IMG/VR virus record: IMGVR_UViG_3300025009_000056 | DNA length: 64,000 nt | DNA from: a virus | Taxonomy: Duplodnaviria > Heunggongvirae > Uroviricota > Caudoviricetes | Direction: 5' to 3' (one strand) | Part shown: positions 1-64,000 of the stretch, piece after piece | Layout of the letters: the number at the start of each line of letters is the position of its first letter | Position numbering within the stretch: the stretch's first letter is position 1 | The notes under the pieces: generated by a model | Told to the model about the DNA's origin: nothing | Database searches by the model: none | The model's input: the letters and a program-made list of their open reading frames with translations, nothing else | Program-made: the position numbers and the translations under genes

Positions 1-15
1 AGCAACGGCAATAAC

Positions 16-414
16 ATGTCATCTTTTGAAATTATATACAAAAACCTGATTGAAAAAGGTCTTACCGAGCCAGAGGCTCAGTCACAGGCGCGGCTACTGT
101 ATATAGAGGAGCAGGAGTTATCAAATACCGTCTCACTGACATCATCGAAAGCATTTACAAACGCGAGCTATCAAAATCCAACACTACAGGTTTCTAATCC
201 GGCAAACAAAAACAGTAAATTCCTACCGCAAATTCAGGCATTTAACAAAAATATGCGAGAGATACCAAAAGACACAAATAGTTTGAAAATCTATTGCAAT
301 AATAATTTCGGATTTGGTAACTACGCTATTGTTGTTATCGGCAAACAGGGACAGAATAGGGTGGCTAAAATAACCCTCACTGATGGTGGTGAAACAGACC
401 AATTTCTCATGTAG
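16..414 (+). CDS. hypothetical protein with FTNA motif (may extend upstream of window)
   Basis: ORF track; frame open to position 1; carries the [FY]xNA motif seen in structural genes. Confidence 0.6.
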   Translation: MSSFEIIYKNLIEKGLTEPEAQSQARLLYIEEQELSNTVSLTSSKAFTNASYQNPTLQVSNPANKNSKFLPQIQAFNKNMREIPKDTNSLKIYCNNNFGFGNYAIVVIGKQGQNRVAKITLTDGGETDQFLM

Positions 415-425
415 CAAAAAACATC

Positions 426-456
426 TTGACTTTACTAAAATAAAATCGTATCTTTG
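426..456 (+). promoter_or_regulatory. Bacteroidota-type promoter
   Basis: TTGAC 426-430 and TATCTTTG 449-456 (TAnnTTTG -7 box). Confidence 0.75.
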
Positions 457-482
457 TGATTCAAAATATCAAAATATTCAAA

Positions 483-692
483 ATGGCTTCAAAAATTATT
501 TACAAGGGGAAAACTTATTACTGGGTTAACAGTTGCTCAACGAAGCAGGAGGCTGACAAATTCGCATCCGAAGAAAAAAAGAAAAATTACAGCGTTGTTA
601 TCAAGAAGTTACCAACACCCACAAAAGGCGTAGGTGCATGGAAAGATAAAACTATTAGGTATTACGTTTACGAAAGAAGTGTGAAAAAATAA
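483..692 (+). CDS. small basic protein, paralog of 23765..23971
   Basis: Lys-rich; IYKGKTY...STKQEADK matches IDGKVY...STKAEAEK; start moved to ATG 483 downstream of promoter. Confidence 0.7.
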   Translation: MASKIIYKGKTYYWVNSCSTKQEADKFASEEKKKNYSVVIKKLPTPTKGVGAWKDKTIRYYVYERSVKK

Positions 693-714
693 ATAGCATC
701 AAAAATAAAACAAA

Positions 715-897
715 ATGGCCGAAAAGAAATTAACAGCAAAACAGATTAAAATCATCAAAACCGTTTTTGACAAGGAACCATCTAAAAAAATCCTTGCTAT
801 TCAAGGCCATATATCTACCCTAATGGAGTTAAGTTACATGATAGGTGAGGGTAATTCTTATTCCATAGTGCAAAGGAATTTGAATCAGTTAATCTAA
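715..897 (+). CDS. hypothetical protein
   Basis: ORF with A-rich start context. Confidence 0.6.
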   Translation: MAEKKLTAKQIKIIKTVFDKEPSKKILAIQGHISTLMELSYMIGEGNSYSIVQRNLNQLI

Positions 898-1113
898 TTG
901 TTTTAATATTTTACAGAACGACTCTTTTTATACACTAATTAAAGTTATAAAAAGGGAATGCCATCTAAATAAAAGCAACACCGGAAAGAGGTTTCCGGCC
1001 TAAGTTTTCAGCAATGGGAACTTTTCTACTCATCTTACCGTTTTTGGAAGAAGGAGTTTCGAGGCGCGACAGTCCCAGATGATTGCCGCGCCTTGCGGTT
1101 TTAGAGGGGGGGC

Positions 1114-1144
1114 TTGACTTTCCTTTTTTGATTTATTATCTTTG
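1114..1144 (+). promoter_or_regulatory. Bacteroidota-type promoter
   Basis: TTGAC 1114-1118, TATCTTTG 1137-1144. Confidence 0.75.
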
Positions 1145-1155
1145 TAAAAAAAATA

Positions 1156-1356
1156 ATGGCAGACTGGAACATTTTTAAGAAAAACACAAAGGTGTCAAAC
1201 ATCCTTATTTTTGGCTCACTCGCATTACTGGCCTTTGGTTGGTACAGGCAAAACATTTATGAAAAAGACGAGGAGAAAAGCCGTGTATCAAGAGCTGCAA
1301 TAGGTTTTGGCGCAATAGGTTTAGGGTTTGGTTTACTATCCACATCCAAAGAGTAA
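1156..1356 (+). CDS. small membrane protein (2 hydrophobic segments)
   Basis: ILIFGSLALLAFGWY and AAIGFGAIGLGFGLL. Confidence 0.7.
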   Translation: MADWNIFKKNTKVSNILIFGSLALLAFGWYRQNIYEKDEEKSRVSRAAIGFGAIGLGFGLLSTSKE

Positions 1357-1463
1357 GTTTATCGCCTCTATTTAGAAATTATCTAAATTTCGTATTTTTT
1401 ATTGCCATATCAGAAAAATTGATTATTTTTGCATTTCGAAATCCAAAAACATAATCATTTTTA

Positions 1464-1961
1464 ATGGAAAATAATATACTTATTTGCGACTGTTTGAGTG
1501 TGGAACACCAGATAGTAATATCAAGATATACCGATGATAGCTATAACTCTAAAATGGTTTTAGCGCAAATACACCTATCCTCTAATCGTGGATTTTTCAG
1601 CCGCCTGAAACATGGCATAAAATACATTTTTGGATACAAGTGCAAATACGGAGACTGGGATAAGTTTGTGTTCAATCCCGAAGATGTCGATAAACTACAA
1701 GGCATGGTGGATTTTCTAATACAAGAGCAATCCGACACAACCAACCCACCACAAAAATCACCAGCTTTCCACCAACCCCATAAAGAACAATCCAAGACTA
1801 CCAGCTCGCCACTAGCACATACTGGAGCTTACGCCCTATGTCAAAACTGCATAAAAAATGAGCGCGAGGAAGATGGTAAAGTTTATTGCAGCGGTGAGGG
1901 TGTTAAAGAGATTAGTAAACTCCAAAATCAACCAAGTTGCGCTGCTCAATGCATATATTAA
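1464..1961 (+). CDS. hypothetical protein
   Basis: ORF; TATTTTTG promoter box at 1424-1431. Confidence 0.65.
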   Translation: MENNILICDCLSVEHQIVISRYTDDSYNSKMVLAQIHLSSNRGFFSRLKHGIKYIFGYKCKYGDWDKFVFNPEDVDKLQGMVDFLIQEQSDTTNPPQKSPAFHQPHKEQSKTTSSPLAHTGAYALCQNCIKNEREEDGKVYCSGEGVKEISKLQNQPSCAAQCIY

Positions 1962-1976
1962 AAGATAAAAACTATA

Positions 1977-2327
1977 ATGGAATCACTAAAGAGAATAAAA
2001 GAGGATTTAATCGGAGCGCTCATAACTCTCGGTGAGAACGGTTTAAGCGATAAGGATAAAATTAAAAATGCGGATGAAATAATCTTGGAAACATTGAAAT
2101 TTACAGATGAAATAATCAGTGAAAAAGAAAAACAGGAGACTTACATTGCTGTAGCTGCCGAAATACTGAGTGAAAAACATCCGAATAGTCAAATCACATC
2201 AGAGGAGTATCGGGATGGCGATGTTTGTTTTCAGTTTCATATATCGGCGCATGACTATTCCGCAGGCAAAGACTCTGATACGATAACGAAAAAAGAAATA
2301 GAACGAAAACTAATTACGAAATTATAA
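1977..2327 (+). CDS. hypothetical protein
   Basis: ORF in co-directional run. Confidence 0.65.
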   Translation: MESLKRIKEDLIGALITLGENGLSDKDKIKNADEIILETLKFTDEIISEKEKQETYIAVAAEILSEKHPNSQITSEEYRDGDVCFQFHISAHDYSAGKDSDTITKKEIERKLITKL

Positions 2328-2338
2328 AAACCAAAAAC

Positions 2339-2605
2339 ATGAGCGAATTAAAAAAAGTCTTTATCACAAAATATGTACTAACTCAGGGAATGCGAGAGGA
2401 AATGATGGAGGTAGAAGAAAATCCAGAACATTTTAAAAAATCATGTTTTGGAAAGACTCAAGGTGGTTACATGGAGGGTTTTTATAACGACGATTTCCAT
2501 CTCACAAAGGAAGAGGCTTTGGCCGATGCTGAAAAAAGACGTGTAAGAAAAATAGAATCCCTAAAAAAACAAATTTCCAAATTGGAAAAAATGTCTTTTG
2601 AATAA
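2339..2605 (+). CDS. hypothetical protein
   Basis: ORF, AAAACCAAAAAC start context. Confidence 0.7.
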   Translation: MSELKKVFITKYVLTQGMREEMMEVEENPEHFKKSCFGKTQGGYMEGFYNDDFHLTKEEALADAEKRRVRKIESLKKQISKLEKMSFE

Positions 2606-2616
2606 AAACTAAAACA

Positions 2617-2816
2617 ATGAAAGAAAACATTGACATTTTAAAAGATGTGGCGGTTGAATTACAGCGGTTCCAGAAAAAACTTGCGCTAGCCATAGTGGAG
2701 CAACAGAAAAAGAACAACTCTCTCACCGGAATTACGCATCCGTAAAAAGAGCCGCACTCGACCTGAAGATGGAATTAACCAAACTCACTCAGGATTCGAA
2801 ATACAAATACGTGTAA
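2617..2816 (+). pseudogene. probable frameshifted small gene
   Basis: MKENIDIL...KKNNS continues in another frame as RNYASVKRAALDLKMELTKLTQDSKYKYV* across a CTCTCTC run (~2718-2724). Confidence 0.5.
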
Positions 2817-2901
2817 TGTGTGGCTATGAACTGAAGCCACCTAAATAAGTTCGGTTCACAAAATTAATACAGTAGGCTTTTGTTTATAGCCGAAGTTATA
2901 C
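2811..2901 (+). mobile_element. attC-like recombination site 1 (degenerate R'')
   Basis: GGCTATGAACTGAAGCC (2822-2838) pairs with GGCTTTTGTTTATAGCC (2875-2891); R' GTTATAC 2895-2901; R''-like GTGTAAT 2811-2817. Confidence 0.55.
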
Positions 2902-2909
2902 GCCGCTAT

Positions 2910-3113
2910 ATGAAAATAGTAAAAAAAATAGAACATAACTACAAGAAAGGGAAGGTATATAATTTAGCTGACGGTTGTCAAATTCCACGAGAAGAATATG
3001 CTAAATACTTTGAGAATACGAATGAAGATATTTTAACAGAAGATGGAGAGTGGTGTGCTGAAGATAGATGCAAAAAGACAGTAAAAGTAATTACAATCCT
3101 GTATGCAGACTAA
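2910..3113 (+). CDS. hypothetical protein in integron-like cassette
   Basis: flanked by complementary core sites GTTATACGC (2895) and GCGTATAAC (3119). Confidence 0.7.
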   Translation: MKIVKKIEHNYKKGKVYNLADGCQIPREEYAKYFENTNEDILTEDGEWCAEDRCKKTVKVITILYAD

Positions 3114-3120
3114 TAGTTGC

Positions 3121-3250
3121 GTATAACGGTGGCGGTTGGCGAAGTTGCCGACTTATTAGCACAAAATTATCAAACTATAAATAACTTAATGAAATGGCAA
3201 AAACTTTAAACACCCACGAAAACGGCAATTGCGCTAACCGTGTGTTAGCG
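3121..3250 (+). mobile_element. attC-like recombination site 2
   Basis: R'' GTATAAC 3121-3127, CGGTTGGCGAAGTTGCCG 3133-3150 pairing with CGGCAATTGCGCTAACCG 3223-3240, R' GTTAGCG 3244-3250. Confidence 0.7.
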
Positions 3251-3418
3251 GTTCGGGCTTGTCGTAATTGCAAGCATTCTGAAATAAAATTTGAAACAGA
3301 CCTATATTGTATGAACTCTGAATGTGACGAAGAATTTAGTAATGACCCTGAATGCGATAATTATATGGGAGTTGTTGACCCTAATGACGAATGTAAGTTG
3401 TTTGAGTCGTTAGCCTGA
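3194..3418 (+). CDS. Cys-rich hypothetical protein in integron-like cassette
   Basis: starts inside attC2; ends at ACCGCTAA (3418-3425), complement of TTAGCGGT (3245-3252). Confidence 0.65.
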   Translation: MAKTLNTHENGNCANRVLAVRACRNCKHSEIKFETDLYCMNSECDEEFSNDPECDNYMGVVDPNDECKLFESLA

Positions 3419-3427
3419 CCGCTAAAT

Positions 3428-3583
3428 TGCAGCTTTACACATATGGTTGAAGCTGGTGTGGATATAAACCTAATACAAAAATTAGCCGGACACTCAAATG
3501 TTAAGACTACGGAGATATATACACACATTAGTCACAATCTAATAAGCAAAATAAAATCACCGATTGATTCAATCGCAATTTAA
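3428..3583 (+). pseudogene. tyrosine recombinase (XerD/integron-integrase-like) C-terminal fragment
   Basis: [47 protein letters not shown]; retains GH and IYTH catalytic motifs; rest of gene absent; not in ORF track. Confidence 0.85.
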
Positions 3584-3600
3584 AATAAAAACCAATAATT

Positions 3601-4416
3601 ATGACGGATAAAAATGAAAGAGGTGGCGGATTAAGACACAATAGCGGAAAGCTACGAGTTGACCTTGTGCCTGAGCAAATAACGCGCTCTATAGCCAATG
3701 TTTTAATGGAGGGGTTGAAAAAATATCCAGAAAGAAACTGGGAATCCGGAATGAAATGGCGAACAGTTCAAGCATCGCTCGAAAGGCACTGGTTGGATTG
3801 GAAAAGCGGAATGGATTTCGACCCCGACGACAATCAATCGTTAATTGATAAAGTCCTAACAAACGCAGCAATCTTAAAGTTTTACGAAAAACTATATCCA
3901 GAAGGAGATGACCGCAGACATTCGTATTTACAACCCCGAAATATCGCACTCGACATTGACGATGTATTGGTTGACTGGACAGGTCATTACTGCGCCCGTT
4001 ATAATCTACCGCGACCTACATCGTGGTCTTTCGACCGCAAGCTGAAAGAACGATTCGAAAATGAATTACTGAAAGATAAAGATTTCTGGACAACTATTCC
4101 TGTAAAAACAAAACCGGAGGATATTCCATTTGAGCCTGTTTGCTACATATCTGCGCGAAGCATACCGAAAGAGTGGACAGAGGAATTATTAGATAAACAT
4201 GGATTTCCGGCTGTTCCCGTTATCAATGTAGGTATAGGCGAAAGTAAGGTTCAAGCAGCAAGAGATAATAAAATTGATGTTTTCGTTGATGATAATTACA
4301 GAAACTTTGTAGACCTGAATAACGCCGGAATATTATGCTACCTGTTTGACGTATTACACAACCGCAGGTATGATGTCGGACTGAAGCGTATTTATTCACT
4401 GAGTGAGTTAATCTAA
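3601..4416 (+). CDS. dATP/dGTP diphosphohydrolase (DUF5664-like) fused to HAD 5'(3')-nucleotidase-like domain
   Basis: GKLRVDLVP...GLKKYPERNWESG...SLERH; C-terminal IALDIDDVLVD and FVDD HAD motifs. Confidence 0.8.
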   Translation: MTDKNERGGGLRHNSGKLRVDLVPEQITRSIANVLMEGLKKYPERNWESGMKWRTVQASLERHWLDWKSGMDFDPDDNQSLIDKVLTNAAILKFYEKLYPEGDDRRHSYLQPRNIALDIDDVLVDWTGHYCARYNLPRPTSWSFDRKLKERFENELLKDKDFWTTIPVKTKPEDIPFEPVCYISARSIPKEWTEELLDKHGFPAVPVINVGIGESKVQAARDNKIDVFVDDNYRNFVDLNNAGILCYLFDVLHNRRYDVGLKRIYSLSELI

Positions 4417-4428
4417 AACAAAAAAATC

Positions 4429-4563
4429 ATGATAATAGCTATCTTATTTTTCATCATTCTTTTCATCGAACTATCACTGAGTCCGAGATTTGATTACACA
4501 AGAGAAAAGAAACTTTTATTGTGGTACGGGAGAAAGACACGTAATTATATTGTAATTTTTTAA
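4429..4563 (+). CDS. small membrane protein
   Basis: manually translated 44 aa, hydrophobic N-terminus. Confidence 0.5.
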   Translation: MIIAILFFIILFIELSLSPRFDYTREKKLLLWYGRKTRNYIVIF

Positions 4564-4566
4564 ACC

Positions 4567-4722
4567 ATGAGTGAGGAAAACGAAAACAAAACATGGATGA
4601 TTCTCGCATTAGTCGAGGCTACCGTCATCGCTGTATTACTATCTGTATTAGGTAATAATCTAGAGAAACCATGTAGAGAAATTAATCCAGAAAACAACAT
4701 TAAAACAGAAATTATAAAATGA
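4567..4722 (+). CDS. small membrane protein
   Basis: manually translated 51 aa, one TM segment. Confidence 0.5.
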   Translation: MSEENENKTWMILALVEATVIAVLLSVLGNNLEKPCREINPENNIKTEIIK

Positions 4723-4901
4723 AACCAGACAGACCATTTATAATTTACGACCACACCGAAATACAAAAAGTTTACCACCAGCATCACGAAAAATGCGGAA
4801 CCGTTCTATATTCCGAAGATGGCGGATATACATGGCACTCGGTAGGAATGGACTCCGGAAAATGGAAAATCCACGATTGGCTTTTTGCTTTTATTGGATA
4901 A
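4719..4901 (+). CDS. hypothetical protein
   Basis: ORF, ATGA overlap with previous gene. Confidence 0.6.
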   Translation: MKPDRPFIIYDHTEIQKVYHQHHEKCGTVLYSEDGGYTWHSVGMDSGKWKIHDWLFAFIG

Positions 4902-4916
4902 AAAAACAGGGAACTA

Positions 4917-5123
4917 ATGAAAAGTATTAAAGATTTAGAACAAATAGGATATACCGCTTGCGACTTCAGTGACGAGTGTGATGTCTGTAAAAAACCAAAA
5001 GGGAAAACATTTATGGTGGGATATGTAAACGACATGTGTGGTGAGGAGTGCGACTACTATATATGCCAGAAATGTGCAAGTAAAAGCTATACTAAACTCA
5101 AAGAATATCTTGAGCGTAAATAA
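4917..5123 (+). CDS. Cys-rich putative Zn-binding protein
   Basis: CDVC and CQKC motifs. Confidence 0.6.
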   Translation: MKSIKDLEQIGYTACDFSDECDVCKKPKGKTFMVGYVNDMCGEECDYYICQKCASKSYTKLKEYLERK

Positions 5124-5140
5124 CAACACCACCTCTATTT

Positions 5141-5674
5141 ATGAAAAAAGTTTTCCAAACCATAGTAGATAAAAATCACGGCAACTGTATGCAGGCAGCT
5201 ATAGCAAGTCTGTTTGAATTACCACTTGATGCCGTGCCGAATTTTATAGAATTTGACAACAAGGAAAAATATCCAGACACAAATCATTTGTTCGAAATGA
5301 ATAAATTCTATGTAAAGAATGGATACACGGAGGGTATTACTCCAATTCACAGGATGAGAAACGATACACTGGAGAAAATGATTGCAATAGCGAGGTTTGA
5401 TGGTGGTGTTAATGGATATTTTTACGCCACAGTTCCAAGTCAAACTTACCCAGATGTATTTCATGCCGTCATAGTTGATTCGGAATTAAATATCGTACAT
5501 GACCCAAATCCAAATCAATTGGCTATGAAATTAAACGCGGATGACGTTGTAGGCATATTAACTGTGACAGATTTCATAATAGGTAAGACTGTAAAACTTT
5601 TCAAACAGGAGGAGTGGGATAATGCGACAGAAGAGGAGAGGCGACAAAACACTCATTATCCGGAAAAGCCATAA
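5141..5674 (+). CDS. papain-fold (C39-like) cysteine peptidase
   Basis: GNCMQAAIASL...HAVIVD...VHDPNP (Cys/His/Asp pattern). Confidence 0.6.
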   Translation: MKKVFQTIVDKNHGNCMQAAIASLFELPLDAVPNFIEFDNKEKYPDTNHLFEMNKFYVKNGYTEGITPIHRMRNDTLEKMIAIARFDGGVNGYFYATVPSQTYPDVFHAVIVDSELNIVHDPNPNQLAMKLNADDVVGILTVTDFIIGKTVKLFKQEEWDNATEEERRQNTHYPEKP

Positions 5675-5694
5675 CAATTATAAAAACCAAAAAC

Positions 5695-6267
5695 ATGAAC
5701 GGAAAAAGAACAGGAATTGATTTTAGTAAACATATCCACACTGTAGAGGAATATGTTTGTGGAGAAAAGATAATCCGCGTTGACCACTTCAAAATACCAG
5801 ACACACGGATGAATTATATCCAATTCATAAACACAGATGAAACAATGTCTGTTACCGGAGATTTTGGAAACTGGATATTTTGCAGACCATTCATACCATC
5901 AGTGAAAAGCGGTGTATCAGATAGCTACTGGTTAGAAAAATTAGAAATAGCAAGCGAGCAAAGGTTTGACAGGCTAAATTTTGACGCAATTGAAAAAGAA
6001 ATACAGGAGCTTATTGATGCCGGATTAGAGGAGTATGGTTATAAGGGTGAAGAATTGGAACAAGCTAAAGAGTGGTACACAGAGTTGCTTTCAGAGTGCG
6101 ATGATAAATTAAGCTATTTAGCAAAAGCGTATCGGGATTGCGATAGGCCGGATTTCATAGACAGTGAACAAATCCCATACACCGTAGAGGTTCCCACTTG
6201 GCTGTATATTATTTTTGATGCCTTTGATGAAATCTGCCGCAGGATAAAAGAAAACGAAAGCAACTAA
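5695..6267 (+). CDS. hypothetical phage protein
   Basis: long ORF; VTGDFGNWIF...YWLEKL. Confidence 0.7.
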   Translation: MNGKRTGIDFSKHIHTVEEYVCGEKIIRVDHFKIPDTRMNYIQFINTDETMSVTGDFGNWIFCRPFIPSVKSGVSDSYWLEKLEIASEQRFDRLNFDAIEKEIQELIDAGLEEYGYKGEELEQAKEWYTELLSECDDKLSYLAKAYRDCDRPDFIDSEQIPYTVEVPTWLYIIFDAFDEICRRIKENESN

Positions 6268-6278
6268 CCCAACAAAAC

Positions 6279-6854
6279 ATGGAACCAAAAACAAAGACAT
6301 TCAAAGTTCTCGATTCAACAGTAATACTCGAAGATTACGGAATAGGTAAAGGCGGCATAATAATCGCCACTCATGGCACAGATATGAATTTCTCATACAG
6401 CTGGTGCGCAATGGGGAATGACGATATATACGAATTCATAGCCAGCATCGGTGCTGATTATTTCACCCGAAAACTCAGCAACAACCCAAATGTGTTTTCT
6501 GCAAGAAATTCAGTGAAAGAAATCCGCCGATACATCCGCGAGGACATGAAATACGATTTGCCACGATACAAATATATGAGCGGCCAGAAAGAATTAAGAG
6601 AAAGACTTTCCGAAATAAAAAACATATGCGACTCCGAACGCGAGTTTGTTGACTATGTATCTGACCTACATAGGTCGTTAAGCCTATTCGACATGGATAG
6701 AAAAGAGGAGTACGAATTCAGGGAATTATTAAAAGACACATTCGGCGAGGCGTGGAATTTCATCATGCACGAACCATCCATAGAGATAATTTATTTGGAA
6801 AAACTTTTGGTGGAATTAAAAAAACAATTATCTTTGCAACCTGAAACAGTTTAA
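6279..6854 (+). CDS. hypothetical phage protein
   Basis: long ORF in run. Confidence 0.7.
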   Translation: MEPKTKTFKVLDSTVILEDYGIGKGGIIIATHGTDMNFSYSWCAMGNDDIYEFIASIGADYFTRKLSNNPNVFSARNSVKEIRRYIREDMKYDLPRYKYMSGQKELRERLSEIKNICDSEREFVDYVSDLHRSLSLFDMDRKEEYEFRELLKDTFGEAWNFIMHEPSIEIIYLEKLLVELKKQLSLQPETV

Positions 6855-6858
6855 CGCA

Positions 6859-7008
6859 ATGTTTAAAAAAATAAGAGCAATCCTTAAAGCGCGTAAAAAC
6901 TTACGGCATTTCACCAAAATGCTAAAAAGCATAGACGGGAATGAGTTTGTAAAAATTATTGATGAATTTATGGAACAAAAAAACAAAAACAATGAAAATA
7001 TATTTTAA
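6859..7008 (+). CDS. small basic hypothetical protein
   Basis: manually translated 49 aa. Confidence 0.45.
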   Translation: MFKKIRAILKARKNLRHFTKMLKSIDGNEFVKIIDEFMEQKNKNNENIF

Positions 7009-7032
7009 TATCACATAAATAATGGTATTTAC

Positions 7033-7064
7033 TTGCTTTTACATATAAAATATTCGTATCTTTG
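7033..7064 (+). promoter_or_regulatory. Bacteroidota-type promoter upstream of tnpB
   Basis: TTGC 7033, TATCTTTG 7057-7064. Confidence 0.7.
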
Positions 7065-7081
7065 CATAATCTAAGTCGTTA

Positions 7082-8239
7082 ATGAATAGACTCGTTGCAT
7101 ATAAATACAGGTTGTATCCAAATAAGACTCAGCAAACATTGTTAAACAAGACGATGGGTTGTGTGCGCTATTTTTGGAATCAACAGGTGGCAATATTCAA
7201 CAGTTACGACAAAGAAACAAACCCGAAGCCTGAATTTAAAACCAGCACTGAATTACGAAATCAGATTGAATGGATGCGGGAGGTGAGTGCTGCCGCCATC
7301 CAGCAAAAAGAAAATGACTTCAAAGAGTATAAAAAGCAGTTCTTTTCTAAAACAAGAAAGAAAAAGATAAATCATCCGAATTTTAAAAAGAAAAGTAATA
7401 AGCAATCTTTCCGGTTGCCAAATCAAAAGTTTAGCGTAATTGGAAGCAAGATAAGATTAGAAAAGATTGGCAAGGTGAGTATGGTCATTGATAGAGAATT
7501 ACCAATCGGAAAACTTATGTCGGTAACGGTTAGCAAGAATCCGAGCGGACAATATTTTGCATCAATATTAATAGAAACAGAAATCAATTACAAACCAAAA
7601 ACCAACAGGGAGGTTGGAATTGACTTAGGTATCAAAACATTTTCAACTCAATCAGACGGTGTTGAAATCAGTAATCCGAAATTTCTTAACAAAAGCCAAA
7701 CTAAGTTAAAAAGGTTACAAAAGCATCTTTCTAAAAAGAAAAAAGGCAGCAACCGCAGGAATAAGTGTAGAATTAAAATCGCGAAAGTGCATCAGAAAAT
7801 CACTAATCAGCGGGATTGGTTTCTCCATGATTATTCTACTCAATTAATCAATGATTACGATAGGATTTTTATCGAGGATTTGAATATATCGGGAATGGTC
7901 AAAAACCATTGTCTCGCTGGCGCAATAAGTGATGTGGCATGGAGTAAACTTGTTTCTATGCTCACTTACAAAGCGGAGTGGTACGGGAAAGATGTTGTAA
8001 AGGTCGGGAGATTTTATGCAAGTAGTAAAACGTGTGAATGTGGGGTAAAGAATGATGGTCTAAAACTGTCTGACAGGGAGTGGATATGCGAATCGTGTGG
8101 AAGAATTAATCAACGGGATTTGCTCGCAAGCCAAAATATATTGAAAGAAGGTCGCAGGAGTTGCAGCGACTTAACGGACGCTGAGGTGGAGGTTACGAAG
8201 CCGATGAAGCGTTTAAATTTTAATGGTGTTTTACTATGA
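7082..8239 (+). mobile_element. tnpB: TnpB RNA-guided endonuclease (IS200/IS605 or IS607 family), no transposase nearby
   Basis: HTH AYKYRLYPN; RuvC GIDLG, IEDL, RDLLAS; CECG/CESC zinc finger. Confidence 0.92.
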
Positions 8240-8306
8240 AATACTATGAAAATTACAACTATTGAAAAACAAAACGGTTAAGAATTACGAGTAAAACATA
8301 TACAAC

Positions 8307-8960
8307 ATGCGAGATAATTTATCAACAAAGAAAGAGGCAGTATGGATACGAGATAAAAAATACAAGAAGCTACAAAAAGAATTTATTGATTCAAAATACA
8401 GCTTCAGTATTAAGCGTGTAATAGTTGGAGGCAGAGGTAGCGGAAAAACAGCACTACTGAAAGAACTCATGAAAACCATGAAACACTATTACGTGATTGA
8501 TGTAAACGAGGAATACGATTACCTTCCGGATGAAAAAAGATTTTGCGTTACCAAAGATAAAAACTATGAGGATAATGTAATTAATGAAATAATAAAAAAC
8601 AAAGACAAGGTTATTATTATAGATGATGCCGGATTACTCTCGAAAAAAATTCTCGATACGCTTATCATTCATAATGATTTCATTGTAGCTTATCAATCAA
8701 AAAAAATGATTGAAAAACGCATTGATGAATTCGATTTTATTTATGACTTAGGAACACTTGATAAATTCAGCGTTCCGGTGGATGAAACCAAAATTCAGAT
8801 TATAGAGAAAGATGAAACCAATTCTCTTGCAAAAAATGCGGCTAAAGCAATATCCAGAATGTCTTTTGGGTCAAAAATGCTTGCGTTAACAGCACTAGGT
8901 GTACTTGCGGGCGCTACAGCAGCGTTATTATCGGAAACAGAAAAAGAAAACAAAGAATAA
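8307..8960 (+). CDS. FtsK/HerA-like P-loop ATPase paralog with C-terminal TM helix
   Basis: Walker A GGRGSGKT, VIDVNEE, Walker B IIIDD; LALTALGVLAGATAALL anchor. Confidence 0.7.
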   Translation: MRDNLSTKKEAVWIRDKKYKKLQKEFIDSKYSFSIKRVIVGGRGSGKTALLKELMKTMKHYYVIDVNEEYDYLPDEKRFCVTKDKNYEDNVINEIIKNKDKVIIIDDAGLLSKKILDTLIIHNDFIVAYQSKKMIEKRIDEFDFIYDLGTLDKFSVPVDETKIQIIEKDETNSLAKNAAKAISRMSFGSKMLALTALGVLAGATAALLSETEKENKE

Positions 8961-8972
8961 AAATAAAAAACC

Positions 8973-9668
8973 ATGAGACCAACATCAGCAATCCTATTTA
9001 TGATAATTGTGACGATAATCGCCTCAATTTTCGGCTTCGGCTTACCCGTTGCCATCGCTGCCACCGCAATAGCGGCAATGCTAATCCTATACCTGTATTC
9101 ATCAATGGTTAATCCACTATATGCCACATGGTACACGATTCCAAAAGGCTGGCATTACACGGTTAAGGGTTTTTTCTCATTCCTTTTTCCGCTCACGCGA
9201 ATTTATAATTCAGATAAATACGATTTAAAATTCACGGTTCGTATTCCGGAAAAATGCAGCTACAATATTAACGTGGTTGGCGGACACTGGAATAAGTTAT
9301 GTGGCACAGCTTTCGACAGCGTACACAATAACTCATTACGAATTGCATGGAGACCAACCCCAGACAGCAAGCGCGTGGAGTACTGTTTTTATGACTACAT
9401 GGATGGCGAAAGAGGCACGTATTATCACTTCAAATCTGATTGGGGAAGCATGTTTGAAATACTGTACGAGAAAGACAAAATGACCGTACAAAAAGATACG
9501 ATAGCAAATGAGGATTGGGTAAAAAGCAACATTATACAACTAAAAGATTACGAACATTGGGATAGAAAATACAGGAAAATATTGCTGTCTTTTTTTGGCG
9601 GAGAGCCGAGAGCGCCACACAAAATGAATATTTTCGTACAAACAAAACTTATTAAAAGAGCAAAATAG
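8973..9668 (+). CDS. membrane-anchored beta-sandwich (lectin/polysaccharide-lyase-like) protein
   Basis: N-terminal TM segments; WNKL..HNNSLRIAWR..FFGGEPRAPH motifs. Confidence 0.45.
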   Translation: MRPTSAILFMIIVTIIASIFGFGLPVAIAATAIAAMLILYLYSSMVNPLYATWYTIPKGWHYTVKGFFSFLFPLTRIYNSDKYDLKFTVRIPEKCSYNINVVGGHWNKLCGTAFDSVHNNSLRIAWRPTPDSKRVEYCFYDYMDGERGTYYHFKSDWGSMFEILYEKDKMTVQKDTIANEDWVKSNIIQLKDYEHWDRKYRKILLSFFGGEPRAPHKMNIFVQTKLIKRAK

Positions 9669-9669
9669 T

Positions 9670-11058
9670 ATGGAAGAGGAAAAAACAATTTCGAATTTCA
9701 TATCGTCACTCGAATCGCATTATGCTATACTGAATGGGGTTGAAATAGACCCACCTTCCAAGCATGATTTTTTCAACAAACAAGCGAATAAGACGGTTAC
9801 ATTTCTCGCCGCTAATATGGGTACTTCTGAGGGCTTGTATAAAAACCTGATTCCAGCGACCGCAATCAACATGCATGTTCCAAACATGCGAGCTTTTATA
9901 GCCAACATGCAAGAGGTTGATGCATCAAAAAACCCATCCGATGCTGTTTTCCCGAGTTACAGAATTTCGGATGAAATGGTTGCTCTTTCAGATTATTTGG
10001 TTCTACCTTTTTTACAGGAGGATATTACCCAAATGGTAAAGAGCTATCGGGAAATAAACCCGAATATAAAAATAGCTTATCAGGTTGATAGTAATATTTT
10101 TGCGAGTGCGCAGTCTATTCCGGATACAATGAGTATAAAAAAACTACTGAAAGCAAAATCTGGAAAGGAATTATTACTGAATAACTGCGATGTGTGCGAT
10201 ATGATTTTCTTCAGTAACGATGTTGTTAGAAACTCATATCAAAAATATCTTAGCGAAAAAGGCGTAAACACGAACAAAAAGGCTATCACATTTTATTGCA
10301 GACCTTTTGAATACATCCTCGGAAACCAATGGAAATATTTTCAACAAGCAAGCGTTGTGGCTGATTTTATTTTACCAGAGGAACAGAAGTTTGCACAGAA
10401 ATTTCCGAAAGAGGAAACGCAGCTACGCTTTGGAATCTTTCTCTCTCCGGACAACGCTTATATATTAGAGGAATTTCTACCCGTTATACAGAGTATTTAT
10501 AAAAAATTCGGCAACCGTGTTCAGTATGTTGTTGTAGGATTAAACGAGATAGAGGAACGTAGTGCTATTGAGTCTATCATTTCAGACAAAACAACCGAAA
10601 CAAGTACAGCCAAATTTCTTAAAGAAAAAATACACCCCAACCTACCTAAAGACATTGTGTGTTTTCACCAACGAGTTCCATTCCACGAATATCACGCATT
10701 GCCTTATATTTTAAATATTGATGCTGTAATAATGTTTGCAAAAGACACTATTTTCAACGTCGGAAACATTAACTACATCAAATATATCGAAATGGCGTAT
10801 ATGCACCTGCCCGTTATTGCTAGTGATGTTTATCCGTATAATAGATTTATAACATCTGGAGACAATGGTATTCTGATTGCAAACGACCCTCAATTCTGGG
10901 TGCAGGAGGTGGAGAGCTTGATTTCACAGCTTGACAATAAATCGGAAAACGACATGAATAAACTTGATGCATTAGAAAAACTGGCATACTTTAAAGCATC
11001 AAGCATGGACGCATCTACGCGAGAGGTAATAGCTTATTATCAGGAAATTTTTTCTTAA
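9670..11058 (+). CDS. GT-B (GT4-like) glycosyltransferase
   Basis: IKYIEMAYMHLPVIASDVYPY...NGILI C-terminal signature. Confidence 0.7.
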   Translation: MEEEKTISNFISSLESHYAILNGVEIDPPSKHDFFNKQANKTVTFLAANMGTSEGLYKNLIPATAINMHVPNMRAFIANMQEVDASKNPSDAVFPSYRISDEMVALSDYLVLPFLQEDITQMVKSYREINPNIKIAYQVDSNIFASAQSIPDTMSIKKLLKAKSGKELLLNNCDVCDMIFFSNDVVRNSYQKYLSEKGVNTNKKAITFYCRPFEYILGNQWKYFQQASVVADFILPEEQKFAQKFPKEETQLRFGIFLSPDNAYILEEFLPVIQSIYKKFGNRVQYVVVGLNEIEERSAIESIISDKTTETSTAKFLKEKIHPNLPKDIVCFHQRVPFHEYHALPYILNIDAVIMFAKDTIFNVGNINYIKYIEMAYMHLPVIASDVYPYNRFITSGDNGILIANDPQFWVQEVESLISQLDNKSENDMNKLDALEKLAYFKASSMDASTREVIAYYQEIFS

Positions 11059-11060
11059 GA

Positions 11061-11240
11061 ATGTGTAAGAAAAAAAATACATTCATAATACGGCGCAAAA
11101 TAGGGAATGTGGTTTACGCATTCCCCATTGAGGCCGACAATATAGAGGAGGCAATACTGTATTTCGAAAATGAACTACCACACTGCAAAAGCGATAATAA
11201 TAGCGGCGAAGCGACCGAGGTGAGCGGTGTGTCAAAATAA
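11061..11240 (+). CDS. small hypothetical protein
   Basis: manually translated 59 aa filling gap. Confidence 0.45.
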   Translation: MCKKKNTFIIRRKIGNVVYAFPIEADNIEEAILYFENELPHCKSDNNSGEATEVSGVSK

Positions 11241-11294
11241 ATATTTCATAAACATAAGCAAATACATTATCTTTGCATACTCAAAACAAGAAGA

Positions 11295-11420
11295 ATGGTT
11301 GATTCTCCTAATCAAAAACCCATAAAAAAAACAACCAAATACGACTTTAACGGATGTATTATCGCTATAATTGTAGCGGTCATAATGATTGTTGTATGCG
11401 AGATTGTTGCAACATTTTAA
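11295..11420 (+). CDS. small membrane protein
   Basis: 41 aa with one TM; TATCTTTG box at 11268-11275. Confidence 0.5.
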   Translation: MVDSPNQKPIKKTTKYDFNGCIIAIIVAVIMIVVCEIVATF

Positions 11421-11437
11421 TAACCAAAAAATAAAAA

Positions 11438-12430
11438 ATGGCAAACCTTAAGTATTCTGAAAAATCAATAAAAAGATTAATAAGTTTATCATCCATGCCA
11501 AAAAGGGCAATAGCAAAAGTGTTATGTGATGAGTTTCCAAAAGAGTTCAAAAGTATAGAGACCGCAAGAAGTATGATTAGGTATTATACCGGAAATAGCG
11601 GTGGAGAAAATTACGAACATGCAAAAAACACGAACAAACTAATTCATGGTGCATTCGGTAATCTCGATTACGAAGAGGCGGAGATTCCACAGGAACCATA
11701 TATGATACCGACTGGTATAAAAACGGTTGGCATGTTTGGTGATATGCACGGATTATGGAGAGACCAAAAGACAATTGAAATAGCATTGGCTGATTTTTAT
11801 CAAAGTGATGTTGATGCCATCATTATGGGCGGTGATATTATCGACTGTTATCAGGAGTCTGATTTCAGTAAAGACCCAAGAAAATCAAGTATGCAGCGGG
11901 AGCGTGAATTTATTATTGAGTTCCTGAAGCAGATGCAAAACACATTCTCGAATACACAGATTTATTACAAACTGGGTAATCACGAAGCTCGTCATGAAAG
12001 ATATATGCTAAGAAACGCCCCTGCTATTTATGACGAGAACATCATGGGAATTCCGGCGTTACTCGAATTTAAAGGCAGTAGAATTCATTTTATTCCGGAA
12101 TCACAAACGATAAAACTAGGAAAACTCGCTATTATTCACGGCGACGAAATTAGAGCTGGTGGACAGATTAATACATCTAGAAATAAAATGCTCCGCGCAT
12201 TCACTAATATTGCTTATTTTCACCACCATTCAGTAAGCGAAACTTACGCAAGAGATATGTGGGGTAAATATATCGGCTCATGGGGTATTGGATGCACATG
12301 TGGATTGAAGCCAAAATACGCACCGAATAATCAATGGATGAACGGATATGCAAAGGTTAAGATTGTTGATGGTGAGGGTAATTTCGACCTCGATAACGTT
12401 AAGGTTATTAACGGAAGAGCATCACACTAA
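11438..12430 (+). CDS. calcineurin-like metallophosphoesterase
   Basis: GDMHG, GGDIID, LGNHE, IHGD, FHHH motifs. Confidence 0.85.
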   Translation: MANLKYSEKSIKRLISLSSMPKRAIAKVLCDEFPKEFKSIETARSMIRYYTGNSGGENYEHAKNTNKLIHGAFGNLDYEEAEIPQEPYMIPTGIKTVGMFGDMHGLWRDQKTIEIALADFYQSDVDAIIMGGDIIDCYQESDFSKDPRKSSMQREREFIIEFLKQMQNTFSNTQIYYKLGNHEARHERYMLRNAPAIYDENIMGIPALLEFKGSRIHFIPESQTIKLGKLAIIHGDEIRAGGQINTSRNKMLRAFTNIAYFHHHSVSETYARDMWGKYIGSWGIGCTCGLKPKYAPNNQWMNGYAKVKIVDGEGNFDLDNVKVINGRASH

Positions 12431-12443
12431 AAAATAAATAATC

Positions 12444-12686
12444 ATGGCTGAGGGTATTTTAAAATTCACACTCCCTGACGAGGAACAGGGATACATGAGA
12501 GCCGTATTAGCTAATGATGCATTCAGCGCCCTGTATGACATACAGGAGCTGTTGCATCAAATACAAAAATACCCCTCAGACCAAGACTATAAGGAATTCC
12601 ATCAAAAAACGGTATCAAAAATATCGTCTCGAATACAGGAAATATTTGATGAAAATGGAATAAATCTAAATGCCCAATACTCATGA
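12444..12686 (+). CDS. hypothetical protein
   Basis: ORF in run. Confidence 0.65.
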   Translation: MAEGILKFTLPDEEQGYMRAVLANDAFSALYDIQELLHQIQKYPSDQDYKEFHQKTVSKISSRIQEIFDENGINLNAQYS

Positions 12687-12961
12687 TAATGAAAAAGGAA
12701 ATAAATGCCTACAAGGAATTCTTTAATATCCTGCTAAAAAAACACGGTATTGATTTCGAGTATATCTGCGACCACCCAGAGGATAAAAATGGTGTTTCAT
12801 GGCATAATAGATACACGGTGACTCAAAAAGAATGGGATGATGCCATTGAATTACTCCGTACTGGATTGAAAAAAATATACAAACAGAAGTATTATGCCAA
12901 ACATATTGAGAGTTCGATAAACAAAATATTTTTATGGCAACCTAAAATCGAAAACGACTAA
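12683..12961 (+). CDS. hypothetical protein
   Basis: ORF, ATGA overlap. Confidence 0.65.
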   Translation: MIMKKEINAYKEFFNILLKKHGIDFEYICDHPEDKNGVSWHNRYTVTQKEWDDAIELLRTGLKKIYKQKYYAKHIESSINKIFLWQPKIEND

Positions 12962-12973
12962 AACAATAAAAAC

Positions 12974-13228
12974 ATGGATTACTCAGTACAGCATAATAGT
13001 TTTATCATCACTCAAAAAGACTTACAAAACTTTTCACTAAGCATGAAATACATCATGAAAAGCATTCGGAAAGAATTAGGCTATCCGATTGGTAGACGAA
13101 AGCATGACGGGGGACTGGAGCCAATCGACCATATAGAGCGTGAAATTCTAGATGCCTGCAAGCGTATCGGAATTGATTTCGGCGCTGAATGGGGACATCA
13201 ATTAGACCTATCAGATGTCGAGGGGTAG
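12974..13228 (+). CDS. hypothetical protein
   Basis: ORF in run. Confidence 0.65.
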   Translation: MDYSVQHNSFIITQKDLQNFSLSMKYIMKSIRKELGYPIGRRKHDGGLEPIDHIEREILDACKRIGIDFGAEWGHQLDLSDVEG

Positions 13229-13313
13229 GTTCCTGTTGAATTAATAATTTGACACTCCTGTTTCGTATTTGATTTTTTCCTACTTTTGCAAAACAAACCC
13301 AAAAACAAAAGTC

Positions 13314-14039
13314 TTGAAAGAAAAGATTTTATTAGCAGCGCCGATATACAACGGCAAAGATTACACGATGCTTGAATGGATTGCAAACATTCAGGTGGTA
13401 TCCGATTTTTATGGTTTCGATGTCGCTCTATGCGATAATACGGACGATAATGGACAATATGCTGAAAAGATAAAGCGGATGTGTCCAGACAGCTGGGTTA
13501 TAACGCATGTCAGTAGAGGTAATTCATCGCAGTCAGCAATTACAAAATCACAAAACGAACTCCGGAAATACTTTCTGGATGGCAACTATGATTTGTTATT
13601 ATCAATTGAGGCTGATGTTTACCCACCATTAAACCTATTCGACCGGATGTTTTTAGAAATGAATAAATGCGGAGCTGATATTTACTCCGGAGTATATTTT
13701 ATTAACCATAAAGAAAACAGCCACCCGATGCTTCAGTCATTATTCATTTACAGAAATGATGACGGAACAATTATGGATGCAATGGCTTATAATCACAGCT
13801 TTCATAATTTATTTTTAGCTCACAAATTCAGCCCTAATCCACAGCCGATATTCGCATGTGGTTTTGGATGTGCATTGATAAAAAGAGCCGTGTTTGAAAA
13901 GATAGAATTCAGGGATGACGGAGCCAATGGAGCACACTCAGATAGTTTCTTTTATCAAGATTGCGCCAGAGCTGGATTCAAGGTGTTTTACGATAGCAGA
14001 ATTGTGTGCCATCACGATAATTTTGATTGGAAAATGTAA
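13314..14039 (+). CDS. GT-A (GT2-like) glycosyltransferase
   Basis: LLAAPIYN, LCDNTD, IEADV (DxD-like), CGFGCALI, SDSFF; probable TTG start after promoter box 13281-13288. Confidence 0.8.
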   Translation: MKEKILLAAPIYNGKDYTMLEWIANIQVVSDFYGFDVALCDNTDDNGQYAEKIKRMCPDSWVITHVSRGNSSQSAITKSQNELRKYFLDGNYDLLLSIEADVYPPLNLFDRMFLEMNKCGADIYSGVYFINHKENSHPMLQSLFIYRNDDGTIMDAMAYNHSFHNLFLAHKFSPNPQPIFACGFGCALIKRAVFEKIEFRDDGANGAHSDSFFYQDCARAGFKVFYDSRIVCHHDNFDWKM

Positions 14040-14052
14040 AAACAAAAACAAT

Positions 14053-14358
14053 ATGAGCTATTTTTGGAAAAGGAGAAAAGCAGATTGGTACGAAGTGACA
14101 GATGTATTGAAAAAATCATTTCCAGAGTTGAAAAATTACTACCCAGATGATGTAGTAAGTTATTTGAGATGTTGCAGTTTGGAATTTTATAAAAAAGAAA
14201 AGATAAAAACAAATCCATTGATAAGAATAACACTCCCGTTTGCTTTTGTGTTTGCGATTATACTGATTGTTATTTCTCCGATTTCATACATAATTACAGG
14301 CAAGTGGGGATACAAAATGAATTGGGTTGGTAATTGGTTTAAACATCTTGGGTTTTAA
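14053..14358 (+). CDS. membrane protein
   Basis: ORF (start moved to ATG 14053); TM segment FAFVFAIILIVISPI. Confidence 0.65.
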   Translation: MSYFWKRRKADWYEVTDVLKKSFPELKNYYPDDVVSYLRCCSLEFYKKEKIKTNPLIRITLPFAFVFAIILIVISPISYIITGKWGYKMNWVGNWFKHLGF

Positions 14359-14370
14359 AAAAAACAAAAC

Positions 14371-14835
14371 ATGAAAAGATTTTTTTACGCTTGCGGTGCT
14401 TTTTGGCTCGCTCTCACAAAGCCCCAAATGTTTCAGATGGGTCTAATGCAAATCGTAAGAGTGATGTTTGAAACGCTTGCTGCGGCGGCAAGACAAAAGA
14501 CACCCCTGACGACAAAATTATGCAATCTTAATACAACAGATGATGGTAAGCCAGATGTTTTATTAACCTTGTGGATTGGTATCGGAGAGGACTCTAATCC
14601 AGCCAGTAGATGCGCTGAATTAGCTGAGAAAATCAGAAAAATGGAATCAGAAAAGCCGATAATATCTAAAGCTGAAATACTCAGCAATATAACCCTTACC
14701 GGAACAATACCTACGTTAACAAACATGCTACCAAACCCAGACCCGCAAAACCCACTTATGCTTTGTGGCGGAATGCGTGTTGACATAAAGAATCTGATTG
14801 AATGCTTGAATAGTAAGGGAGTAATCGTAAAATAA
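14371..14835 (+). CDS. hypothetical protein
   Basis: ORF in run. Confidence 0.65.
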   Translation: MKRFFYACGAFWLALTKPQMFQMGLMQIVRVMFETLAAAARQKTPLTTKLCNLNTTDDGKPDVLLTLWIGIGEDSNPASRCAELAEKIRKMESEKPIISKAEILSNITLTGTIPTLTNMLPNPDPQNPLMLCGGMRVDIKNLIECLNSKGVIVK

Positions 14836-14877
14836 ACAACTATACAAATTTTTAACCAACACAAAAACTTTAAATAA

Positions 14878-15375
14878 ATGAGTAATACTGCAAATTCAGT
14901 GGATTACGGAAGAATAATCCAGATGCTCGAAAGTGAACTTATTAATCAGCAGGAGTACGCTAAAATCCTGCAAAAAGAAATAACGTCACTCAATAATAAA
15001 TTGAAATCAACAATCATAGACCCTGAATTCATTGGTGATAAAAAGATACAGAAAGAAAAGCAACTGTGCGAAACCATAAGCGGCTACAATGAAATGATTG
15101 CTTTGATTGAAACAAACGCAACACTCCTTGACGAATACAAGAAAAGAAAATCCGGCTGGGATAAAACTGTTTCAGAGGCATTCAAAGAGGCTGTAGATGG
15201 TGGATTTGACAATCTTATTAATCGGGCAAGGAAAATCAATGACCCAAAGATGAAACAACGCCTAAAAGATTTTGAGTCCGTTGTAAAGAACGGAGGCGCA
15301 AACAAAGAGCAAAAAGCAACAGCATATCTCGCCTTCAGAAATGAGGTCTGTATATATGAAAAGCAACAAAAGTAA
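14878..15375 (+). CDS. coiled-coil hypothetical protein
   Basis: heptad-like helical sequence. Confidence 0.65.
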   Translation: MSNTANSVDYGRIIQMLESELINQQEYAKILQKEITSLNNKLKSTIIDPEFIGDKKIQKEKQLCETISGYNEMIALIETNATLLDEYKKRKSGWDKTVSEAFKEAVDGGFDNLINRARKINDPKMKQRLKDFESVVKNGGANKEQKATAYLAFRNEVCIYEKQQK

Positions 15376-15394
15376 AAACCAAAACAAAAAAAAG

Positions 15395-15829
15395 ATGAAG
15401 CAGAAAGAAAACAAAAACTCAAAAAACGTGAACAAAAAAGAAGTGAAAGCGGTAAAGAAAACACCTGCTGTCTCGATGAAAACAACAACTTCTACAAAAA
15501 GCAGTAAAACACCTCCCAAGATGGCCGCAAAGAAAGCACCCGTTATCACGATGAAAACAGCAACCCCCGCAAAAAGCAACAAGCCTAGCCCTAAGATGAA
15601 TGCAAAAGCGGTAACACCAACACCGAAAATGAAATACAAATTCAAACTTGGTGACAAGGTGCAAACCACCGCTGGGAACCGGAGAGTTAAAAACAAAAAA
15701 TTCAAAGGAACTGTTGTCGGGTTTGGTACATGGCGGGAATTTAAAAGCATTACCGTTTTAAAAAACAGTAAAAGTGTAACACAGCGCCGCGTGAAATGTC
15801 TCGAAAAAAATCTCATTAAGGTCTTTTAG
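15395..15829 (+). CDS. Lys/Pro/Ala-rich (histone H1-like) protein with C-terminal SH3/KOW-like domain
   Basis: KKTPA/KKAP low-complexity region then FKLGDKVQ...FKGTVVG. Confidence 0.55.
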   Translation: MKQKENKNSKNVNKKEVKAVKKTPAVSMKTTTSTKSSKTPPKMAAKKAPVITMKTATPAKSNKPSPKMNAKAVTPTPKMKYKFKLGDKVQTTAGNRRVKNKKFKGTVVGFGTWREFKSITVLKNSKSVTQRRVKCLEKNLIKVF

Positions 15830-15850
15830 TTTAATTTTTATTTGATTATC

Positions 15851-15881
15851 AGCAAGTGGTGTAAAAAGCCACTTGCTTTTT
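15851..15881 (+). terminator. intrinsic terminator
   Basis: AGCAAGTGG/CCACTTGCT stem followed by T run. Confidence 0.75.
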
Positions 15882-15894
15882 AAAACACAAAAAC

Positions 15895-16542
15895 ATGTCT
15901 AAACTTTTTTGCTTTGATACAGAGACAACAGGATTGGATACACGGAAATGTGCTATTCACCAATTGTCTGGAAAGATAATAATCAACGATGAGGTAAAGG
16001 AAATTTTCAACTTTAAAATCAGACCACACGAGGGCGCAATTATCAACGATGAGTCTCTGGAAATATCCGGTGTTACACGTGAGCAAATAATGGCTTACCC
16101 TAGTCCGGTTGAGTTTTATCAGGCACTTATAAAGATGTTGTCAAAATATGTTGACAAATTCAATAAGCGTGATAAATTTCATCTCGCTGGATTCAATAAT
16201 TGCAAATTCGACAATGAATTATTGAGGGCGCTTTTCGAAAGGATGGAGGATAAATATTTCGGCTCATGGTTTTGGTCGGACTCTATTGATGCGATGGTTT
16301 TAGCATCATTGTTTCTTGAGGACAAAAGAGCATTAATGCCGGACTTTAAATTAATGACCGTAGCCAAATTCTGCGGAATTCCGGTTGATGAATCAAAGCT
16401 GCATGACGCTCAATACGATATTGAGATAACATACAGGGTGATTAAAGGAATCAAAACGTACATGAATATGGGGATTAAAGCATGGAATGTAAAAATAGAA
16501 CAAAAAAAACAGGCAAAACAACAGAGTCAATTGGATTTATAG
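15895..16542 (+). CDS. DEDDh 3'-5' exonuclease (DnaQ-like)
   Basis: FDTETTG, AGFNNCKFD, LHDAQYD. Confidence 0.9.
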   Translation: MSKLFCFDTETTGLDTRKCAIHQLSGKIIINDEVKEIFNFKIRPHEGAIINDESLEISGVTREQIMAYPSPVEFYQALIKMLSKYVDKFNKRDKFHLAGFNNCKFDNELLRALFERMEDKYFGSWFWSDSIDAMVLASLFLEDKRALMPDFKLMTVAKFCGIPVDESKLHDAQYDIEITYRVIKGIKTYMNMGIKAWNVKIEQKKQAKQQSQLDL

Positions 16543-16778
16543 ATTTTGCCGATATTAATTTCGAATGTCCGTACTGCGGTAAAGATTATGCCGATATTGA
16601 CGATAAATATCTCAACAGGTGTAACAAGAATAAAAACTGCTGCACGAAAATAAAATGCGACTGCGGAAATACGTTTTCAATGACCTACGGATTCATGGGT
16701 AATGCTGTCGGATTTAAAACCGAAAAACTAGAGAACCTGATAAACTCAAAAAAACAAACCACCCTAATTAACAACTGA
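16482..16778 (+). CDS. Zn-ribbon protein
   Basis: CPYCG...CDCG. Confidence 0.55.
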   Translation: MECKNRTKKTGKTTESIGFIDFADINFECPYCGKDYADIDDKYLNRCNKNKNCCTKIKCDCGNTFSMTYGFMGNAVGFKTEKLENLINSKKQTTLINN

Positions 16779-16785
16779 CAAAAAA

Positions 16786-17043
16786 ATGAAAAGCACACAA
16801 CAACAAATAGATGAGGTTATTTCATGTTTTCCACCGAAATACAAAGAAGGCTTTACGTCAGCTGACATCGGAATACTCGTGAGCATGTTTCCAGAAATGA
16901 ATAAGGATTGTTTCAACAATGCATTGACCGGAATAACAGCAAAACTTGTTTGCGGAGAAATTGTAATTTACGAACACGATGTTCGCACAGCACTCCGGTG
17001 CGGAATTGAAGGCCGCGACATGTCAATGGAGGAATTTGATTAA
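16786..17043 (+). CDS. hypothetical protein
   Basis: ORF in run. Confidence 0.65.
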   Translation: MKSTQQQIDEVISCFPPKYKEGFTSADIGILVSMFPEMNKDCFNNALTGITAKLVCGEIVIYEHDVRTALRCGIEGRDMSMEEFD

Positions 17044-17096
17044 CCATTTACCACAATAACCAATAAACCTATTTTATTGGCAATAATAACAAAACT

Positions 17097-17309
17097 ATGA
17101 CTGAAAAACAAAATCCATTATTAAAAGACGAAATCACGGAAAGTGATTTAAGGATTGGTGTTGAATTACCTGAAGGCTGGAAAAACTGGAACACAATGTC
17201 GCTGGATGAGTGCGCGGATTATCTACATAAACAATACTGTTTTCTGAGTAGCGGTGACGCTTACTGTATAAATAGACTCGTGGAGTTTTATCAAAAAAAC
17301 AAGTCGTAA
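17097..17309 (+). CDS. hypothetical protein
   Basis: ORF in run. Confidence 0.6.
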   Translation: MTEKQNPLLKDEITESDLRIGVELPEGWKNWNTMSLDECADYLHKQYCFLSSGDAYCINRLVEFYQKNKS

Positions 17310-17366
17310 TGATTGCAAATTCCAACATTACAACCAAAACACTATCATAATGATTGCAAATTCCAA
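17307..17366 (+). repeat. 19-bp direct repeat duplicating a gene start
   Basis: TAATGATTGCAAATTCCAA at 17307 and 17348. Confidence 0.85.
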
Positions 17367-17523
17367 TATAACATTTCCGAAACTAGTTGTGTTTATCTGG
17401 TTACTCCTACCGATAGTAATGCTATGCTCGATGTTTACATCCGGATTTGTTTTTATAACATCATTCATTATCGAAATTATTCTAACTATCACACTACTGG
17501 TTTTGATTATATTTAAAACATAG
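17350..17523 (+). CDS. small 2-TM membrane protein
   Basis: manually translated 57 aa MIANSNITFPKLVVFIWLLLP...; more plausible than track ORF 17313..17516. Confidence 0.55.
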   Translation: MIANSNITFPKLVVFIWLLLPIVMLCSMFTSGFVFITSFIIEIILTITLLVLIIFKT

Positions 17524-17713
17524 CTGTCAAAAATAAAGATTGATTTCATTCTCAAAAATAGCTATCTTTGTAAAAAAAAGATGCGCCGGAAAATAAAGTT
17601 TAAAAGACCGAGACATCTTCACCGAAAGGAAGATGTTTTTGGCTTTAATCTGATTCCGGAAAAGTCCAGATTTGATTATTTTAATATTGATTTTTTTAAA
17701 CACATAGACAGAG

Positions 17714-18190
17714 ATGAAAGTATACGCACTCAGCAGGGAATCATTCAATACAACGGTACGCCAGAATGGTTTGACCGACGAGAATATTGAGCAAAAGGAA
17801 AACTTATTCTGCATCTGTATCTGGTGCGATAAAAACGACGAAAAGCATCCGTTTTATTTCGGACAGGAACATAAAAATGTCCGATATTTCTACTTTTATG
17901 ACATCGACAAAGATTGCATAGATGAGCAAAACAATATTGTTTACCCCGTAATTTCAGACGAAACAGCTGAAGCGATTGTGAAATACATCGTAGAAAACAA
18001 GGGTAAAAAACTCTGTCTTGTTCATTGTGCCGCCGGAATATCCCGCAGTGGAGCCGTTGCCACATTCATCAATGATTTATACGGTGAGCCATATAGAGAG
18101 TTTATTCAAAAAAACAGCGCAATCAACCCAAATGTTACCGTGTTAATAAAACTCCGGAACGCATACGAAAAACTATTTCCGAATGGTTGA
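17714..18190 (+). CDS. protein tyrosine/dual-specificity phosphatase
   Basis: VHCAAGISRS (HCxxGxxR) P-loop. Confidence 0.85.
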   Translation: MKVYALSRESFNTTVRQNGLTDENIEQKENLFCICIWCDKNDEKHPFYFGQEHKNVRYFYFYDIDKDCIDEQNNIVYPVISDETAEAIVKYIVENKGKKLCLVHCAAGISRSGAVATFINDLYGEPYREFIQKNSAINPNVTVLIKLRNAYEKLFPNG

Positions 18191-18365
18191 AAAATCAAAG
18201 ATAAGAATAGGAGCTGATTATTTTTATAGATGCCGGACTAAATGCAAGGTTTTATCCGTAAACGCAATAACGGCTATCTGCCGCATCGTTGGAGTAAAGA
18301 GGCAATATATAGGTGCTGCTTATTTTTCAGAGCTGAGTGAGACTAAATGCCACGAAAACCATTGA
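18183..18365 (+). CDS. hypothetical protein
   Basis: ORF in run. Confidence 0.5.
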   Translation: MVEKSKIRIGADYFYRCRTKCKVLSVNAITAICRIVGVKRQYIGAAYFSELSETKCHENH

Positions 18366-18370
18366 TTTCC

Positions 18371-18412
18371 TAGACACTTACCTAGACACTACTTAGACAC
18401 CAGTTTAGACAT
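18371..18412 (+). repeat. four TAGAC(AC) direct repeats
   Basis: copies at 18371, 18383, 18394, 18406. Confidence 0.75.
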
Positions 18413-18436
18413 GAGTAAAAATAAAAACAATTCAGA

Positions 18437-18670
18437 ATGCAAAAATTTTCACCTGATTACAAAGGAAATTCACATCCTATCCGACAGAGATTAAAAGCAA
18501 TCTGGCACATCCTGTTTGACCGGAATTTTATTCTGATAACCGGAATAAGGCAATTTATTAAAGAGGGACAAAATTGCAGGAGACTGGAGGTAATCAGGCG
18601 CACGGATTATGGTGGCGAATCAGACTATTTATCATGCCTCGGTGGTGCGGAACTAAGTAAATCCGAATAA
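18437..18670 (+). CDS. hypothetical protein
   Basis: last ORF of + strand block. Confidence 0.6.
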   Translation: MQKFSPDYKGNSHPIRQRLKAIWHILFDRNFILITGIRQFIKEGQNCRRLEVIRRTDYGGESDYLSCLGGAELSKSE

Positions 18671-18710
18671 AGATAGAGAAAGATAGGCCGTAAGATAGAA
18701 GATAAGATAG
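18670..18710 (+). repeat. four AAGATAG direct repeats at strand convergence
   Basis: copies at 18670, 18680, 18692, 18704. Confidence 0.7.
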
Positions 18711-18723
18711 ACATTAGTCTACG

Positions 18724-19599
18724 CTATAATCTCAACCTCTTTTTTTCATGATACTCCAGACTAACATCTCGCATTGATTTAAACCTGTGATTAACACAAT
18801 CCTCTATCAATTTTTTTGACACGTTCCAGTATTGAGAATTATCATATTTATGCGCTTGGCTTCTCTGTCTTACGCTATCTATAATTCCCCAAATATCATA
18901 CTCCATTACAATTTCGGCGAATCCAAAATACGACTGATTGACAATATTTGAATTTTTCTCTTTCATTAAAAGGATAGCCTTATTAATTTCGTCATCAAAA
19001 GACCTATCAGCATGTTTTTCACAGGCGGATATATCAAAACCGTTTTCGAAATAAAATCCAAGACGGCTATTGTCGTAAATTGATTTTTCTATATCAATTT
19101 CGGTAAATCCTAATCGAAATTGAGACCAATTGCTAAAAAGGCCAAAAAGCCCCATTTCTCCATTCTTATTCCTGCTTGCATCACAAACGAGAAAGAGTAA
19201 ATCACACAACTCCCTCATTGAACGAAAAACCTCCGACCTTGTTTTACTTCGTGTAAATTCAAGTTTTGAAAAAACAGGCAATACACGCAAAATAAACGAC
19301 ATGAAAACACGCTCTTTCTGATTGAGTGGTGGAAAATATTGACTATCTGAAACTCCGCGAATAGTGAGTAAGTAGCCATCATTACAAATTGTTTCCGGAC
19401 TAATAAAAACCTCTGTATTTTCCAGCTTCAGTTTCGGCTCACCATCAACGGAAAACACCTCAAAATCTCCAACGTTTCTCCAAACCAAAGCCTTTACGTG
19501 TTTTGTTTTTATGCAGTAAACAGAAACATCATCTCCGACCTTAATTTCGTTTCCGAGATAATCAAAAATATTTTTCATTGGGACTCTGGTAAAAATCAT
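18724..19599 (-). CDS. hypothetical protein
   Basis: long ORF; no recognised motif. Confidence 0.7.
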   Translation of the reverse strand: MIFTRVPMKNIFDYLGNEIKVGDDVSVYCIKTKHVKALVWRNVGDFEVFSVDGEPKLKLENTEVFISPETICNDGYLLTIRGVSDSQYFPPLNQKERVFMSFILRVLPVFSKLEFTRSKTRSEVFRSMRELCDLLFLVCDASRNKNGEMGLFGLFSNWSQFRLGFTEIDIEKSIYDNSRLGFYFENGFDISACEKHADRSFDDEINKAILLMKEKNSNIVNQSYFGFAEIVMEYDIWGIIDSVRQRSQAHKYDNSQYWNVSKKLIEDCVNHRFKSMRDVSLEYHEKKRLRL

Positions 19600-19614
19600 T
19601 TTTCATGTTGTTTT

Positions 19615-19986
19615 TTAAAGAAACATTAAAGCTAAATAATTACAAACGAGATGAATCGTGTTGTCAAAAAAGATATTCAACCATATAGATATAGCGAATG
19701 GTCGCTGATGTCCGACACCAAAATTTTCTATATCCCTGATTCCGTTTCTATACGCCAGAACCCAAGATAAAACTTTTGTCCGGTCGAAAATGTAGTGGGT
19801 GATATATATTGCCAACACAGCCCACCAAGAACCGATAATAAGGAATGGGAGCGCGTAGGTTACACAATGTAACTGACAGGCTAATTCACCAGCCCAGCTG
19901 ACTTTCTTTTTATTCAGCGCCATCCAGTCATTCTGAATAACGAAATCACCGATAAGATGTAATAATAGTTGTATCATATTTACCAC
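19615..19986 (-). CDS. DUF3307-like membrane protein
   Basis: HLIGDFVIQ...HCVTY...THYIFD...DNTIH. Confidence 0.75.
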   Translation of the reverse strand: MVNMIQLLLHLIGDFVIQNDWMALNKKKVSWAGELACQLHCVTYALPFLIIGSWWAVLAIYITHYIFDRTKVLSWVLAYRNGIRDIENFGVGHQRPFAISIWLNIFFDNTIHLVCNYLALMFL

Positions 19987-20312
19987 ATGCTTTCTGAATA
20001 TAAATCCGCTTGCTCAAAACGGTACACACTGGAGTCCGGTAGAATCTGGTCTGCCGCTTTCGCTATCCGGAACGCCTCAGCTCTATCAACAAAATTATTC
20101 GTGTTTGTTACGAAGCCCTGAATCTCGTTATAACCCTGAAGTTTTTTATCCTTATTCAGAATGTAAGCAGTCATAAAGCAGTTATGATGTCTGTGTCCAC
20201 AAATAACAAAACCTGTCTTGATATTGAACGGCTGATGCTCGTAAAAAACACCATCATCATACCATATGGCGGCGCATAAAATATATTCCTCATTATTGTT
20301 TTTCCGGCTCAT
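19980..20312 (-). CDS. hypothetical phage protein
   Basis: ILCAAIW...GHRHHNC...QGFVT...VDRAEA; start moved to MSRK. Confidence 0.7.
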   Translation of the reverse strand: MSRKNNNEEYILCAAIWYDDGVFYEHQPFNIKTGFVICGHRHHNCFMTAYILNKDKKLQGYNEIQGFVTNTNNFVDRAEAFRIAKAADQILPDSSVYRFEQADLYSESMW

Positions 20313-20541
20313 CTTTTTTATTTTTGAAATACAATCGAACATCTTTGTCAGACAGCGGAGTGTCACGCAGTTCCCATGTGATAAATGTTGACATTGCCGT
20401 GTGTTTTACTATTGGCTTATAATGCTTAAGTTTTGCTTTGAGCACATCTCTTTCCGCAATATTCCGAACAATAATAAATATGAAAATGGGAAATAAAATT
20501 ATCCGAAAAAACCACAGAATAATGAATCGTATTATTTTCAT
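20293..20541 (-). CDS. membrane protein
   Basis: hydrophobic N-terminus. Confidence 0.6.
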   Translation of the reverse strand: MKIIRFIILWFFRIILFPIFIFIIVRNIAERDVLKAKLKHYKPIVKHTAMSTFITWELRDTPLSDKDVRLYFKNKKDEPEKQ

Positions 20542-20969
20542 CGGTTCTGCTTTTTGAAATAAGAGTTTATGCGGCTGTATGTCTTTTCGGTCAGGTTGTC
20601 GTCAATCCAAACCCATTCTCCGTTTTTCAGGGTGCAATAATAACTATATCCCTCCGGCCTTATATAATCCAACTGCGGACTATAACAAGAATGAATAAGC
20701 GCATAGTCACTCCAGATATAACACCGAATATCCTTAATATCGCCATCGGAATAAAACGATGTATCCACCTCGCTAAAAGTTGACGAATCCAATGACACAT
20801 TGACAAGGTAATTCAATCCGTAATCAATCTTGTTTACGTCAAAAGACCATGTTATTCCATTTTCGTTTTCATCCTTAAAAGCGTTTAATAAAAGAGCAGT
20901 ATAACACAAAATAAGAAGCCATCCTACAATAATCGAAACTAAACCCTTGTTTACATTTTTAATTTTCAT
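20538..20969 (-). CDS. membrane-anchored protein
   Basis: N-terminal TM. Confidence 0.65.
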   Translation of the reverse strand: MKIKNVNKGLVSIIVGWLLILCYTALLLNAFKDENENGITWSFDVNKIDYGLNYLVNVSLDSSTFSEVDTSFYSDGDIKDIRCYIWSDYALIHSCYSPQLDYIRPEGYSYYCTLKNGEWVWIDDNLTEKTYSRINSYFKKQNR

Positions 20970-21348
20970 AGCTCAAGCTTAGGCAGTGTTTTTTTATTAC
21001 ATCAAAAGTTTCATCGGTAATATTTGTCTTAATGATAGAGTCACCCCTTATATCAGTGAAACTAAAATTCCAAATTTCTCTGCGTTCGAAAGGAATAGCA
21101 GTTTTAAAAGATGCAATTATTTTTACATCTGGGCATAGAATATGATAGTCGCATTCACCCCTAAATAATTCCCACGTTATTTTTTCAGTACTCACCACAT
21201 CTTGTAACTGAGAAAGAATATAATCATTCTCGGCCTGCGCTCCCTCAGCCCTCTTACGCCTTTTTCTTATTTTTCGCGCAATAGGTTCTACTAAAAAAAA
21301 TAACACACAAAATATTACTACCCAAACAATAAATTGAATTTCACTCAT
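20959..21348 (-). CDS. membrane-anchored protein
   Basis: N-terminal TM then basic cluster. Confidence 0.65.
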   Translation of the reverse strand: MSEIQFIVWVVIFCVLFFLVEPIARKIRKRRKRAEGAQAENDYILSQLQDVVSTEKITWELFRGECDYHILCPDVKIIASFKTAIPFERREIWNFSFTDIRGDSIIKTNITDETFDVIKKHCLSLSYEN

Positions 21349-21593
21349 AGTTTTACGGTTTTAATAATGTCGGTTTGTTTAACATTGTAGCGGATTGTCC
21401 CGAGTGAGCGAACACCATCGGAAATATTGTAATGCGGCACATATTTGCCCGACAGCGCATCCCGAACATAATCCGAATTTACACACACGATTTTCCCACA
21501 AAAATAACGTTTCTCTCGACTCCGGAAAACAGGTGTTTCCTGCGTGAAAATAACGAAATCGCCATCTTCGTAAAGCTGCTTTACCTCGTGCAT
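21345..21593 (-). CDS. hypothetical protein
   Basis: ORF in run. Confidence 0.6.
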   Translation of the reverse strand: MHEVKQLYEDGDFVIFTQETPVFRSREKRYFCGKIVCVNSDYVRDALSGKYVPHYNISDGVRSLGTIRYNVKQTDIIKTVKL

Positions 21594-21612
21594 TATTTTT
21601 AGTTTTTGGTTG

Positions 21613-21686
21613 CGGGGATGGATGGACTCGAACCACCGACCCGTTGATTAACAGTCAACTGCTCTAACCGACTGAGCTACATCCCC
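21613..21686 (-). tRNA. tRNA-Asn(GTT)
   Basis: cloverleaf GGGGATG/CATCCCC, anticodon loop CTGTTAA, TTCGAGT T-loop; CCA not encoded. Confidence 0.95.
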
Positions 21687-21693
21687 ATTTTCG

Positions 21694-21767
21694 TGATTCC
21701 GGCTGGATTCAAACCAGCGACCCGCAGCTTAGAAGGCTGCTGCTCTATTCAACTGAGCTACGAAACC
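21694..21767 (-). tRNA. tRNA-Arg(TCT)
   Basis: GGTTTCG/CGGAATC acceptor, loop CTTCTAA, T-loop TTTGAAT (variant); promoter box 21798-21805 upstream. Confidence 0.92.
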
Positions 21768-21852
21768 ATTAAGAAATAAAAAGAACGATTTGAAACGCAA
21801 AGATACGAATATATCCGATACAAAAGCAAGAAAAATATTATTTTAATCTTTT

Positions 21853-22098
21853 TTAACCATTTTGCGCGGTCAACCAAGCCTCGAAATCTCTGTGGTATTT
21901 TTCAGAAACAAGCTCGTATGGAGCCATACCTATTTCTTTTTTATACTCCCTATGTTTACTCATTACCCATTGTGTGTAGGCAAAGTGACTTCGCCACTCC
22001 TCATCACACACAGTTATTTCATCTGGATTCTGCTTCATGAATGCAATGTAGTAAGGATTCAGCTCTGATTCAACTATGGTATAATCATGTTTTCTCAT
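21853..22098 (-). CDS. hypothetical protein
   Basis: ORF in run. Confidence 0.65.
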   Translation of the reverse strand: MRKHDYTIVESELNPYYIAFMKQNPDEITVCDEEWRSHFAYTQWVMSKHREYKKEIGMAPYELVSEKYHRDFEAWLTAQNG

Positions 22099-22099
22099 T

Positions 22100-22969
22100 T
22101 TAGTATATTTTTTTCTTATAAAAGCAACACCTGTTTTTACACTCCACCTGAAGTCCGGATTTCAACACGGCATCAAGCCGTATAAACGCTCTATTTTCGC
22201 AAAGCGGATAATCCGAAACAATATTACTGTGACAATTAGGAGATACAGAATAACTGCCATCAGCAAGCATAAAAAAATATTTCTTATTCATAATGTACTG
22301 CGCAATCAAACATCGTTTCTTGCAATCACCAAACACGTTTAAATCAGTGTCACCGTTGTAAAATTCACTTAGCTCATCAACCGTTTTCAGGTTAGGAAAA
22401 GACACAGGTGGTTTAACGTATTCCACGCAAGAATATAGCTTTTCAACATCAACAGCGCCTTTCTCAAATCGCTTATAGATAAAAATAAAAGAGGCTCTAT
22501 ATTTATCACGAAAGAAATCATATGTTTTTACAATATCATCCACATTCTCCGGCGCAACATGATAATGAACCCTTATACTCGTCGGGTCTTTCCGGCCAAC
22601 GAGGTCTAACCCGTAAACCATTTGCTCAAACGAGTTTTCTACTCCGGATAACTTATTATGTGTTTCACCATACCCATACAAATGAACCGCTATCTGTGTC
22701 GGGTATTCGCGCAATGCATCCACATGCTTATATATGTCATATCCGTTTGTTTCAACATGCAGTATCCGGTCTTTCGATGCTATTTTTAGAAATTCATCAA
22801 TATCCTTGTATTTCAAAGGCTCTCCAACGCAAAGATTAATTTTGTCAATCTTGTTTCTTTCCATAATAACACCCCACTCCCCAGCTGATAAAATATTCTC
22901 CGGCTGAATAATATCAAAGGAATCCACCAATGATATGTTTGCTGTTATTAAATTTCTATTTTCTTTCAT
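22100..22969 (-). CDS. radical-SAM/SPASM-like protein lacking CxxxCxxC
   Basis: LCVGEPL (GGEP-like), VETNG, Cys-rich C-terminus with ADGSY. Confidence 0.6.
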   Translation of the reverse strand: MKENRNLITANISLVDSFDIIQPENILSAGEWGVIMERNKIDKINLCVGEPLKYKDIDEFLKIASKDRILHVETNGYDIYKHVDALREYPTQIAVHLYGYGETHNKLSGVENSFEQMVYGLDLVGRKDPTSIRVHYHVAPENVDDIVKTYDFFRDKYRASFIFIYKRFEKGAVDVEKLYSCVEYVKPPVSFPNLKTVDELSEFYNGDTDLNVFGDCKKRCLIAQYIMNKKYFFMLADGSYSVSPNCHSNIVSDYPLCENRAFIRLDAVLKSGLQVECKNRCCFYKKKIY

Positions 22970-23174
22970 TGGGAGTCTTTTTCCATGTTTTAACGCTTTC
23001 GGTATCACTCGCAGTCGTTGTGAATCCAGTGTGACACCTTTCACACACGTAGTGATAAGCAATGCCACTCAGACTATAACTCTTCCGCTTGGGGCTGTAA
23101 TCAAAATCTTGTACCGTCAGGCATATCTTTTTACCACAGTACGGACATTCTATTTCTTTTTTAAGTTCTGCCAT
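22956..23174 (-). CDS. Zn-finger protein
   Basis: CPYCG...CERC; promoter box 23193-23200. Confidence 0.6.
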   Translation of the reverse strand: MAELKKEIECPYCGKKICLTVQDFDYSPKRKSYSLSGIAYHYVCERCHTGFTTTASDTESVKTWKKTPNERK

Positions 23175-23233
23175 AATCTTGTTTTCGAAATGCAAATATA
23201 CGAAAAAAAATCAATACCAAATCATTTTTAAAT

Positions 23234-23312
23234 AAAAAAGCCGCCGGATAATCCAGCGGCCTAAACCCAATACCGCGTTACATGTTAAAAAACAGAGGCT
23301 TTACGCGGCTTA
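23234..23312 (-). ncRNA. candidate small RNA (promoter-hairpin-terminator unit)
   Basis: TATCTTTG box 23319-23326 and TTGAC ~23344-23348; CCGCGT/ACGCGG stem; terminator 23234-23260; no plausible ORF. Confidence 0.5.
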
Positions 23313-23521
23313 ACGATGCAAAGATACGAAATAATTACAGAAAGTCAATCTTTTTTAACAAAAAGAAAATCCGGATGCAAGCAACCGGACTCCTTCTCTG
23401 TTGTCAGCGAGTGTGGTAGTCAGACTAACCAAATCAAGCCGAGCTGTATATAAATCACCCCTAAAGGGCGCAGATAACAAGCCGCAATTATATCAATAAC
23501 CACGCCGCTCGTTTATTATTT

Positions 23522-23755
23522 TCAATCAAGAATAACCATCACCGATTTTTTATTTATCTTAGACGCTCTCTTTCTTACATCAAATTTAGAAAGAAACTCT
23601 TTTGCATCACTCGTATCTGAAGTGGATACAAAATTGAATTCAAAAACATTTTCACCAGCGCCATTTTTCAAAAGGGAACTAATGTAACCGTCTTTTCTTT
23701 TGAATTTCTCAAAAAACAGTTTATATATTGCTATCGGCGATTTCTTTTTTGCCAT
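23522..23755 (-). CDS. small basic protein
   Basis: ORF. Confidence 0.65.
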   Translation of the reverse strand: MAKKKSPIAIYKLFFEKFKRKDGYISSLLKNGAGENVFEFNFVSTSDTSDAKEFLSKFDVRKRASKINKKSVMVILD

Positions 23756-23764
23756 GATGTATAT

Positions 23765-23971
23765 TTATTTTTTAGAAACAAGAAGAAAATAGCTCTTTCG
23801 GATAGTTCCATTAGACAGCTTTTCACCACCAGTCCAAAACATTCTCACATAATGAGTTTTAGATAATGATTTTTTCTCTTTTTCCGCCTCTGCTTTTGTG
23901 GAGAAAATACCACCCCTTTTATATACTTTACCGTCAATTGTTTTTTCCGTTGGGTAATGAGATAATTTCAT
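23765..23971 (-). CDS. small basic protein, paralog of 483..692
   Basis: shared I.GK.Y...STK.EA.K pattern. Confidence 0.7.
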   Translation of the reverse strand: MKLSHYPTEKTIDGKVYKRGGIFSTKAEAEKEKKSLSKTHYVRMFWTGGEKLSNGTIRKSYFLLVSKK

Positions 23972-23992
23972 GTCTTTATTTTTTTATTTTTT

Positions 23993-24355
23993 TTAATTTC
24001 TCCAATTCTTTTCATCAAACGGGTTTATGCCTTTGCGTGATAAAGCCGCTTTTGTCAACACGCTCACGTCTTTTTTGTCAACATCCAAATCCTTCAGGTC
24101 GTCATAAAAATAATGACGCTTATCGGAATTTAGGTCATCAGATGCGTATCCGGTATAATCCCAACCGTTCACAATCTTATTATCCTTTTTGCGTAACGCA
24201 AAATGCGTATATTTTTTATTGATTGATGTTGCCGGAAACACGTATTCAATTGTCTTACCATCATCAGACAAGACTTTACCGCCGCTTGCCTTAATCTTTT
24301 TCAGATGAGCATCGTGCGCAGCTTTGGCCGCATGTGTTTTCTTGTAGGTTTTCAT
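23993..24355 (-). CDS. two-domain basic protein; N-terminal module shared with 45071..45262
   Basis: HLKKIKASGGKV...IEYVFP vs HIKKIKARGGEI...IQYDFP. Confidence 0.75.
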   Translation of the reverse strand: MKTYKKTHAAKAAHDAHLKKIKASGGKVLSDDGKTIEYVFPATSINKKYTHFALRKKDNKIVNGWDYTGYASDDLNSDKRHYFYDDLKDLDVDKKDVSVLTKAALSRKGINPFDEKNWRN

Positions 24356-24510
24356 TAGATGTAACGATTTAACTCTTTTTCCAACCTTGACTTACTCAGT
24401 CTTTTGTCTCCGTCGAGTACCATTTTCAGCGCTTTCATGTAGGAATAATCCTCATCCATGAGTCTTAACACTTTGTGTGCAGCCTTACTTTTCTTTGGTG
24501 TTGTTTTCAT
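24355..24510 (-). CDS. small basic protein
   Basis: manually translated 51 aa MKTTPKKSKAAHKVLRLMDED... Confidence 0.6.
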   Translation of the reverse strand: MKTTPKKSKAAHKVLRLMDEDYSYMKALKMVLDGDKRLSKSRLEKELNRYI

Positions 24511-24699
24511 TTATACAGTCTGTTTTTCAACCAACGTAACCTTGTTTAATTTATATTCCTGTTTCAGAATTTTTATCTCCAGATAATTCCGGTAAATAAT
24601 AGCACCACCTACCAAAACAATAGCGATTGGAACTATCCATGCAAGCGATTTTAAACCAACACTCGCCAATGTACCTTTTATTTCTTTTCCGTTAACCAT
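24511..24699 (-). CDS. small membrane protein
   Basis: one TM; promoter box 24720-24727. Confidence 0.65.
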   Translation of the reverse strand: MVNGKEIKGTLASVGLKSLAWIVPIAIVLVGGAIIYRNYLEIKILKQEYKLNKVTLVEKQTV

Positions 24700-24812
24700 T
24701 TTAAATATCTATTATTACGCAAAGATAATCAATTTTTAAACACAAGTCAATACTTTACAAAAATTAATTTTGCAATTATATCCAACAGTCCGTATTTCTC
24801 GGGATTATCCAT

Positions 24813-25370
24813 TTAACGCAACAGGTTTACATTGGCTTTCAGCCACCGCCTTGCATAAAACTTCCACACAAGCCAGAAAATAAATCCTATTATTTCGATT
24901 ATTACAATCCACCCACAAGCCTTATAAAATTTAGGTATCACTTTCACGGTAACAAAGGTCTGCGCTTTCTGTTTCTGTTTTATCATACGCATGAATCGCG
25001 GAACAAGAACCTTGCGCTCCTTATAAACAACCTTTACTGAGTAATGACCATTCTCAAACTTTTCCTGCAACTCCAGCCATTGCCCCTTGTATTGTTCTTT
25101 TTCCCTTATTACAACCTTATTTGTACTATCGCAGTCGAAATAAGCCTCTAATAAAACACTGTCTCCAGAAATCACTAAAGTGTCGTAGCTCACCGTATCT
25201 ATAATCACCACCGTATCCGATGTTGTAACAGAGTCAATCTTCGCGTATCCACGCCGGACAGCTTTTTTGTCAAAAGCCTTATCACTAAGGATGGAGCACG
25301 AGCTGAATAATGATATTGCGATAAGCGTCAATATAATCAGCACTATTGCTATAAAACTCTTATTTTTCAT
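24813..25370 (-). CDS. lipoprotein with C-terminal TM (unimolecular-spanin-like)
   Basis: signal peptide with LFSSC lipobox; beta-rich middle; TM GWIVIIEIIGFIFWLVW; promoter box 25389-25396. Confidence 0.6.
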   Translation of the reverse strand: MKNKSFIAIVLIILTLIAISLFSSCSILSDKAFDKKAVRRGYAKIDSVTTSDTVVIIDTVSYDTLVISGDSVLLEAYFDCDSTNKVVIREKEQYKGQWLELQEKFENGHYSVKVVYKERKVLVPRFMRMIKQKQKAQTFVTVKVIPKFYKACGWIVIIEIIGFIFWLVWKFYARRWLKANVNLLR

Positions 25371-25430
25371 TCGTTTTTCTTTATCCTGCAAAGATAATAC
25401 AATTTCGTTAAAACGGGGGAGTGTGTCAAA

Positions 25431-25460
25431 ATAAAGGGGCGCGATAAATCGCACCCCCTT
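25431..25460 (-). terminator. intrinsic terminator
   Basis: GGGGGTGCGA/TCGCGCCCC stem then T-rich tail. Confidence 0.6.
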
Positions 25461-25519
25461 AAACCCAAAAACTAAAAACTAAAACTGAAAAAAGCCTGCT
25501 ACACGAGCAGTATTGTTAA

Positions 25520-25885
25520 TTATTTTAATTCTTTCAAAATCTGCTTAACATCTTGCCTTATCTCATTGATGCCATTTTTAGTCTCATCAATGTCTTTTTC
25601 TATCTCGCCAAGTTTATCATCCTGATAATCTTTGTATTCAATAAATTGCTCCTTAGTCACTGCCTCGGATTGCGTTTTCTCTATCCGCTTCACCGCCTCA
25701 AAACTATACTGAGCCTTATCACGTGTATCACGCTGTACAGCAAAACTAGACAAAACAAGTCCTGATAATATAGCAGCTATTATGCCACCTGTCCATTTCA
25801 CACCCTTAGATAGCGTGGTTGTATTACCAACGCATTCATCTGTTTTATCTGTACTTTCCTGATTTATTGACTTTTTATCCCGCAT
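25520..25885 (-). CDS. membrane-anchored coiled-coil protein (lysis-cassette associated)
   Basis: single TM then heptads. Confidence 0.6.
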   Translation of the reverse strand: MRDKKSINQESTDKTDECVGNTTTLSKGVKWTGGIIAAILSGLVLSSFAVQRDTRDKAQYSFEAVKRIEKTQSEAVTKEQFIEYKDYQDDKLGEIEKDIDETKNGINEIRQDVKQILKELK

Positions 25886-25977
25886 AATTCAATCCGTATA
25901 AAACACTAAAAATAATATAGCAAAGATAGCATATTTTATTAACAATGTCAAGACAAAATTTAATGATTATTTTGACA

Positions 25978-26403
25978 CTACTTGATTTCAGGAGTTGGGG
26001 TATCAACGACCTGTTGCTCAGGCTTTGTTTCGTCAATAGGATTAAACTTAACCTTGAATATTTTATCGAGCCAGTATGAAAGGCCAAAATATTCATTCAT
26101 AAACATAGCTATGAGAAACGAGAAAAAGACAGCACATCCGTAAACCATAACATCCGGCTTAAACCAAAAGAATCCACCGTTTACCTTGTAAAAAATACCA
26201 AAAATAATAGCGAGCGTAGCCGCTGTAATAAGAACCATCCACCTGTTTTTAATTTTCAGGTTCACGTTTTTAGCGACATTAGTATCGCCAAGAATTCGCA
26301 CTGCGGTGTACGCTGTCAGAATGGTGACGGTTACATAAACCCAGTCAACAATACCAAGAATTGTTGTCAATGCTGTTGCAAGATAATTCAAAATCTGTTC
26401 CAT
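25978..26403 (-). CDS. multi-TM holin-like protein
   Basis: 3-4 hydrophobic segments, charged C-tail, next to spanin-like gene. Confidence 0.45.
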   Translation of the reverse strand: MEQILNYLATALTTILGIVDWVYVTVTILTAYTAVRILGDTNVAKNVNLKIKNRWMVLITAATLAIIFGIFYKVNGGFFWFKPDVMVYGCAVFFSFLIAMFMNEYFGLSYWLDKIFKVKFNPIDETKPEQQVVDTPTPEIK

Positions 26404-26448
26404 GTTGTTTTCCTTTCTTTTTTGTTTTTTATTTTGTGAGAATTATTT

Positions 26449-27828
26449 TTATGGGATATAGGATAGACGAGAGCAAATATACCCAGCGGCATTTGTTGGC
26501 GAAAAAGTAGAACGAATAAAAATAAGTCCAGCAGAAGTGGTGTGAAGTGCAAGACCTCCAATAAGGATAGTTCTAAGAGAGGAGATTGTAGCACTATGTT
26601 CAAAATTGTCACACCAAAAAGTAGTTGCACTACCGCCAACTGTACCACCAACATTAGGGGTTATTTCACCGTAAGTCCCATCCAAATTGGTTTTAATATA
26701 TCCGTTAGCCCGTGCTATCAATCCTCTGTCCGAATACCCATTGTAATTTACATCATTGAATAATGCAGGGTCGTTCGTCACCCACATCCTACTGTAATCA
26801 CCATCGGCTACCGTTTTCACATCGACATTAACGCCATCTAAGTTTTTAAACACATGACCAAATGGCATTTCTATACCTCTGTATCTATTTACGGTGAATG
26901 AGCGTGGAACACCAGCACCACCAAAGTCGGTAACTGCAACGGAAACCTCGCCTGATTTAGTGGCAAGTGTGTTTGAAGCACCGCAGCTTATAAATGGATA
27001 ACGAGTATTAAAAGTATTCCATTCCGCATCAATAGCGGTAGTTACGCCGTCCCCCAATCCACCTTTCCTATACCCCTCTGTCGTAAATGTAGCATCGATA
27101 GCTTTTTGACTATTTCTTGTGGCGTATTCAACGACAAATAACCAAGTGATTGCCTTGTGTTGTTCGTATGTATTTATGTTCCATTTTGTGCCAGCGGCTC
27201 TATTTCTTGCGTAAGTACGGAAGTTGGTACGGGTTAATAATGTTGCAGGCTTTCCCAATAATGTATTTGCCGCAGCATCCCACGCAGCATTGTTATCGCC
27301 ACCTCTATAATCTGTCGTAGCGTTGACTACACTCGATAATTTTAACGTAGGTCGATATAAACTCGCCTCGTATGCCCCGATATAAAATGCGGGTACAGCA
27401 TGAAATCCAGAGATAGGGTATTGACTTATTTTGCAGCGGTAAGTATTGCCGGACGTTTCAAACTTTCGATAATGCAATGGAACATATATCATCACCTGAC
27501 CGTCTGTGCCGCTTAAATCCGATGCTGTGCCGTCAATCTTCTTTGACCAGTCGTTTTCGTTTAGCCAGTAATTAACTGTGCCATTGTCAAGTAACAAACA
27601 CGCTCTCATGCCGTTCTGAATAGGCAATGAAGCGTGGAGTTTCATATCGTCTACTGACGATGCTATACGGGTTACGTCCGGTGAGGTGGCGGTGATGTCG
27701 TATTCGATGCCGTACCAATGTTCACCGTAAGTGATTACTTTCCCGTTATATTTCAAAACCTCTTGACCAATACTTAAAAATGGCATCAGTAAAGCGAGCA
27801 ACAAAAACAATTTTTTCATCTTATTCAT
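26449..27828 (-). CDS. secreted C-type-lectin-fold (DGR-target family) spike/adhesin, copy A
   Basis: signal peptide ..SIG|Q; YIGAYEA, NRYRGIEMPFG, GG..AG..SRL C-terminus; ~90% identical to 31806..33152 except last 60 aa. Confidence 0.8.
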   Translation of the reverse strand: MNKMKKLFLLLALLMPFLSIGQEVLKYNGKVITYGEHWYGIEYDITATSPDVTRIASSVDDMKLHASLPIQNGMRACLLLDNGTVNYWLNENDWSKKIDGTASDLSGTDGQVMIYVPLHYRKFETSGNTYRCKISQYPISGFHAVPAFYIGAYEASLYRPTLKLSSVVNATTDYRGGDNNAAWDAAANTLLGKPATLLTRTNFRTYARNRAAGTKWNINTYEQHKAITWLFVVEYATRNSQKAIDATFTTEGYRKGGLGDGVTTAIDAEWNTFNTRYPFISCGASNTLATKSGEVSVAVTDFGGAGVPRSFTVNRYRGIEMPFGHVFKNLDGVNVDVKTVADGDYSRMWVTNDPALFNDVNYNGYSDRGLIARANGYIKTNLDGTYGEITPNVGGTVGGSATTFWCDNFEHSATISSLRTILIGGLALHTTSAGLIFIRSTFSPTNAAGYICSRLSYIP

Positions 27829-27862
27829 TTTTTCAATTTAAGTGCAAAGCTAATACTTTTTA

Positions 27863-28684
27863 TTATAATTTTGAATTAATTTTTTCAACACCAAAAAACG
27901 CTATCGGGTCGTAATAGTTTTTACAGACACTATCCCGAACCTCGAAGTGTAGATGACACGAATAGCAAGAACTGGCAGAACCAGTATTCCCCACGTTAGC
28001 AAACCACTCACCCTTACTTAATTTAGTTCCAACCTGTATTCCGGATGTCTGTGCAAGATGCATATACAGTGTGTAAAAAACATTCCCCTTGTAATCGTGT
28101 TTTACAATTACATAATGACCGGATGTGTTGTCAAATCCGATATAGGTTATTTCTCCATCATAAGCAGAAACCACATGCTGTTTTCCTATCAGATTATGGT
28201 CACTATTATAATCCAACCCCTGATGCAAGACATACTGCATTAAATTATTATCAGCATATACCGGATTCTGCATCTCTATTCCTTTCAGATATTCCGGAAT
28301 ATTCGTAAAATTAAACCATGCTTTAACACCCAGACTTCCGGTATTAAGTTTTAAAACCTCCCTGATTCTATACTGTCGTAATGGGTCATATCCATCGGCA
28401 ATATTTTTCATATTTTCATCATCAAAACGAGCGTTTACCACAATGCCCGTTTTCTTGTTTTTATACACAACCTGCCCTTTTCTCGTCGCCTGCGCTGTAG
28501 ATGGGAAACCTAATTCTTTCCATGTGGGTATATACCAATCTTCAGGACTGGTTAATATATCCATGTTGTAAACTCCATCGCGCGACTGAACTGTGTTTTC
28601 TTTTTCCTCTTCCATTACTTTTCGTTTTTCTATTACGGTTTTAAGTTCCGAAAAATCATTTACCACCACTGCTTTATTAGCCAT
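27863..28684 (-). CDS. M23 family peptidoglycan endopeptidase
   Basis: HQGLD, YMHL, GNTG...CHLHFEV; promoter box for next gene at 27845-27852. Confidence 0.88.
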   Translation of the reverse strand: MANKAVVVNDFSELKTVIEKRKVMEEEKENTVQSRDGVYNMDILTSPEDWYIPTWKELGFPSTAQATRKGQVVYKNKKTGIVVNARFDDENMKNIADGYDPLRQYRIREVLKLNTGSLGVKAWFNFTNIPEYLKGIEMQNPVYADNNLMQYVLHQGLDYNSDHNLIGKQHVVSAYDGEITYIGFDNTSGHYVIVKHDYKGNVFYTLYMHLAQTSGIQVGTKLSKGEWFANVGNTGSASSCYSCHLHFEVRDSVCKNYYDPIAFFGVEKINSKL

Positions 28685-29223
28685 TACTCACGAATTAAAA
28701 AACGGTCAAATTTGTCGTCGTTAAAAATATCAACAGGAGCAATCTTATTCCAATTGGGAAAATATTTATAGTCCAATTTATTATAGACATAAGCGCACCA
28801 CTCACCACAGATAAAGCGCTTATCACTCTTACTCTGCTTACGTCCTATCCATTTACCAAACATAAACCTTATTGGCTGGTAGAATAAAAGGTTCACAAAA
28901 TCATAAGGCACGTGACCGCATTTAGGAAGCATCACGGATGCAAGCCTGACAGGGTGTAGTTTGTCGTCTTTTATTTTTGGCGAACAATACATTAATCCAG
29001 CTTTACCGCTTATGTAATCCGAAAACTTAGTAAGCGATATTCCGCGCTTATCGGACTCGCATACAAAAAGCTCATCGTATAACCAAATGAAAACAGCGGC
29101 GTGATTCCACTTGTTTTTCTCAAAAAACTGAATAGCTCGCGCCAACCATTTTCTACCACTAACAAGCAAAATATCGCCCGTGTTGATTTCTGTAATATTG
29201 CACTGAATTGATTTATTTCTCAT
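28684..29223 (-). CDS. permuted papain-like (NlpC/P60, YiiX/YebB-like) amidase/acyltransferase
   Basis: GDILL, WNHAAV, YDF, FICGEW (His before Cys). Confidence 0.8.
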   Translation of the reverse strand: MRNKSIQCNITEINTGDILLVSGRKWLARAIQFFEKNKWNHAAVFIWLYDELFVCESDKRGISLTKFSDYISGKAGLMYCSPKIKDDKLHPVRLASVMLPKCGHVPYDFVNLLFYQPIRFMFGKWIGRKQSKSDKRFICGEWCAYVYNKLDYKYFPNWNKIAPVDIFNDDKFDRFLIRE

Positions 29224-29230
29224 ATTATTT

Positions 29231-30841
29231 TTATTGACTACTTGTATCCCAGTTCACATCCTGAATTATTACAACATCTCCTGAATTAGCACTTGTAACC
29301 CATATCTCAAAATAGTCCGCAGGAGCAACATTTGGAATATATGCTACGGTGGAAAAAGCAAACGGCTGGTTTGCTGTTGGTATCCTTGCCGACATTTGTC
29401 CATATTTGGTTGCAGCATTCCCGTTTTTCACGATACAAACATCTATCACTCTATTAATCTGATTAACCTGTATATTGCAGCAAACAACCATCCGTATATC
29501 TCTTTTGTTTACGGGTTGATATGTCATACTGTTATCAGCTATCGTAAACTTACAGGTGTAAAATGACGTATTTGTGAACGCTGCTTTATAAAAAGTACCG
29601 CCAGCCGAAATAGTTGTTCCGGTGACATTGTTTTGAACGCCTATTCCGGCGTGTGGAGATTTGCTTTCTATACCAGCATTATTATCGATATACGCATTAG
29701 CATCACGTCCATCAGCGCGGGTGAAATCGAAACCTTCAATAAAATATCCAGTATTATTCCACGTGCATCCAGTTATGTATATATGAGCAATATTGGTAAA
29801 TGTAGCCGGAGTATAAACGATTCCACTATCATTCACTGTGCCGTTCTGAAATTCACAACCACCATCAATAAGAATATAAGCCTTACTACCTTTCAATAAA
29901 TGAACGCCTTTATCGCAATTGATAAATGCTGTCGTCACCATCCTGAATCTAACGCTGTCGTTAGCTCCGGTAATTACTATCCCTGCGTCTTTAATATTGC
30001 GCATATCACCCTCTTGAATCCAAATTTCAGCCTGAGTGGAATCAATAATACCATTCCAAAAACCATCCATTGAAAAATCTTTCACTTCATTATAGGTGTC
30101 CTCGCCTAAGAAACGAATACAATCTTCTCCTGCGTGTGTTCCGTATGTGGCTAAAGCGGTCGCATCAAATGTTATCATCTTGAAATAACAATCGGTTTGG
30201 CATCGAAACATTGGTTTACCAAGCAATCCTGTTGCAGCGGAAATAGTTGTTTCCCCGTATGAAATCCCTTCAATCGTTAATGGATACGGCAAATTTACAT
30301 CAATAGTATTTGCAATTGTATAATTATTACCACCAAGACGAACAACGGACGGGTCTTTCATGTGTTCACCAAGAAAAACCATCACCTCTGCGATAGTGGT
30401 GAAAGAACCTGTTTCAGATACATCAAAAATATTATCAGTCCTGACATTTTTCTCTTTCACAATCCAATTAGTATCTTTGACAACGTAAGTTTTTCCAACC
30501 CATCTTGTTAATCGACTTGTATCCACTGCGTCAATCTTAATGCCCGAATAACCAGCAACGGAAACATAATCAGTATACGTTCCGACATTTTTTATCGTTA
30601 TAGTTAATCCATTGTCAGCAGCGGTAACATCGGGCAATGTCAGAATAATATCACCGCTTGCCTCTACAAAAGCATCTGTTTTCAATAGTGTGTCAGTCGC
30701 TGTTTTAATAACCGGAATTGTAATATTGCCAGAACTTGTCAATATTCCACTTGAGTTTATTTTTACCGTGTTATCATTCAGGTTTATCTGCCCCATCGCA
30801 AGGATTGGAAGCAGCATTATTATCATTATCAGTTTTTTCAT
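29231..30841 (-). CDS. secreted beta-helix-like spike protein
   Basis: signal peptide MKKLIMIIMLLPILAMG|Q (start moved to 30841); parallel-beta-helix-like repeats. Confidence 0.65.
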   Translation of the reverse strand: MKKLIMIIMLLPILAMGQINLNDNTVKINSSGILTSSGNITIPVIKTATDTLLKTDAFVEASGDIILTLPDVTAADNGLTITIKNVGTYTDYVSVAGYSGIKIDAVDTSRLTRWVGKTYVVKDTNWIVKEKNVRTDNIFDVSETGSFTTIAEVMVFLGEHMKDPSVVRLGGNNYTIANTIDVNLPYPLTIEGISYGETTISAATGLLGKPMFRCQTDCYFKMITFDATALATYGTHAGEDCIRFLGEDTYNEVKDFSMDGFWNGIIDSTQAEIWIQEGDMRNIKDAGIVITGANDSVRFRMVTTAFINCDKGVHLLKGSKAYILIDGGCEFQNGTVNDSGIVYTPATFTNIAHIYITGCTWNNTGYFIEGFDFTRADGRDANAYIDNNAGIESKSPHAGIGVQNNVTGTTISAGGTFYKAAFTNTSFYTCKFTIADNSMTYQPVNKRDIRMVVCCNIQVNQINRVIDVCIVKNGNAATKYGQMSARIPTANQPFAFSTVAYIPNVAPADYFEIWVTSANSGDVVIIQDVNWDTSSQ

Positions 30842-31461
30842 TAGTTCATTATTTGAATTACACCGCTCACGTTTATTAAAATGTTCCCAGCACTCTCCGT
30901 TCCCCATTGATAGGTAATGTCAAGTAGGTTGTCAACTGTTGTGTTTATACCCACCCCTATTGCGATAAAGGAACGCTGCGCTCCACCTACAAGCATGGTT
31001 GCTCCCATTACATTGCAAGTTCCGCTAACGCCAGTAGTTATTATCGTTATTTCAACTGTTATATCAGCTATTGTATTGGTGTGCGCTGCAAGTGTAGCGG
31101 TAGATGTGACAAGCGTTGAATCTCCGGCTTTTATCCTGATGATATTCGTCGGGTTTCCTGTTGATGTAAAGTCTGCCTTAGTGTTTATTCGGAATACTTT
31201 TCCAGCCGTAAGTAGTTCAGAAGGCATTGTTCTTGTTCCAATAGCGTTGGCATCATCGAAAAACGATGTTTCTACTAAGGTATTTGTGATTGTCTTTGAA
31301 GACATCTGCGTATACACATTGCGATTATCGTAAGTATTAGCACCATACTGCACTGCTACTGTATTGCCGCCTGTAATTTGAACACTGTTATTATTTAGAT
31401 TAAGTGTTTGACCTATCATTACAATAGGTATTATCATCAATATGAACGCAAGTGTTTTCAT
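30841..31461 (-). CDS. secreted beta-rich protein
   Basis: signal peptide ..VMIG|Q; mature N-terminus resembles that of 29231..30841. Confidence 0.7.
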   Translation of the reverse strand: MKTLAFILMIIPIVMIGQTLNLNNNSVQITGGNTVAVQYGANTYDNRNVYTQMSSKTITNTLVETSFFDDANAIGTRTMPSELLTAGKVFRINTKADFTSTGNPTNIIRIKAGDSTLVTSTATLAAHTNTIADITVEITIITTGVSGTCNVMGATMLVGGAQRSFIAIGVGINTTVDNLLDITYQWGTESAGNILINVSGVIQIMN

Positions 31462-31736
31462 ATAATTTCTTTTGGTGGATTATAACTAAACTCATTCCCT
31501 ACTATAGTCACGTTAAACATCTCCTCGCATTGTTCCTTTGTATAGATAGGCAATACGCAGCCATTGTCATAGTGGCAGCACGTTTCGTGGCAGTTATTGT
31601 CGCAGAATTGCTGATTAACAGGACACATCTTCTGGTCGCTTTCTGTTGCTCCGTATGCGACCTGATAGCCGCCTTCAACCTCTGTGAGTGTGGCAAAGTA
31701 GCTGATTTGTCCTGATGTTCCGATGTCTATTTTCAT
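31458..31736 (-). CDS. small Cys-rich protein
   Basis: CPVNQQFCDNNCHETCCHYDNGC. Confidence 0.65.
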   Translation of the reverse strand: MKIDIGTSGQISYFATLTEVEGGYQVAYGATESDQKMCPVNQQFCDNNCHETCCHYDNGCVLPIYTKEQCEEMFNVTIVGNEFSYNPPKEII

Positions 31737-31805
31737 ATTGTTTTATTTTTAAGTCACTCAATCTTCGGGCTGGGTGTTTCGTTTTCGTTCGCTCCGCTAA
31801 ATAAA

Positions 31806-33152
31806 CTAAGGAATAAAGCAAAGGCGAGAGCCAAAATTCGTATACATAAACGAAGGCGCGTTAATCGAGAAAACGAACACGAAGCCCGCATTCGTACTAG
31901 AACCCGCAGTACCGCCGACGAGGAGGGTACGAAGTGAACTTGAATTAATGTCTGTAAAAAAGTAATCTGTCCAATATATGTCGTAGTTACCACCAACAAT
32001 ACCACCAACATTAGGAACTATTTCACCATAAGTACCATCTAAATTGGTTTTAATGTATCCGTTAGCTCGTGCTATTAACCCTCTGTCCGAATAGCCAGTA
32101 TAATTAGCATCATTGAATAAAGCAGGATTATTCGTTACCCACATCCTCGAATAATCGCCTTGCGCAACCGTTTTTACATCTACGTTTACCCCATCCAAGT
32201 TCTTAAATATATGACCAAATGGCATCTCTATACCTCTGTACCTATTAGCAGCAAATGAGCGTGGAACACCAGCACCGCCAAAGTCTGTTACTGCTACACT
32301 AACTTCGCCTGATTTTGTGGCTAAAATATTTGAAGCACCGCAATTTATGAACGGATACAAACTATTGAAATTAGTCCATTCTGTACCATTAGCGGTTGTT
32401 ACGCCATTACCTAATCCACCTTTCCTATACCCCTCTGTCGTAAATGTAGCATCAACGGCTTTCTGACTATTACGAGTTGCATATTCAACTACAAATAACC
32501 AAGTTATTGTTTTGTGTTGCTCGTATGTGTTTATATTCCATTTTGTCCCAGCGGCTCTATTTCTTGCGTAGGTGCGGAAATTGGTACGGCTTAATTGAGT
32601 TGCAGGCTTACCCAATAAAGTATTAGCTTGTGCATCCCAAGCAGCATTATTATTACCACCTCTGTAATCAGTTGTGGCGTTTACTACTGAACTTAGTTTT
32701 AACGTTGGTCTGTAAACGCTTGCTTCGTATGCACCCAAATAAAACGCAGGGACTTCGTGGAAGCCAGCGATGGGGTATTGTGATATTTTGCAACGGTAAG
32801 TATTGCCCGAAGTTTCAAACTTTCGGTAGTGTAAGGGAACGTATATCATTACCTGACCGTCTATGCCTGATAAATCGGAAGCCGTGCCGTCTGCTTTTTT
32901 TGACCAGTCGTTTTCGTTTAGCCAGTAATTCACTGTTCCGTTATCGAGCAACAAACACGCTCTCATTCCATTCTGTATAGGTAATGAGGCGTGGAGTTTC
33001 ATGTCTCCCGTGCTTGATATTCTTGTTACGTCAGGTGATGTGGCCGTAATATCATATTCTATGCCGTACCACGCCTTACCGTAAGTAACAACCTTTTGTC
33101 CTACCAAGAAAAGAGGTAGTAACAGCGATATGAATAAAAGTATTTTTTTCAT
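31806..33152 (-). CDS. secreted DGR target protein (C-type lectin fold), copy B
   Basis: signal peptide ..LVG|Q; C-terminal GG.A...NAGF.....S..APS......GSRLCFIP. Confidence 0.85.
   Translation of the reverse strand: MKKILLFISLLLPLFLVGQKVVTYGKAWYGIEYDITATSPDVTRISSTGDMKLHASLPIQNGMRACLLLDNGTVNYWLNENDWSKKADGTASDLSGIDGQVMIYVPLHYRKFETSGNTYRCKISQYPIAGFHEVPAFYLGAYEASVYRPTLKLSSVVNATTDYRGGNNNAAWDAQANTLLGKPATQLSRTNFRTYARNRAAGTKWNINTYEQHKTITWLFVVEYATRNSQKAVDATFTTEGYRKGGLGNGVTTANGTEWTNFNSLYPFINCGASNILATKSGEVSVAVTDFGGAGVPRSFAANRYRGIEMPFGHIFKNLDGVNVDVKTVAQGDYSRMWVTNNPALFNDANYTGYSDRGLIARANGYIKTNLDGTYGEIVPNVGGIVGGNYDIYWTDYFFTDINSSSLRTLLVGGTAGSSTNAGFVFVFSINAPSFMYTNFGSRLCFIP
31809..31926 (-). other. DGR variable region (VR)
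   Basis: GC-richer segment with fixed NCG codons alternating with NNY codons, ending GGCTCTCGCCTTTGCTTT. Confidence 0.75.
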
Positions 33153-33169
33153 CTTTTAAGCCTTAGTTT

Positions 33170-36100
33170 TTAGTGCGTGTAAACATATTTTACAGTTCTC
33201 GAACCACCTAACTTATTTTCAATCGTAGTGTATGCACCACCATCGTAAATATTCAAATTACCATCAGTGCCGCCCGTTGTTGTCACATTAGCTGAGTTTT
33301 GAACCAATAGACCGATTGAACCATCAGCGTTTGTAATAACGGTTGCAAATTGGTCATATACACCTGAATTGTAAACAAAAACTCTTAATTCACCGTAAGC
33401 TCCGGCTCTCAAATTAATAATACCATCGTCGGCAACTACTAAGCTATCTGCATCGGGAGCTAAGTGATAAATATCAAAGAGTGCGTCTTCGAGTGAAACG
33501 CTGTCTGTAACTGTTAAATGCTCCATGAAAGTTGTGTCTGCTATGTAGGCGTTGCCTCTCACGCTCAAAGTCGTATCTGCCGTATATGGCAAAACAACTT
33601 TTCCGTTCAATTGTGTCAGCGTAATAGCTGTGTTCCCGATGTTCACACTGTTACTACCCAATCCGATAGCGTTATATCCGATAACAGTTTCGTTTTGGTC
33701 GTTGTCTGCCAAAGCTCTTGTGCCTGCACCGAGAAATAAACAGTAGTCAGAAGTGGTGTTTGCGGTTGCTCCATCAGTTATGTACATACCTGCCTGAAAT
33801 CCTTGCGCAGTATTAGTAAATCCGGTTGTGTTTTTATAGAGCGCACTCATTCCGCTTGCGGTATTACTGTGACCGGAAATATTGTCATTCATAGAAAACA
33901 TACCATTTGCAGTATTTTGATACCCGATTGTGTTACTTGTTAAAGACTGCACCCCATTAGCGGTATTATAATATCCCTCAGTATTAGCTGTTAATGCTGT
34001 TACACCTGTCGCAGTATTGTAATATCCGGTTGTGTTATTCAACAAAACACTATGCCCGATACCTGTATTGAAAGATGATTGGTTTGATGCGGTGGCAGTC
34101 GTTCCCATCGTTAAATTACCAGCATTTTCACCTAAAAACGTATTGTAACCATCAGTTGTCACCGCTCCATTGTTACCGTAATTAAAATTATGGATGAATG
34201 TTGCTGCATCTTTGTAGATAACACCATATTTAGTTGCGTTGGTAGTGTTCAATAAACTTATGTTTTGCTGCGGGAACATATCTCCATTGAAACGAGATGT
34301 ACCCCGCACACTAAGCATTGTGTCCGCTGGCGTTTGCATTATTACCTTTCCTATAAAAGTTGACGTGCTATCAGTCGGGTCAACAATCAATATTGCATCG
34401 GTTGTGCTTGAACTGTCGCCTATGTAGGTTTTGCCGTTTTTAAGGACACGGAAAGCATCATTCCTTGTTGTATCAGCCAATCCATTTCCTATTTGAAAGA
34501 GCGGGTCATATGAATACCAATCAGTATTATGTTCGTATTGCAGGGTGTCATTATACGCCCCACATACAAAACTTGACACCGCATCCGCCTTAACATCAAA
34601 TCCAAGCGCTTGTGAATAATATGATGTAGCTCTTGACTCCCAGCCACCCGCGATAGCCGCCCATCCAGATGCAGTTGTGTTATAACCTTCTGCATGCGAA
34701 TACTCCCCAGATGCAGTTGTGTTATAACCTTCTGCATGCGAATCCGTCCCAGCTGCAGTTGTGCTACTACCCTCTGCATGCGAATCCGTCCCAGCTGCAG
34801 TTGTGCTACTACCCTCTGCATGAGAATAATTCCCAGATGCAGTTGTGCTACCACCCTCTGCATGCGAATACGCCCCAGATGCAGTTGTGCTACCACCCTC
34901 TGCATGCGAATCCTCCCCAGATGCAGTTGTGTTATAACCTTCTGCATGAGAATAATTCCCAGATGCAGTTGTTAGACTACCCTCTGAGTGAGAATATAAA
35001 CCATTAGCTGTATTATATGCACCCTCTACATGGCAACCATACGAACCATTATATATTCTGTTTTGAATTCCCTCAATATGATTACCTGAACCAGATGTCA
35101 TTGAATCAAAAACAACAATATAATAATTCCAATTATCATATATATTTGTAATATCCTCATTTATAGTTAACACAGTGTTTGTTCCATTAAATGACGATGT
35201 GTTTATTGTCGCAATCATAAAATTAGAACCATCGTTATAATTCTCAGCATATATTGTTATCCCAGATGTAAAATTAGATGTTACATCCCCCTCGCTCGAC
35301 TCCAATATTATTTCAGCTGGTGAATTTGTAACAGTATTAATTAAAAATGCCTTAGCTCCAATAATATTTGATTTTCCGCTAACAAAATTACTTTCGCCAG
35401 TAACTATACAACTATCCCCATACGCAAATGAATTTCCAGACACAGTATTCACGCCTCCACCTGAAAAATTACCAATAAAAGTTGACGTGCTATCAGTCGG
35501 GTCAACAATCAATATTGCATCGGTTGTGCCAGAACTATCGCCTATGTATGTTTTACCGTTTTTCAAAACTCTAAAAGCATCGTTTTGAGTCCCCCAACCA
35601 GTTCCATTACCTATTTGAAACAAAGGGTCTGTTGTCACCCAACTCACCTTGCTTGCTGGTAATGTATCGTTATAATATCCAAAAGTAGCAGAGTTCCATG
35701 AATTACAAAAAGATGACCCAGCAGCAAAACCAAAAGAAGTATAATTTACCGCATCATTACAAGCAAATGAATTTTGCATACTTGAATTAAAGTTTTCAGC
35801 TATATTACAAACAAAACCATCCTCTTGATTATTTTGACCATCATTTAAAGCAGCACCTCTAAAACCAAATTGATGTCCTCCGTTTGCTGAAAATCCATAT
35901 TCTGCATTATTATCACTATTATTAAAAGCTGCTCCCCATTTAGCTAAAGAATATGAATTTAAACCATGTACAATACAAAAGTTAGAGTCTACAGGGCCTA
36001 ATGTCATTGCATCTCCAACCCTCAAGCTACCAAATATTCTATAGTTATCATACAAGCTATCACCAGTTGTTTTGACATAGCCAGTATCAGAGACGTTGGG

Positions 36101-37249
36101 AATCCAAGCTGTGTTTTGTTTTGTCCCATCATTAAAAACTATACTATCTTCAATAAATATATTATTGTTAAAACGAGACACACCATGTACACTTAGCGTT
36201 GTATCAGCCGCGTATGTCATTATTACTTTACCCGACCTAAAATTATGTTCTGTAACACTCGTGTTCCCATAAACATATTGATTGTCAGCGGTTGTGTATG
36301 CGCTTTCACCAATAGCCATTGTATTTACAGCATCGACTTTTTGAGAAGCATGGTAGCCAGCACTAAGTCCGATAAATATATTATTTGTTGTAGGACTTGT
36401 TAAGCTACGTCCAGCATTAACACCAAGTAATGTATTCCCATTTGTATTTGCAGTCATACCATTACCAGCGTTTGTACCTATACCGACATTATCTGAACCC
36501 GTCGTCATATTTTGTAATGCACCGCCACCCATAGCTACGTTATAACTACCTGTGACTTTATATAAGGCAAAATCACCAACGGCTGTGTTTGAGTTACCTA
36601 CGACATTTAGGTTTAAGGAGTTAACCCCTATTGCAATATTAGAACTTCCTGACGAGTTCTTGTATAAAGCTGTACGACCAATAGCGATATTATTATTCCC
36701 CGTTATATTGCTATTAAGTGTTGCTGTCCCAATCGCAGTATTTAACCGTCCCGTTGTATTAACAATAAAAGAATAAGCACCCACTATGGTATTTCCGTCA
36801 CCAGTTGTCGTAGCTTGCATTGCTCGATAACCTATTGCAGTATTTTCATTACCAGTTGTAATAGCGTTTAACGCCGTATTACCAAGTGCTGTATTTGTTA
36901 AAATATTACTATTACCTTTACCAATGCGCAAACTGTTAATATATGAATCATAGGTGGCATTAAACATACCTCTTACCGATAGCATCGTATCATTCGGGCT
37001 TGACAAAATCAGTTTATTGTAAATCATGGTAGAACTATCCGCTTTCACGAAATCCATGAAGCGTTTATTACCGCTGTACCGAAGTTGGAATTTATCAACA
37101 CGCCAACCCATTTTGAATGTGTCAGTGCCATTCTGAAAATAGTTGTCGTATGTACCCGAAACAACACGCAATCTGCCGTAAATAGGCGACTGAGAAAAAC
37201 TAACATACGCTGCCAACGACAACGCTAAAAATAATAATATCCGTTTCAT
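33170..37249 (-). CDS. large secreted fibre/adhesin with YadA-like head repeats
   Basis: signal peptide ..VSFS|Q (start 37249); NTAxG..AL..NTTG repeats; SHAEG..TTASG repeats. Confidence 0.85.
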   Translation of the reverse strand: MKRILLFLALSLAAYVSFSQSPIYGRLRVVSGTYDNYFQNGTDTFKMGWRVDKFQLRYSGNKRFMDFVKADSSTMIYNKLILSSPNDTMLSVRGMFNATYDSYINSLRIGKGNSNILTNTALGNTALNAITTGNENTAIGYRAMQATTTGDGNTIVGAYSFIVNTTGRLNTAIGTATLNSNITGNNNIAIGRTALYKNSSGSSNIAIGVNSLNLNVVGNSNTAVGDFALYKVTGSYNVAMGGGALQNMTTGSDNVGIGTNAGNGMTANTNGNTLLGVNAGRSLTSPTTNNIFIGLSAGYHASQKVDAVNTMAIGESAYTTADNQYVYGNTSVTEHNFRSGKVIMTYAADTTLSVHGVSRFNNNIFIEDSIVFNDGTKQNTAWIPNVSDTGYVKTTGDSLYDNYRIFGSLRVGDAMTLGPVDSNFCIVHGLNSYSLAKWGAAFNNSDNNAEYGFSANGGHQFGFRGAALNDGQNNQEDGFVCNIAENFNSSMQNSFACNDAVNYTSFGFAAGSSFCNSWNSATFGYYNDTLPASKVSWVTTDPLFQIGNGTGWGTQNDAFRVLKNGKTYIGDSSGTTDAILIVDPTDSTSTFIGNFSGGGVNTVSGNSFAYGDSCIVTGESNFVSGKSNIIGAKAFLINTVTNSPAEIILESSEGDVTSNFTSGITIYAENYNDGSNFMIATINTSSFNGTNTVLTINEDITNIYDNWNYYIVVFDSMTSGSGNHIEGIQNRIYNGSYGCHVEGAYNTANGLYSHSEGSLTTASGNYSHAEGYNTTASGEDSHAEGGSTTASGAYSHAEGGSTTASGNYSHAEGSSTTAAGTDSHAEGSSTTAAGTDSHAEGYNTTASGEYSHAEGYNTTASGWAAIAGGWESRATSYYSQALGFDVKADAVSSFVCGAYNDTLQYEHNTDWYSYDPLFQIGNGLADTTRNDAFRVLKNGKTYIGDSSSTTDAILIVDPTDSTSTFIGKVIMQTPADTMLSVRGTSRFNGDMFPQQNISLLNTTNATKYGVIYKDAATFIHNFNYGNNGAVTTDGYNTFLGENAGNLTMGTTATASNQSSFNTGIGHSVLLNNTTGYYNTATGVTALTANTEGYYNTANGVQSLTSNTIGYQNTANGMFSMNDNISGHSNTASGMSALYKNTTGFTNTAQGFQAGMYITDGATANTTSDYCLFLGAGTRALADNDQNETVIGYNAIGLGSNSVNIGNTAITLTQLNGKVVLPYTADTTLSVRGNAYIADTTFMEHLTVTDSVSLEDALFDIYHLAPDADSLVVADDGIINLRAGAYGELRVFVYNSGVYDQFATVITNADGSIGLLVQNSANVTTTGGTDGNLNIYDGGAYTTIENKLGGSRTVKYVYTH
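34353..34507 (-). repeat. intragenic module duplicated at 35475-35629
   Basis: 55 bp identical core; DPLFQIGNG...NDAFRVLKNGKTYIGDSS.TTDAILIVDPTDSTSTFIG twice. Confidence 0.85.
34665..35000 (-). repeat. 8 x 42-bp coding tandem repeat
   Basis: period 42 nt encoding SHAEGxxTTASGxx. Confidence 0.92.
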
Positions 37250-37277
37250 ATTTTCCGTTTTCACTTTTTTAATAAAA

Positions 37278-37586
37278 TTACGAGCCAACAGCAACAATAG
37301 TTAATCCGGACGGTAAATCGGTAAGAACCATAATTGTAAAACTAGTCTTCTCACTACCTGCCGTTCCTACCGCATCCCCTTTTTCTAATGTATCAATAAG
37401 CACAACCAGATTTGCATCCTGCACCTGAAGGATGTAATCTCCGTTTGCAAAAGTTGCACCACCATCAAAAAGAACAGTTTTTGCAACTCCAGCCACTAAA
37501 GCTCCGGTTGCTGTTGAAACAACCTTAGCAGGCGAACCACCACTTCCGGTTGTTGCAGGCTTTTTTAAATCTAATCTTCCACCCAT
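37278..37586 (-). CDS. small beta-rich protein (candidate vertex/spike component)
   Basis: Gly/Thr/Val-rich alternating strands, next to fibre gene. Confidence 0.55.
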   Translation of the reverse strand: MGGRLDLKKPATTGSGGSPAKVVSTATGALVAGVAKTVLFDGGATFANGDYILQVQDANLVVLIDTLEKGDAVGTAGSEKTSFTIMVLTDLPSGLTIVAVGS

Positions 37587-37606
37587 TATCTTGATTTTTA
37601 AATTTA

Positions 37607-37858
37607 CTACGTTGAATAAGCAAGTCGGCCAATAGAGCCAGTCGCATCTATAGTTATCTGTCTATAAGAGTCACCACACTCAGCCCAAGTGAATATTTCA
37701 CCCTCTTTCAGCTCGTATGTTTCACCCTCTACATTTGTCATGGTCATCGGAGTGGCGCTATCGTTCGTAAGCACCCCTGTCGTGAATCCATCAGGAATCA
37801 CAAAAACCACCCCGCTTATAACGGGAAATCTAGTGTGTTTTTTAAGGTCTGTTGCCAT
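37607..37858 (-). CDS. small beta-sandwich protein
   Basis: alternating hydrophobic pattern. Confidence 0.55.
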   Translation of the reverse strand: MATDLKKHTRFPVISGVVFVIPDGFTTGVLTNDSATPMTMTNVEGETYELKEGEIFTWAECGDSYRQITIDATGSIGRLAYST

Positions 37859-37864
37859 ATTTTT

Positions 37865-38083
37865 TTATTTACAATAATTTTCTATCTCTTTTGCCGATAG
37901 CCATTTCTTAAACTCATTATTTAAAAAACACGCTATCTGTGGTACTCCGTTTTTAAAATAAATTGTTACTGTCACATTGTCAACAGGAACATTATTTTCA
38001 GCAGCTATCCCAGCGCCTATTTTGCCGATATACTCAGTAACAAGCTCCGGAATATTTATACCAAACAACCTTTCAATTCCCAT
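37865..38083 (-). CDS. hypothetical protein
   Basis: ORF; promoter box 38109-38116. Confidence 0.65.
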   Translation of the reverse strand: MGIERLFGINIPELVTEYIGKIGAGIAAENNVPVDNVTVTIYFKNGVPQIACFLNNEFKKWLSAKEIENYCK

Positions 38084-38123
38084 AATTTTCGTTTTTTAGT
38101 TTTCGCTGCAAAAATAGTATATT

Positions 38124-38783
38124 TTAGGCTCGATTTCGGTGTGTGTTGAAATAAATAATTGCACCCACTATTCCGGCAGAGATTAACAGTATCGGAATAG
38201 CTATCCTTAACACAGTTTCACCACTGAATGCCATAGACGAAATACGCCTTAACCACCCATCTTCGAAAGCTGCATTATCCAGACTATCATACCATTCGTA
38301 TTGAGCCTGTTTAATCGTTTCAAATATTTTCTTTTGGTCTTTGTATTCATTTATCGCCTTAACCTCAGATGAGCGCATTACGCTATCAATAGTAAGCCCC
38401 TTTACAAAACCACTGATTGCCTTTTTTGAAAGTTTTATACCGGAAGCCGGACGACCCCAATACCATTGCAAAATCACGTTTGCAACGGACTGGTTTTCTA
38501 TTTCGTCACCTCTGATAGTATCCCAAAACAGCTTTTTGCCAATTTTTTTTGCATCACTTTCAGTTAACGCCTTCAGTCTTGCAATTGCTTTTGACTGACT
38601 CATTGCCGTTAATTGCTCTCCGGTTGTTACACGCAAATATTGTTCGTATGTAATTGCGGCAATACCATGATTGGTTCCGATAAGCCTGCCAGCACTATCG
38701 TAATTACCAGAATCATTAGGCATGGCTTGATAGCCACCCTCCCATTTCATTAACCAATCTGTTATCGCACTCCAACTTGCCAT
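38124..38783 (-). CDS. GH108-like lysozyme with C-terminal TM anchor
   Basis: WEGGY..MPNDSG..GTNHGI; IAIPILLISAGIVGAIIYF. Confidence 0.8.
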   Translation of the reverse strand: MASWSAITDWLMKWEGGYQAMPNDSGNYDSAGRLIGTNHGIAAITYEQYLRVTTGEQLTAMSQSKAIARLKALTESDAKKIGKKLFWDTIRGDEIENQSVANVILQWYWGRPASGIKLSKKAISGFVKGLTIDSVMRSSEVKAINEYKDQKKIFETIKQAQYEWYDSLDNAAFEDGWLRRISSMAFSGETVLRIAIPILLISAGIVGAIIYFNTHRNRA

Positions 38784-38785
38784 AA

Positions 38786-39370
38786 TTATTTTATATTTAT
38801 AAAACCAAGAAGTTTAAAACCCTCGGTTTCAACAACGTTATTAAAAATCAACTTTCTTGTAGCCTTACTTACTTTTCCGGAATAATTACCCTCCTGCGTG
38901 TCAAAAGTTTTTTCATATACCTTTGTTACGACTCCAGCGTGTCCGGCTGACGGATTATTTGGATACTGCCAAATGACAATACTCCCCTTTTTTGGCTTGT
39001 TCGACAGTTCAAAATATCCGGATTTATCTTTTGAAAATGCCACCCATGAAGTCTGGCTGTTTACACTCAAAAGATTTTTAGCCACATCCCATTTTTTCTT
39101 AGGCAATATTTTCGACCAGATATATTTCGAATACAATACGCACCACGACCAACCAGTTCTCCAGCCTAAATCTTTTAACTCCTGTTGAAATTTGGGGTCG
39201 GAAAAAGAAACGTTATCGCCACCAACCTCATATATTCCAAGTGTATCCTCTAGTTCAGACGCAAGTGAGCCTATACCACGTGTACGCTTTAATAAAAAAT
39301 ATAAAAGTGCGCCACCGGATACAACACCAGCGGCGATAAAAACCTCTTTATATTTCTGAAAGATACTCAT
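38786..39370 (-). CDS. CHAP amidase with N-terminal TM anchor
   Basis: WSWCVLY, GSIVIW, GHAGVV, TQEGN. Confidence 0.82.
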   Translation of the reverse strand: MSIFQKYKEVFIAAGVVSGGALLYFLLKRTRGIGSLASELEDTLGIYEVGGDNVSFSDPKFQQELKDLGWRTGWSWCVLYSKYIWSKILPKKKWDVAKNLLSVNSQTSWVAFSKDKSGYFELSNKPKKGSIVIWQYPNNPSAGHAGVVTKVYEKTFDTQEGNYSGKVSKATRKLIFNNVVETEGFKLLGFINIK

Positions 39371-39374
39371 GTTG

Positions 39375-39764
39375 TTATGGTTTTAATCCTCCAATTTGTC
39401 CTCCAGTCGGGACAGGTGGGTCTAGCGTTATATATTTTTGCTCACCACAGGCATTGTAGTTAGTCTGACACATTTTCATCACATAATCAATAGTCCCATC
39501 CGCATTTAATACGGTTACATTTTTAAGATACCCCTTTTGCAACCAATATCCCACATTGTACATACCGCCATCTATCATCTGAGAATCATACATTTTATTT
39601 TCACAATTGCATTTCGCATTTGCAATTGATTGATTAGATACGGCGTTTAAAAAAAGCTCAGGGTTTGAATTTGTTTTCTTTCTCCTACCAAACACAATCC
39701 ACGCAACTACCCCGACTGCGACAATTGGCAATATATATTTTTCGATATTTTTCTCTATCAACAT
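39375..39764 (-). CDS. membrane-anchored protein, FLNA motif
   Basis: N-terminal TM; Cys-containing domain. Confidence 0.7.
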   Translation of the reverse strand: MLIEKNIEKYILPIVAVGVVAWIVFGRRKKTNSNPELFLNAVSNQSIANAKCNCENKMYDSQMIDGGMYNVGYWLQKGYLKNVTVLNADGTIDYVMKMCQTNYNACGEQKYITLDPPVPTGGQIGGLKP

Positions 39765-39773
39765 GTTTTTAAT

Positions 39774-40208
39774 TTATTTCGTAAAAAAGTATATAGCAAT
39801 AACAACAGCCACCCCGCCAATAATCCAGCCTGTATAATTGGTTTTTGTTTTTTCGACAACCACCTCTTCTACAACATCCGCACCCTGCGTTAAAGATGCA
39901 ACAGCACTCGTTTGATGCTGCATTCCGGTAATAAGAGTTTTTTTAAACTTTACTATCGAGCTGTTATTAGCAGGAATATCAATATATGGAATTCCTTGCA
40001 CCTCATTTGGGCAATCTTTATCCGGAGTTGTTCTGACATATTTATTTAAACCATTCCGGATGTTATTCCCCATAATAACATCACCTTTTTTAAATATCAT
40101 GCTATTGGTTAAACTACCCTCTTTATAATAAGCAGTGTAATCGGTTTGAAAAACCGCAGTCACGCAAGGTGAGTATGTTATAGCCGCATGATTAAAAATA
40201 TCGCCCAT
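39774..40208 (-). CDS. C-terminally anchored protein, paralog of 40212..40649
   Basis: FNHA start; A.F..DYTA...GD...G pattern; TM. Confidence 0.7.
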   Translation of the reverse strand: MGDIFNHAAITYSPCVTAVFQTDYTAYYKEGSLTNSMIFKKGDVIMGNNIRNGLNKYVRTTPDKDCPNEVQGIPYIDIPANNSSIVKFKKTLITGMQHQTSAVASLTQGADVVEEVVVEKTKTNYTGWIIGGVAVVIAIYFFTK

Positions 40209-40211
40209 GAT

Positions 40212-40649
40212 TTATTTTTTTAAAATTTTAAAACCAAGAAAGATAGCAATTGCACCGACAACCCACGTTACAGGATTACTCAGCCAGTTTTTAGAACTCG
40301 TTCCATCTTTCTTTATCTCCTGCACATTTCTCATTTCTTGATTAGGTATATGCTCCATCGTGGCTGTGGCTGTGGAATCCAACTGAGAAACACTGACAAT
40401 TGATTCATCATCTGCTGGAATCTGAATAGTTATACCGGATGGGTCTGGGAATACTCCACTCCTTGATGTGGTGAAATATTTTTTCGATTCAATATCTGAT
40501 ATTTTACCAGAAACCATATCTCCCGTATTCCATGAGCCGCTAAATTCTTTACCATCTTTATCTGTGAATGTAGCAGTATAATCAGCTACAAATTTAGCCC
40601 GAGCTGTTATTGGCATTTTGCCGTTTGCGTTATTAAAAAAGTCGTTCAT
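40212..40649 (-). CDS. C-terminally anchored protein, FNNA motif
   Basis: paralog of previous gene. Confidence 0.7.
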   Translation of the reverse strand: MNDFFNNANGKMPITARAKFVADYTATFTDKDGKEFSGSWNTGDMVSGKISDIESKKYFTTSRSGVFPDPSGITIQIPADDESIVSVSQLDSTATATMEHIPNQEMRNVQEIKKDGTSSKNWLSNPVTWVVGAIAIFLGFKILKK

Positions 40650-40661
40650 AATTATTTATTT

Positions 40662-41177
40662 TTAACCGATTAACTCTAACATTTTATACTTGTCATTGAA
40701 TGGAAGTGGAATAGAAATATTCGCTACGCCCACCTTAACCCACATAGTGCCCTTGTATTCCACATCGAGATTTTTTAAATCATTATAGTTCGACGCAAGC
40801 ACACCGAGCATTGGGTTTATTAAGGTAATAGGAGTACTGAAAGAAAGAGTCTGTTTTGTCTTTTCGTTTGGCTTAATAAAAACATTTTCGCGCGATGTTA
40901 TCCACGCCGCTTTTTCACCACCTATATAAACCCACAGTTTTAATTTTGTCATCTCCACGTCGAGATTTCCACGATTATCAATAATAAAGTCGAATGAGCC
41001 GTTCAAACTCTTTGAGCCACCGAATAAAACAGCCCAAAAGTTAATAGACAGATTGTCATACTCGAAATATGTTTTATCATACTCCTTCAGTAATTTATTA
41101 ACTTTGCTGTAAGCCCAAATTCCAGCTGCGGCAAGAGCCGCAACCACCACACTCCATATAATTACACGCTTATTCAT
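40662..41177 (-). CDS. LEA_2/WHy-like domain protein with N-terminal TM
   Basis: IDNRGNLDVEMTKL..VYIGG..IKPNE.. Confidence 0.65.
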   Translation of the reverse strand: MNKRVIIWSVVVAALAAAGIWAYSKVNKLLKEYDKTYFEYDNLSINFWAVLFGGSKSLNGSFDFIIDNRGNLDVEMTKLKLWVYIGGEKAAWITSRENVFIKPNEKTKQTLSFSTPITLINPMLGVLASNYNDLKNLDVEYKGTMWVKVGVANISIPLPFNDKYKMLELIG

Positions 41178-41794
41178 AATGAAACTTTTTTACCCGTTGT
41201 AGTGCTTCTTAAACTATTTCCGCAAACAAATGTTTTCAACCCCTTTTTGAGATTAGTCGCCCAATTCACGATACATATCTTATCCCATTTATAATAAGCC
41301 TGAGCCTGAGTAGCACTCCACTTAAATGTTTCTGTCAGATAACGAAATGCATTTGCATACGCAGCTATTTCAGAAATGGTATAAGTGGATGAACTTACCG
41401 TCTGTGCGGTAATATCCTGACCTTTTGCTATTTTATTATACTCCGTTTCGGAAATATGAGATTTACCATAAATAGCCGAAATAGCTTTTCCGGTATCTGT
41501 TCCCCACTCTCCATCAACATTAAGCGTACTCGATGATGGAAGCTGCTTGTTTAAATACCCCTGAACTATTTTTACGTTAGCATTTTCGCACACGCGATTA
41601 CCATATCCACTACCCTTTGTCAGCGGAAACGTGACGGTACACGATGATGTTGATTGCCCCGTATTTGCGGGAGGCAGTGTGTCTTCGTCGTCTTTTTCAT
41701 CCTTAGCGTCTTTGATAGCTTTAATAACAAAATACGCTCCGGTTCCAATAGCGCCGATAACAACTGTCCATATAATAACTTTACCCCAATTCAT
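41174..41794 (-). CDS. TM-anchored peptidoglycan-binding-like protein
   Basis: FPLTKGS...VKIVQGYL...VDGEWGTDT. Confidence 0.7.
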   Translation of the reverse strand: MNWGKVIIWTVVIGAIGTGAYFVIKAIKDAKDEKDDEDTLPPANTGQSTSSCTVTFPLTKGSGYGNRVCENANVKIVQGYLNKQLPSSSTLNVDGEWGTDTGKAISAIYGKSHISETEYNKIAKGQDITAQTVSSSTYTISEIAAYANAFRYLTETFKWSATQAQAYYKWDKICIVNWATNLKKGLKTFVCGNSLRSTTTGKKVSL

Positions 41795-41798
41795 ATTT

Positions 41799-42038
41799 TT
41801 ATTTATTTTGTGGATTTACTAGAAAACCTTTCATGAAGCTCGGCTTTGCAATCATTAAAACGGCAAGAGTAAGCAGCGTTGCACCTATCACTATTCCGAA
41901 ATAAAACGATGGCTGTAGTCTATAAACGTTTTCAACAGCTCTATATTTAGCAACAGGGTCAAGACTCTCATCCTGAATAATCGTCTCCACCTTGCTTAGT
42001 GCGACCTCTGCTCTTTGTATTTTCTTTTCGTCGTTCAT
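41799..42038 (-). CDS. membrane protein
   Basis: one TM. Confidence 0.65.
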   Translation of the reverse strand: MNDEKKIQRAEVALSKVETIIQDESLDPVAKYRAVENVYRLQPSFYFGIVIGATLLTLAVLMIAKPSFMKGFLVNPQNK

Positions 42039-42048
42039 TATTGCAAAT

Positions 42049-42411
42049 TTAAACAGTTTTTATACCAAGCGATGCAAGCCAATTCAGATAATAATTATAC
42101 ATATCTTCCGTAACCTGCTTTTCTCCAGATTTAGCATATAATGCATCCTGTGTTTCTTTGTTGAATTTTCCAGTTGTTGCAACATTCAGCATGATTTGAA
42201 CATTTGTAACCCTGTTTCCACAACTACCTTTCTTCAATGGGAAATTATCATTACAGGTTGACACGGGGGAGTTATCACTATCCAGTTCAAAACCTTCCTC
42301 AGCCTTTCTGTTTTCCCTGAATTTGTAAATCAAATACCAAGTAGCTCCAGCCGCACCCAAAACAAGCATAGTCCAGACCAACACATTCATTTTTCTTTTC
42401 TGTATAGCCAT
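42049..42411 (-). CDS. TM-anchored peptidoglycan-binding-like protein
   Basis: FPLKKGSCGNRVTNVQ...GKFNKETQDAL. Confidence 0.7.
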   Translation of the reverse strand: MAIQKRKMNVLVWTMLVLGAAGATWYLIYKFRENRKAEEGFELDSDNSPVSTCNDNFPLKKGSCGNRVTNVQIMLNVATTGKFNKETQDALYAKSGEKQVTEDMYNYYLNWLASLGIKTV

Positions 42412-42415
42412 AATA

Positions 42416-42988
42416 TTAATAATTAGGAAGTGATTTCACCATCGAATCCACCCTTGCCAAAAACTCATCCACCTCAACAAATCCACCACCACCTATTTCC
42501 CATCCAAATATATTAATAGATGTCGTAAGAGAATTCGTGATTGTTATAATTTCCGCAAAATAATCTCTCAAACTTTTTCCGTATTTTTTCTGCATAACCT
42601 CGGAAACCTGACTAACCTGAGCCTTACTATCCAACTCGTTTAAGATTGTAATAAACTCCTCGTCTCCATCACCATCATGAGAGTCCTTAAATCTTTGAGC
42701 GTATTTAATAACAGCGGTAGGTTTCAGTAATCGGCTCGAATATTTATCCGGAACTGTTTTATAGAAATTAGGGTCAAACGCATTCGAATCAACAACATCA
42801 TCAGCGCTTCCAGTTAAACCAACATTATTATCAATAGCTTGGTTTATCTTATTCAATAACCTAACTTTTATCGCTCTATTAATAACGAGATATGTAAGTG
42901 TAACCCCAATAATAGCAAAACCTATAATAATCTTATCCCGTCTTGAAAAACGGGAATCAATATTTTTTAAAGTATCTCCAAAAGACAT
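42416..42988 (-). CDS. TM-anchored protein with annexin-repeat-like segment
   Basis: GDGDEEFITILNELDSKAQVSQVSEVMQKKYGKSLRDY. Confidence 0.5.
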   Translation of the reverse strand: MSFGDTLKNIDSRFSRRDKIIIGFAIIGVTLTYLVINRAIKVRLLNKINQAIDNNVGLTGSADDVVDSNAFDPNFYKTVPDKYSSRLLKPTAVIKYAQRFKDSHDGDGDEEFITILNELDSKAQVSQVSEVMQKKYGKSLRDYFAEIITITNSLTTSINIFGWEIGGGGFVEVDEFLARVDSMVKSLPNY

Positions 42989-43003
42989 ATGTTGATTCTC
43001 CTA

Positions 43004-43435
43004 TTATTTTTTAATTCCACGAAGCATCAAAAGTTTCTCCGCTGTTCCTGTTCCACCGCCACCGTTTTTACTCGGCTTTAAAGCCTGATAAACAATAGCA
43101 ACACCAGCAAGTGTTATAACGCCAACAAAAATACCAGCACCAACAACGCCTATTTTAAACACATCACCGATAAAACCAAACACGCTACCAACGCTATCTC
43201 CTAAATCCTCGAGTATATTATCAGCATTAATAACAACGCCCTCATCTTTCATGTATTTACGCAAAGAGCCATCATTGGCTGAGTTACTTTTCCTTTTCTC
43301 CCAACATTTTACCCACGTAGCATTAGCTGTACGCTCTCCAAAATTTCTTTTGAGAGACTTATGCCATTCTATCCACGCTGCGCTTGTGGAGTTCTTGGAT
43401 GGCAATGTTGAAAGTGGATTTATTTTTACGCCCAT
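43004..43435 (-). CDS. C-terminally anchored Trp-rich protein
   Basis: WIEWHK..W..CW; TM. Confidence 0.7.
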   Translation of the reverse strand: MGVKINPLSTLPSKNSTSAAWIEWHKSLKRNFGERTANATWVKCWEKRKSNSANDGSLRKYMKDEGVVINADNILEDLGDSVGSVFGFIGDVFKIGVVGAGIFVGVITLAGVAIVYQALKPSKNGGGGTGTAEKLLMLRGIKK

Positions 43436-43438
43436 ATT

Positions 43439-43771
43439 TTACAGGTGTTTATTGTATTCGTTTAAAATGTTCCCACTGCCTCCGATAAAAGCATTTGTAG
43501 TTGGCGCTGTTTGCTGTGGTGTTTCAACCTGCACATCACCATCGCTTTCAATACCCTCGATATTGGTTGCCTGTAATACCACATTCGAAACCTCTTCATC
43601 GGTTGAATTCGGAAACAATGATTTCAATACATCATGCATCTTGTTCTGAATCTTGTCAACGGTTTCAGCTTCCACCTTCAGGTATTCACCCTTGTATTTT
43701 CCGAGCAGAATATATCTTGCAACAAAAAATCCAACACCAAAAGAAATCGCTATTTTAATAATACTGTCCAT
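43439..43771 (-). CDS. membrane-anchored protein
   Basis: N-terminal TM. Confidence 0.65.
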   Translation of the reverse strand: MDSIIKIAISFGVGFFVARYILLGKYKGEYLKVEAETVDKIQNKMHDVLKSLFPNSTDEEVSNVVLQATNIEGIESDGDVQVETPQQTAPTTNAFIGGSGNILNEYNKHL

Positions 43772-43783
43772 GTTATATATTTT

Positions 43784-43975
43784 TTAATTGTTTTCGATTA
43801 TTTTCGCAGTATAGAAACCACCCAAAGTCAACCCACCAATAACTAAAAGCGTCATTGCTGACTTATTTAATTTCAGCGCATTACCAGCCAATCCAGCTAG
43901 TCCGGCCATAAACAATGTCCCTGACATCATCAGGTAAACCTTTCCGAACTTTTGTTTATTTGTAGTCGTTTCCAT
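43784..43975 (-). CDS. small 2-TM protein
   Basis: two Gly-rich hydrophobic segments. Confidence 0.65.
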   Translation of the reverse strand: METTTNKQKFGKVYLMMSGTLFMAGLAGLAGNALKLNKSAMTLLVIGGLTLGGFYTAKIIENN

Positions 43976-43978
43976 TTC

Positions 43979-44341
43979 TTATTTTTTTACGTTTTCAAAA
44001 ATCTTTTCCATATTATCAATAAACCGCACATCTATCTCTCCCTCTTTTCTACGGTTGTTCATAACACTGGTTCCATCAAAAACCCGTGTAATGATATATC
44101 TTGTTTCCCTGTTATATAAACCGTCTATTGGTAAACTATAACCAAAATGATTAACGATGTTTTTCAATCGGTTTACATCAGCGCCTTTATCTCCTAACTT
44201 AACACCACCATCGGCAAAAGCAAAATACTCGCTGTCGCCATCCTGTTTATTTTCTTTCTTATCTCCGGATAACAACAGTTTTGTTATAGCGAATCCAGCT
44301 ATAACACCAACACCTAATATAATTAAATCTCTTTTATTCAT
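43979..44341 (-). CDS. TM-anchored peptidoglycan-binding-like protein
   Basis: KLGDKGADVNRLK...IDGLYNRET. Confidence 0.65.
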   Translation of the reverse strand: MNKRDLIILGVGVIAGFAITKLLLSGDKKENKQDGDSEYFAFADGGVKLGDKGADVNRLKNIVNHFGYSLPIDGLYNRETRYIITRVFDGTSVMNNRRKEGEIDVRFIDNMEKIFENVKK

Positions 44342-44910
44342 TACATTATTAATCTTCCGGTATATCCGTATTTAAGATACTGCTGATATTTTTCATCAGC
44401 CTCTTTTTTTTTCATTTCCTCATCAACAAAATTACGATACTCACTGTTTTTCTTTTCGTTTGAATAATTGAATTGAATAACGAGTGTAACCGTTGTGTTT
44501 TTGTCAACCATGTAATCTAAAAATCTTTTTCCACCAACCCTGATAGGTTTACGCAAATTCATTTCAGCGATAGTATTATCCTTTTGTTGTGCAGACATAT
44601 AACTTTCTACACTTATATTCTTTGCGGCCTCCGTTCCTGTCGATGACTGAAAGCGTTCTCTGAAAGAGTAACGAGCCTGACTTGGGTTTCCAGCGAATAT
44701 CACCTTCATGCTATGTATCTTTATCTCATTGGTATAAATATCCGATAAAATATAACTATAACCAACACCACCCGTATCTACTACCTCCACACAATCCATC
44801 ACAGATGGCGCACAAGCATAAGACAATCCTTTAAAAAGACTGACATTAAGAGGGTAACTCTTATTGTTTACTAGTTGTAATGTTATTGTATGCATGTTTT
44901 GACTCATCAC
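44341..44910 (-). CDS. paralog of candidate capsid domain (minor capsid protein?)
   Basis: LQLVN..VSLF..TNEIKIHSMKV..Q..STG..YMSAQ aligns by eye to 53241..53909. Confidence 0.6.
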   Translation of the reverse strand: MMSQNMHTITLQLVNNKSYPLNVSLFKGLSYACAPSVMDCVEVVDTGGVGYSYILSDIYTNEIKIHSMKVIFAGNPSQARYSFRERFQSSTGTEAAKNISVESYMSAQQKDNTIAEMNLRKPIRVGGKRFLDYMVDKNTTVTLVIQFNYSNEKKNSEYRNFVDEEMKKKEADEKYQQYLKYGYTGRLIM

Positions 44911-44940
44911 TCTTTCAGATTAACTCTTTTTAATAATTGA

Positions 44941-45051
44941 TTACGCTTTACCCCACCAGCCTTTGTTTTTTCCTAAGAAATAACCGCCTACACCGATAAC
45001 GGCCAAGCCGCCGATAATTAAAGCCCATTTTGTTCCACTTGACATTTTCAT
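44941..45051 (-). CDS. micro membrane protein
   Basis: 36 aa, WALIIGGLAVIGVGGYFL then KNK. Confidence 0.6.
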   Translation of the reverse strand: MKMSSGTKWALIIGGLAVIGVGGYFLGKNKGWWGKA

Positions 45052-45070
45052 GATTTTATTTTTTAAATTA

Positions 45071-45262
45071 TTACTTACGTTTCTTTGATTTCGATTTTGA
45101 TTTCGGCTTGGGGTTTTCCGGAAAATCATACTGAATGCCATCTTTATCTTTATAAACAATCTCACCACCACGTGCCTTGATTTTTTTGATATGGCTTTTC
45201 ATTGCCTTTGGACTTGAATGTTCTTTTTCATACAAATCACTTCTGTCTTTCGTCTTGCTCAT
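45071..45262 (-). CDS. small highly basic protein
   Basis: KPKSKSKSKKRK tail; module shared with 23993..24355. Confidence 0.7.
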   Translation of the reverse strand: MSKTKDRSDLYEKEHSSPKAMKSHIKKIKARGGEIVYKDKDGIQYDFPENPKPKSKSKSKKRK

Positions 45263-45296
45263 TTTTGCTGATTTTTAATTGTTGTCTTTTTATTTT

Positions 45297-45572
45297 TTAT
45301 ACCTGTGCAGAGGTTTCGTTTTTCGCCTCTTTGATTATTTTATTTACAAATGGAGTGGCTATTAAATTCGCCGGAATTCCAAAAATAAGTCCACCAAGAA
45401 TCCAATATCCTACACCTCGCCAGAATCCACCACCAGTTCTTTTGCTATAAATAACTCCAACTATAGAGCCAACCAATGCAACGCTACCAGAAATCGCCTT
45501 AATATTGGCAACCCTTGCAGCTTGGTTAGTGTTTAACGCTTTTTGCTCCTCTTCGCTTAAAAATACATTCAT
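45297..45572 (-). CDS. small 2-TM protein
   Basis: two Gly-rich hydrophobic segments. Confidence 0.65.
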   Translation of the reverse strand: MNVFLSEEEQKALNTNQAARVANIKAISGSVALVGSIVGVIYSKRTGGGFWRGVGYWILGGLIFGIPANLIATPFVNKIIKEAKNETSAQV

Positions 45573-45580
45573 GGCGCTAT

Positions 45581-45925
45581 TTATATTTTAGTTACATCTG
45601 ACTTTTTTACAAACAGACCATCACAGTCTATTTTCCAATACTCACCGTTTTCATCCATTACAGAAACTTTTGTTCCGTTTGCTAGCGTTGTGTTCATTTT
45701 CTGCATAACACCACCTTGACCCATTATAAAAATAGGAACTGCATCATATCGTGCTACCGCGTAAAAATACGGAATGCGAACACCGTTTTCACCGTACTGC
45801 GGCTCACCAAGTTTTTCATCCTCTTTCGGTGTTACAGTCGTATTATCGTCCTTGTCAATAAATAATTTATAAACAACAACGAGTGCGATAGCTCCTAATA
45901 ATATCCATTTACCAGTTTTTTCCAT
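45581..45925 (-). CDS. TM-anchored SH3b-like protein
   Basis: LANGTKVSVMDENGEYWKI..GLFVKK. Confidence 0.55.
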   Translation of the reverse strand: MEKTGKWILLGAIALVVVYKLFIDKDDNTTVTPKEDEKLGEPQYGENGVRIPYFYAVARYDAVPIFIMGQGGVMQKMNTTLANGTKVSVMDENGEYWKIDCDGLFVKKSDVTKI

Positions 45926-45930
45926 AATTA

Positions 45931-47562
45931 TTATTTTTCTTCCTCAAATCCGTTTTCAACAAATGTAACCATTTCTTTCATCAATCCCTCTCTACTCATC
46001 TGTTTGTAATAAACAGTGAAATAAATAGTATTTGCGGGCAGAATATCCATTTTGAAATAATTATCCTTACTAAATACAATCGGCTTGTCAAGATGAATAT
46101 CCAAAACAGTATTATCACCATCTGTTGCAAATCTACTGGCAAGAGATGAGTAATAAAAACTCCTTACGGCTCCATACGGGGTGCTATAATAAAGCGTTAT
46201 CGGCTTATCAAACTGAGCTGGATTAGTACACATCAGCTTTATTTCTGTTATGATTATCGGCTGAGTAATAATATCAGTTACAAACTGACTATATGTAACA
46301 GTTCTAACGGTTGACCCAGTGTAACGGATATTGGAGATATACGCATATTGCCAAATACCAAAACCATAAACACAGGTATATAAAATATTTCTTTGAGCAT
46401 CTTTATAAAAAGCGTTTATTTGATTAGATGGTAGTTGACTCCCATGCGCAGCACCCGATGAGGTGTTATATGTTTTACCTGTATCGGTAGTTGTATTGTA
46501 TTCCCATAATCCAAGTCCAGAACCAGCGTATAAAAAACCATCAACCTCGTCTTTAAAAACAAACAATATCGCGTCTGCTGGGACTTGACTTCCATTCCCA
46601 GCACCACCTAGCGTGTTATATATTTTACCAAAATCCATCGCAACATCCAACTCCCATAATCCGGCAGAGGTAGCTGCGTAAAACATGTTATTTACTATAT
46701 CTTTATAGATGGATACAACATTATTATCCGGCAACTGCAAGCCAGCACTAACACCTCCCGCCGTATTGTATACACTTCCTGTATCAGTTCCAACATCATA
46801 TCTCCATACACCACCACCAAGTGTTCCAGCATAAAGAATGTCGTTTTGATAATCCTTAAAAACACAAAAAACCCAATCGTTTGGCAATTGCAATCCAGAG
46901 CCAGCACCACCCGCATTAGTATATTGCTTTCCTGTATCTGTATTCACATTGTACTCCCAAACACAGCCAGTAAGTCCAGAGCACGAGGCATATAATACAT
47001 TATTAACCTCATCCTTATAAACACCAGACACGCTGTCTGCTCTTATTTGTTGCCCAAAGCCAGCCCCTCCAATAGTATTATATATCTTACCCGTCCTTGT
47101 AGACACATTATATTCCCAAACACCAGCACCTGTTGCTACATAAAGAATATTATTTGTGCTATCCTTGTATATGGAAAAACTATCAATAGATGGAATTTGA
47201 GAACCGAAATCAGCGCCACTCGTAGTATTATAAACCTTACCAACTCTTGTGGTAAAATTATATTCCCAGACACCAGCGTCCGTAGTTCCAATATACAATA
47301 TATTATTTAAAACATCTTTATAAGCACAAGTAGTAGAGTTGCTAGGTAGTGGGGCAATTTGTCCGGAAGCAGTATTATAAATAAGACCCCTATCCATAGA
47401 AGCTGTGTATGTGCCTCCCAACAATTTCTCGACATTAAAAATCTCAGCGGTAACAGTTTCGTAAGGATTATCATTTACAAGTTCGGCAACATATGAACCT
47501 CGCTTACTAAGTAAGTTTGCCTTTTTCGCCATCAACTCCAATGTCTCTTTATCTCTTACCAT
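45931..47562 (-). CDS. candidate capsid-domain paralog with inserted 7-bladed beta-propeller
   Basis: seven YKD..N.LY..T..GVW.Y repeats between N- and C-terminal halves of the shared domain. Confidence 0.7.
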   Translation of the reverse strand: MVRDKETLELMAKKANLLSKRGSYVAELVNDNPYETVTAEIFNVEKLLGGTYTASMDRGLIYNTASGQIAPLPSNSTTCAYKDVLNNILYIGTTDAGVWEYNFTTRVGKVYNTTSGADFGSQIPSIDSFSIYKDSTNNILYVATGAGVWEYNVSTRTGKIYNTIGGAGFGQQIRADSVSGVYKDEVNNVLYASCSGLTGCVWEYNVNTDTGKQYTNAGGAGSGLQLPNDWVFCVFKDYQNDILYAGTLGGGVWRYDVGTDTGSVYNTAGGVSAGLQLPDNNVVSIYKDIVNNMFYAATSAGLWELDVAMDFGKIYNTLGGAGNGSQVPADAILFVFKDEVDGFLYAGSGLGLWEYNTTTDTGKTYNTSSGAAHGSQLPSNQINAFYKDAQRNILYTCVYGFGIWQYAYISNIRYTGSTVRTVTYSQFVTDIITQPIIITEIKLMCTNPAQFDKPITLYYSTPYGAVRSFYYSSLASRFATDGDNTVLDIHLDKPIVFSKDNYFKMDILPANTIYFTVYYKQMSREGLMKEMVTFVENGFEEEK

Positions 47563-47566
47563 AATA

Positions 47567-48394
47567 TTAAAATATCGAATTGTTTACAGCATTTCCATTA
47601 TTGAAATTCTCAAAATACTGCTGTTTTGAATTTCGTTTTTCAAGATTGTTTTCTTTCAGATATTGGTCAATATAATTCAGCCTATCCACATTAGTGTCTG
47701 TATCCCCAAAGATATTGGTGAAAGCATACATTGCCTCCACGTAAGAATATCTTAAAGGCATATAAAGCGACAATGCGTTTAAATCTGCCTGAGTTTCATT
47801 ATCTCTTTCGTCATTCAGAAAGTTATGACAATACTCATGCAGATTGATAATGTGACGCATAGGTACAGTCATTGCATCGTAGCTAGGCTTATGAACCTCT
47901 ATATAATCCAATAATTTATGCGTTCTTGCCGGAGTGGGTACAATATTTCCATCCTCATCCAGCAATCTATCTTTCATTGTTATCAAAAACTGTTTCTTTC
48001 GGTCTGTGTAATCATTGAGTGACTTACACCCACATACCTTACTGAAATTTTCCGAAAATAAAACAAAATCTTTAGTCAGCTTATCTGTAATAAGTGGAAA
48101 TTGTTTTAAATCAGTCGTAACAATAGACGATACTTTATAAAAACTATCATCATTCTCATCCTTTGGGTTAAAGATAAGAATTTCGAGTTCTTTCGGACTC
48201 GTTGGCATGTTAAAAACAAACTGATTGTCGCCTTTGTCAAGAAACAATTCTCTCCGAAAATAATCAGAGTTTATAATATTGGGATTAGCATCATATCCAA
48301 TTACGAGTAATCGTCTACCACCATAACCCGAATAAATATTTACAGTTATCTGTTTTCTTTTATTCCTAGTAACTACCTTCAGCACCGTTGCCAT
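47567..48394 (-). CDS. HExxH zinc metalloprotease
   Basis: INLHEYCHNF...NETQAD; start moved to MATVLK. Confidence 0.75.
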   Translation of the reverse strand: MATVLKVVTRNKRKQITVNIYSGYGGRRLLVIGYDANPNIINSDYFRRELFLDKGDNQFVFNMPTSPKELEILIFNPKDENDDSFYKVSSIVTTDLKQFPLITDKLTKDFVLFSENFSKVCGCKSLNDYTDRKKQFLITMKDRLLDEDGNIVPTPARTHKLLDYIEVHKPSYDAMTVPMRHIINLHEYCHNFLNDERDNETQADLNALSLYMPLRYSYVEAMYAFTNIFGDTDTNVDRLNYIDQYLKENNLEKRNSKQQYFENFNNGNAVNNSIF

Positions 48395-48605
48395 TTGGGG
48401 AAGCCTTTCCTTTTTTACTGACGAAATAGTAAAGGGCATACGCTGCAACCCCTACTAATGCTATCAGACCGATTGTTTTCAACTTCTTTTTATTATTAGA
48501 GGGTACTACTGATGATACAGAACCATCAGTTGCACTCTCCGTTGTTTGGTTTTTCAAACCTTGCTGTTCCGCGTATTGCTTTGCTTTTTCGATTGTTACA
48601 GGCAT
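48366..48605 (-). CDS. C-terminally anchored protein
   Basis: TM then KKGK; promoter box 48631-48638. Confidence 0.65.
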   Translation of the reverse strand: MPVTIEKAKQYAEQQGLKNQTTESATDGSVSSVVPSNNKKKLKTIGLIALVGVAAYALYYFVSKKGKASPNGNGAEGSY

Positions 48606-48665
48606 GTTTTCTTAGTTTTAATTATATATGCAAAATTATGAAAATACGAGCCTGATTGCAAGTTT

Positions 48666-49328
48666 TTATTTTGACACAGCATCACTTTTTTTCGTCGCTA
48701 AAACAGCTAGCGTAATCAACACAACACCTGCACCAATTGCAATCCACCAACCAGTTCCCATTGACTTATCCTCGGGAGGAATACCACTAAAACTATTGTT
48801 TGCATTTGCAGCTGCACCACCACCAAATATCGAAGCTAATCCGGAAACAGAATCAAGTATGGATGATAAACCACTTTGGCTCATGCATTTTTTATATCCA
48901 TCATAATCATTTGGATACCTAGCTCTACATTTATCCATTTTCGAACTCGCCGAGGTCTTACCATCACACTGTCCCATCAACTTTTTAAACCAGTTACAAT
49001 CAGATGTAGCGGATGTAGAACCACTGCCTGTGTACGAGCTTACTGGCAAATCCTCAACACTACCAGTATCTAACTGTGTGTCATCGTAGGGGTTGGCATT
49101 ATAAAACGAGCCAATACTATTACGATACCTAAAAGCACCAACAGTCATTGGTATTCTGTTTGAGCGAATTCTTCCTCTATCCTCACAGCTTGGGCAATAA
49201 CGTGGCTGGATATTAGAAACAGCATTGCTGTAAGAGCTTCCCATCGTATCCTGACTGTAAGAGGCAATCATATCCTGATTACCTAATCCACCCAAATCAA
49301 CGGCTGTAGTTGTTATATAATTATTCAT
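48666..49328 (-). CDS. C-terminally anchored protein, YSNA and FYNA motifs
   Basis: low-complexity Ser/Gly, Cys pairs, TM. Confidence 0.7.
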   Translation of the reverse strand: MNNYITTTAVDLGGLGNQDMIASYSQDTMGSSYSNAVSNIQPRYCPSCEDRGRIRSNRIPMTVGAFRYRNSIGSFYNANPYDDTQLDTGSVEDLPVSSYTGSGSTSATSDCNWFKKLMGQCDGKTSASSKMDKCRARYPNDYDGYKKCMSQSGLSSILDSVSGLASIFGGGAAANANNSFSGIPPEDKSMGTGWWIAIGAGVVLITLAVLATKKSDAVSK

Positions 49329-49786
49329 TTTTTTATTTTTTTCTTTTTATCAAAAACACCAAATCCAGCAAGGGTAACGAGTCCGATAACAATCCATAAT
49401 ATTGTTTTTCCTGTGCGATACCGTCTCAAAGCAGCCTCGTCAACATATTCCTCTGTAACCTCTTCTGCCGCCTCATCACTCCAACCACCACCAAAACCGC
49501 CACCAGACACCATTGGCTCAATATATCTATGTTCAACAGCGGGTATGTTACCCGATACATCAGGCCGAGTAGTATTACCAATAGTGGGGATAGTTACAGT
49601 TGTAACCGTTGGTCTGGTAGTCGATATGTTCGGCCTGATTACTGGACGAGTAGCGGTATTTGTCGCAATTACAGGACTCGTATTAGATGTAGGTCTAGTA
49701 GCGTAAATACCACCACGAACTACATCCGAGTCAGATATAATAGGGACAACTCTACTTGTGTCGATTAATCCATTAAACATTTCCAT
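49325..49786 (-). CDS. C-terminally anchored Thr/Pro-rich protein
   Basis: TRP repeats, TM, KKKKIKK tail. Confidence 0.7.
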   Translation of the reverse strand: MEMFNGLIDTSRVVPIISDSDVVRGGIYATRPTSNTSPVIATNTATRPVIRPNISTTRPTVTTVTIPTIGNTTRPDVSGNIPAVEHRYIEPMVSGGGFGGGWSDEAAEEVTEEYVDEAALRRYRTGKTILWIVIGLVTLAGFGVFDKKKKIKK

Positions 49787-49796
49787 ATGGAAAAAA

Positions 49797-50261
49797 TTAA
49801 ATTATAGAACCGCCAGCTGATGCAATTTTCCCACCACTAGGAACACATCTGCATGTAACTCCATCAATATATCCAGAATATCTTCTTCCACCCTGTTGAT
49901 ATGTGCAACGTCCACCAGCCTCGGGACATGGTACTACGACTGCGTTAAAAAAAGGCTGACGTTCAGCGCCTTTATGCGCCCATTTGTCAGGCCACAAATC
50001 ACCACGATAATGCGCACCAGCATCATAATTACCAGAAGCATCGTTAAAAACAGATGCATTCAACCATGATGATGGAAATATTCTTGCATCCCTACCGGAA
50101 ACAACATCAGAATATTCATCGGCTTCCTCATCCTCAAATTCCTCTGTGGCTGATTTCATTGCTTTTTCTTTAGCAATTGATTTCTGGTATTTTTTGTAAA
50201 AATAAACACCTACGATGGCAGCGCCAGCAATCATAATCAAATTTTTCGTACTCTTTTTCAT
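49797..50261 (-). CDS. membrane-anchored protein, FFNA motif
   Basis: N-terminal TM; small Cys domain at C-terminus. Confidence 0.7.
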   Translation of the reverse strand: MKKSTKNLIMIAGAAIVGVYFYKKYQKSIAKEKAMKSATEEFEDEEADEYSDVVSGRDARIFPSSWLNASVFNDASGNYDAGAHYRGDLWPDKWAHKGAERQPFFNAVVVPCPEAGGRCTYQQGGRRYSGYIDGVTCRCVPSGGKIASAGGSII

Positions 50262-50273
50262 CTCGATTGATTT

Positions 50274-50540
50274 TTATTTGTTATTATTTTCGTCTTCTTT
50301 TTTAGCGTTTCCTAATTCGTCTCTTAATTCAGTTTTCAACTCACCCTTTACTTCCTCTTTTATTTCTGATTTCATTTTACTCTCATCAATTGGAGTAGGA
50401 CTAGGAGCGGCAGCGGCAAGATTGTTTTCAAGTCCTAAGGGTTGCTCTTCAGCTTTTTTGTTTTTACTTTCATGATATGCATCACTAATCAAAAAACCAA
50501 AAACTCCACCCAGTATTATCGGAATTATTTTTTCTAGCAT
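50274..50540 (-). CDS. membrane-anchored acidic protein
   Basis: N-terminal TM. Confidence 0.65.
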   Translation of the reverse strand: MLEKIIPIILGGVFGFLISDAYHESKNKKAEEQPLGLENNLAAAAPSPTPIDESKMKSEIKEEVKGELKTELRDELGNAKKEDENNNK

Positions 50541-50542
50541 AA

Positions 50543-51430
50543 CTATTGTTTTTTTACGATTGAACGAATGAGTAAAAATCCACCAACTAACGCAACGCCT
50601 ATAAAAGCGTATTTAACAATGGATGAACCAGAAACAGATGATGCCAACCCATCATTACCACCAGTACTAGAACCAGCACGTGCAGCTTGCGCTACAGTAG
50701 ATTCATTTGCGGTCTCAGATGTAGAAGTTGTTTCACCACTACTATTCACAGATGTTCCAACCTCAAGCGTTACACCATCCCAAAGTTTTGAATATTTTTT
50801 TTCAACATAATTTTTACAGTTTCTTCTCTGCGCTCTACCGTCAATTGTGTCACAGCAATTAATGGCTTTTGTTTTCAAATATTCTGTTTCAATCTTTGAG
50901 AGCGTTCCTTTTTTATCATCTTTTTTAAATCGCTGATATGTTACAGGAACTATCCCATTAATGTTTAAAGCTCCATTTTCCACATAAACATCATTATCTC
51001 TTCCTCCCTGACTATGACCCTTTGTAGAATCGAGTTTTGCGCCATAAGAGATAACATCCGGATAGAATCTGGTTAGATTAACAACTGAGTGTACACTTGT
51101 TTCTACCACTCCATTCGTATAAGAACTGTCTTTTTTCGCAGTGGGGCTATTGACTAAAAATGGAGTGTTTAAGACAATACTCCCTTTTCTACTGCCGGAT
51201 GGATTTATAACCTGTGTAACCTTGAAATTACCCAAATAAACATCCCCAGTAACACTAGCAATATTTCCAACTAAAAAACGAGAAACATCGTCAACGCTTA
51301 CACGTATTGTTTTAAAAGAGCTATCGCCAGCTATTATCCAAGATGAGTTCTGATTTGAGTCTGGAACAAAATTATTAAACCCGCCGCAGGCAGCGCAAAA
51401 ACCATTATATTTATCTGTAAGGAAATTCAT
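50543..51430 (-). CDS. C-terminally anchored protein
   Basis: TM then KKQ. Confidence 0.7.
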   Translation of the reverse strand: MNFLTDKYNGFCAACGGFNNFVPDSNQNSSWIIAGDSSFKTIRVSVDDVSRFLVGNIASVTGDVYLGNFKVTQVINPSGSRKGSIVLNTPFLVNSPTAKKDSSYTNGVVETSVHSVVNLTRFYPDVISYGAKLDSTKGHSQGGRDNDVYVENGALNINGIVPVTYQRFKKDDKKGTLSKIETEYLKTKAINCCDTIDGRAQRRNCKNYVEKKYSKLWDGVTLEVGTSVNSSGETTSTSETANESTVAQAARAGSSTGGNDGLASSVSGSSIVKYAFIGVALVGGFLLIRSIVKKQ

Positions 51431-51432
51431 AA

Positions 51433-51807
51433 TTAAACCCCCTGAGTTTTTGTTTTTTTCGATTTTACCAACATCAAATAACCAACAGCAAATACGCCTA
51501 ATACTGCTAATCCAGCGATAACATATAGTGCTACAGGCATCTTTTTCGATGCAGATGATTCAGAGCTTTGCAAAAGCTCAAGCAGGGATGATTGATATTG
51601 TGCATTAGCAGCCTCTCTTGCATACTTAGCCTCTTGCTCCTTTGCTTTCTCGTCTTTACACTTTTGAGTCAAGCATAAACCAAATAAACCAGCATTATGG
51701 TAATTTCCTGAATTTTCATCCAGAATTATAGCGGGTTTACTCACAATCGGATAACCGAGAATTGCGGTATTCACGCTGTCTATATTATTTTTGTCCAGTA
51801 TTTCCAT
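51433..51807 (-). CDS. C-terminally anchored protein, YHNA motif
   Basis: TM then KSKKTK. Confidence 0.7.
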   Translation of the reverse strand: MEILDKNNIDSVNTAILGYPIVSKPAIILDENSGNYHNAGLFGLCLTQKCKDEKAKEQEAKYAREAANAQYQSSLLELLQSSESSASKKMPVALYVIAGLAVLGVFAVGYLMLVKSKKTKTQGV

Positions 51808-51817
51808 TTTTATTTAT

Positions 51818-52315
51818 TTACTTGTTCTTTTTTCTCTTGATAAGAATAGCGGCTCCGATGACAAGAGCAAGCGCAACGAGAGAGCCGACAACAAGCCATG
51901 TGGCAGTTTTGGTTCCGGTTGATGCATTAGCCTCTCTTGCTGCAATCAGATTCAGTAATTGATTTTCCCTGTCAGCACTTTGCTGCGCCTCTATATTTTG
52001 AGACTCCTGTCTTGCACCCATCCATCCGAAAACATTGCTTACGGCAGCGCCAACAGCGGTTGCAATTGTACCAGCAGCATTAGAATAACTTCCTCCCGCA
52101 TTTACAAATCCAGCCCTTGATAAAAGCTCTGAAAATTCAGCCACAAAATCCGGTCTTGTTTCAAGCGCATTGTTTAAGACACTTACTATGTCAGCCGTAT
52201 CCATTTTATCATTGATAATATACCCGTAGCGCTGAAGCATGGATATAACCTCCAACTTATTGCTGACGTAAGTATCGGCTATTGCCCTTAGTAATGATTG
52301 TTTATTTACTACCAT
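51818..52315 (-). CDS. C-terminally anchored protein, FVNA and YSNA motifs
   Basis: start moved to MVVNKQ; TM then KRKKNK. Confidence 0.7.
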   Translation of the reverse strand: MVVNKQSLLRAIADTYVSNKLEVISMLQRYGYIINDKMDTADIVSVLNNALETRPDFVAEFSELLSRAGFVNAGGSYSNAAGTIATAVGAAVSNVFGWMGARQESQNIEAQQSADRENQLLNLIAAREANASTGTKTATWLVVGSLVALALVIGAAILIKRKKNK

Positions 52316-52319
52316 ATAA

Positions 52320-52511
52320 TTAAAGTATTGACTCGCCAGTAAAAGATGATGTTCTTGCCACGTTTCCACCCTTAGTCATTTGGGTCTGAGAAAGAACGGG
52401 TTTGTTTGATATTGCCGATTTACCTTTATTCGGTTTACCTCTTAAAACAAAATAACCAACAACACCGATTGCTGTTATTCCACCAAATATTAAAATGTTT
52501 TTCCAATTCAT
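52320..52511 (-). CDS. small membrane protein
   Basis: N-terminal TM. Confidence 0.65.
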   Translation of the reverse strand: MNWKNILIFGGITAIGVVGYFVLRGKPNKGKSAISNKPVLSQTQMTKGGNVARTSSFTGESIL

Positions 52512-52517
52512 GATTTT

Positions 52518-52760
52518 CTATTTAGTAATTTTAAAAAGCAGAAAAACTACAGCTAAAATTAATGACATTTTGAATGCCCCACTTATGAAGTTTTTCTTTT
52601 TCTCATCATAATCATTACCTATAACCTCTGCACTATTTTTCCGAGCATCTACGTCGATTTCATCATTGTTATCAACAGCGTCTACATCATCAACAGCGTT
52701 TAAAAATGTGTTACCGTTGCAACAATTATTAAATTTTGATTTAGGTGAAAGAAATTCCAT
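52518..52760 (-). CDS. small C-anchored protein, FLNA motif
   Basis: TM at C-terminus. Confidence 0.65.
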   Translation of the reverse strand: MEFLSPKSKFNNCCNGNTFLNAVDDVDAVDNNDEIDVDARKNSAEVIGNDYDEKKKNFISGAFKMSLILAVVFLLFKITK

Positions 52761-52762
52761 AG

Positions 52763-53161
52763 CTATTTTAAAATTAAATATATAATCGCACCTACCGCTA
52801 CATACGCAAGCATTTTGCGTGTTTTCTTAATCTCGGACTCGAGAATTTCAACCCTGTTTTCACTTGTGGTGTTTTGAGTAATATTGGGATTTTCAACATT
52901 TGTTGAACCACCCATATTACTATCACCGTAAAAATTTCTGAATATCTTTATGTCTGGATGTTCTAAAACAACATCTCTGAGAAATTCATCTCCGTGTTGT
53001 TCATGAAGCATAACTCCAGCATCTATAACCTCGTGAATATCATGAGGCTCCCAACTGCCAACACAACCGTATTTTGCGAGAATTTTATTCATTCCCACAG
53101 GGTTGTAATATGCAACTCTCGAAATAAAATTATACAATTGCTCCTCGTTCATATCCGGCAT
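52763..53161 (-). CDS. C-terminally anchored helical protein
   Basis: NPVGMNKILAKYG weakly resembles NKLEVISMLQRYG of 51818 gene. Confidence 0.65.
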   Translation of the reverse strand: MPDMNEEQLYNFISRVAYYNPVGMNKILAKYGCVGSWEPHDIHEVIDAGVMLHEQHGDEFLRDVVLEHPDIKIFRNFYGDSNMGGSTNVENPNITQNTTSENRVEILESEIKKTRKMLAYVAVGAIIYLILK

Positions 53162-53184
53162 ATTATGTTACAAACTACACTAAG

Positions 53185-53220
53185 AAAAAAAGGGCAGGCA
53201 AGTTAGACTTACCTGCCCTT
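53185..53220 (-). terminator. strong intrinsic terminator after candidate MCP
   Basis: AGGGCAGG/CCTGCCCT stem then T run. Confidence 0.85.
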
Positions 53221-53240
53221 CGCGTATGGTTCGCTAAAGA

Positions 53241-53909
53241 TTAGCGAGTAACATTCATTGCCTGATTAGCGTAGAGGTCAATCTGCGGCAGTCCTGTAGG
53301 AGCTGTCGAGGTGGCAACTTCGCGGATAGCATTACCAGTCAACAGGTTGGTGGTATTGGTTCTTTCGCTCAGGTTGAAGATGATAGTTACGTTTTCAGAT
53401 GCATTTACTGTAAACTGAACGTAAGTGTCAAGGTCAACTACGAGTTCAAAACCAGTAGCATCTACCTGAGTGGTCAGGTTGTTCTGAGCTGAACGATAGT
53501 TAATCGGCTGGAACATTTTTCTCTGTTGGAAACCAGTAGAGTTGGAACGGAAAATCGACCAAGTGTTCGAGAACTGATTAACATTAGTAGCAGTCATTTT
53601 CAGACCATAAATTCTGAACGGGTTGGTCAGCAATTCGGTTTTCACCTGCTGGTGGCTCGATTCAAGAACGTTAACGGTCAGACCTGCGGGAAGCAGAGCA
53701 TCGGTAAGGTCACGGGCAGAACCAAACAAAGTAACAACAGCAGCAGTGGCAGTGTCACTGTTGATGATATTAAAGGTCAGGGTTCTGTCGTTAGGGTCAA
53801 GTGTGCTTGCGTAAGCTACATTAGATGCAACAGGGGCTACACCTGTAGCGTTATTAAACATGGGCGCTCCACCCTGATACTGTGCAATTCGATTTTTGTA
53901 TGAGTTCAT
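53241..53909 (-). CDS. candidate major capsid protein (single jelly-roll-like)
   Basis: beta-strand-rich ~140-aa core; AAC/TTC/CTG/ACC-biased codons; own promoter, SD-like AGGAG and terminator; next to packaging-type ATPase; fold is inferred. Confidence 0.6.
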   Translation of the reverse strand: MNSYKNRIAQYQGGAPMFNNATGVAPVASNVAYASTLDPNDRTLTFNIINSDTATAAVVTLFGSARDLTDALLPAGLTVNVLESSHQQVKTELLTNPFRIYGLKMTATNVNQFSNTWSIFRSNSTGFQQRKMFQPINYRSAQNNLTTQVDATGFELVVDLDTYVQFTVNASENVTIIFNLSERTNTTNLLTGNAIREVATSTAPTGLPQIDLYANQAMNVTR

Positions 53910-53935
53910 TTTCTTCTCTCCTTTTTAATTTACAA

Positions 53936-54049
53936 CTAGGCAACAGTCTTGAAAACGTAAGGTTTTACAAGTTTGTCATAAGCTACAAGAGCTACTGTAC
54001 AAGCGACTACTGTCCAGATAAACGGTTTTAATTCAAATCCTAATTTCAT
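53936..54049 (-). CDS. 37-aa membrane peptide co-transcribed with candidate MCP
   Basis: MKLGFELKPFIWTVVACTVALVAYDKLVKPYVFKTVA; not in ORF track. Confidence 0.7.
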   Translation of the reverse strand: MKLGFELKPFIWTVVACTVALVAYDKLVKPYVFKTVA

Positions 54050-54096
54050 GATGTGTTTTTTTTAGTGAGACAATTTTTTTGATTTCGTATCAAAAG

Positions 54097-54128
54097 CAAA
54101 GATACAATCATTCATATCTATTTGTCAA
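54097..54128 (-). promoter_or_regulatory. Bacteroidota-type promoter of capsid operon
   Basis: TATCTTTG 54097-54104, TTGAC 54124-54128. Confidence 0.8.
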
Positions 54129-54166
54129 TAGCGCGTTTGTTGACATTCCGCAAATTTACACATACT

Positions 54167-54202
54167 AAAAAAGCCTGAATAACTTGTGTTAATCAGGCTT
54201 TT
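54167..54202 (-). terminator. intrinsic terminator after ATPase
   Basis: AAGCCTGA/TCAGGCTT stem with A/T runs on both sides. Confidence 0.8.
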
Positions 54203-54246
54203 ATAAAACGAAAATAATATAGTTTATTTGGTGATAAATGTAATTT

Positions 54247-55110
54247 TTAGTACGTTCTAATCATGTACTCATGCTCTTTTATCCATTGCTCCTCGGCATC
54301 GTATCGTGATGGATACAGTAATTTACCACTACTATCCGTCAGTCTTTGGTATTTTTTTAAATCCTTTTCAAAATCCAAAAGATAGTTTCTACATGCACCT
54401 TTGTATTCATCCTCGGAAACATCGAAAAATCTATCATCGGTAGGACTGCAATAAACAGGATTTCTTACATCTCCACTAAGAAACCGCTTACTAACTATAA
54501 TCTCTGCGAGTTTGACAATCTGGTAGTTTGGAATACGGTTTTTATATCTATCAACATTATCACCCTGCTTATGCATACGCAGGTAGTTCATATTTTCCCA
54601 CATTGTCGTCGTTACCTTAGATAATGTCTGTAACAGAATAATCATGTCCATATTTTTATGTCGCAGCGTAATAAGCATGTCAAGAATCATGTCTGAATTC
54701 TTATGCGTGATATACTTATTAATATCTTCCGCTACAAACAAACCGTATTTGAAATTATCAGCAACGCATCGGATTGTTTTCGTGAAATCATTAAACTCAA
54801 ACGGCCTACCATTCTTTTTCACCGGAATAATACGTCTCGCTTCCACTATTTCACTGCTAGCAAACCTGCGTATAATTTCGCCACGCCTAAAATCATCGGG
54901 TTCATCCACATTGAAATCTAGGCTGCGATATTTCACATACTGAGGGTCATTGTTAACGTCAAAAATTAAAACCTTACGGCCTTTTCTACCTGACGAAAAA
55001 TCCGTCTGTAAATAAAGGTCTATTTCCTGAATCGTTCTATATGATTTCCCTACACCCTTTTGTCCAGTGACAACAGTGAGGGCACATTCTCTTGCATCAC
55101 TCATATCCAA
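54247..55110 (-). CDS. FtsK/HerA-superfamily (A32-like) genome packaging ATPase
   Basis: Walker A GQKGVGKS, LIFDVN, Walker B LFVAED, TLRH arginine finger, ILLQ sensor. Confidence 0.8.
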   Translation of the reverse strand: MDMSDARECALTVVTGQKGVGKSYRTIQEIDLYLQTDFSSGRKGRKVLIFDVNNDPQYVKYRSLDFNVDEPDDFRRGEIIRRFASSEIVEARRIIPVKKNGRPFEFNDFTKTIRCVADNFKYGLFVAEDINKYITHKNSDMILDMLITLRHKNMDMIILLQTLSKVTTTMWENMNYLRMHKQGDNVDRYKNRIPNYQIVKLAEIIVSKRFLSGDVRNPVYCSPTDDRFFDVSEDEYKGACRNYLLDFEKDLKKYQRLTDSSGKLLYPSRYDAEEQWIKEHEYMIRTY

Positions 55111-55855
55111 AAATTTGTTTTTTATTCAACGGCTCATTAGCATCATCCATGCGTCCAGACAGACCAGCTTTTTTCCGTTGTATTTTGGTTAACAAATCCG
55201 GTATGTATATAGCGCCGTATTTATTAACCAATTTTCTTGCAACTCTGTAATTTGAACACGTCTTGTCATCCCAAATAGCCTCATCGTGATATTTCAATGA
55301 ATGACAAAAACCGATTCCTGAAAAATGAAATATCTCCGGAGGTTTATTCCAGTATTCGAGTTGTGGTATAACCTTATCTTTGAAATCAACAAGCCACATC
55401 AACACTTTATCCGGATTCTTTTCAAACTCATCAACTATTATCTGCGCTGCCCCCTGTTTAGAGAAACAATCATCATCGTCCAGATAAACAACGGCCATTT
55501 CAGATAGTTTGTTCGGATACTCATTTTTTGCCTCTTCGAGAAGCATATTCAAATGTAAATTATACGGAGCGTTCTGCAACCCATATGTTATAGAGTATTG
55601 CTCATAATTCACAGTTCTTTCATGCCGCTCTTTTTTATCCCACTTTTTATGACTTGTCTGAAATAGACTAATTTTAAGGTTTGGATAATTTTTCAACGCA
55701 GATTGAACGTAAGGCAAATCACTATCCCGCTCATAACACACAAACAAATGAATGTTTTTCACGTTAATCTGATTAGCAACGGACTTAACGAGTCCGCTAA
55801 AATAATTAGGTCTACGTGTTGTTCTGGTTAATATAACGAGTTTTGTGTTATCCAT
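55097..55855 (-). CDS. GT-A (GT2-like) glycosyltransferase
   Basis: ILTRTTRRP..LVKSVANQ, VYLDDDD. Confidence 0.75.
   Translation of the reverse strand: MDNTKLVILTRTTRRPNYFSGLVKSVANQINVKNIHLFVCYERDSDLPYVQSALKNYPNLKISLFQTSHKKWDKKERHERTVNYEQYSITYGLQNAPYNLHLNMLLEEAKNEYPNKLSEMAVVYLDDDDCFSKQGAAQIIVDEFEKNPDKVLMWLVDFKDKVIPQLEYWNKPPEIFHFSGIGFCHSLKYHDEAIWDDKTCSNYRVARKLVNKYGAIYIPDLLTKIQRKKAGLSGRMDDANEPLNKKQIFGYE

Positions 55856-64000: not shown

Follow-up and report, generated by a model that had tools for sequence, protein, structure and literature searches.

The analysed window is a 64,000-nucleotide stretch of the ∼195 kb genome of a Bacteroidota phage from groundwater. Between positions 26449 and 37249, translation of five minus-strand open reading frames (A, P2, P3, B and P5; Table 1) reveals an N-terminal leader that ends immediately before a Gln. 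Leaders were called with our own rule-based criteria (n-region charge, h-region and small residues in the c-region). N-terminal hydrophobic segments were flagged in 15 of the 112 non-overlapping window ORFs, and a cleavage site followed by Gln was present in only these five; in the other 10, the hydrophobic run extends beyond the putative site, as in a membrane anchor, or the segment matches a lipoprotein signal. All five leaders pass the rule-based scan for the n-, h- and c-regions of Sec/SPase I signal peptides. Their n-regions carry one to three Lys/Arg residues, and their cores are uncharged and rich in Leu, Ile and Phe. The −1 residue is Gly in four cases and Ser in one, Pro occupies −6 in four of five, and the −3 residues are Ser, Ala, Met, Leu and Ser, two of which are atypical.

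Table 1. Leader-bearing genes and neighbouring features in the window (all coordinates are window positions)
Feature	Position	Strand	Description
P5	33170..37249	−	1359-aa fibre; 19-aa leader 37193-37249, Ser at −1, Gln at +1
B	31806..33152	−	448-aa lectin-type receptor-binding protein, paralog of A; 18-aa leader 33099-33152, Gly at −1, Gln at +1
92-aa ORF	31458..31736	−	Cys-rich, leaderless; kept beside B-type gene in other phages
P3	30841..31461	−	206-aa short fibre; 17-aa leader 31411-31461; adaptor module a; C-terminal jelly-roll tip
P2	29231..30841	−	536-aa tailspike-type right-handed beta-helix with TNF-like tip; 17-aa leader 30791-30841; adaptor module a
Two wall hydrolases	27863..29223	−	Leaderless, between fibre genes (Pfam, PHROGs)
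Peptidase_M23	27863-28684	−	Wall hydrolase, no leader
C92 permuted papain amidase	28684-29223	−	Wall hydrolase, no leader
A	26449..27828	−	459-aa paralog of B; leader 27766-27828 from first Met, Gly at −1, Gln at +1
Lysis-like cassette	24813..26403	−	Directly downstream of A (topology scan only)
141-aa protein	25978-26403	−	Three TM segments; no family match (Pfam, PHROGs)
121-aa protein	25520-25885	−	One TM segment at residue 31
185-aa protein	24813-25370	−	Lipoprotein-like

Gln at +1, the Q-rule, is specific to substrates of Bacteroidota signal peptidase I (SPI) (Bochtler et al. 2018, PMC5837995; PMC10653852). The published substrates have the same leader design, with a pyroglutamate cap expected, but are cellular, whereas the present five are phage fibre-like proteins. 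Porphyromonas gingivalis prophages also encode Q-rule proteins, the function of which is unknown (PMC10367356). No T9SS C-terminal domain (PF18962, TIGR04183 or type B) was found in the five proteins with Pfam and NCBIfam, while a bacterial positive control (L029:9672-11090) matched TIGR04183 (E = 4e-7). The five also have no lipobox, and because the +1 residue is Gln rather than Cys, none is a lipoprotein. The mature proteins carry no other membrane anchor, the sole match in the transmembrane scan being at residue 420 of mature A, in its hydrophobic C-terminal tip. The initial annotation had described Sec leaders ending before Gln on all five genes, of the Bacteroidota SPI type, together with the lack of a T9SS signal; translation and the rule-based scan, the leader design, and the two family searches with their control agree with it on each count.

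Families, folds and adaptor modules

By family or fold, each of the five proteins resembles a fibre or spike, and matches to PHROGs, the PDB and Foldseek targets uphold their first designation as spike/fibre genes. Behind its leader, P5 comprises an N-terminal adaptor (module b), YadA/Hep_Hag-type head repeats and tandem 14-aa repeats, the last being 42 nt at the DNA level. It matches tail spike and virion structural PHROGs and the BpaC head (PDB ID: 7o23, E = 1e-11), and its best match in a cultured phage is to the tail spikes of Flavobacterium phage immuto, which are leaderless. A and B have direct repeats in common and diverge at their C-terminal tips. Both match the 'tail protein' family phrog_5302 (A, E = 5e-98; B, E = 2e-96, across profile positions 153–544 only); a PDB sequence search with B returned no match. 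The crAss-type DGR-target proteins of this family (cr55_1 gp058, Bacteroides phage Versailles) resemble A and B in their ∼420-aa body and lectin-type tip, at 27–42% identity, but differ at the N-terminus, which is either a ∼150-aa domain or short and non-hydrophobic, and is leaderless. Homologues of the phrog_5302 type adjoin reverse transcriptase (RVT_1) genes; among the window ORFs scanned, none near A or B was recognised as a reverse transcriptase.

The AF2 model of P3 (pLDDT 89.5) has a leader helix (residues 2–16), a low-confidence stretch (17–22) and a jelly roll (73–204), for which the Foldseek matches are lectin-like jelly rolls. P3 has 923 relatives, and its tip domain is found at the C-termini of hundreds of fibre-like proteins. 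For P2 (pLDDT 90.1), phage tailspike depolymerases lead the Foldseek matches at E = 1e-7, with a low global TM of 0.24–0.34, and the tip matches Bdellovibrio Bd2734 with a TM of 0.67 by target length. The PDB sequence search with the P2 profile found no match.

The leader-plus-adaptor segments are common to otherwise unrelated bodies. That of P3 matches P2 (module a, E = 3e-6), the first 29 residues of P2 being 52% identical to P3, and that of P5 matches the protein P0127 (module b, E = 5e-10). Such docking ends, common to different bodies, are characteristic of phage receptor-binding proteins. A cellular parallel is provided by the MAT fibres of Bdellovibrio (Caulton et al. 2024, PMC10769870), which likewise have a signal peptide, a conserved N-terminal module, a phage-tail-fibre-like trimer and a swappable tip. 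Those fibres sit on the surface of the predator, whereas the present genes belong to a phage and have short phage-specific modules in place of the cellular-type N-domain.

Start sites and leaders among homologues

The leaders lie within both the ENA and the JGI gene calls. Neighbouring genes overlap, the P3 start with the stop of the 92-aa ORF upstream and the P2 start (the MKKLIM Met within ORF 29231-30907) with the P3 stop, and homologues at 41–83% identity have leaders that differ in sequence and agree in design. The initial annotation had allowed that the true starts might lie downstream; these gene calls, overlaps and homologues back the leader starts instead. We consider it very improbable that the leaders are unused for export, being either mis-set starts or hydrophobic helices within a cytoplasmic fibre assembly. 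Consistent with that idea, leaderless homologues start at or near the predicted mature N-terminus, and residue 15 of the A leader is itself a Met. It is opposed by B, P2, P3 and P5, which have no ATG between leader and conserved core (the further Met codons of P2 and P5 are within the leader), by the retention of leader design and Gln at +1 across the homologues, and by the AF2 models of P3 and P2, in which the leader forms a helix set apart from the rest, with a linker of low confidence behind it. To our knowledge, Gln at +1 has no role beyond SPI processing, which also speaks against it.

Inspection of the N-termini of 120 homologues showed the leader retained, with a diverged sequence, in the B relatives P0006-8 and P0016; it is also kept in the P2 relatives P0124 and P0155 and the P3 relatives P0363, P0364, P0367 and P0370. 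Gln is at +1 throughout the leader-bearing homologues. This survey bears out the expectation that related viruses keep the leaders, although other close homologues of A/B and P3 are leaderless, so export is no inherent property of these families. An exact-pattern search of viral contigs gave no match. The leader block recurs in L013 and L096, both contigs of related phages, and homologues of the 92-aa ORF are found at L013:11403-11678 and L015:8913-9170. A tailed crAss-like phage, with terminase, portal and head protein, carries a ∼80% identical leader-bearing lectin gene beside a leader-bearing YadA-repeat fibre and the 92-aa ORF; with the block present in such a phage, the leaders are not tied to an unusual virion type.

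The closest known parallel is offered by phi10:1, a cultured Cellulophaga siphovirus (NC_021802, Assiduviridae, 54 kb), in which gp091-gp095 are consecutive late proteins of fibre/depolymerase type with Bacteroidota leaders and Gln. Each of gp091-gp094 bears the same kind of leader, and the GenBank record annotates these four, each from MS/MS proteomics, as structural, virion structural, pectate lyase and tail fibre. We saw no sequence similarity between the phi10:1 proteins and the five window proteins, and the record is silent on leaders. The premise that tailed-phage fibres are made without signal peptides, on which the initial annotation relied, is contradicted at the sequence level by this phage. 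Small TM proteins and wall hydrolases (a GH108 endolysin in phi10:1) are encoded downstream of the leader-bearing block in the window, L013, L096 and phi10:1; the block abuts them directly in all except L013, where two small ORFs intervene. Detection of the phi10:1 proteins by mass spectrometry could reflect co-purifying secreted proteins.

P2 has a different background. It has no relatives in 50,697 phage records (tblastn), and most of the close relatives listed are cellular genes of Bacteroidota; ∼100 of the top 120 have a leader, and they lie in a conserved non-phage operon beside a T9SS cargo. The cellular proteins consist of a leader, a ∼90-aa N-terminal domain (precomputed PF26696) and a conserved ∼480-aa body. 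P2 has the leader and a body that is 47–54% identical, with many invariant columns, and a short module in place of the ∼90-aa domain. Judged by sequence, P2 probably belongs to this cellular secreted family and not to a known phage fibre family.

Probable export and a proposed route to the particle

The assembly of tailed phages is taught as purely cytoplasmic, and literature searches returned no description of signal peptides on Bacteroidota phage fibres. With genuine, conserved leaders on fibre- and spike-like proteins, export from the cytoplasm is the most economical reading, and it is likely for all five proteins. Nobody has explained how exported fibres would reach the particle. The explanation that we prefer, with confidence a little short of even, places maturation in the periplasm and has the proteins dock onto particles once the inner membrane is opened by the adjacent lysis genes. 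The host-recognition proteins would be made as Sec preproteins, translocated across the inner membrane of the Bacteroidota host and cut by signal peptidase I before Gln, from which the host's glutaminyl cyclase should then form pyroglutamate. Folding and trimerisation would follow in the periplasm, and the proteins would meet particles only once the directly downstream lysis genes breach the inner membrane, whereupon the short conserved adaptor modules behind the leader would serve for docking. What the analysis shows is that the proteins have conserved leaders, resemble fibres and are encoded next to lysis-type genes; we infer export, cleavage and late docking.

That leader-bearing proteins can still be virion parts gains support, by analogy, from the MS/MS-based annotation of phi10:1. 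The cellular relatives of P2 and its absence of phage relatives count against late docking, as do the leaderless homologues of A/B and P3. A rival explanation, which we regard as plausible though doubtful, is that the proteins are exported and never become virion parts; they would act in trans, on the infected cell's own envelope, perhaps by masking or destroying receptors or by adhesion. Possible roles include superinfection exclusion, keeping progeny off debris, and adhesion of the kind mediated by cellular secreted fibre proteins. The largely cellular, leader-bearing kinship of P2 fits such a role, as do 34 of the best 120 relatives of P5, which are leader-bearing and either 'tail fiber domain-containing' or adhesin-like, and the recurrence of the B-type gene and its neighbours at ∼80% identity in two otherwise unrelated phages. 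There are precedents in the P. gingivalis prophage proteins, the periplasmic DGR-diversified proteins of Bacteroides (bioRxiv 10.1101/2024.11.15.621889) and the MAT fibres. It would, however, leave the phage without visible receptor-binding proteins, since every one of the five fibre-like genes has a leader and scaffold positions 3.3-123 kb of the ∼195 kb genome showed no leaderless one. The phage versions of P2 have also exchanged the cellular N-terminal domain for phage-specific adaptor modules, and the phi10:1 analogues are annotated as virion proteins. Display on the host cell, one of the two fates first proposed, lacks a visible route across the outer membrane, because the proteins have no T9SS domain, lipobox or barrel.

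The other proposed fate was export to the periplasm followed by addition to particles there. Export stands as likely, and a virion role is favoured through the phi10:1 annotation, whereas assembly at or through the inner membrane is not supported. In its strongest form, that proposal would make this a tailless, membrane-containing virus in which the leaders bring spikes to a lipid-bearing particle or hold them there, which we judge improbable. In its favour, a topology scan found ∼29 small single-pass membrane proteins in 38-54 kb, and an ATPase has weak matches to Zot (E = 3e-4) and Pox_A32 (E = 0.011), with no relatives in IMG/VR or in phage records. A 543-aa ORF was likewise unmatched in phage records. 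No terminase, portal or capsid family was recognised across scaffold positions 3.3-123 kb; from the window to the left end of the scaffold, the genes are confined to small early-type ones, glycosyltransferases and radical SAM genes, and no head or tail genes were met. Yet the leaders end in cleavage-type sites on proteins with no other anchor, and the topology implies that, in a particle with an internal membrane assembled in the cytoplasm, exported domains would face the lumen. PRD1-like membrane-containing viruses have a double jelly-roll capsid protein and an FtsK/A32-type packaging ATPase; no jelly-roll capsid protein is demonstrated here (there is a 435-aa candidate), and the tailed crAss-like phage and the siphovirus phi10:1 carry related and analogous leaders, respectively. 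A tailless, membrane-containing virion is not needed to account for the leaders. Filamentous-phage g3p/g8p and PRD1-type membrane virion proteins similarly cross or enter the inner membrane before assembly, but for these phages assembly at or from the membrane follows established routes, while the closest analogues here are tailed phages.

Implications of a possible periplasmic maturation

Extending late docking beyond this locus, we suggest, more tentatively again, that many Bacteroidota phages, this one included, may build their host-recognition apparatus outside the cytoplasm, with periplasmic proteins (pyroglutamate-capped and possibly glycosylated) joining otherwise finished particles only during lysis; here this is perhaps coupled to an unusually membrane-rich morphogenesis module. 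Such a two-compartment route would be undescribed for double-stranded DNA phages, and the question is directly testable in cultured Cellulophaga baltica with phi10:1. If Bacteroidota phage fibres do mature in the periplasm, receptor-binding proteins would be annotated differently, because late genes with a leader are often set aside as morons. The Q-rule leader would become a marker for host prediction, pointing to a Bacteroidota host, and lysis timing would become an assembly step. A periplasmic pool would be diluted at lysis, a point against late docking.

The production of recombinant depolymerases and fibres would also need rethinking, because an oxidising compartment, a capped N-terminus or glycosylation may be required. 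The Bacteroidota O-glycosylation sequon D[ST][AILVMT] shows no general enrichment across the five proteins. It is absent from A and B and occurs as often as expected in P2 and P3, and P5 has 15 copies against 6.1 expected (reached in 2 of 2000 shuffles), in part through its internal repeats.

Signal peptides and gene starts

The N-termini of the five fibre- and spike-like open reading frames (A, P2, P3, B and P5) share one design in translation. Each begins with one to three Lys or Arg residues, followed by an uncharged stretch rich in Leu, Ile and Phe; residue -1 is small (Gly in four, Ser in P5), Gln is at +1 in all five, and Pro lies at -6 in four of the leaders. An explicit rule set applied to all 112 non-overlapping ORFs of the window flagged 15 N-terminal hydrophobic segments, and only A, P2, P3, B and P5 offered a cleavage site followed by Gln. 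The hydrophobic stretch of the remaining ten extends beyond the site, as in a membrane anchor, or matches a lipoprotein signal. The leaders preceding Gln that the initial annotation had proposed are therefore real, and they are specific to these five window genes. We found no description of signal peptides on Bacteroidota phage fibres in the literature, to which the window adds leaders on five of five fibre-like genes.

Coordinates of the leader-bearing genes and neighbouring cassette, with leader counts from a rule-based classifier
Feature	Position	Strand	Length	Leader-bearing homologues	Remark
A	26449-27828	(-)	459 aa		
P2	29231-30841	(-)	536 aa	100 of best 120	
P3	30841-31461	(-)	206 aa	25 of best 150	
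B	31806-33152	(-)	448 aa	9 of best 120	
P5	33170-37249	(-)	1359 aa	34 of best 120	
Candidate lysis cassette	24813-26403				three small ORFs directly downstream of A; topology only

The suggestion that the true starts might lie downstream was not borne out. Independent ENA and JGI gene calls take in the leaders, the start codons of P3 and P2 sit on the stop codon of the gene before, no ATG occurs from leader to conserved core in B, P2, P3 and P5, and homologues have leaders of differing sequence and the same design. Extra Met codons lie inside the leaders of P2 and P5, and one ENA call starts P2 at such a Met. Both predicted models, of P2 and of P3, show the leader as a separate helix, with a linker of low confidence after it.

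Gln at +1 has no known role outside signal peptidase I processing in Bacteroidota (PMC5837995, PMC10653852). Because of the leader design, this Gln and the conservation of the leaders, Sec export of the five proteins is very probable. That the leaders are not used is highly improbable, and less likely than either docking of exported proteins onto particles or action in trans on the envelope, the readings weighed below.

Families and folds of the five proteins

A and B are paralogs that match phrog_5302 'tail protein' (E 1e-96 to 1e-98, covering only profile positions 153-544 of 548). Among phages, the best relatives are crAss-like 'tail proteins' and Bacteroides phage Versailles; a reverse transcriptase adjoins several of these, which are therefore probable DGR variable proteins. 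Whereas the phrog_5302-type phage relatives lack a leader and start either with a domain of ~150 aa or with a short polar N-terminus, A and B carry one. A 92-aa Cys-rich ORF (window 31458-31736) accompanies the B-type gene here and in two further phages (L013:11403-11678; L015:8913-9170), and in L015 it comes behind the reverse transcriptase and a 99-aa ORF. Given this company and position, it may be a conserved, unnamed part of the DGR cassette.

The P2 model (pLDDT 90) comprises a right-handed beta-helix and a C-terminal TNF-like lectin domain. Its best PDB matches are phage tailspike depolymerases, with a low global TM (0.24-0.34) for the predicted model, and its modelled TNF-like domain matches the tip of a Bdellovibrio MAT fibre at a TM of 0.67 by target length. 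P2 had no match among 50,697 phage records; the close relatives listed are mostly ~590-aa cellular proteins (Chitinophagaceae, Niastella, Ohtaekwangia, Bacteroidales and others), encoded in a conserved non-phage operon with an adjoining T9SS cargo protein. The cellular proteins have an additional N-terminal domain after the leader, whereas P2 and its two nearest relatives have a short module instead. A further addition of the window is thus that one of the five, P2, appears to stem from a cellular secreted family. This kinship favours the main rival to the reading we prefer, namely action of the proteins in trans on the envelope, with no part in the virion. Published cases of Bacteroidota periplasmic proteins with a link to phages or DGRs (PMC10367356; bioRxiv 10.1101/2024.11.15.621889) point the same way, and we consider this rival possible.

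The cellular block encodes a ~190-aa protein, a ~230-aa secreted protein, the ~590-aa secreted beta-helix protein and a ~470-aa T9SS cargo (L029:6255-11090, L040, L074 and L091). All four genes are present in Niastella and Ohtaekwangia, with only the beta-helix and ~470-aa proteins seen in Parachryseolinea; the block may be a cell-surface fibre system.

P3 is modelled (pLDDT 89.5) as a jelly-roll tip on a short stalk of beta-strands, and this tip is C-terminal in most listed relatives (923 relatives in all), which are ~100 to ~1280 aa long. Head repeats of the YadA/Hep_Hag type occur in P5 (PDB 7o23, E 1e-11), which matches tail-spike and virion-structural PHROGs, as well as tail spikes of cultured phages. 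Judged by families and folds, including predicted models, the earlier label of spike/fibre genes is fair for all five.

The interior of P5 (window 34581-35080) holds tandem 42-nt units encoding 14-aa YadA-head-type repeats, whose copy number varies from one assembly of this phage to another. The resulting P5 lengths of 1275 aa (P0243), 1359 aa (the window) and 1401 aa (L003) differ by multiples of 14 aa, which may be natural fibre-length variation or assembly collapse. P5 contains 15 copies of the Bacteroidota O-glycosylation sequon D[ST][AILVMT] against 6.1 +/- 2.3 expected (2 of 2000 shuffles), several of them falling in a recurring DT[TM]LSV motif; the same count showed no enrichment in A, P2, P3 or B.

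Leader turnover and N-terminal modules

The proposed survey of homologues for leaders gave a divided answer: leaders recur among the best matches to B, P5, P3 and P2, and are absent from other homologues of B and P3 that are similarly close. Among the best 120 matches to B, the leader is limited to the nearest lineage, with A, P0006-8 (~80% identity) and P0016 (58%), while P0010-P0013, 74-80% identical to B, have a short polar peptide right before the conserved core instead. For P3, the nearest full-length-match relatives P0363, P0364, P0367 and P0370 have leaders, and the similarly close P0365, P0366, P0372, P0374 and P0377 have none; P0374 and P0377 open with a Met right before the residue equal to +1 of P3. 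Sequence comparison thus shows the leader to be an add-on: proteins complete in other respects have acquired or lost it, and selection maintains it in those that have it.

Modules next to the leader are also shared between unrelated bodies. P3 and P2 share 52% identity over their first 29 residues and are unrelated beyond them; the P5 N-terminus recurs in P0127, which has a P2-type body (E 5e-10), and the related phage contig L096 carries this module on two proteins, one collagen-like and the other P2-type. An N-terminal end common to unrelated bodies usually marks the docking ends of receptor-binding proteins in phages, and by analogy the leader-adjacent modules may be such ends.

Lysis-type neighbours and a proposed route to the particle

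The three small ORFs 3' of A encode a three-TM, a one-TM and a lipoprotein-like protein, and a leaderless M23 peptidase and C92 amidase lie between P2 and A. By topology only, the small TM ORFs and wall hydrolases look like a lysis cassette. The three-TM protein is holin-like and the other two are a possible spanin pair; no ORF tested in this cassette had a family match.

This layout recurs in three other places. L013/L014 has a YadA-type fibre with a leader and a likewise leader-bearing B-type protein (80% identical to B). Next come the conserved 92-aa ORF, a 151-aa ORF and a small ORF with a leader, and then two TM proteins and an M15 peptidase. A terminase (phrog_6681, E 3e-52), a portal (phrog_6547, E 6e-54) and a head protein of crAss type lie further on; L013/L014 is a tailed phage. 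The window's third addition is that a closely related leader-bearing lectin gene (~80% identity), with its leader-bearing YadA-repeat neighbour and 92-aa ORF, appears in an unrelated tailed phage as well. L096 has four leader-bearing proteins, then holin-like ORFs. In the cultured siphovirus Cellulophaga phage phi10:1, gp091-gp095 each carry a leader, then Gln, and genes for TM proteins and a GH108 endolysin come next. Its record lists gp091-gp094 as structural, virion structural, pectate lyase and tail fibre, 'based on experimental MS/MS proteomics analysis', the only experimental hint, by analogy, that leader-bearing proteins reach virions.

Fibres of T4 and tailspikes of P22 can attach spontaneously to finished particles in lysates. 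We tentatively prefer a reading in which the exported fibre proteins would mature in the periplasm and would dock onto particles after the neighbouring lysis genes have opened the inner membrane.

The window's scaffold is ~195 kb, with three independent assemblies of 194,286, 195,376 and 195,945 bp; the left ends of the first two lie no more than a few hundred bases apart. Between 3.3 and 123 kb the scaffold has no recognised terminase, portal or capsid family, and an ATPase (54247-55104) has weak Zot and A32 matches only. The stretch at 38-54 kb (window 38124-54049) is filled by about 29 small membrane proteins, each with one TM segment at its N- or C-terminus. Since tailed phages carry such leaders too, a tailless, membrane-containing virion is not needed to explain them; membrane-anchored spikes on a lipid-containing virion are unlikely, and less likely than periplasmic maturation with docking or action in trans.

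The run of small membrane proteins also holds a GH108 and a CHAP enzyme, and L096 has a like run, with an LEA_2 protein, upstream of its fibre genes. An IS605 OrfB/TnpB-type transposase (window 7082-8239; phrog_506, E 4e-111) lies within the early region, and a similar element adjoins the terminase in L015.

Follow-up and report, generated by a model that had tools for sequence, protein, structure and literature searches.

The 3' end of gene B, encoded on the minus strand of a 64,000-nucleotide stretch of viral DNA (below, the window), is probably a DGR target that was written recently and is now orphaned or frozen. Gene A, a paralogue that follows 4 kb downstream, also on the minus strand, carries what is most likely an older copy of the same kind of tip, already decayed.

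31806-33152, minus strand: gene B (protein P0001, 448 aa), a stand-alone DGR-type variable protein, C-type-lectin/FGE fold as judged from phrog_5302 and the fold of a model
26449-27828, minus strand: gene A (459 aa), paralogue of gene B with the same leader type, 83% amino acid and 81% nucleotide identity in the body

Family and predicted fold of gene B

Gene B matches PHROG 5302, annotated as 'tail protein', with E 1.9e-96, and gene A does likewise at ~1e-96; neither has a match among Pfam profiles. An exhaustive HMMER search connected the gene B protein to 2005 clusters at 50% identity. In most of them, a module of ~420 residues forms the C-terminal portion of proteins that are up to ~1300 aa long. 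The nearest relatives in annotated phages, no more than 41% identical, are found in crAss-like phages (cr50_1 and others), and further annotated relatives are encoded by a Bacteroides phage, by Porphyromonas, Polaribacter and Methanosarcina viruses, and by crAssphage LMMB. The DGR of LMMB has a published target (PMC7290462), the 'tail-collar fibre protein', which is 27% identical to gene B.

The AlphaFold (AF2) model of gene B, built with 60 homologues as input, has a pLDDT of 94. Its top structural match is TaqVP (5VF4; Z 24.3, rmsd 2.9 Å over 261 residues), and lower matches include TvpA (Z 13.1), FGE (Z ~12) and Mtd of BPP-1 (Z 10.3). The alignments with TaqVP, TvpA and Mtd all extend through residue 448, the C-terminal end of gene B. 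Since these matches are led by TaqVP, a DGR variable protein of Thermus, the C-type-lectin tip is real, and gene B, by its modelled fold, is a C-type-lectin/FGE-fold variable protein whose variable stretch is C-terminal. TaqVP, TvpA (2Y3C) and Mtd (1YU0) have the same fold and the same C-terminal placement of variable residues, at a sequence identity to gene B of only 12-17%. However, TaqVP and TvpA are encoded by cells, and Mtd forms a trimeric tail-fibre tip, whereas gene B is a viral stand-alone protein.

The variable region, its 3' boundary and the decayed counterpart in gene A

31824-31934, minus strand: variable region (VR), Leu407-Arg443, template-derived in relatives and assigned here because its codons follow the design seen in the templates of 72 TR-linked relatives
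31810-31832, minus strand: IMH-like 3' element GGCTCTCGCCTTTGCTTTATTCC, putative homing boundary of the VR, matching the VR ends of relatives at the nucleotide level
31737-31805, minus strand: spacer after the gene B stop codon, containing a CGAA-rich tract and no hairpin, template or RT
26467-26577, minus strand: gene A tip, decayed and non-targetable counterpart of the VR (third-position A in 7 of 40 codons, one NCG codon, changed IMH position)

The tip of gene B differs from the rest of the gene in codon usage and composition. Within its last 46 codons, seven NCG codons (three GCG, two ACG, two TCG) alternate with NNY codons, and the gene ends, at 31832-31806 on the minus strand, with GGC TCT CGC CTT TGC TTT ATT CCT TAG. 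A CGAA-rich tract follows at ~31764-31797, within the 69-nt spacer that precedes the next gene. Adenine is depleted over the last ~39 codons: the content of A is 12.3% in the 114-nt tip compared with 30% across the whole gene, and G+C content is 51% in the tip against 41% in gene B and 37% in the window. The tip contains 14 CpG dinucleotides, a number matched by just 0.05% of 114-nt windows on the same strand. All 14 A's of the tip are at the first or second codon position; third-position A is seen in none of the 40 tip codons and in 130 of the 408 codons of the gene body, so that the probability of its absence from the tip at the body's rate is, by our own calculation, ~2e-7. NCG codons make up 7 of the 40 codons in the tip and 16 of the 408 in the body. 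The features that the initial annotation had read from the end of the gene, i.e., seven NCG codons amid NNY codons, the GGC TCT CGC CTT TGC TTT ending and the CGAA-rich tract, are all present.

We compared this stretch with the loci of relatives. Eighty related IMG/VR loci were retrieved by an alignment-based search, and each was scanned for a repeat of the last 90 templated bases, with mismatches allowed only where the repeat has A. Among the 71 assessable relatives, i.e., those with at least 1.5 kb of downstream sequence, whose proteins are 45-58% identical to gene B, 69 have a reverse transcriptase (RT) as well as a template repeat (TR) within ~1 kb downstream. Over 90 nt, these templates show 0-2 non-A mismatches to their own VRs and 7-25 that are A-specific. 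The distance from the stop codon to the template is 49-515 nt, and from the template to the RT, 118-173 nt.

The consensus of 72 templates reads GGT AAT GCG AAT AAC GGT GCG AAT GCA GGC TTC ... TCG AAT AAC ACC CCC TCG AAT ACG AAT GCG AAC ATC GGC TCT, that is, fixed NCG codons (GCG, TCG, ACG) interleaved with AAT and AAC codons. The VR of gene B aligns to it codon by codon and without gaps: all 10 of the family's AAY codons appear as NNY in gene B, and the fixed GCG, TCG, GGC and TTC codons are mostly identical. The VRs of the 72 TR-linked relatives have a mean of 0.29 third-position A's (maximum 2) and a mean of 7.9 NCG codons (minimum 6); the corresponding numbers are 0 and 7 in the tip of gene B, and 7 and 1 in the tip of gene A. 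By these simple counts, the gene B tip is indistinguishable from TR-linked VRs, and the gene A tip is far outside their range.

The 3' boundary is conserved as well. A 15-nt IMH core, TCTCGCCTTTGCTTT, is found without a single change in 44 of the 72 TR-linked VRs. The proteins in question are just 45-58% identical, which argues that the IMH is constrained at the DNA level. VR ends in relatives have the form GG(C/T)TCTCGCCTTTGCTTTAT(C/T/A)CC, and the templates hold a fixed variant, CAC CTA, at this place. The VR and the 23-nt element of gene B thus match DGR anatomy down to synonymous nucleotides, and the stretch must have begun as adenine-mutagenised cDNA. We have high confidence, from these sequence comparisons, that a DGR template gave rise to 31824-31934 and that the homing boundary of this stretch lies at 31810-31832. 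The proposal from which this work started, of a DGR variable region on a C-type-lectin tip, is therefore upheld by the TaqVP-like fold and the matches to the template design and the IMH, and its recognition of the motif as typical of Bacteroidota DGR targets was right: this is the 'CLec3 / SRLC' class of targets described in PMC7290462, where the 'lineage 3 / CLec3' class is cited from Wu et al. 2018. The variable stretch itself is real, but the start first given for it, 31926, is slightly short; as judged by the templates of relatives, the templated part starts near 31934, at Leu407.

A hairpin downstream of gene B was considered as a DGR target signal and dropped, as none is predicted in the spacer: the DNA fold does not rise above shuffled sequences (z +1.4), and the longest stem is 2 bp. 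The spacers of relatives are also rich in C, G and A, and many hold a small hairpin of the GCGTAACACG type, which is missing after gene B. The post-IMH hairpin or cruciform (BPP-1-like) ranges in relatives from stems of 10-11 bp down to none detectable, so it is not a family-defining feature.

Proteins P0126, P0298 and P0299 are sisters of gene B, 81-83% identical to it and equipped with the same leader; they come from JGI contigs no longer than 4 kb. Together they hold two further VR sequences, which differ at AAY-type positions (the comparison is at the protein level only). The invariant scaffold of the gene B and sister VRs is VGG.A.....AG.V.V.S..AP......FGSRLCFIP. This suggests that DGR-type variation took place inside the Sec-leader-bearing lineage of gene B. 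When the 81%-identical sister lineage was sought in metagenomes, only relatives at 61% identity or less were recovered.

Gene A looks different at its end. In the last 60 residues, genes A and B have only about one third in common, and at the IMH position gene A differs from gene B in 6 of 23 bases. Its tip has at least 33 non-A mismatches to the template of any relative, against 19-23 for the tip of gene B. No synonymous A has been regained in the tip of gene B, in a genome of 37% G+C, and we infer that its last rewrite occurred much later than the duplication of A and B, and relatively recently.

Export leader and viral context

33099-33152, minus strand: predicted Sec/signal-peptidase-I leader, residues 1-18 (MKKILLFISLLLPLFLVG, then Q), read from the sequence

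The leader of gene B, as read from its sequence, fits the Q-rule (G|Q after a hydrophobic stretch) that is known for signal-peptidase-I substrates of Bacteroidetes (PMC5837995) and has been seen for some Porphyromonas phage proteins (PMC10367356). The expectation that this is a secreted protein thus agrees with a predicted Sec-type leader. Leaders with G|Q are also found on gene A, on the 1375-aa fibre-like protein encoded directly upstream, and on the two genes between; the PHROG matches of the fibre-like protein are tail-spike and virion proteins. The leader is confined to three of 18 stand-alone homologues: gene A, gene B and P0126, their 81%-identical sister. Q-rule leaders point to a Bacteroidota host.

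The surroundings are otherwise unlike those of the relatives. Homologues of the genes flanking gene B are missing from the relatives' loci, and the ORFs of the window, including 30 others that were scanned, have almost no PHROG or Pfam matches; wall hydrolases and a Zot/A32-like ATPase are the exceptions. Along 153 kb of the contig, the precomputed Pfam matches of the called genes include no terminase, portal or HK97-capsid family. In this portion, the ~195-kb virus shows no recognisable tailed-phage hallmarks, and it may be tailless. Among the papers listed by a literature search, none links DGRs with tailless viruses.

In the DGRs of crAss-like and other Bacteroidota phages, several features are the same as in gene B: the target domain is homologous, and the position and length of the VR, the AAY/NCG design, the GSRLC motif and the nucleotides of the IMH agree. 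Avd-less DGRs of the order target-VR(IMH)-TR(IMH*)-RT are known from crAss-like phages, e.g., crAssphage LMMB (PMC7290462). These phage DGRs, however, have the template and the RT downstream, whereas gene B has neither there nor anywhere in ~153 kb. Moreover, the module of gene B has no fibre shaft attached and stands alone behind a Sec leader, and the relatives' loci have no surrounding genes in common with the locus of gene B, which belongs to a ~195-kb groundwater virus.

What is unusual here, on our best reading, is the exported form and the virus context of a known class of DGR targets. The gene B stretch belongs to a class that has already been described and is well populated, and orphaned targets are known too. 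Gene B can serve as a marker of the exchange of receptor-binding modules between a groundwater virus and crAss-like and other Bacteroidota phages, and it indicates that the lectin module can function as a stand-alone, putatively exported protein, as opposed to a fibre tip.

The retroelement: where it was sought and what may have become of it

The gene B protein occurs on groundwater contigs of up to ~195 kb. We searched ENA scaffold_178 (194,286 bp), whose sister contigs measure 195,376 and 195,945 bp, covering positions ~1-153.6 kb, or ~78% of the ~195-kb genome; the window corresponds to ~59.3-123.4 kb. No template for the gene B VR was found in the 64-kb window, where the best candidates are merely A-rich tracts, and an adenine-tolerant scan of both strands of the window and of contig positions ~1-153.6 kb likewise gave none, the best hit having at least 22 non-A mismatches per 112 nt. 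Degenerate patterns, with each position allowed to be the VR base or A, had no match in public collections of viral, metagenome and genome contigs; the virus is absent from these collections, so this has no bearing on its template. There is no RT in the window by tblastn and by a scan for YxDD. Nor is there one at contig positions ~1-153.6 kb by tblastn, YxDD scan, HMM or precomputed Pfam matches; an HMM built from 63 DGR RTs, with which positive control loci score 437-535 bits, reached 15 bits at best. The initial annotation was thus correct in stating that the RT and the template are not in the window. As for the accessory context of a DGR, a 92-aa ORF downstream of gene B has no homologue in the relatives' loci, and the class of DGRs to which these relatives belong is typically Avd-less (PMC7290462).

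Groundwater runs of study PRJNA268031, e.g., SRR1658469, SRR1658472 and SRR1658473, contain the virus. Variation was examined in assembled contigs from one aquifer study, which are near-clonal, and assembly loses minority variants, such that diversification at a low level may have escaped notice. Among 15 billion proteins, none joins P0001 in its 90% cluster; P0001 itself is present on 9-12 contigs. Four runs each yielded one unbroken contig, identical across the VR, at a depth of 7-11x. Two strains are present, with differences of 0.08-0.24% elsewhere in the genome. Within these contigs from one study of near-clonal strains, no variation confined to template-adenine positions was seen between samples. 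Variable repeats break assemblies (PMC8008677), and the break expected of them is not seen at the VR of gene B.

Present-day rewriting of gene B is unlikely, because the usual template and RT are missing from its vicinity, none was found in ~78% of the genome, and the VR is invariant across samples and strains. Instead, we favour the following account. Gene B would be a Sec-exported, stand-alone member of the FGE-fold family that forms tail-fibre tips in Bacteroidota phages, a lectin family that is rewritten in crAss-like and other Bacteroidota phages by Avd-less 'target-TR-RT' DGRs. The template from which its VR was copied was of the GGT AAT GCG AAT AAT ... TCG AAT AAC ... GGC TCT type; the retroelement would no longer serve gene B, and the tip would keep a single binding specificity. 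A fresh codon signature and an intact IMH are, we note, equally expected of an active target.

Targets without their cassettes are known in this family. Only incomplete cassettes are found in 66 of 91 AlphacrAssvirinae genus I genomes (PMC7290462), and the orphan VRs of crAss-like phages resemble gene B in having a VR with an IMH-like end and no cognate template. Relatives L091, L116 and L122 have equally fresh-looking VRs with no template or RT within 3-6 kb. In cr50_1, gp044 (phrog_5302) has a fresh signature, with no third-position A and seven NCG codons, and there is no template for it anywhere in the record. An RT and a template adjoin gp044, and gp044 was considered as the target of this RT and rejected: the true TR/VR pair involves a fibre gene, over 1363 aa long, which spans the ends of the record. 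Of the 26 mismatches between the template and the end of this fibre gene, 23 are at template A. Thus cr50_1 has an RT and a template next to gp044 that serve another gene, whereas no RT was found in ~153 kb around gene B.

The proposal made at the outset, that a remote or trans-acting TR/RT actively diversifies the VR, is not borne out by the ~153 of ~195 kb that contain no RT or template, nor by a VR that is invariant across the contigs of four runs; with all routes taken together, it is rather improbable. The route that fares best is a remote DGR of the same genome, located at contig positions ~153.6-195 kb, where a resident element is possible; that it actively diversifies gene B is nonetheless unlikely. 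The intact VR and IMH and the lack of any synonymous A would fit this explanation, as would the three distinct VRs across the sister lineages. So would the DGR of Quimbyvirus, which has two target genes, one of them distal (PMC8008677). The arrangement here is similar to that of Quimbyvirus in that one viral genome holds a target of structural type together with small non-structural proteins with VR-like ends.

The second VR-like end belongs to a 156-aa gene (L034:1117-1587) at 151.9-152.5 kb of the contig, ~29 kb past the end of the window. Its core ends in ...AANAAGSRLCY, and it has a GC-rich, CpG-rich and adenine-poor island, which would also fit a remote DGR in this genome. Aligned from the common GSRLC anchor, however, this island is just 36% identical to the VR of gene B, and the two differ at third positions where neither has A, so they do not come from one template. 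A resident DGR would then need a second template for gene B, whereas both VRs of Quimbyvirus match a single template; moreover, no RT was found here in the region searched. The 156-aa gene has no further paralogues in 153 kb of the contig, and a search for small paralogues with the last 104 residues of gene B gave one unrelated fragment only. Neither the island, which is identical in both strains, nor the VR of gene B varies between them. In four runs, no second, template-like contig was found at a likeness of at least 80%, although a template of ~83% identity may be too dissimilar for the aligner to seed on. Finally, a remote location would depart from the placement within ~1 kb of the target that prevails in 69 of 71 relatives.

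A more elaborate version of ongoing diversification starts from the nature of the virus: a ~195-kb, possibly tailless, membrane-containing Bacteroidota virus would have acquired the diversifiable lectin tip of tailed-phage fibres, added a host-type Sec leader to it, and would now export it as an envelope or membrane spike or as a secreted factor, with diversification still proceeding via a remote or shared retroelement. We regard this as quite doubtful. If true, a DGR target would for the first time be seen in something other than a tailed phage or a cell, and this would be an instance of scattered targets that lack a cassette.

It is also conceivable, if very improbable, that the VR is served in trans, by a same-family DGR of the host, a prophage or a co-infecting phage acting through the conserved IMH. 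Even highly diverged relatives have almost the same IMH core, so that one element could in principle home into the target of another, and fresh VRs without a cognate template recur, as with gp044 of cr50_1 beside the RT and template of another gene. But when the templates of the 72 relatives are compared with the VR of gene B, the best has 19 non-A mismatches, which is the level of non-cognate controls (median 18), and there is no variation between samples. We know of no DGR for which homing between replicons in trans has been shown.

That no retroelement was ever involved, and that the GC-rich codons arose by chance, by local codon bias or by acquisition of the tip from a GC-rich donor, is effectively refuted: no cognate template is at hand for a direct adenine-mismatch test, but one would have to ascribe to coincidence the codon-by-codon agreement with the 72 templates, the identical IMH and the TaqVP-like fold, along with the lack of third-position A in 40 codons, for which the chance is ~2e-7.

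Should an RT and a matching template be encoded in the remainder of the genome, the range of DGRs would come to include a virus that lacks recognisable tail genes. Otherwise, genes A and B would represent a dated pair, one with a decayed and the other with a fresh VR, in which the fate of a target after the loss of its retroelement can be followed. Beyond the right end of the window, the contig also carries two giant genes of 9 kb.

Variable regions and the 3' flank of gene B

Many of the relatives of gene B that are linked to a template repeat (TR) have in common a short motif or mini-hairpin that lies directly 3' of the stop codon.

15-30 nt past the variable region (VR), TR-linked IMG/VR loci L040, L060, L076, L086, L087, L096 and L110: GCGTAACACG(C) motif or mini-hairpin

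This element may be the target-recognition hairpin of this class of diversity-generating retroelement (DGR); neither motif nor mini-hairpin is found 3' of gene B itself.

An island resembling a VR is located elsewhere on the same contig, in the gene of a small protein.

About 29 kb past the window end, L034:1117-1587 (contig about 151.9-152.5 kb): gene of a 156-aa protein

The island is adenine-poor and CpG-rich, ends with GSRLCY, and in these sequence features looks like a VR. The template behind it differs from that of gene B, and no difference in the island is seen between the two strains.

The linear record of crAss-like phage cr50_1 includes a DGR.

L001:49-143, 322-413 and 557-1597, record NC_055868.1: DGR region of cr50_1

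The target, a fibre gene that lacks annotation and encodes more than 1363 aa, spans the ends of the record; the first 4 kb of NC_055868.1 are without annotated features, and a 56-nt duplicate is common to both record ends. The cr50_1 protein gp044, which is annotated as 'tail protein' and adjoins the reverse transcriptase, is an orphan VR.

Exported proteins and the host

Five neighbouring genes, among them gene B and its paralogue with a decayed tip, gene A, each open with a Sec-type leader whose G/S|Q ending is that of the Bacteroidetes Q-rule.

Window 26449-37297, minus strand: 1375-aa fibre-like protein, gene B, 206-aa gene, 536/558-aa gene, gene A

As a block, these exported proteins, as read from their leaders, point to a host among the Bacteroidota. 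Within the gene of the fibre-like protein, at window position about 34665-34996, the two strains are set apart either by an indel (about 200 nt) or by a change in repeat copies; the called length of the protein is 1372 aa in one strain versus 1401 aa in the other.

Contig ends and other genes

The ~195-kb contigs come from different samples, and their left starts agree to within about 400 nt. This left end (L028:1-620) is non-coding, A-rich at first and G-rich after, and may be a terminal repeat or the place where the genome physically ends.

Window 54247-55110, minus strand: 287-aa P-loop ATPase; borderline Zot match (20.6 bits, cut-off 20.3), weak poxvirus A32 match
Window from 62829 to 64000 and beyond: 1000-aa LPD11 protein
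L033:896-9946 and 10001-19150, just past the right end of the window: two giant genes (3016 aa, 3049 aa); ART-PolyVal, LPD1
Window 7082-8239, plus strand: 385-aa TnpB/IS605 OrfB-type gene; HTH_OrfB_IS605, OrfB_IS605, Cas12f1-like_TNB

The ATPase is, by sequence, a candidate FtsK/A32-type packaging ATPase. The LPD11 gene and the two giant genes that follow it are 'polyvalent protein' genes. The neighbours of the TnpB-type gene are early genes.

Follow-up and report, generated by a model that had tools for sequence, protein, structure and literature searches.

A short [FY]-x-N-[A/F/Y/M] motif shared by a jelly-roll protein and tail-anchored membrane proteins in an uncatalogued group of metagenomic phages, and an M48-like zincin as its candidate reader

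Virion maturation at short consensus sites is known from adenovirus AVP ((M/I/L)XGX↓G, where the arrow marks the cut), T4 gp21 (LxE↓) and the phiKZ-like phages (S/A/G-x-E↓). The phage locus described here, which lies in a window of 64,000 nucleotides, resembles these systems in that one short motif occurs in many unrelated internal or membrane-side virion proteins, a candidate protease gene is located in the same module, and the motifs are placed near termini or domain borders. However, the enzymes of the known systems are cysteine or serine proteases with proven cleavage, whereas the candidate here is an M48-like zincin and cleavage is putative; moreover, the bearers in this phage are tail-anchored membrane proteins and the motif is centred on an Asn. 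A precedent for a shared N-terminal tag that is cut in several structural proteins is that of phage 80alpha, whose capsid and scaffolding proteins are cleaved by the host protease Prp at a common N-terminal F↓A motif, also present in ribosomal protein L27; 13-14 N-terminal residues are removed and the same tag is found on other structural proteins of related phages (PMC5744158). Both phages have a short tag common to non-homologous structural proteins, but 80alpha is tailed and its reader is a host cysteine protease, whereas the candidate reader here is encoded by the phage, and a genome has up to about ten tagged proteins, with the tag at 3-40 residues from the start or deeper. The gene order, viz., a packaging-type ATPase, a candidate jelly-roll capsid gene, small membrane-protein genes and then lysins, is similar to that of PRD1- and PM2-like phages. 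However, membership of these groups is not established because the contig is 196 kb long, has tail-fibre-like genes and yielded only a single jelly-roll protein. To our knowledge, no shared peptide motif, virion protease or sorting motif has been described for PRD1- or PM2-like phages.

The strict form of the motif, [FY]xNA, occurs 12 times between positions 39375 and 53909 of the window (29 ORFs, 4640 amino acids) as against 2.0 expected, and the highest count in 5000 shuffles of this span is 8, whereas the remainder of the window has two copies as against 5.8 expected. The initial annotation had listed ten exact copies and put the chance expectation at one or two; all ten are found in the ORFs it named, all on the minus strand, and the computed values bear out its estimate. 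FTNA in the ORF at 16..414 and the near-matches FNHA, FNDA, WLNA, FNNF and FENF are likewise all present, and two further strict copies are YANA and YTNA in the ORFs beginning at 41174 and 45931, respectively. Some equally enriched motif appears in 16% of shuffled sets when all motifs built like [FY]xNA (about 756,000) are allowed, and the window count by itself is therefore not decisive; what decides is conservation and the repeated enrichment in relatives. The codons of the motif differ between copies (AAT or AAC for Asn and all four GCN codons for Ala), which places the signal at the protein level.

In the genes extending from the jelly-roll gene to the zincin gene, pooled over seven genomes, 41 copies are present as against 8.5 expected (z 10.8, the related loci in the pooled counts being statistically non-independent), whereas genes upstream in the same genomes have 13 as against 17.4 expected, and scrambled and neighbouring control patterns show no enrichment in the seven genomes. 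Five held-out loci, taken in after the motif pattern was fixed, hold 18 copies as against 4.9 expected, a count exceeded by none of 1000 shuffles. The loci enriched in their own counts include L001, L002, L004, L007, L010 and L018; enrichment in its own count is weak for L008 and absent for L014. The conservation in homologues by which the motif was to be judged is seen in the jelly-roll arm, where [FY]xN[AFMY] occupies the position of the window's FNNA wherever the arm aligns (42 homologue clusters), most relatives having a second copy about 12 residues downstream, and in four pairs of orthologues between the window and the relative L006, whose linkers have diverged but keep the motif within them, with F and Y exchanged in places. 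We conclude that [FY]-x-N-[A/F/Y/M] is a real short linear motif, conserved throughout a group of metagenomic phages not yet catalogued, and that it is confined to the jelly-roll arm and to the non-membrane parts of small, mostly C-tail-anchored proteins encoded directly after the jelly-roll protein. The group is widespread, with 799 zincin representatives at 50% identity and 42 jelly-roll protein clusters; as searched here, IMG/VR and the deposited-phage collection gave no match to it.

The usual bearer has the order tag, spacer and C-terminal membrane helix with a basic tail, and the motif commonly lies 3-11 residues from Met1, though some copies are located in C-terminal tails. In the span, where the bearers named below are all encoded on the minus strand, the 222-aa single-jelly-roll protein (53241..53909) has FNNA at residues 18-21 (nt 53847..53858) of its N-terminal arm. 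In the 132-aa tail-anchored protein (52763..53161), a helical domain meets a linker at FRNF (residue 74; nt 52931..52942), and its positional orthologues have FHNF, FRNF, YKNA, FKNA, YRNA or YLNF at residues 66-103. This siting, together with the copies close to Met1, agrees with the earlier description of motifs at domain borders or near N-termini. In the 80-aa tail-anchored protein (52518..52760), FLNA at residue 19 (nt 52695..52706) comes after FNNC and a Cys-Cys pair, and the L006 orthologue has FNNA and YANA at aligned positions. The tail-anchored protein at 51818..52369 carries FVNA (nt 52097..52108) and YSNA (nt 52076..52087) with a spacing of seven residues, numbered 88 and 95 from the GTG start or 70 and 77 from the ATG at 52315; the latter is probably the true start, and the L006 orthologue, which has YVNA and YKNA at aligned positions, starts in alignment with Met19 of the window protein. 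The 124-aa tail-anchored protein (51433..51807) has YHNA at residue 36 (nt 51691..51702), and a distant L008 counterpart retains G-N-R-N-A-G-F-F. FNNF at residue 18 (nt 51368..51379) of the 295-aa tail-anchored protein (50543..51430) follows C-A-A-C-G-G, and the L006 orthologue has YNNA and then FNNF. The 154-aa protein at 49797..50261, which has an N-terminal membrane helix, carries a degenerate FNDA (nt 50037..50048) in addition to WLNA (nt 50055..50066) and FFNA at residue 104 (nt 49941..49952), with FNNA and YFNA at aligned positions of its L006 orthologue. YSNA at residue 33 (nt 49221..49232) and FYNA at residue 75 (nt 49095..49106) are found in the 220-aa tail-anchored protein (48666..49328), and FLNA at residue 38 (nt 39642..39653) in a 129-aa protein with an N-terminal membrane helix (39375..39764). 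In the 145-aa tail-anchored protein (40212..40649), FNNA is at residue 5 (nt 40626..40637) and is followed by N-G; relatives have about 25 small proteins with such a tag beside Met1. YANA at residue 146 (nt 41348..41359) of a 206-aa protein (41174..41794) may be a chance copy, and YTNA at residue 214 (nt 46912..46923) of the 543-aa propeller protein with Reg_prop repeats (45931..47562), which falls inside a propeller repeat unit, is probably non-functional.

The extended consensus is [NG]-[FY]-x-N-[AFY]-x-G-[DE], in which Asn is the sole invariant polar residue of the motif, and Gly two residues past the motif, a position outside the search pattern, is present in 20 of 51 instances (5.7-fold enriched). 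The fourth residue tracks lineage, being Ala in the window and Phe, Tyr or Met elsewhere, with ratios of Ala to Phe/Tyr/Met of 7:3 in the window, 7:1 in L006, 1:7 in L004 and 0:4 in L007. From this joint shift in many proteins of one genome we infer one common reader, and all motif copies are probably read by a single partner. Overlapping triplet repeats, such as F-N-N-Y-D-N-Y-S-N-F in L004 and F-S-N-F-F-N-A in L001, and pairs of motifs spaced 7-9 residues apart are also observed.

An AlphaFold2 model of the 222-aa protein (42 sequences; pLDDT 76) has a jelly roll over residues 34-190 and a disordered arm at residues 15-31 (pLDDT <50). The flexibility originally ascribed to the motif-bearing segments is thus supported by the model for this arm, while for the other bearers it is suggested by their terminal positions and Gly/Ser/Asn-rich flanks. 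Weak fold matches found with VIA (Z 5-6) are a comovirus coat protein, PR772 P31 and the FLiP major capsid protein (MCP), and the assignment of the 222-aa protein as MCP is unproven. Directly upstream of its gene lies that of a 287-aa P-loop ATPase (Zot or FtsK-HerA-like; 54247..55110, minus strand), a context marker for the morphogenesis module, whose Pfam Zot match (E 3.3e-4) is weak and barely past the family cut-off and whose positional homologues have weak DUF87 matches. The module has more than 20 ORFs with one predicted membrane helix, and the phage, which is uncultured, probably contains a membrane. No double jelly-roll protein was identified, a 638-aa neighbour being uninformative.

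The candidate reader (47567..48394, minus strand) is a 275-aa protein with an N-terminal beta-sandwich and an M48-like zincin domain, in which HEYCH spans residues 186-190 and is followed by E200 and D204. Like the M48 gluzincins BepA, HtpX and Ste24, it has HExxH and a Glu on the next helix. Membrane or envelope proteins are the targets of M48 enzymes. Unlike in M48, the Glu is only 10 residues past the second His, the domain is fused to an N-terminal jelly-roll/CBM-like sandwich, and the protein is without membrane helices. H186, E187, H190, E200, D204 and R238 are invariant in 107 sequences; among the 799 homologue representatives, HExxH is present in 150 of 150 and ExxxD in 146 of 150 inspected. 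Residues 105-255 of the AlphaFold2 model (pLDDT 91.7) match E. coli BepA (6sar_A) with a VIA Z of 8.0, which is in the moderate range, over 121 aligned residues at an rmsd of 4.4, and the M48 structure 3c37 (3c37_B) with Z 6.9. No match was found for the protein in Pfam, Peptidase_M48 included, or in a PDB profile search, and the family has marginal SprT-like, PhageMetallopep and M78 matches, in one member each. Based on the model and the invariant HExxH...ExxxD residues, we confidently predict an M48-like zincin, in keeping with the earlier nomination of this gene as the candidate protease. The zincin gene is syntenic in each of the nine loci that extend to it, and its product has FENF in its own disordered C-terminal tail (nt 47603..47614). 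Its N-terminal sandwich resembles penton and CBM domains, and the zincin may therefore be a vertex enzyme used at entry. Co-folding of the zincin with Zn and arm residues 1-45 gave an ipSAE of 0.50 as against 0.30 for the best control, which the prediction tool rates as weak support and at which its predictions are wrong more often than right, and no zincin residues track the preference for A or F beyond what phylogeny explains.

As a mechanism, we propose that the common partner is this zincin, which would recognize the tag and cut at or beside the motif, for example at Asn↓Ala or Asn↓Phe, so that P1' would be hydrophobic, in line with the usual preference of zincins. Such cutting, during particle maturation, would remove short N-terminal leaders, the arm of the capsid protein, or soluble domains from their anchors, and the tag may earlier bring the proteins into the assembling particle. 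We give recognition and cutting by the zincin a little less than an even chance. Counting against cleavage, some copies begin at residue 3-5, where almost no P-side is left for a protease, and zincin specificity does not usually involve an Asn that is strictly invariant; by their arrangement, the overlapping triplets and close pairs look more like sites for avidity binding than for cleavage. Alternatively, the motif could be a docking or sorting tag that is not cut. As a hook placed where membrane-anchored tethers have their free end or a domain border, it would plug into a pocket of a capsid or assembly protein, the same one that the jelly-roll arm uses. In this way the shell would be linked to the membrane, and phage-encoded proteins would be chosen for the virion membrane. 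The disorder of the arm, the usual bearer order, the many copies at the extreme N-terminus or in C-terminal tails, the avidity suggested by tandem and overlapping copies and the fit of a genome-wide fourth-residue shift to a single pocket all speak for such a hook, which, however, leaves the conserved zincin of the module unexplained; we consider it slightly less probable than cutting. No documented consensus motif for docking is known to us from membrane-containing phages. The initial reading as a lineage-specific protease site or docking motif thus holds for a conserved lineage-wide motif on virion-module proteins with, probably, a single reader, while cleavage and docking are candidate roles. 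It is also conceivable, though unlikely, that the two act in succession, the tag being a cargo-sorting signal that lets a coat or assembly protein gather phage-encoded tail-anchored proteins and the capsid arm before the zincin trims the tags. The signal would then correspond, in a prokaryotic virus, to tyrosine-based adaptor signals and would serve the membrane patch from which the internal membrane of the virion forms.

Two other explanations appear far less probable. Modification of the Asn by a phage glycosyltransferase, for example at a non-canonical N-glycosylation sequon, would account for its being the only invariant polar residue, and the ORF at 55097..55855, two genes upstream from that of the jelly-roll protein, encodes a GT-A-fold glycosyltransferase with a D-D-D-D motif (ESM Atlas structure, TM 0.74); chloroviruses glycosylate capsid Asn at atypical sequons. 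However, of nine genomes, the window and L006 alone have this transferase, its positional counterparts in the seven other relatives are unrelated (12-16% identity), the motif is enriched in several of these seven (L001, L002, L004, L007, L010 and L018), and Ser or Thr two residues past the Asn is seen in 13 of 51 instances, short of a sequon. Very improbable as well, and already largely refuted by the present analysis, is the absence of any shared reader, the excess of copies then being due to chance or composition, or left over from the common descent of duplicated small genes. The equally enriched window shuffles, the statistical dependence of related loci and the paralogy of some bearers, such as two L010 proteins with a common N-terminal leader, would fit this. 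Yet enrichment recurs in the held-out loci while control patterns and flanking genes are flat, the motif persists where flanking sequence has diverged, its codons differ, the unselected Gly is enriched, and relic paralogy would not shift the fourth residue in concert.

A conserved tag of about eight residues together with a candidate reader enzyme makes two questions on internal-membrane phages testable, viz., how they choose the proteins of their virion membrane and whether proteolysis is part of particle maturation. The tag and the zincin could also serve as markers for finding this virus group. If true, cargo sorting by the tag would provide a first defined rule by which the membrane proteome of an internal-membrane phage is selected.

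All copies of the [FY]xNA motif listed in the initial annotation were reproduced by translating the cited minus-strand ORFs. In a crude, non-overlapping ORF set, the 29 ORFs (4640 aa) within 39375..53909 contain 12 copies against 2.0 expected, with a maximum of 8 in 5000 per-protein shuffles; to the ten copies already listed, the span adds YANA (41174 ORF) and YTNA, the latter in a propeller repeat of the 45931 ORF. The window's remaining 80 ORFs contain 2 copies against 5.8 expected. The codons of the motif vary (AAT or AAC, and all four GCN), and hence it is not a repeat at the DNA level. When approximately 756,000 motifs of the same form (three fixed positions within 3-4 residues, with two residues at one position) were considered, some motif was at least equally enriched in 16% of 300 shuffled sets and, since [FY]xNA was also picked after looking, its enrichment in the window alone is suggestive and not significant. 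Only G.WE and WEY outscore it, both of which come from the internal repeats of a 543-aa propeller protein. This protein (45931..47562, minus strand), encoded directly after an M48-like zincin, has about seven Reg_prop-type propeller repeats (G-V-W-E-Y-N) and a C-terminal beta-rich domain; relatives have Kelch or NHL propellers at similar places, and it may be a vertex spike.

Homologues of the 222-aa jelly-roll protein (53241..53909, minus strand), the candidate major capsid protein (MCP) of the initial annotation, form 42 clusters in metagenomes, and the contig carrying the window's own copy is 195,945 bp long. In the alignment of these clusters, [FY]xN[FAMY] is present at the position of the window's FNNA (residues 18-21) wherever the N-terminal arm aligns, the arm being otherwise poorly conserved, and in most relatives the motif recurs, as Y-[MR]-N-A-[VA]-G, about 12 residues farther along. 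The metagenomic loci L001, L002 and L004-L007, and later L008, L010, L011, L014 and L018, share a common gene order, viz., ATPase, tiny membrane ORF, jelly-roll protein, a protein of about 135 aa, small ORFs, the HExxH protein (the zincin), small ORFs and lysins. One relative, L002, carries an IS605 OrfB/TnpB-type gene (5875..7059) as an insertion in the group of genes that lies upstream of its ATPase. In orthologue pairs of the window and L006 the motif persists at aligned positions although the linkers around it have diverged; Phe and Tyr replace each other, and the second residue varies freely.

Upon pooling the window with six loci, the wider form [FY]xN[AFYM] was found 41 times against 8.5 expected in the genes between the jelly-roll and HExxH proteins (9150 aa; z 10.8, 0 of 200 shuffles), whereas it is not enriched in the upstream genes (19.5 k aa; 13 observed, 17.4 expected) or in the genes after the HExxH protein (12.8 k aa; 18 observed, 13.6 expected). 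Three of four control patterns were flat in the seven pooled genomes (Asn replaced by Gln/Asp/Ser, the aromatic residue by Leu/Ile, and one reordered pattern), and the fourth, the reversed pattern, was mildly raised (16 against 8.1). Five further loci, fetched once the pattern had been fixed, contain 18 copies against 4.9 expected in the same genes (0 of 1000 shuffles) and show no excess in their upstream genes (7 against 6.5); L014 has no enrichment and the distant L008 only a weak excess. As the loci are related, the pooled and later-fetched figures represent conservation and not independent events. On these sequence counts, chance or composition is excluded as the source of the excess.

The consensus from 51 instances is [NG]-[FY]-x-N-[AFY]-[VS]-G-[DE], in which the Gly two residues past the motif, a position outside the search pattern, is present in 20 of the 51 (5.7-fold over background). 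The fourth residue tracks lineage: the counts of Ala against Phe/Tyr/Met are 7 and 3 in the window, 7 and 1 in L006, 1 and 7 in L004, 0 and 4 in L007, and 0 and 3 in L005, and the position is mixed or Ala-rich in L001, L002, L010 and L018. The motif is conserved and limited to a single set of genes, across which the fourth residue changes together.

Most of the motif-bearing proteins are small and have just one membrane helix, at the C-terminus and with Lys/Arg after it, and genes farther downstream, with N-terminal helices, mostly do not have the motif. In about 25 proteins it begins 3-11 residues past Met1, for example M-x(3-7)-[KR]-Y-R-N-A; in others it is located where a helical N-terminal domain gives way to the linker that leads to the membrane helix, and occasionally in a C-terminal tail. 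Copies also occur in pairs 7-9 residues apart, often beside Cys-Cys, C-x-C or C-G-G, and as overlapping triplets. In two families of orthologues, such Cys clusters immediately adjoin the motif (window 52722..52733 and 51380..51397; L006 11201..11458; L007 11134..11493; L018 6255..6464); they could be metal-binding, disulfide or lipid-attachment sites. In the tail-anchored proteins (window 38124..53161, minus strand, and equivalents in L001-L018), the membrane helix is followed by a short Lys/Arg run such as K-R-K-K-N-K; if the N-terminal part of these proteins faces the capsid, the basic tails would face the DNA-filled lumen. Two neighbouring genes of L010 (12857..13285 and 13460..13735) encode a near-identical leader of about 12 residues, M-A-S-I-V-G-[ED]-[KR]-Y-x-N-A, which ends with the motif and after which the proteins are unrelated; judging by this shared leader, the tag seems to travel as a unit.

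As modelled by AF2 (pLDDT 76), the 222-aa protein has a short helix at its N-terminus and a jelly roll of eight strands; the motif lies in the segment that separates the two, residues 15-31, which is the only one below pLDDT 50. The fold of the jelly roll resembles comovirus coat domains, PR772 P31 and the FLiP MCP at Z 5-6, which is consistent, if weakly, with a capsid protein; in a Foldseek search with the model, no PDB entry reached E 0.001. The putative ATPase (54247..55110, minus strand) is Zot-like (E 3.3e-4), its search against the PDB being uninformative, and together with the jelly-roll protein and the more than 20 single-helix membrane proteins of the module it would fit the module of an internal-membrane virus. 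No double jelly-roll protein was identified in the module, most of whose proteins received no name in PHROG and Pfam scans, and the ESM Atlas was uninformative for two neighbours, of 255 aa and 638 aa. Tail-fibre-like genes lie close to the module. Two paralogues of about 450 aa (26449..27828 and 31806..33152, minus strand) match PHROG 5302 'tail protein' (E about 1e-97) and a 1375-aa ORF (33170..37297) matches tail-spike and virion structural PHROGs; these tail-type matches sit oddly with a tailless internal-membrane particle.

We infer one common reader for all copies of the motif, for which the candidate is the 275-aa zincin (47567..48394, minus strand). Its ATG start agrees with its homologues, and it keeps its place in the gene order in all loci long enough to reach it. 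A profile search retrieved 799 representatives with an E-value of at most 0.001, of which 311 have one of at most 1e-30; HExxH is present in all 150 of the representatives listed, followed by ExxxD in 146, and H186, E187, H190, E200, D204 and R238 are invariant in an alignment of 107 sequences (25% mean column identity). The AF2 model (pLDDT 91.7) has a beta-sandwich (residues 1-95) and then an alpha/beta domain containing the HExxH helix and a next helix that bears E200 and D204. The structure of residues 105-255 resembles that of E. coli BepA, an M48 protein (Z 8.0, 121 aligned, rmsd 4.4), and also 3c37, likewise of M48 (Z 6.9); for the sandwich, the matches are CBMs (Z 8.5) and jelly rolls of viruses, among them the STIV penton protein (Z 7.2). 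Foldseek found few PDB matches to the model, mainly over the sandwich, a profile search of the alignment against the PDB was empty, and sequence profiles gave no placement in a Pfam family. The invariant HExxH/ExxxD residues and fold matches, together with this want of a Pfam placement, make this protein of the virion module a credible, putatively active zincin that belongs to a new subfamily. The tag at the zincin's own C-terminus, present in 8 of 150 representatives, is not characteristic of the family. Residues 190-194 read H-N-F-[LIV]-N, an aromatic-x-Asn directly after HExxH, and H-I-[FY] in the Phe-preferring clade of L004, L007 and L011; this His-Asn to His-Ile change, the only one found to track the Ala/Phe preference, is confounded by phylogeny, and the aromatic-x-Asn is probably a coincidence.

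Motifs shared among virion proteins are protease sites in adenovirus, T4 and phiKZ, and this precedent counts towards cleavage at the motif with the zincin as the enzyme, the reading that we tentatively prefer. A shared motif in virion proteins is likewise a protease site in 80alpha, where the protease is Prp (PMC5744158). The conservation of the zincin also counts for cleavage, as does a weak co-fold pass, and the hydrophobic fourth residue would fit a P1' pocket of the zincin. The co-fold of zincin, Zn and capsid arm residues 1-45 gave an ipSAE of 0.50 (runs 0.50, 0.17 and 0.50) against 0.30 for the best control. Of 80 solved complexes 58 attain the pass mark, as do 2 of 110 mismatches, and among passes at 0.60 or below the wrong ones outnumber the right ones; at least 36% of contacts agree between runs, the partner pLDDT is at least 41, and the score came without a reported interface. 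The tandem and overlapping copies, the tags just 2-4 residues from Met1 and the layout of hook, spacer and membrane anchor point instead to docking only, a serious contender that we hold somewhat less probable and under which the zincin could be a vertex enzyme. Docking and cleavage can coexist, the tag first targeting the protein, which is then trimmed.

Self-cleavage at Asn, in the manner of nodavirus and tetravirus coat proteins, is unlikely because the motif lies in disordered parts of many unrelated proteins. Modification of the motif, for example as a glycosylation sequon, was prompted by a GT-A glycosyltransferase gene (55097..55855, minus strand), but is most improbable given that only the window and L006 carry this gene, its positional counterparts in seven relatives being unrelated. 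The 252-aa product has a GT2-like GT-A fold (by its ESM Atlas structure, TM 0.74) with a Y-L-D-D-D-D motif, and the gene is located between the 638-aa ORF and the packaging-type ATPase. That the copies have no shared reader at all is hardly to be expected, and what is left of the odds falls to something else.

DNA and protein searches of the deposited-phage collection INPHARED found no relative, nor did a scan of IMG/VR for the jelly-roll protein. Since these catalogues are without a relative while metagenome protein sets hold the 42 clusters and 799 zincin representatives, this group of viruses appears to escape the usual pipelines for virus detection. A literature search found no description of the group or of the motif. 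A consensus tag common to virion proteins is a known kind of feature; the [FY]xN[AFYM] motif, the confinement of the tag to tail-anchored membrane proteins and the M48-like zincin that is its candidate reader are novel forms of it.
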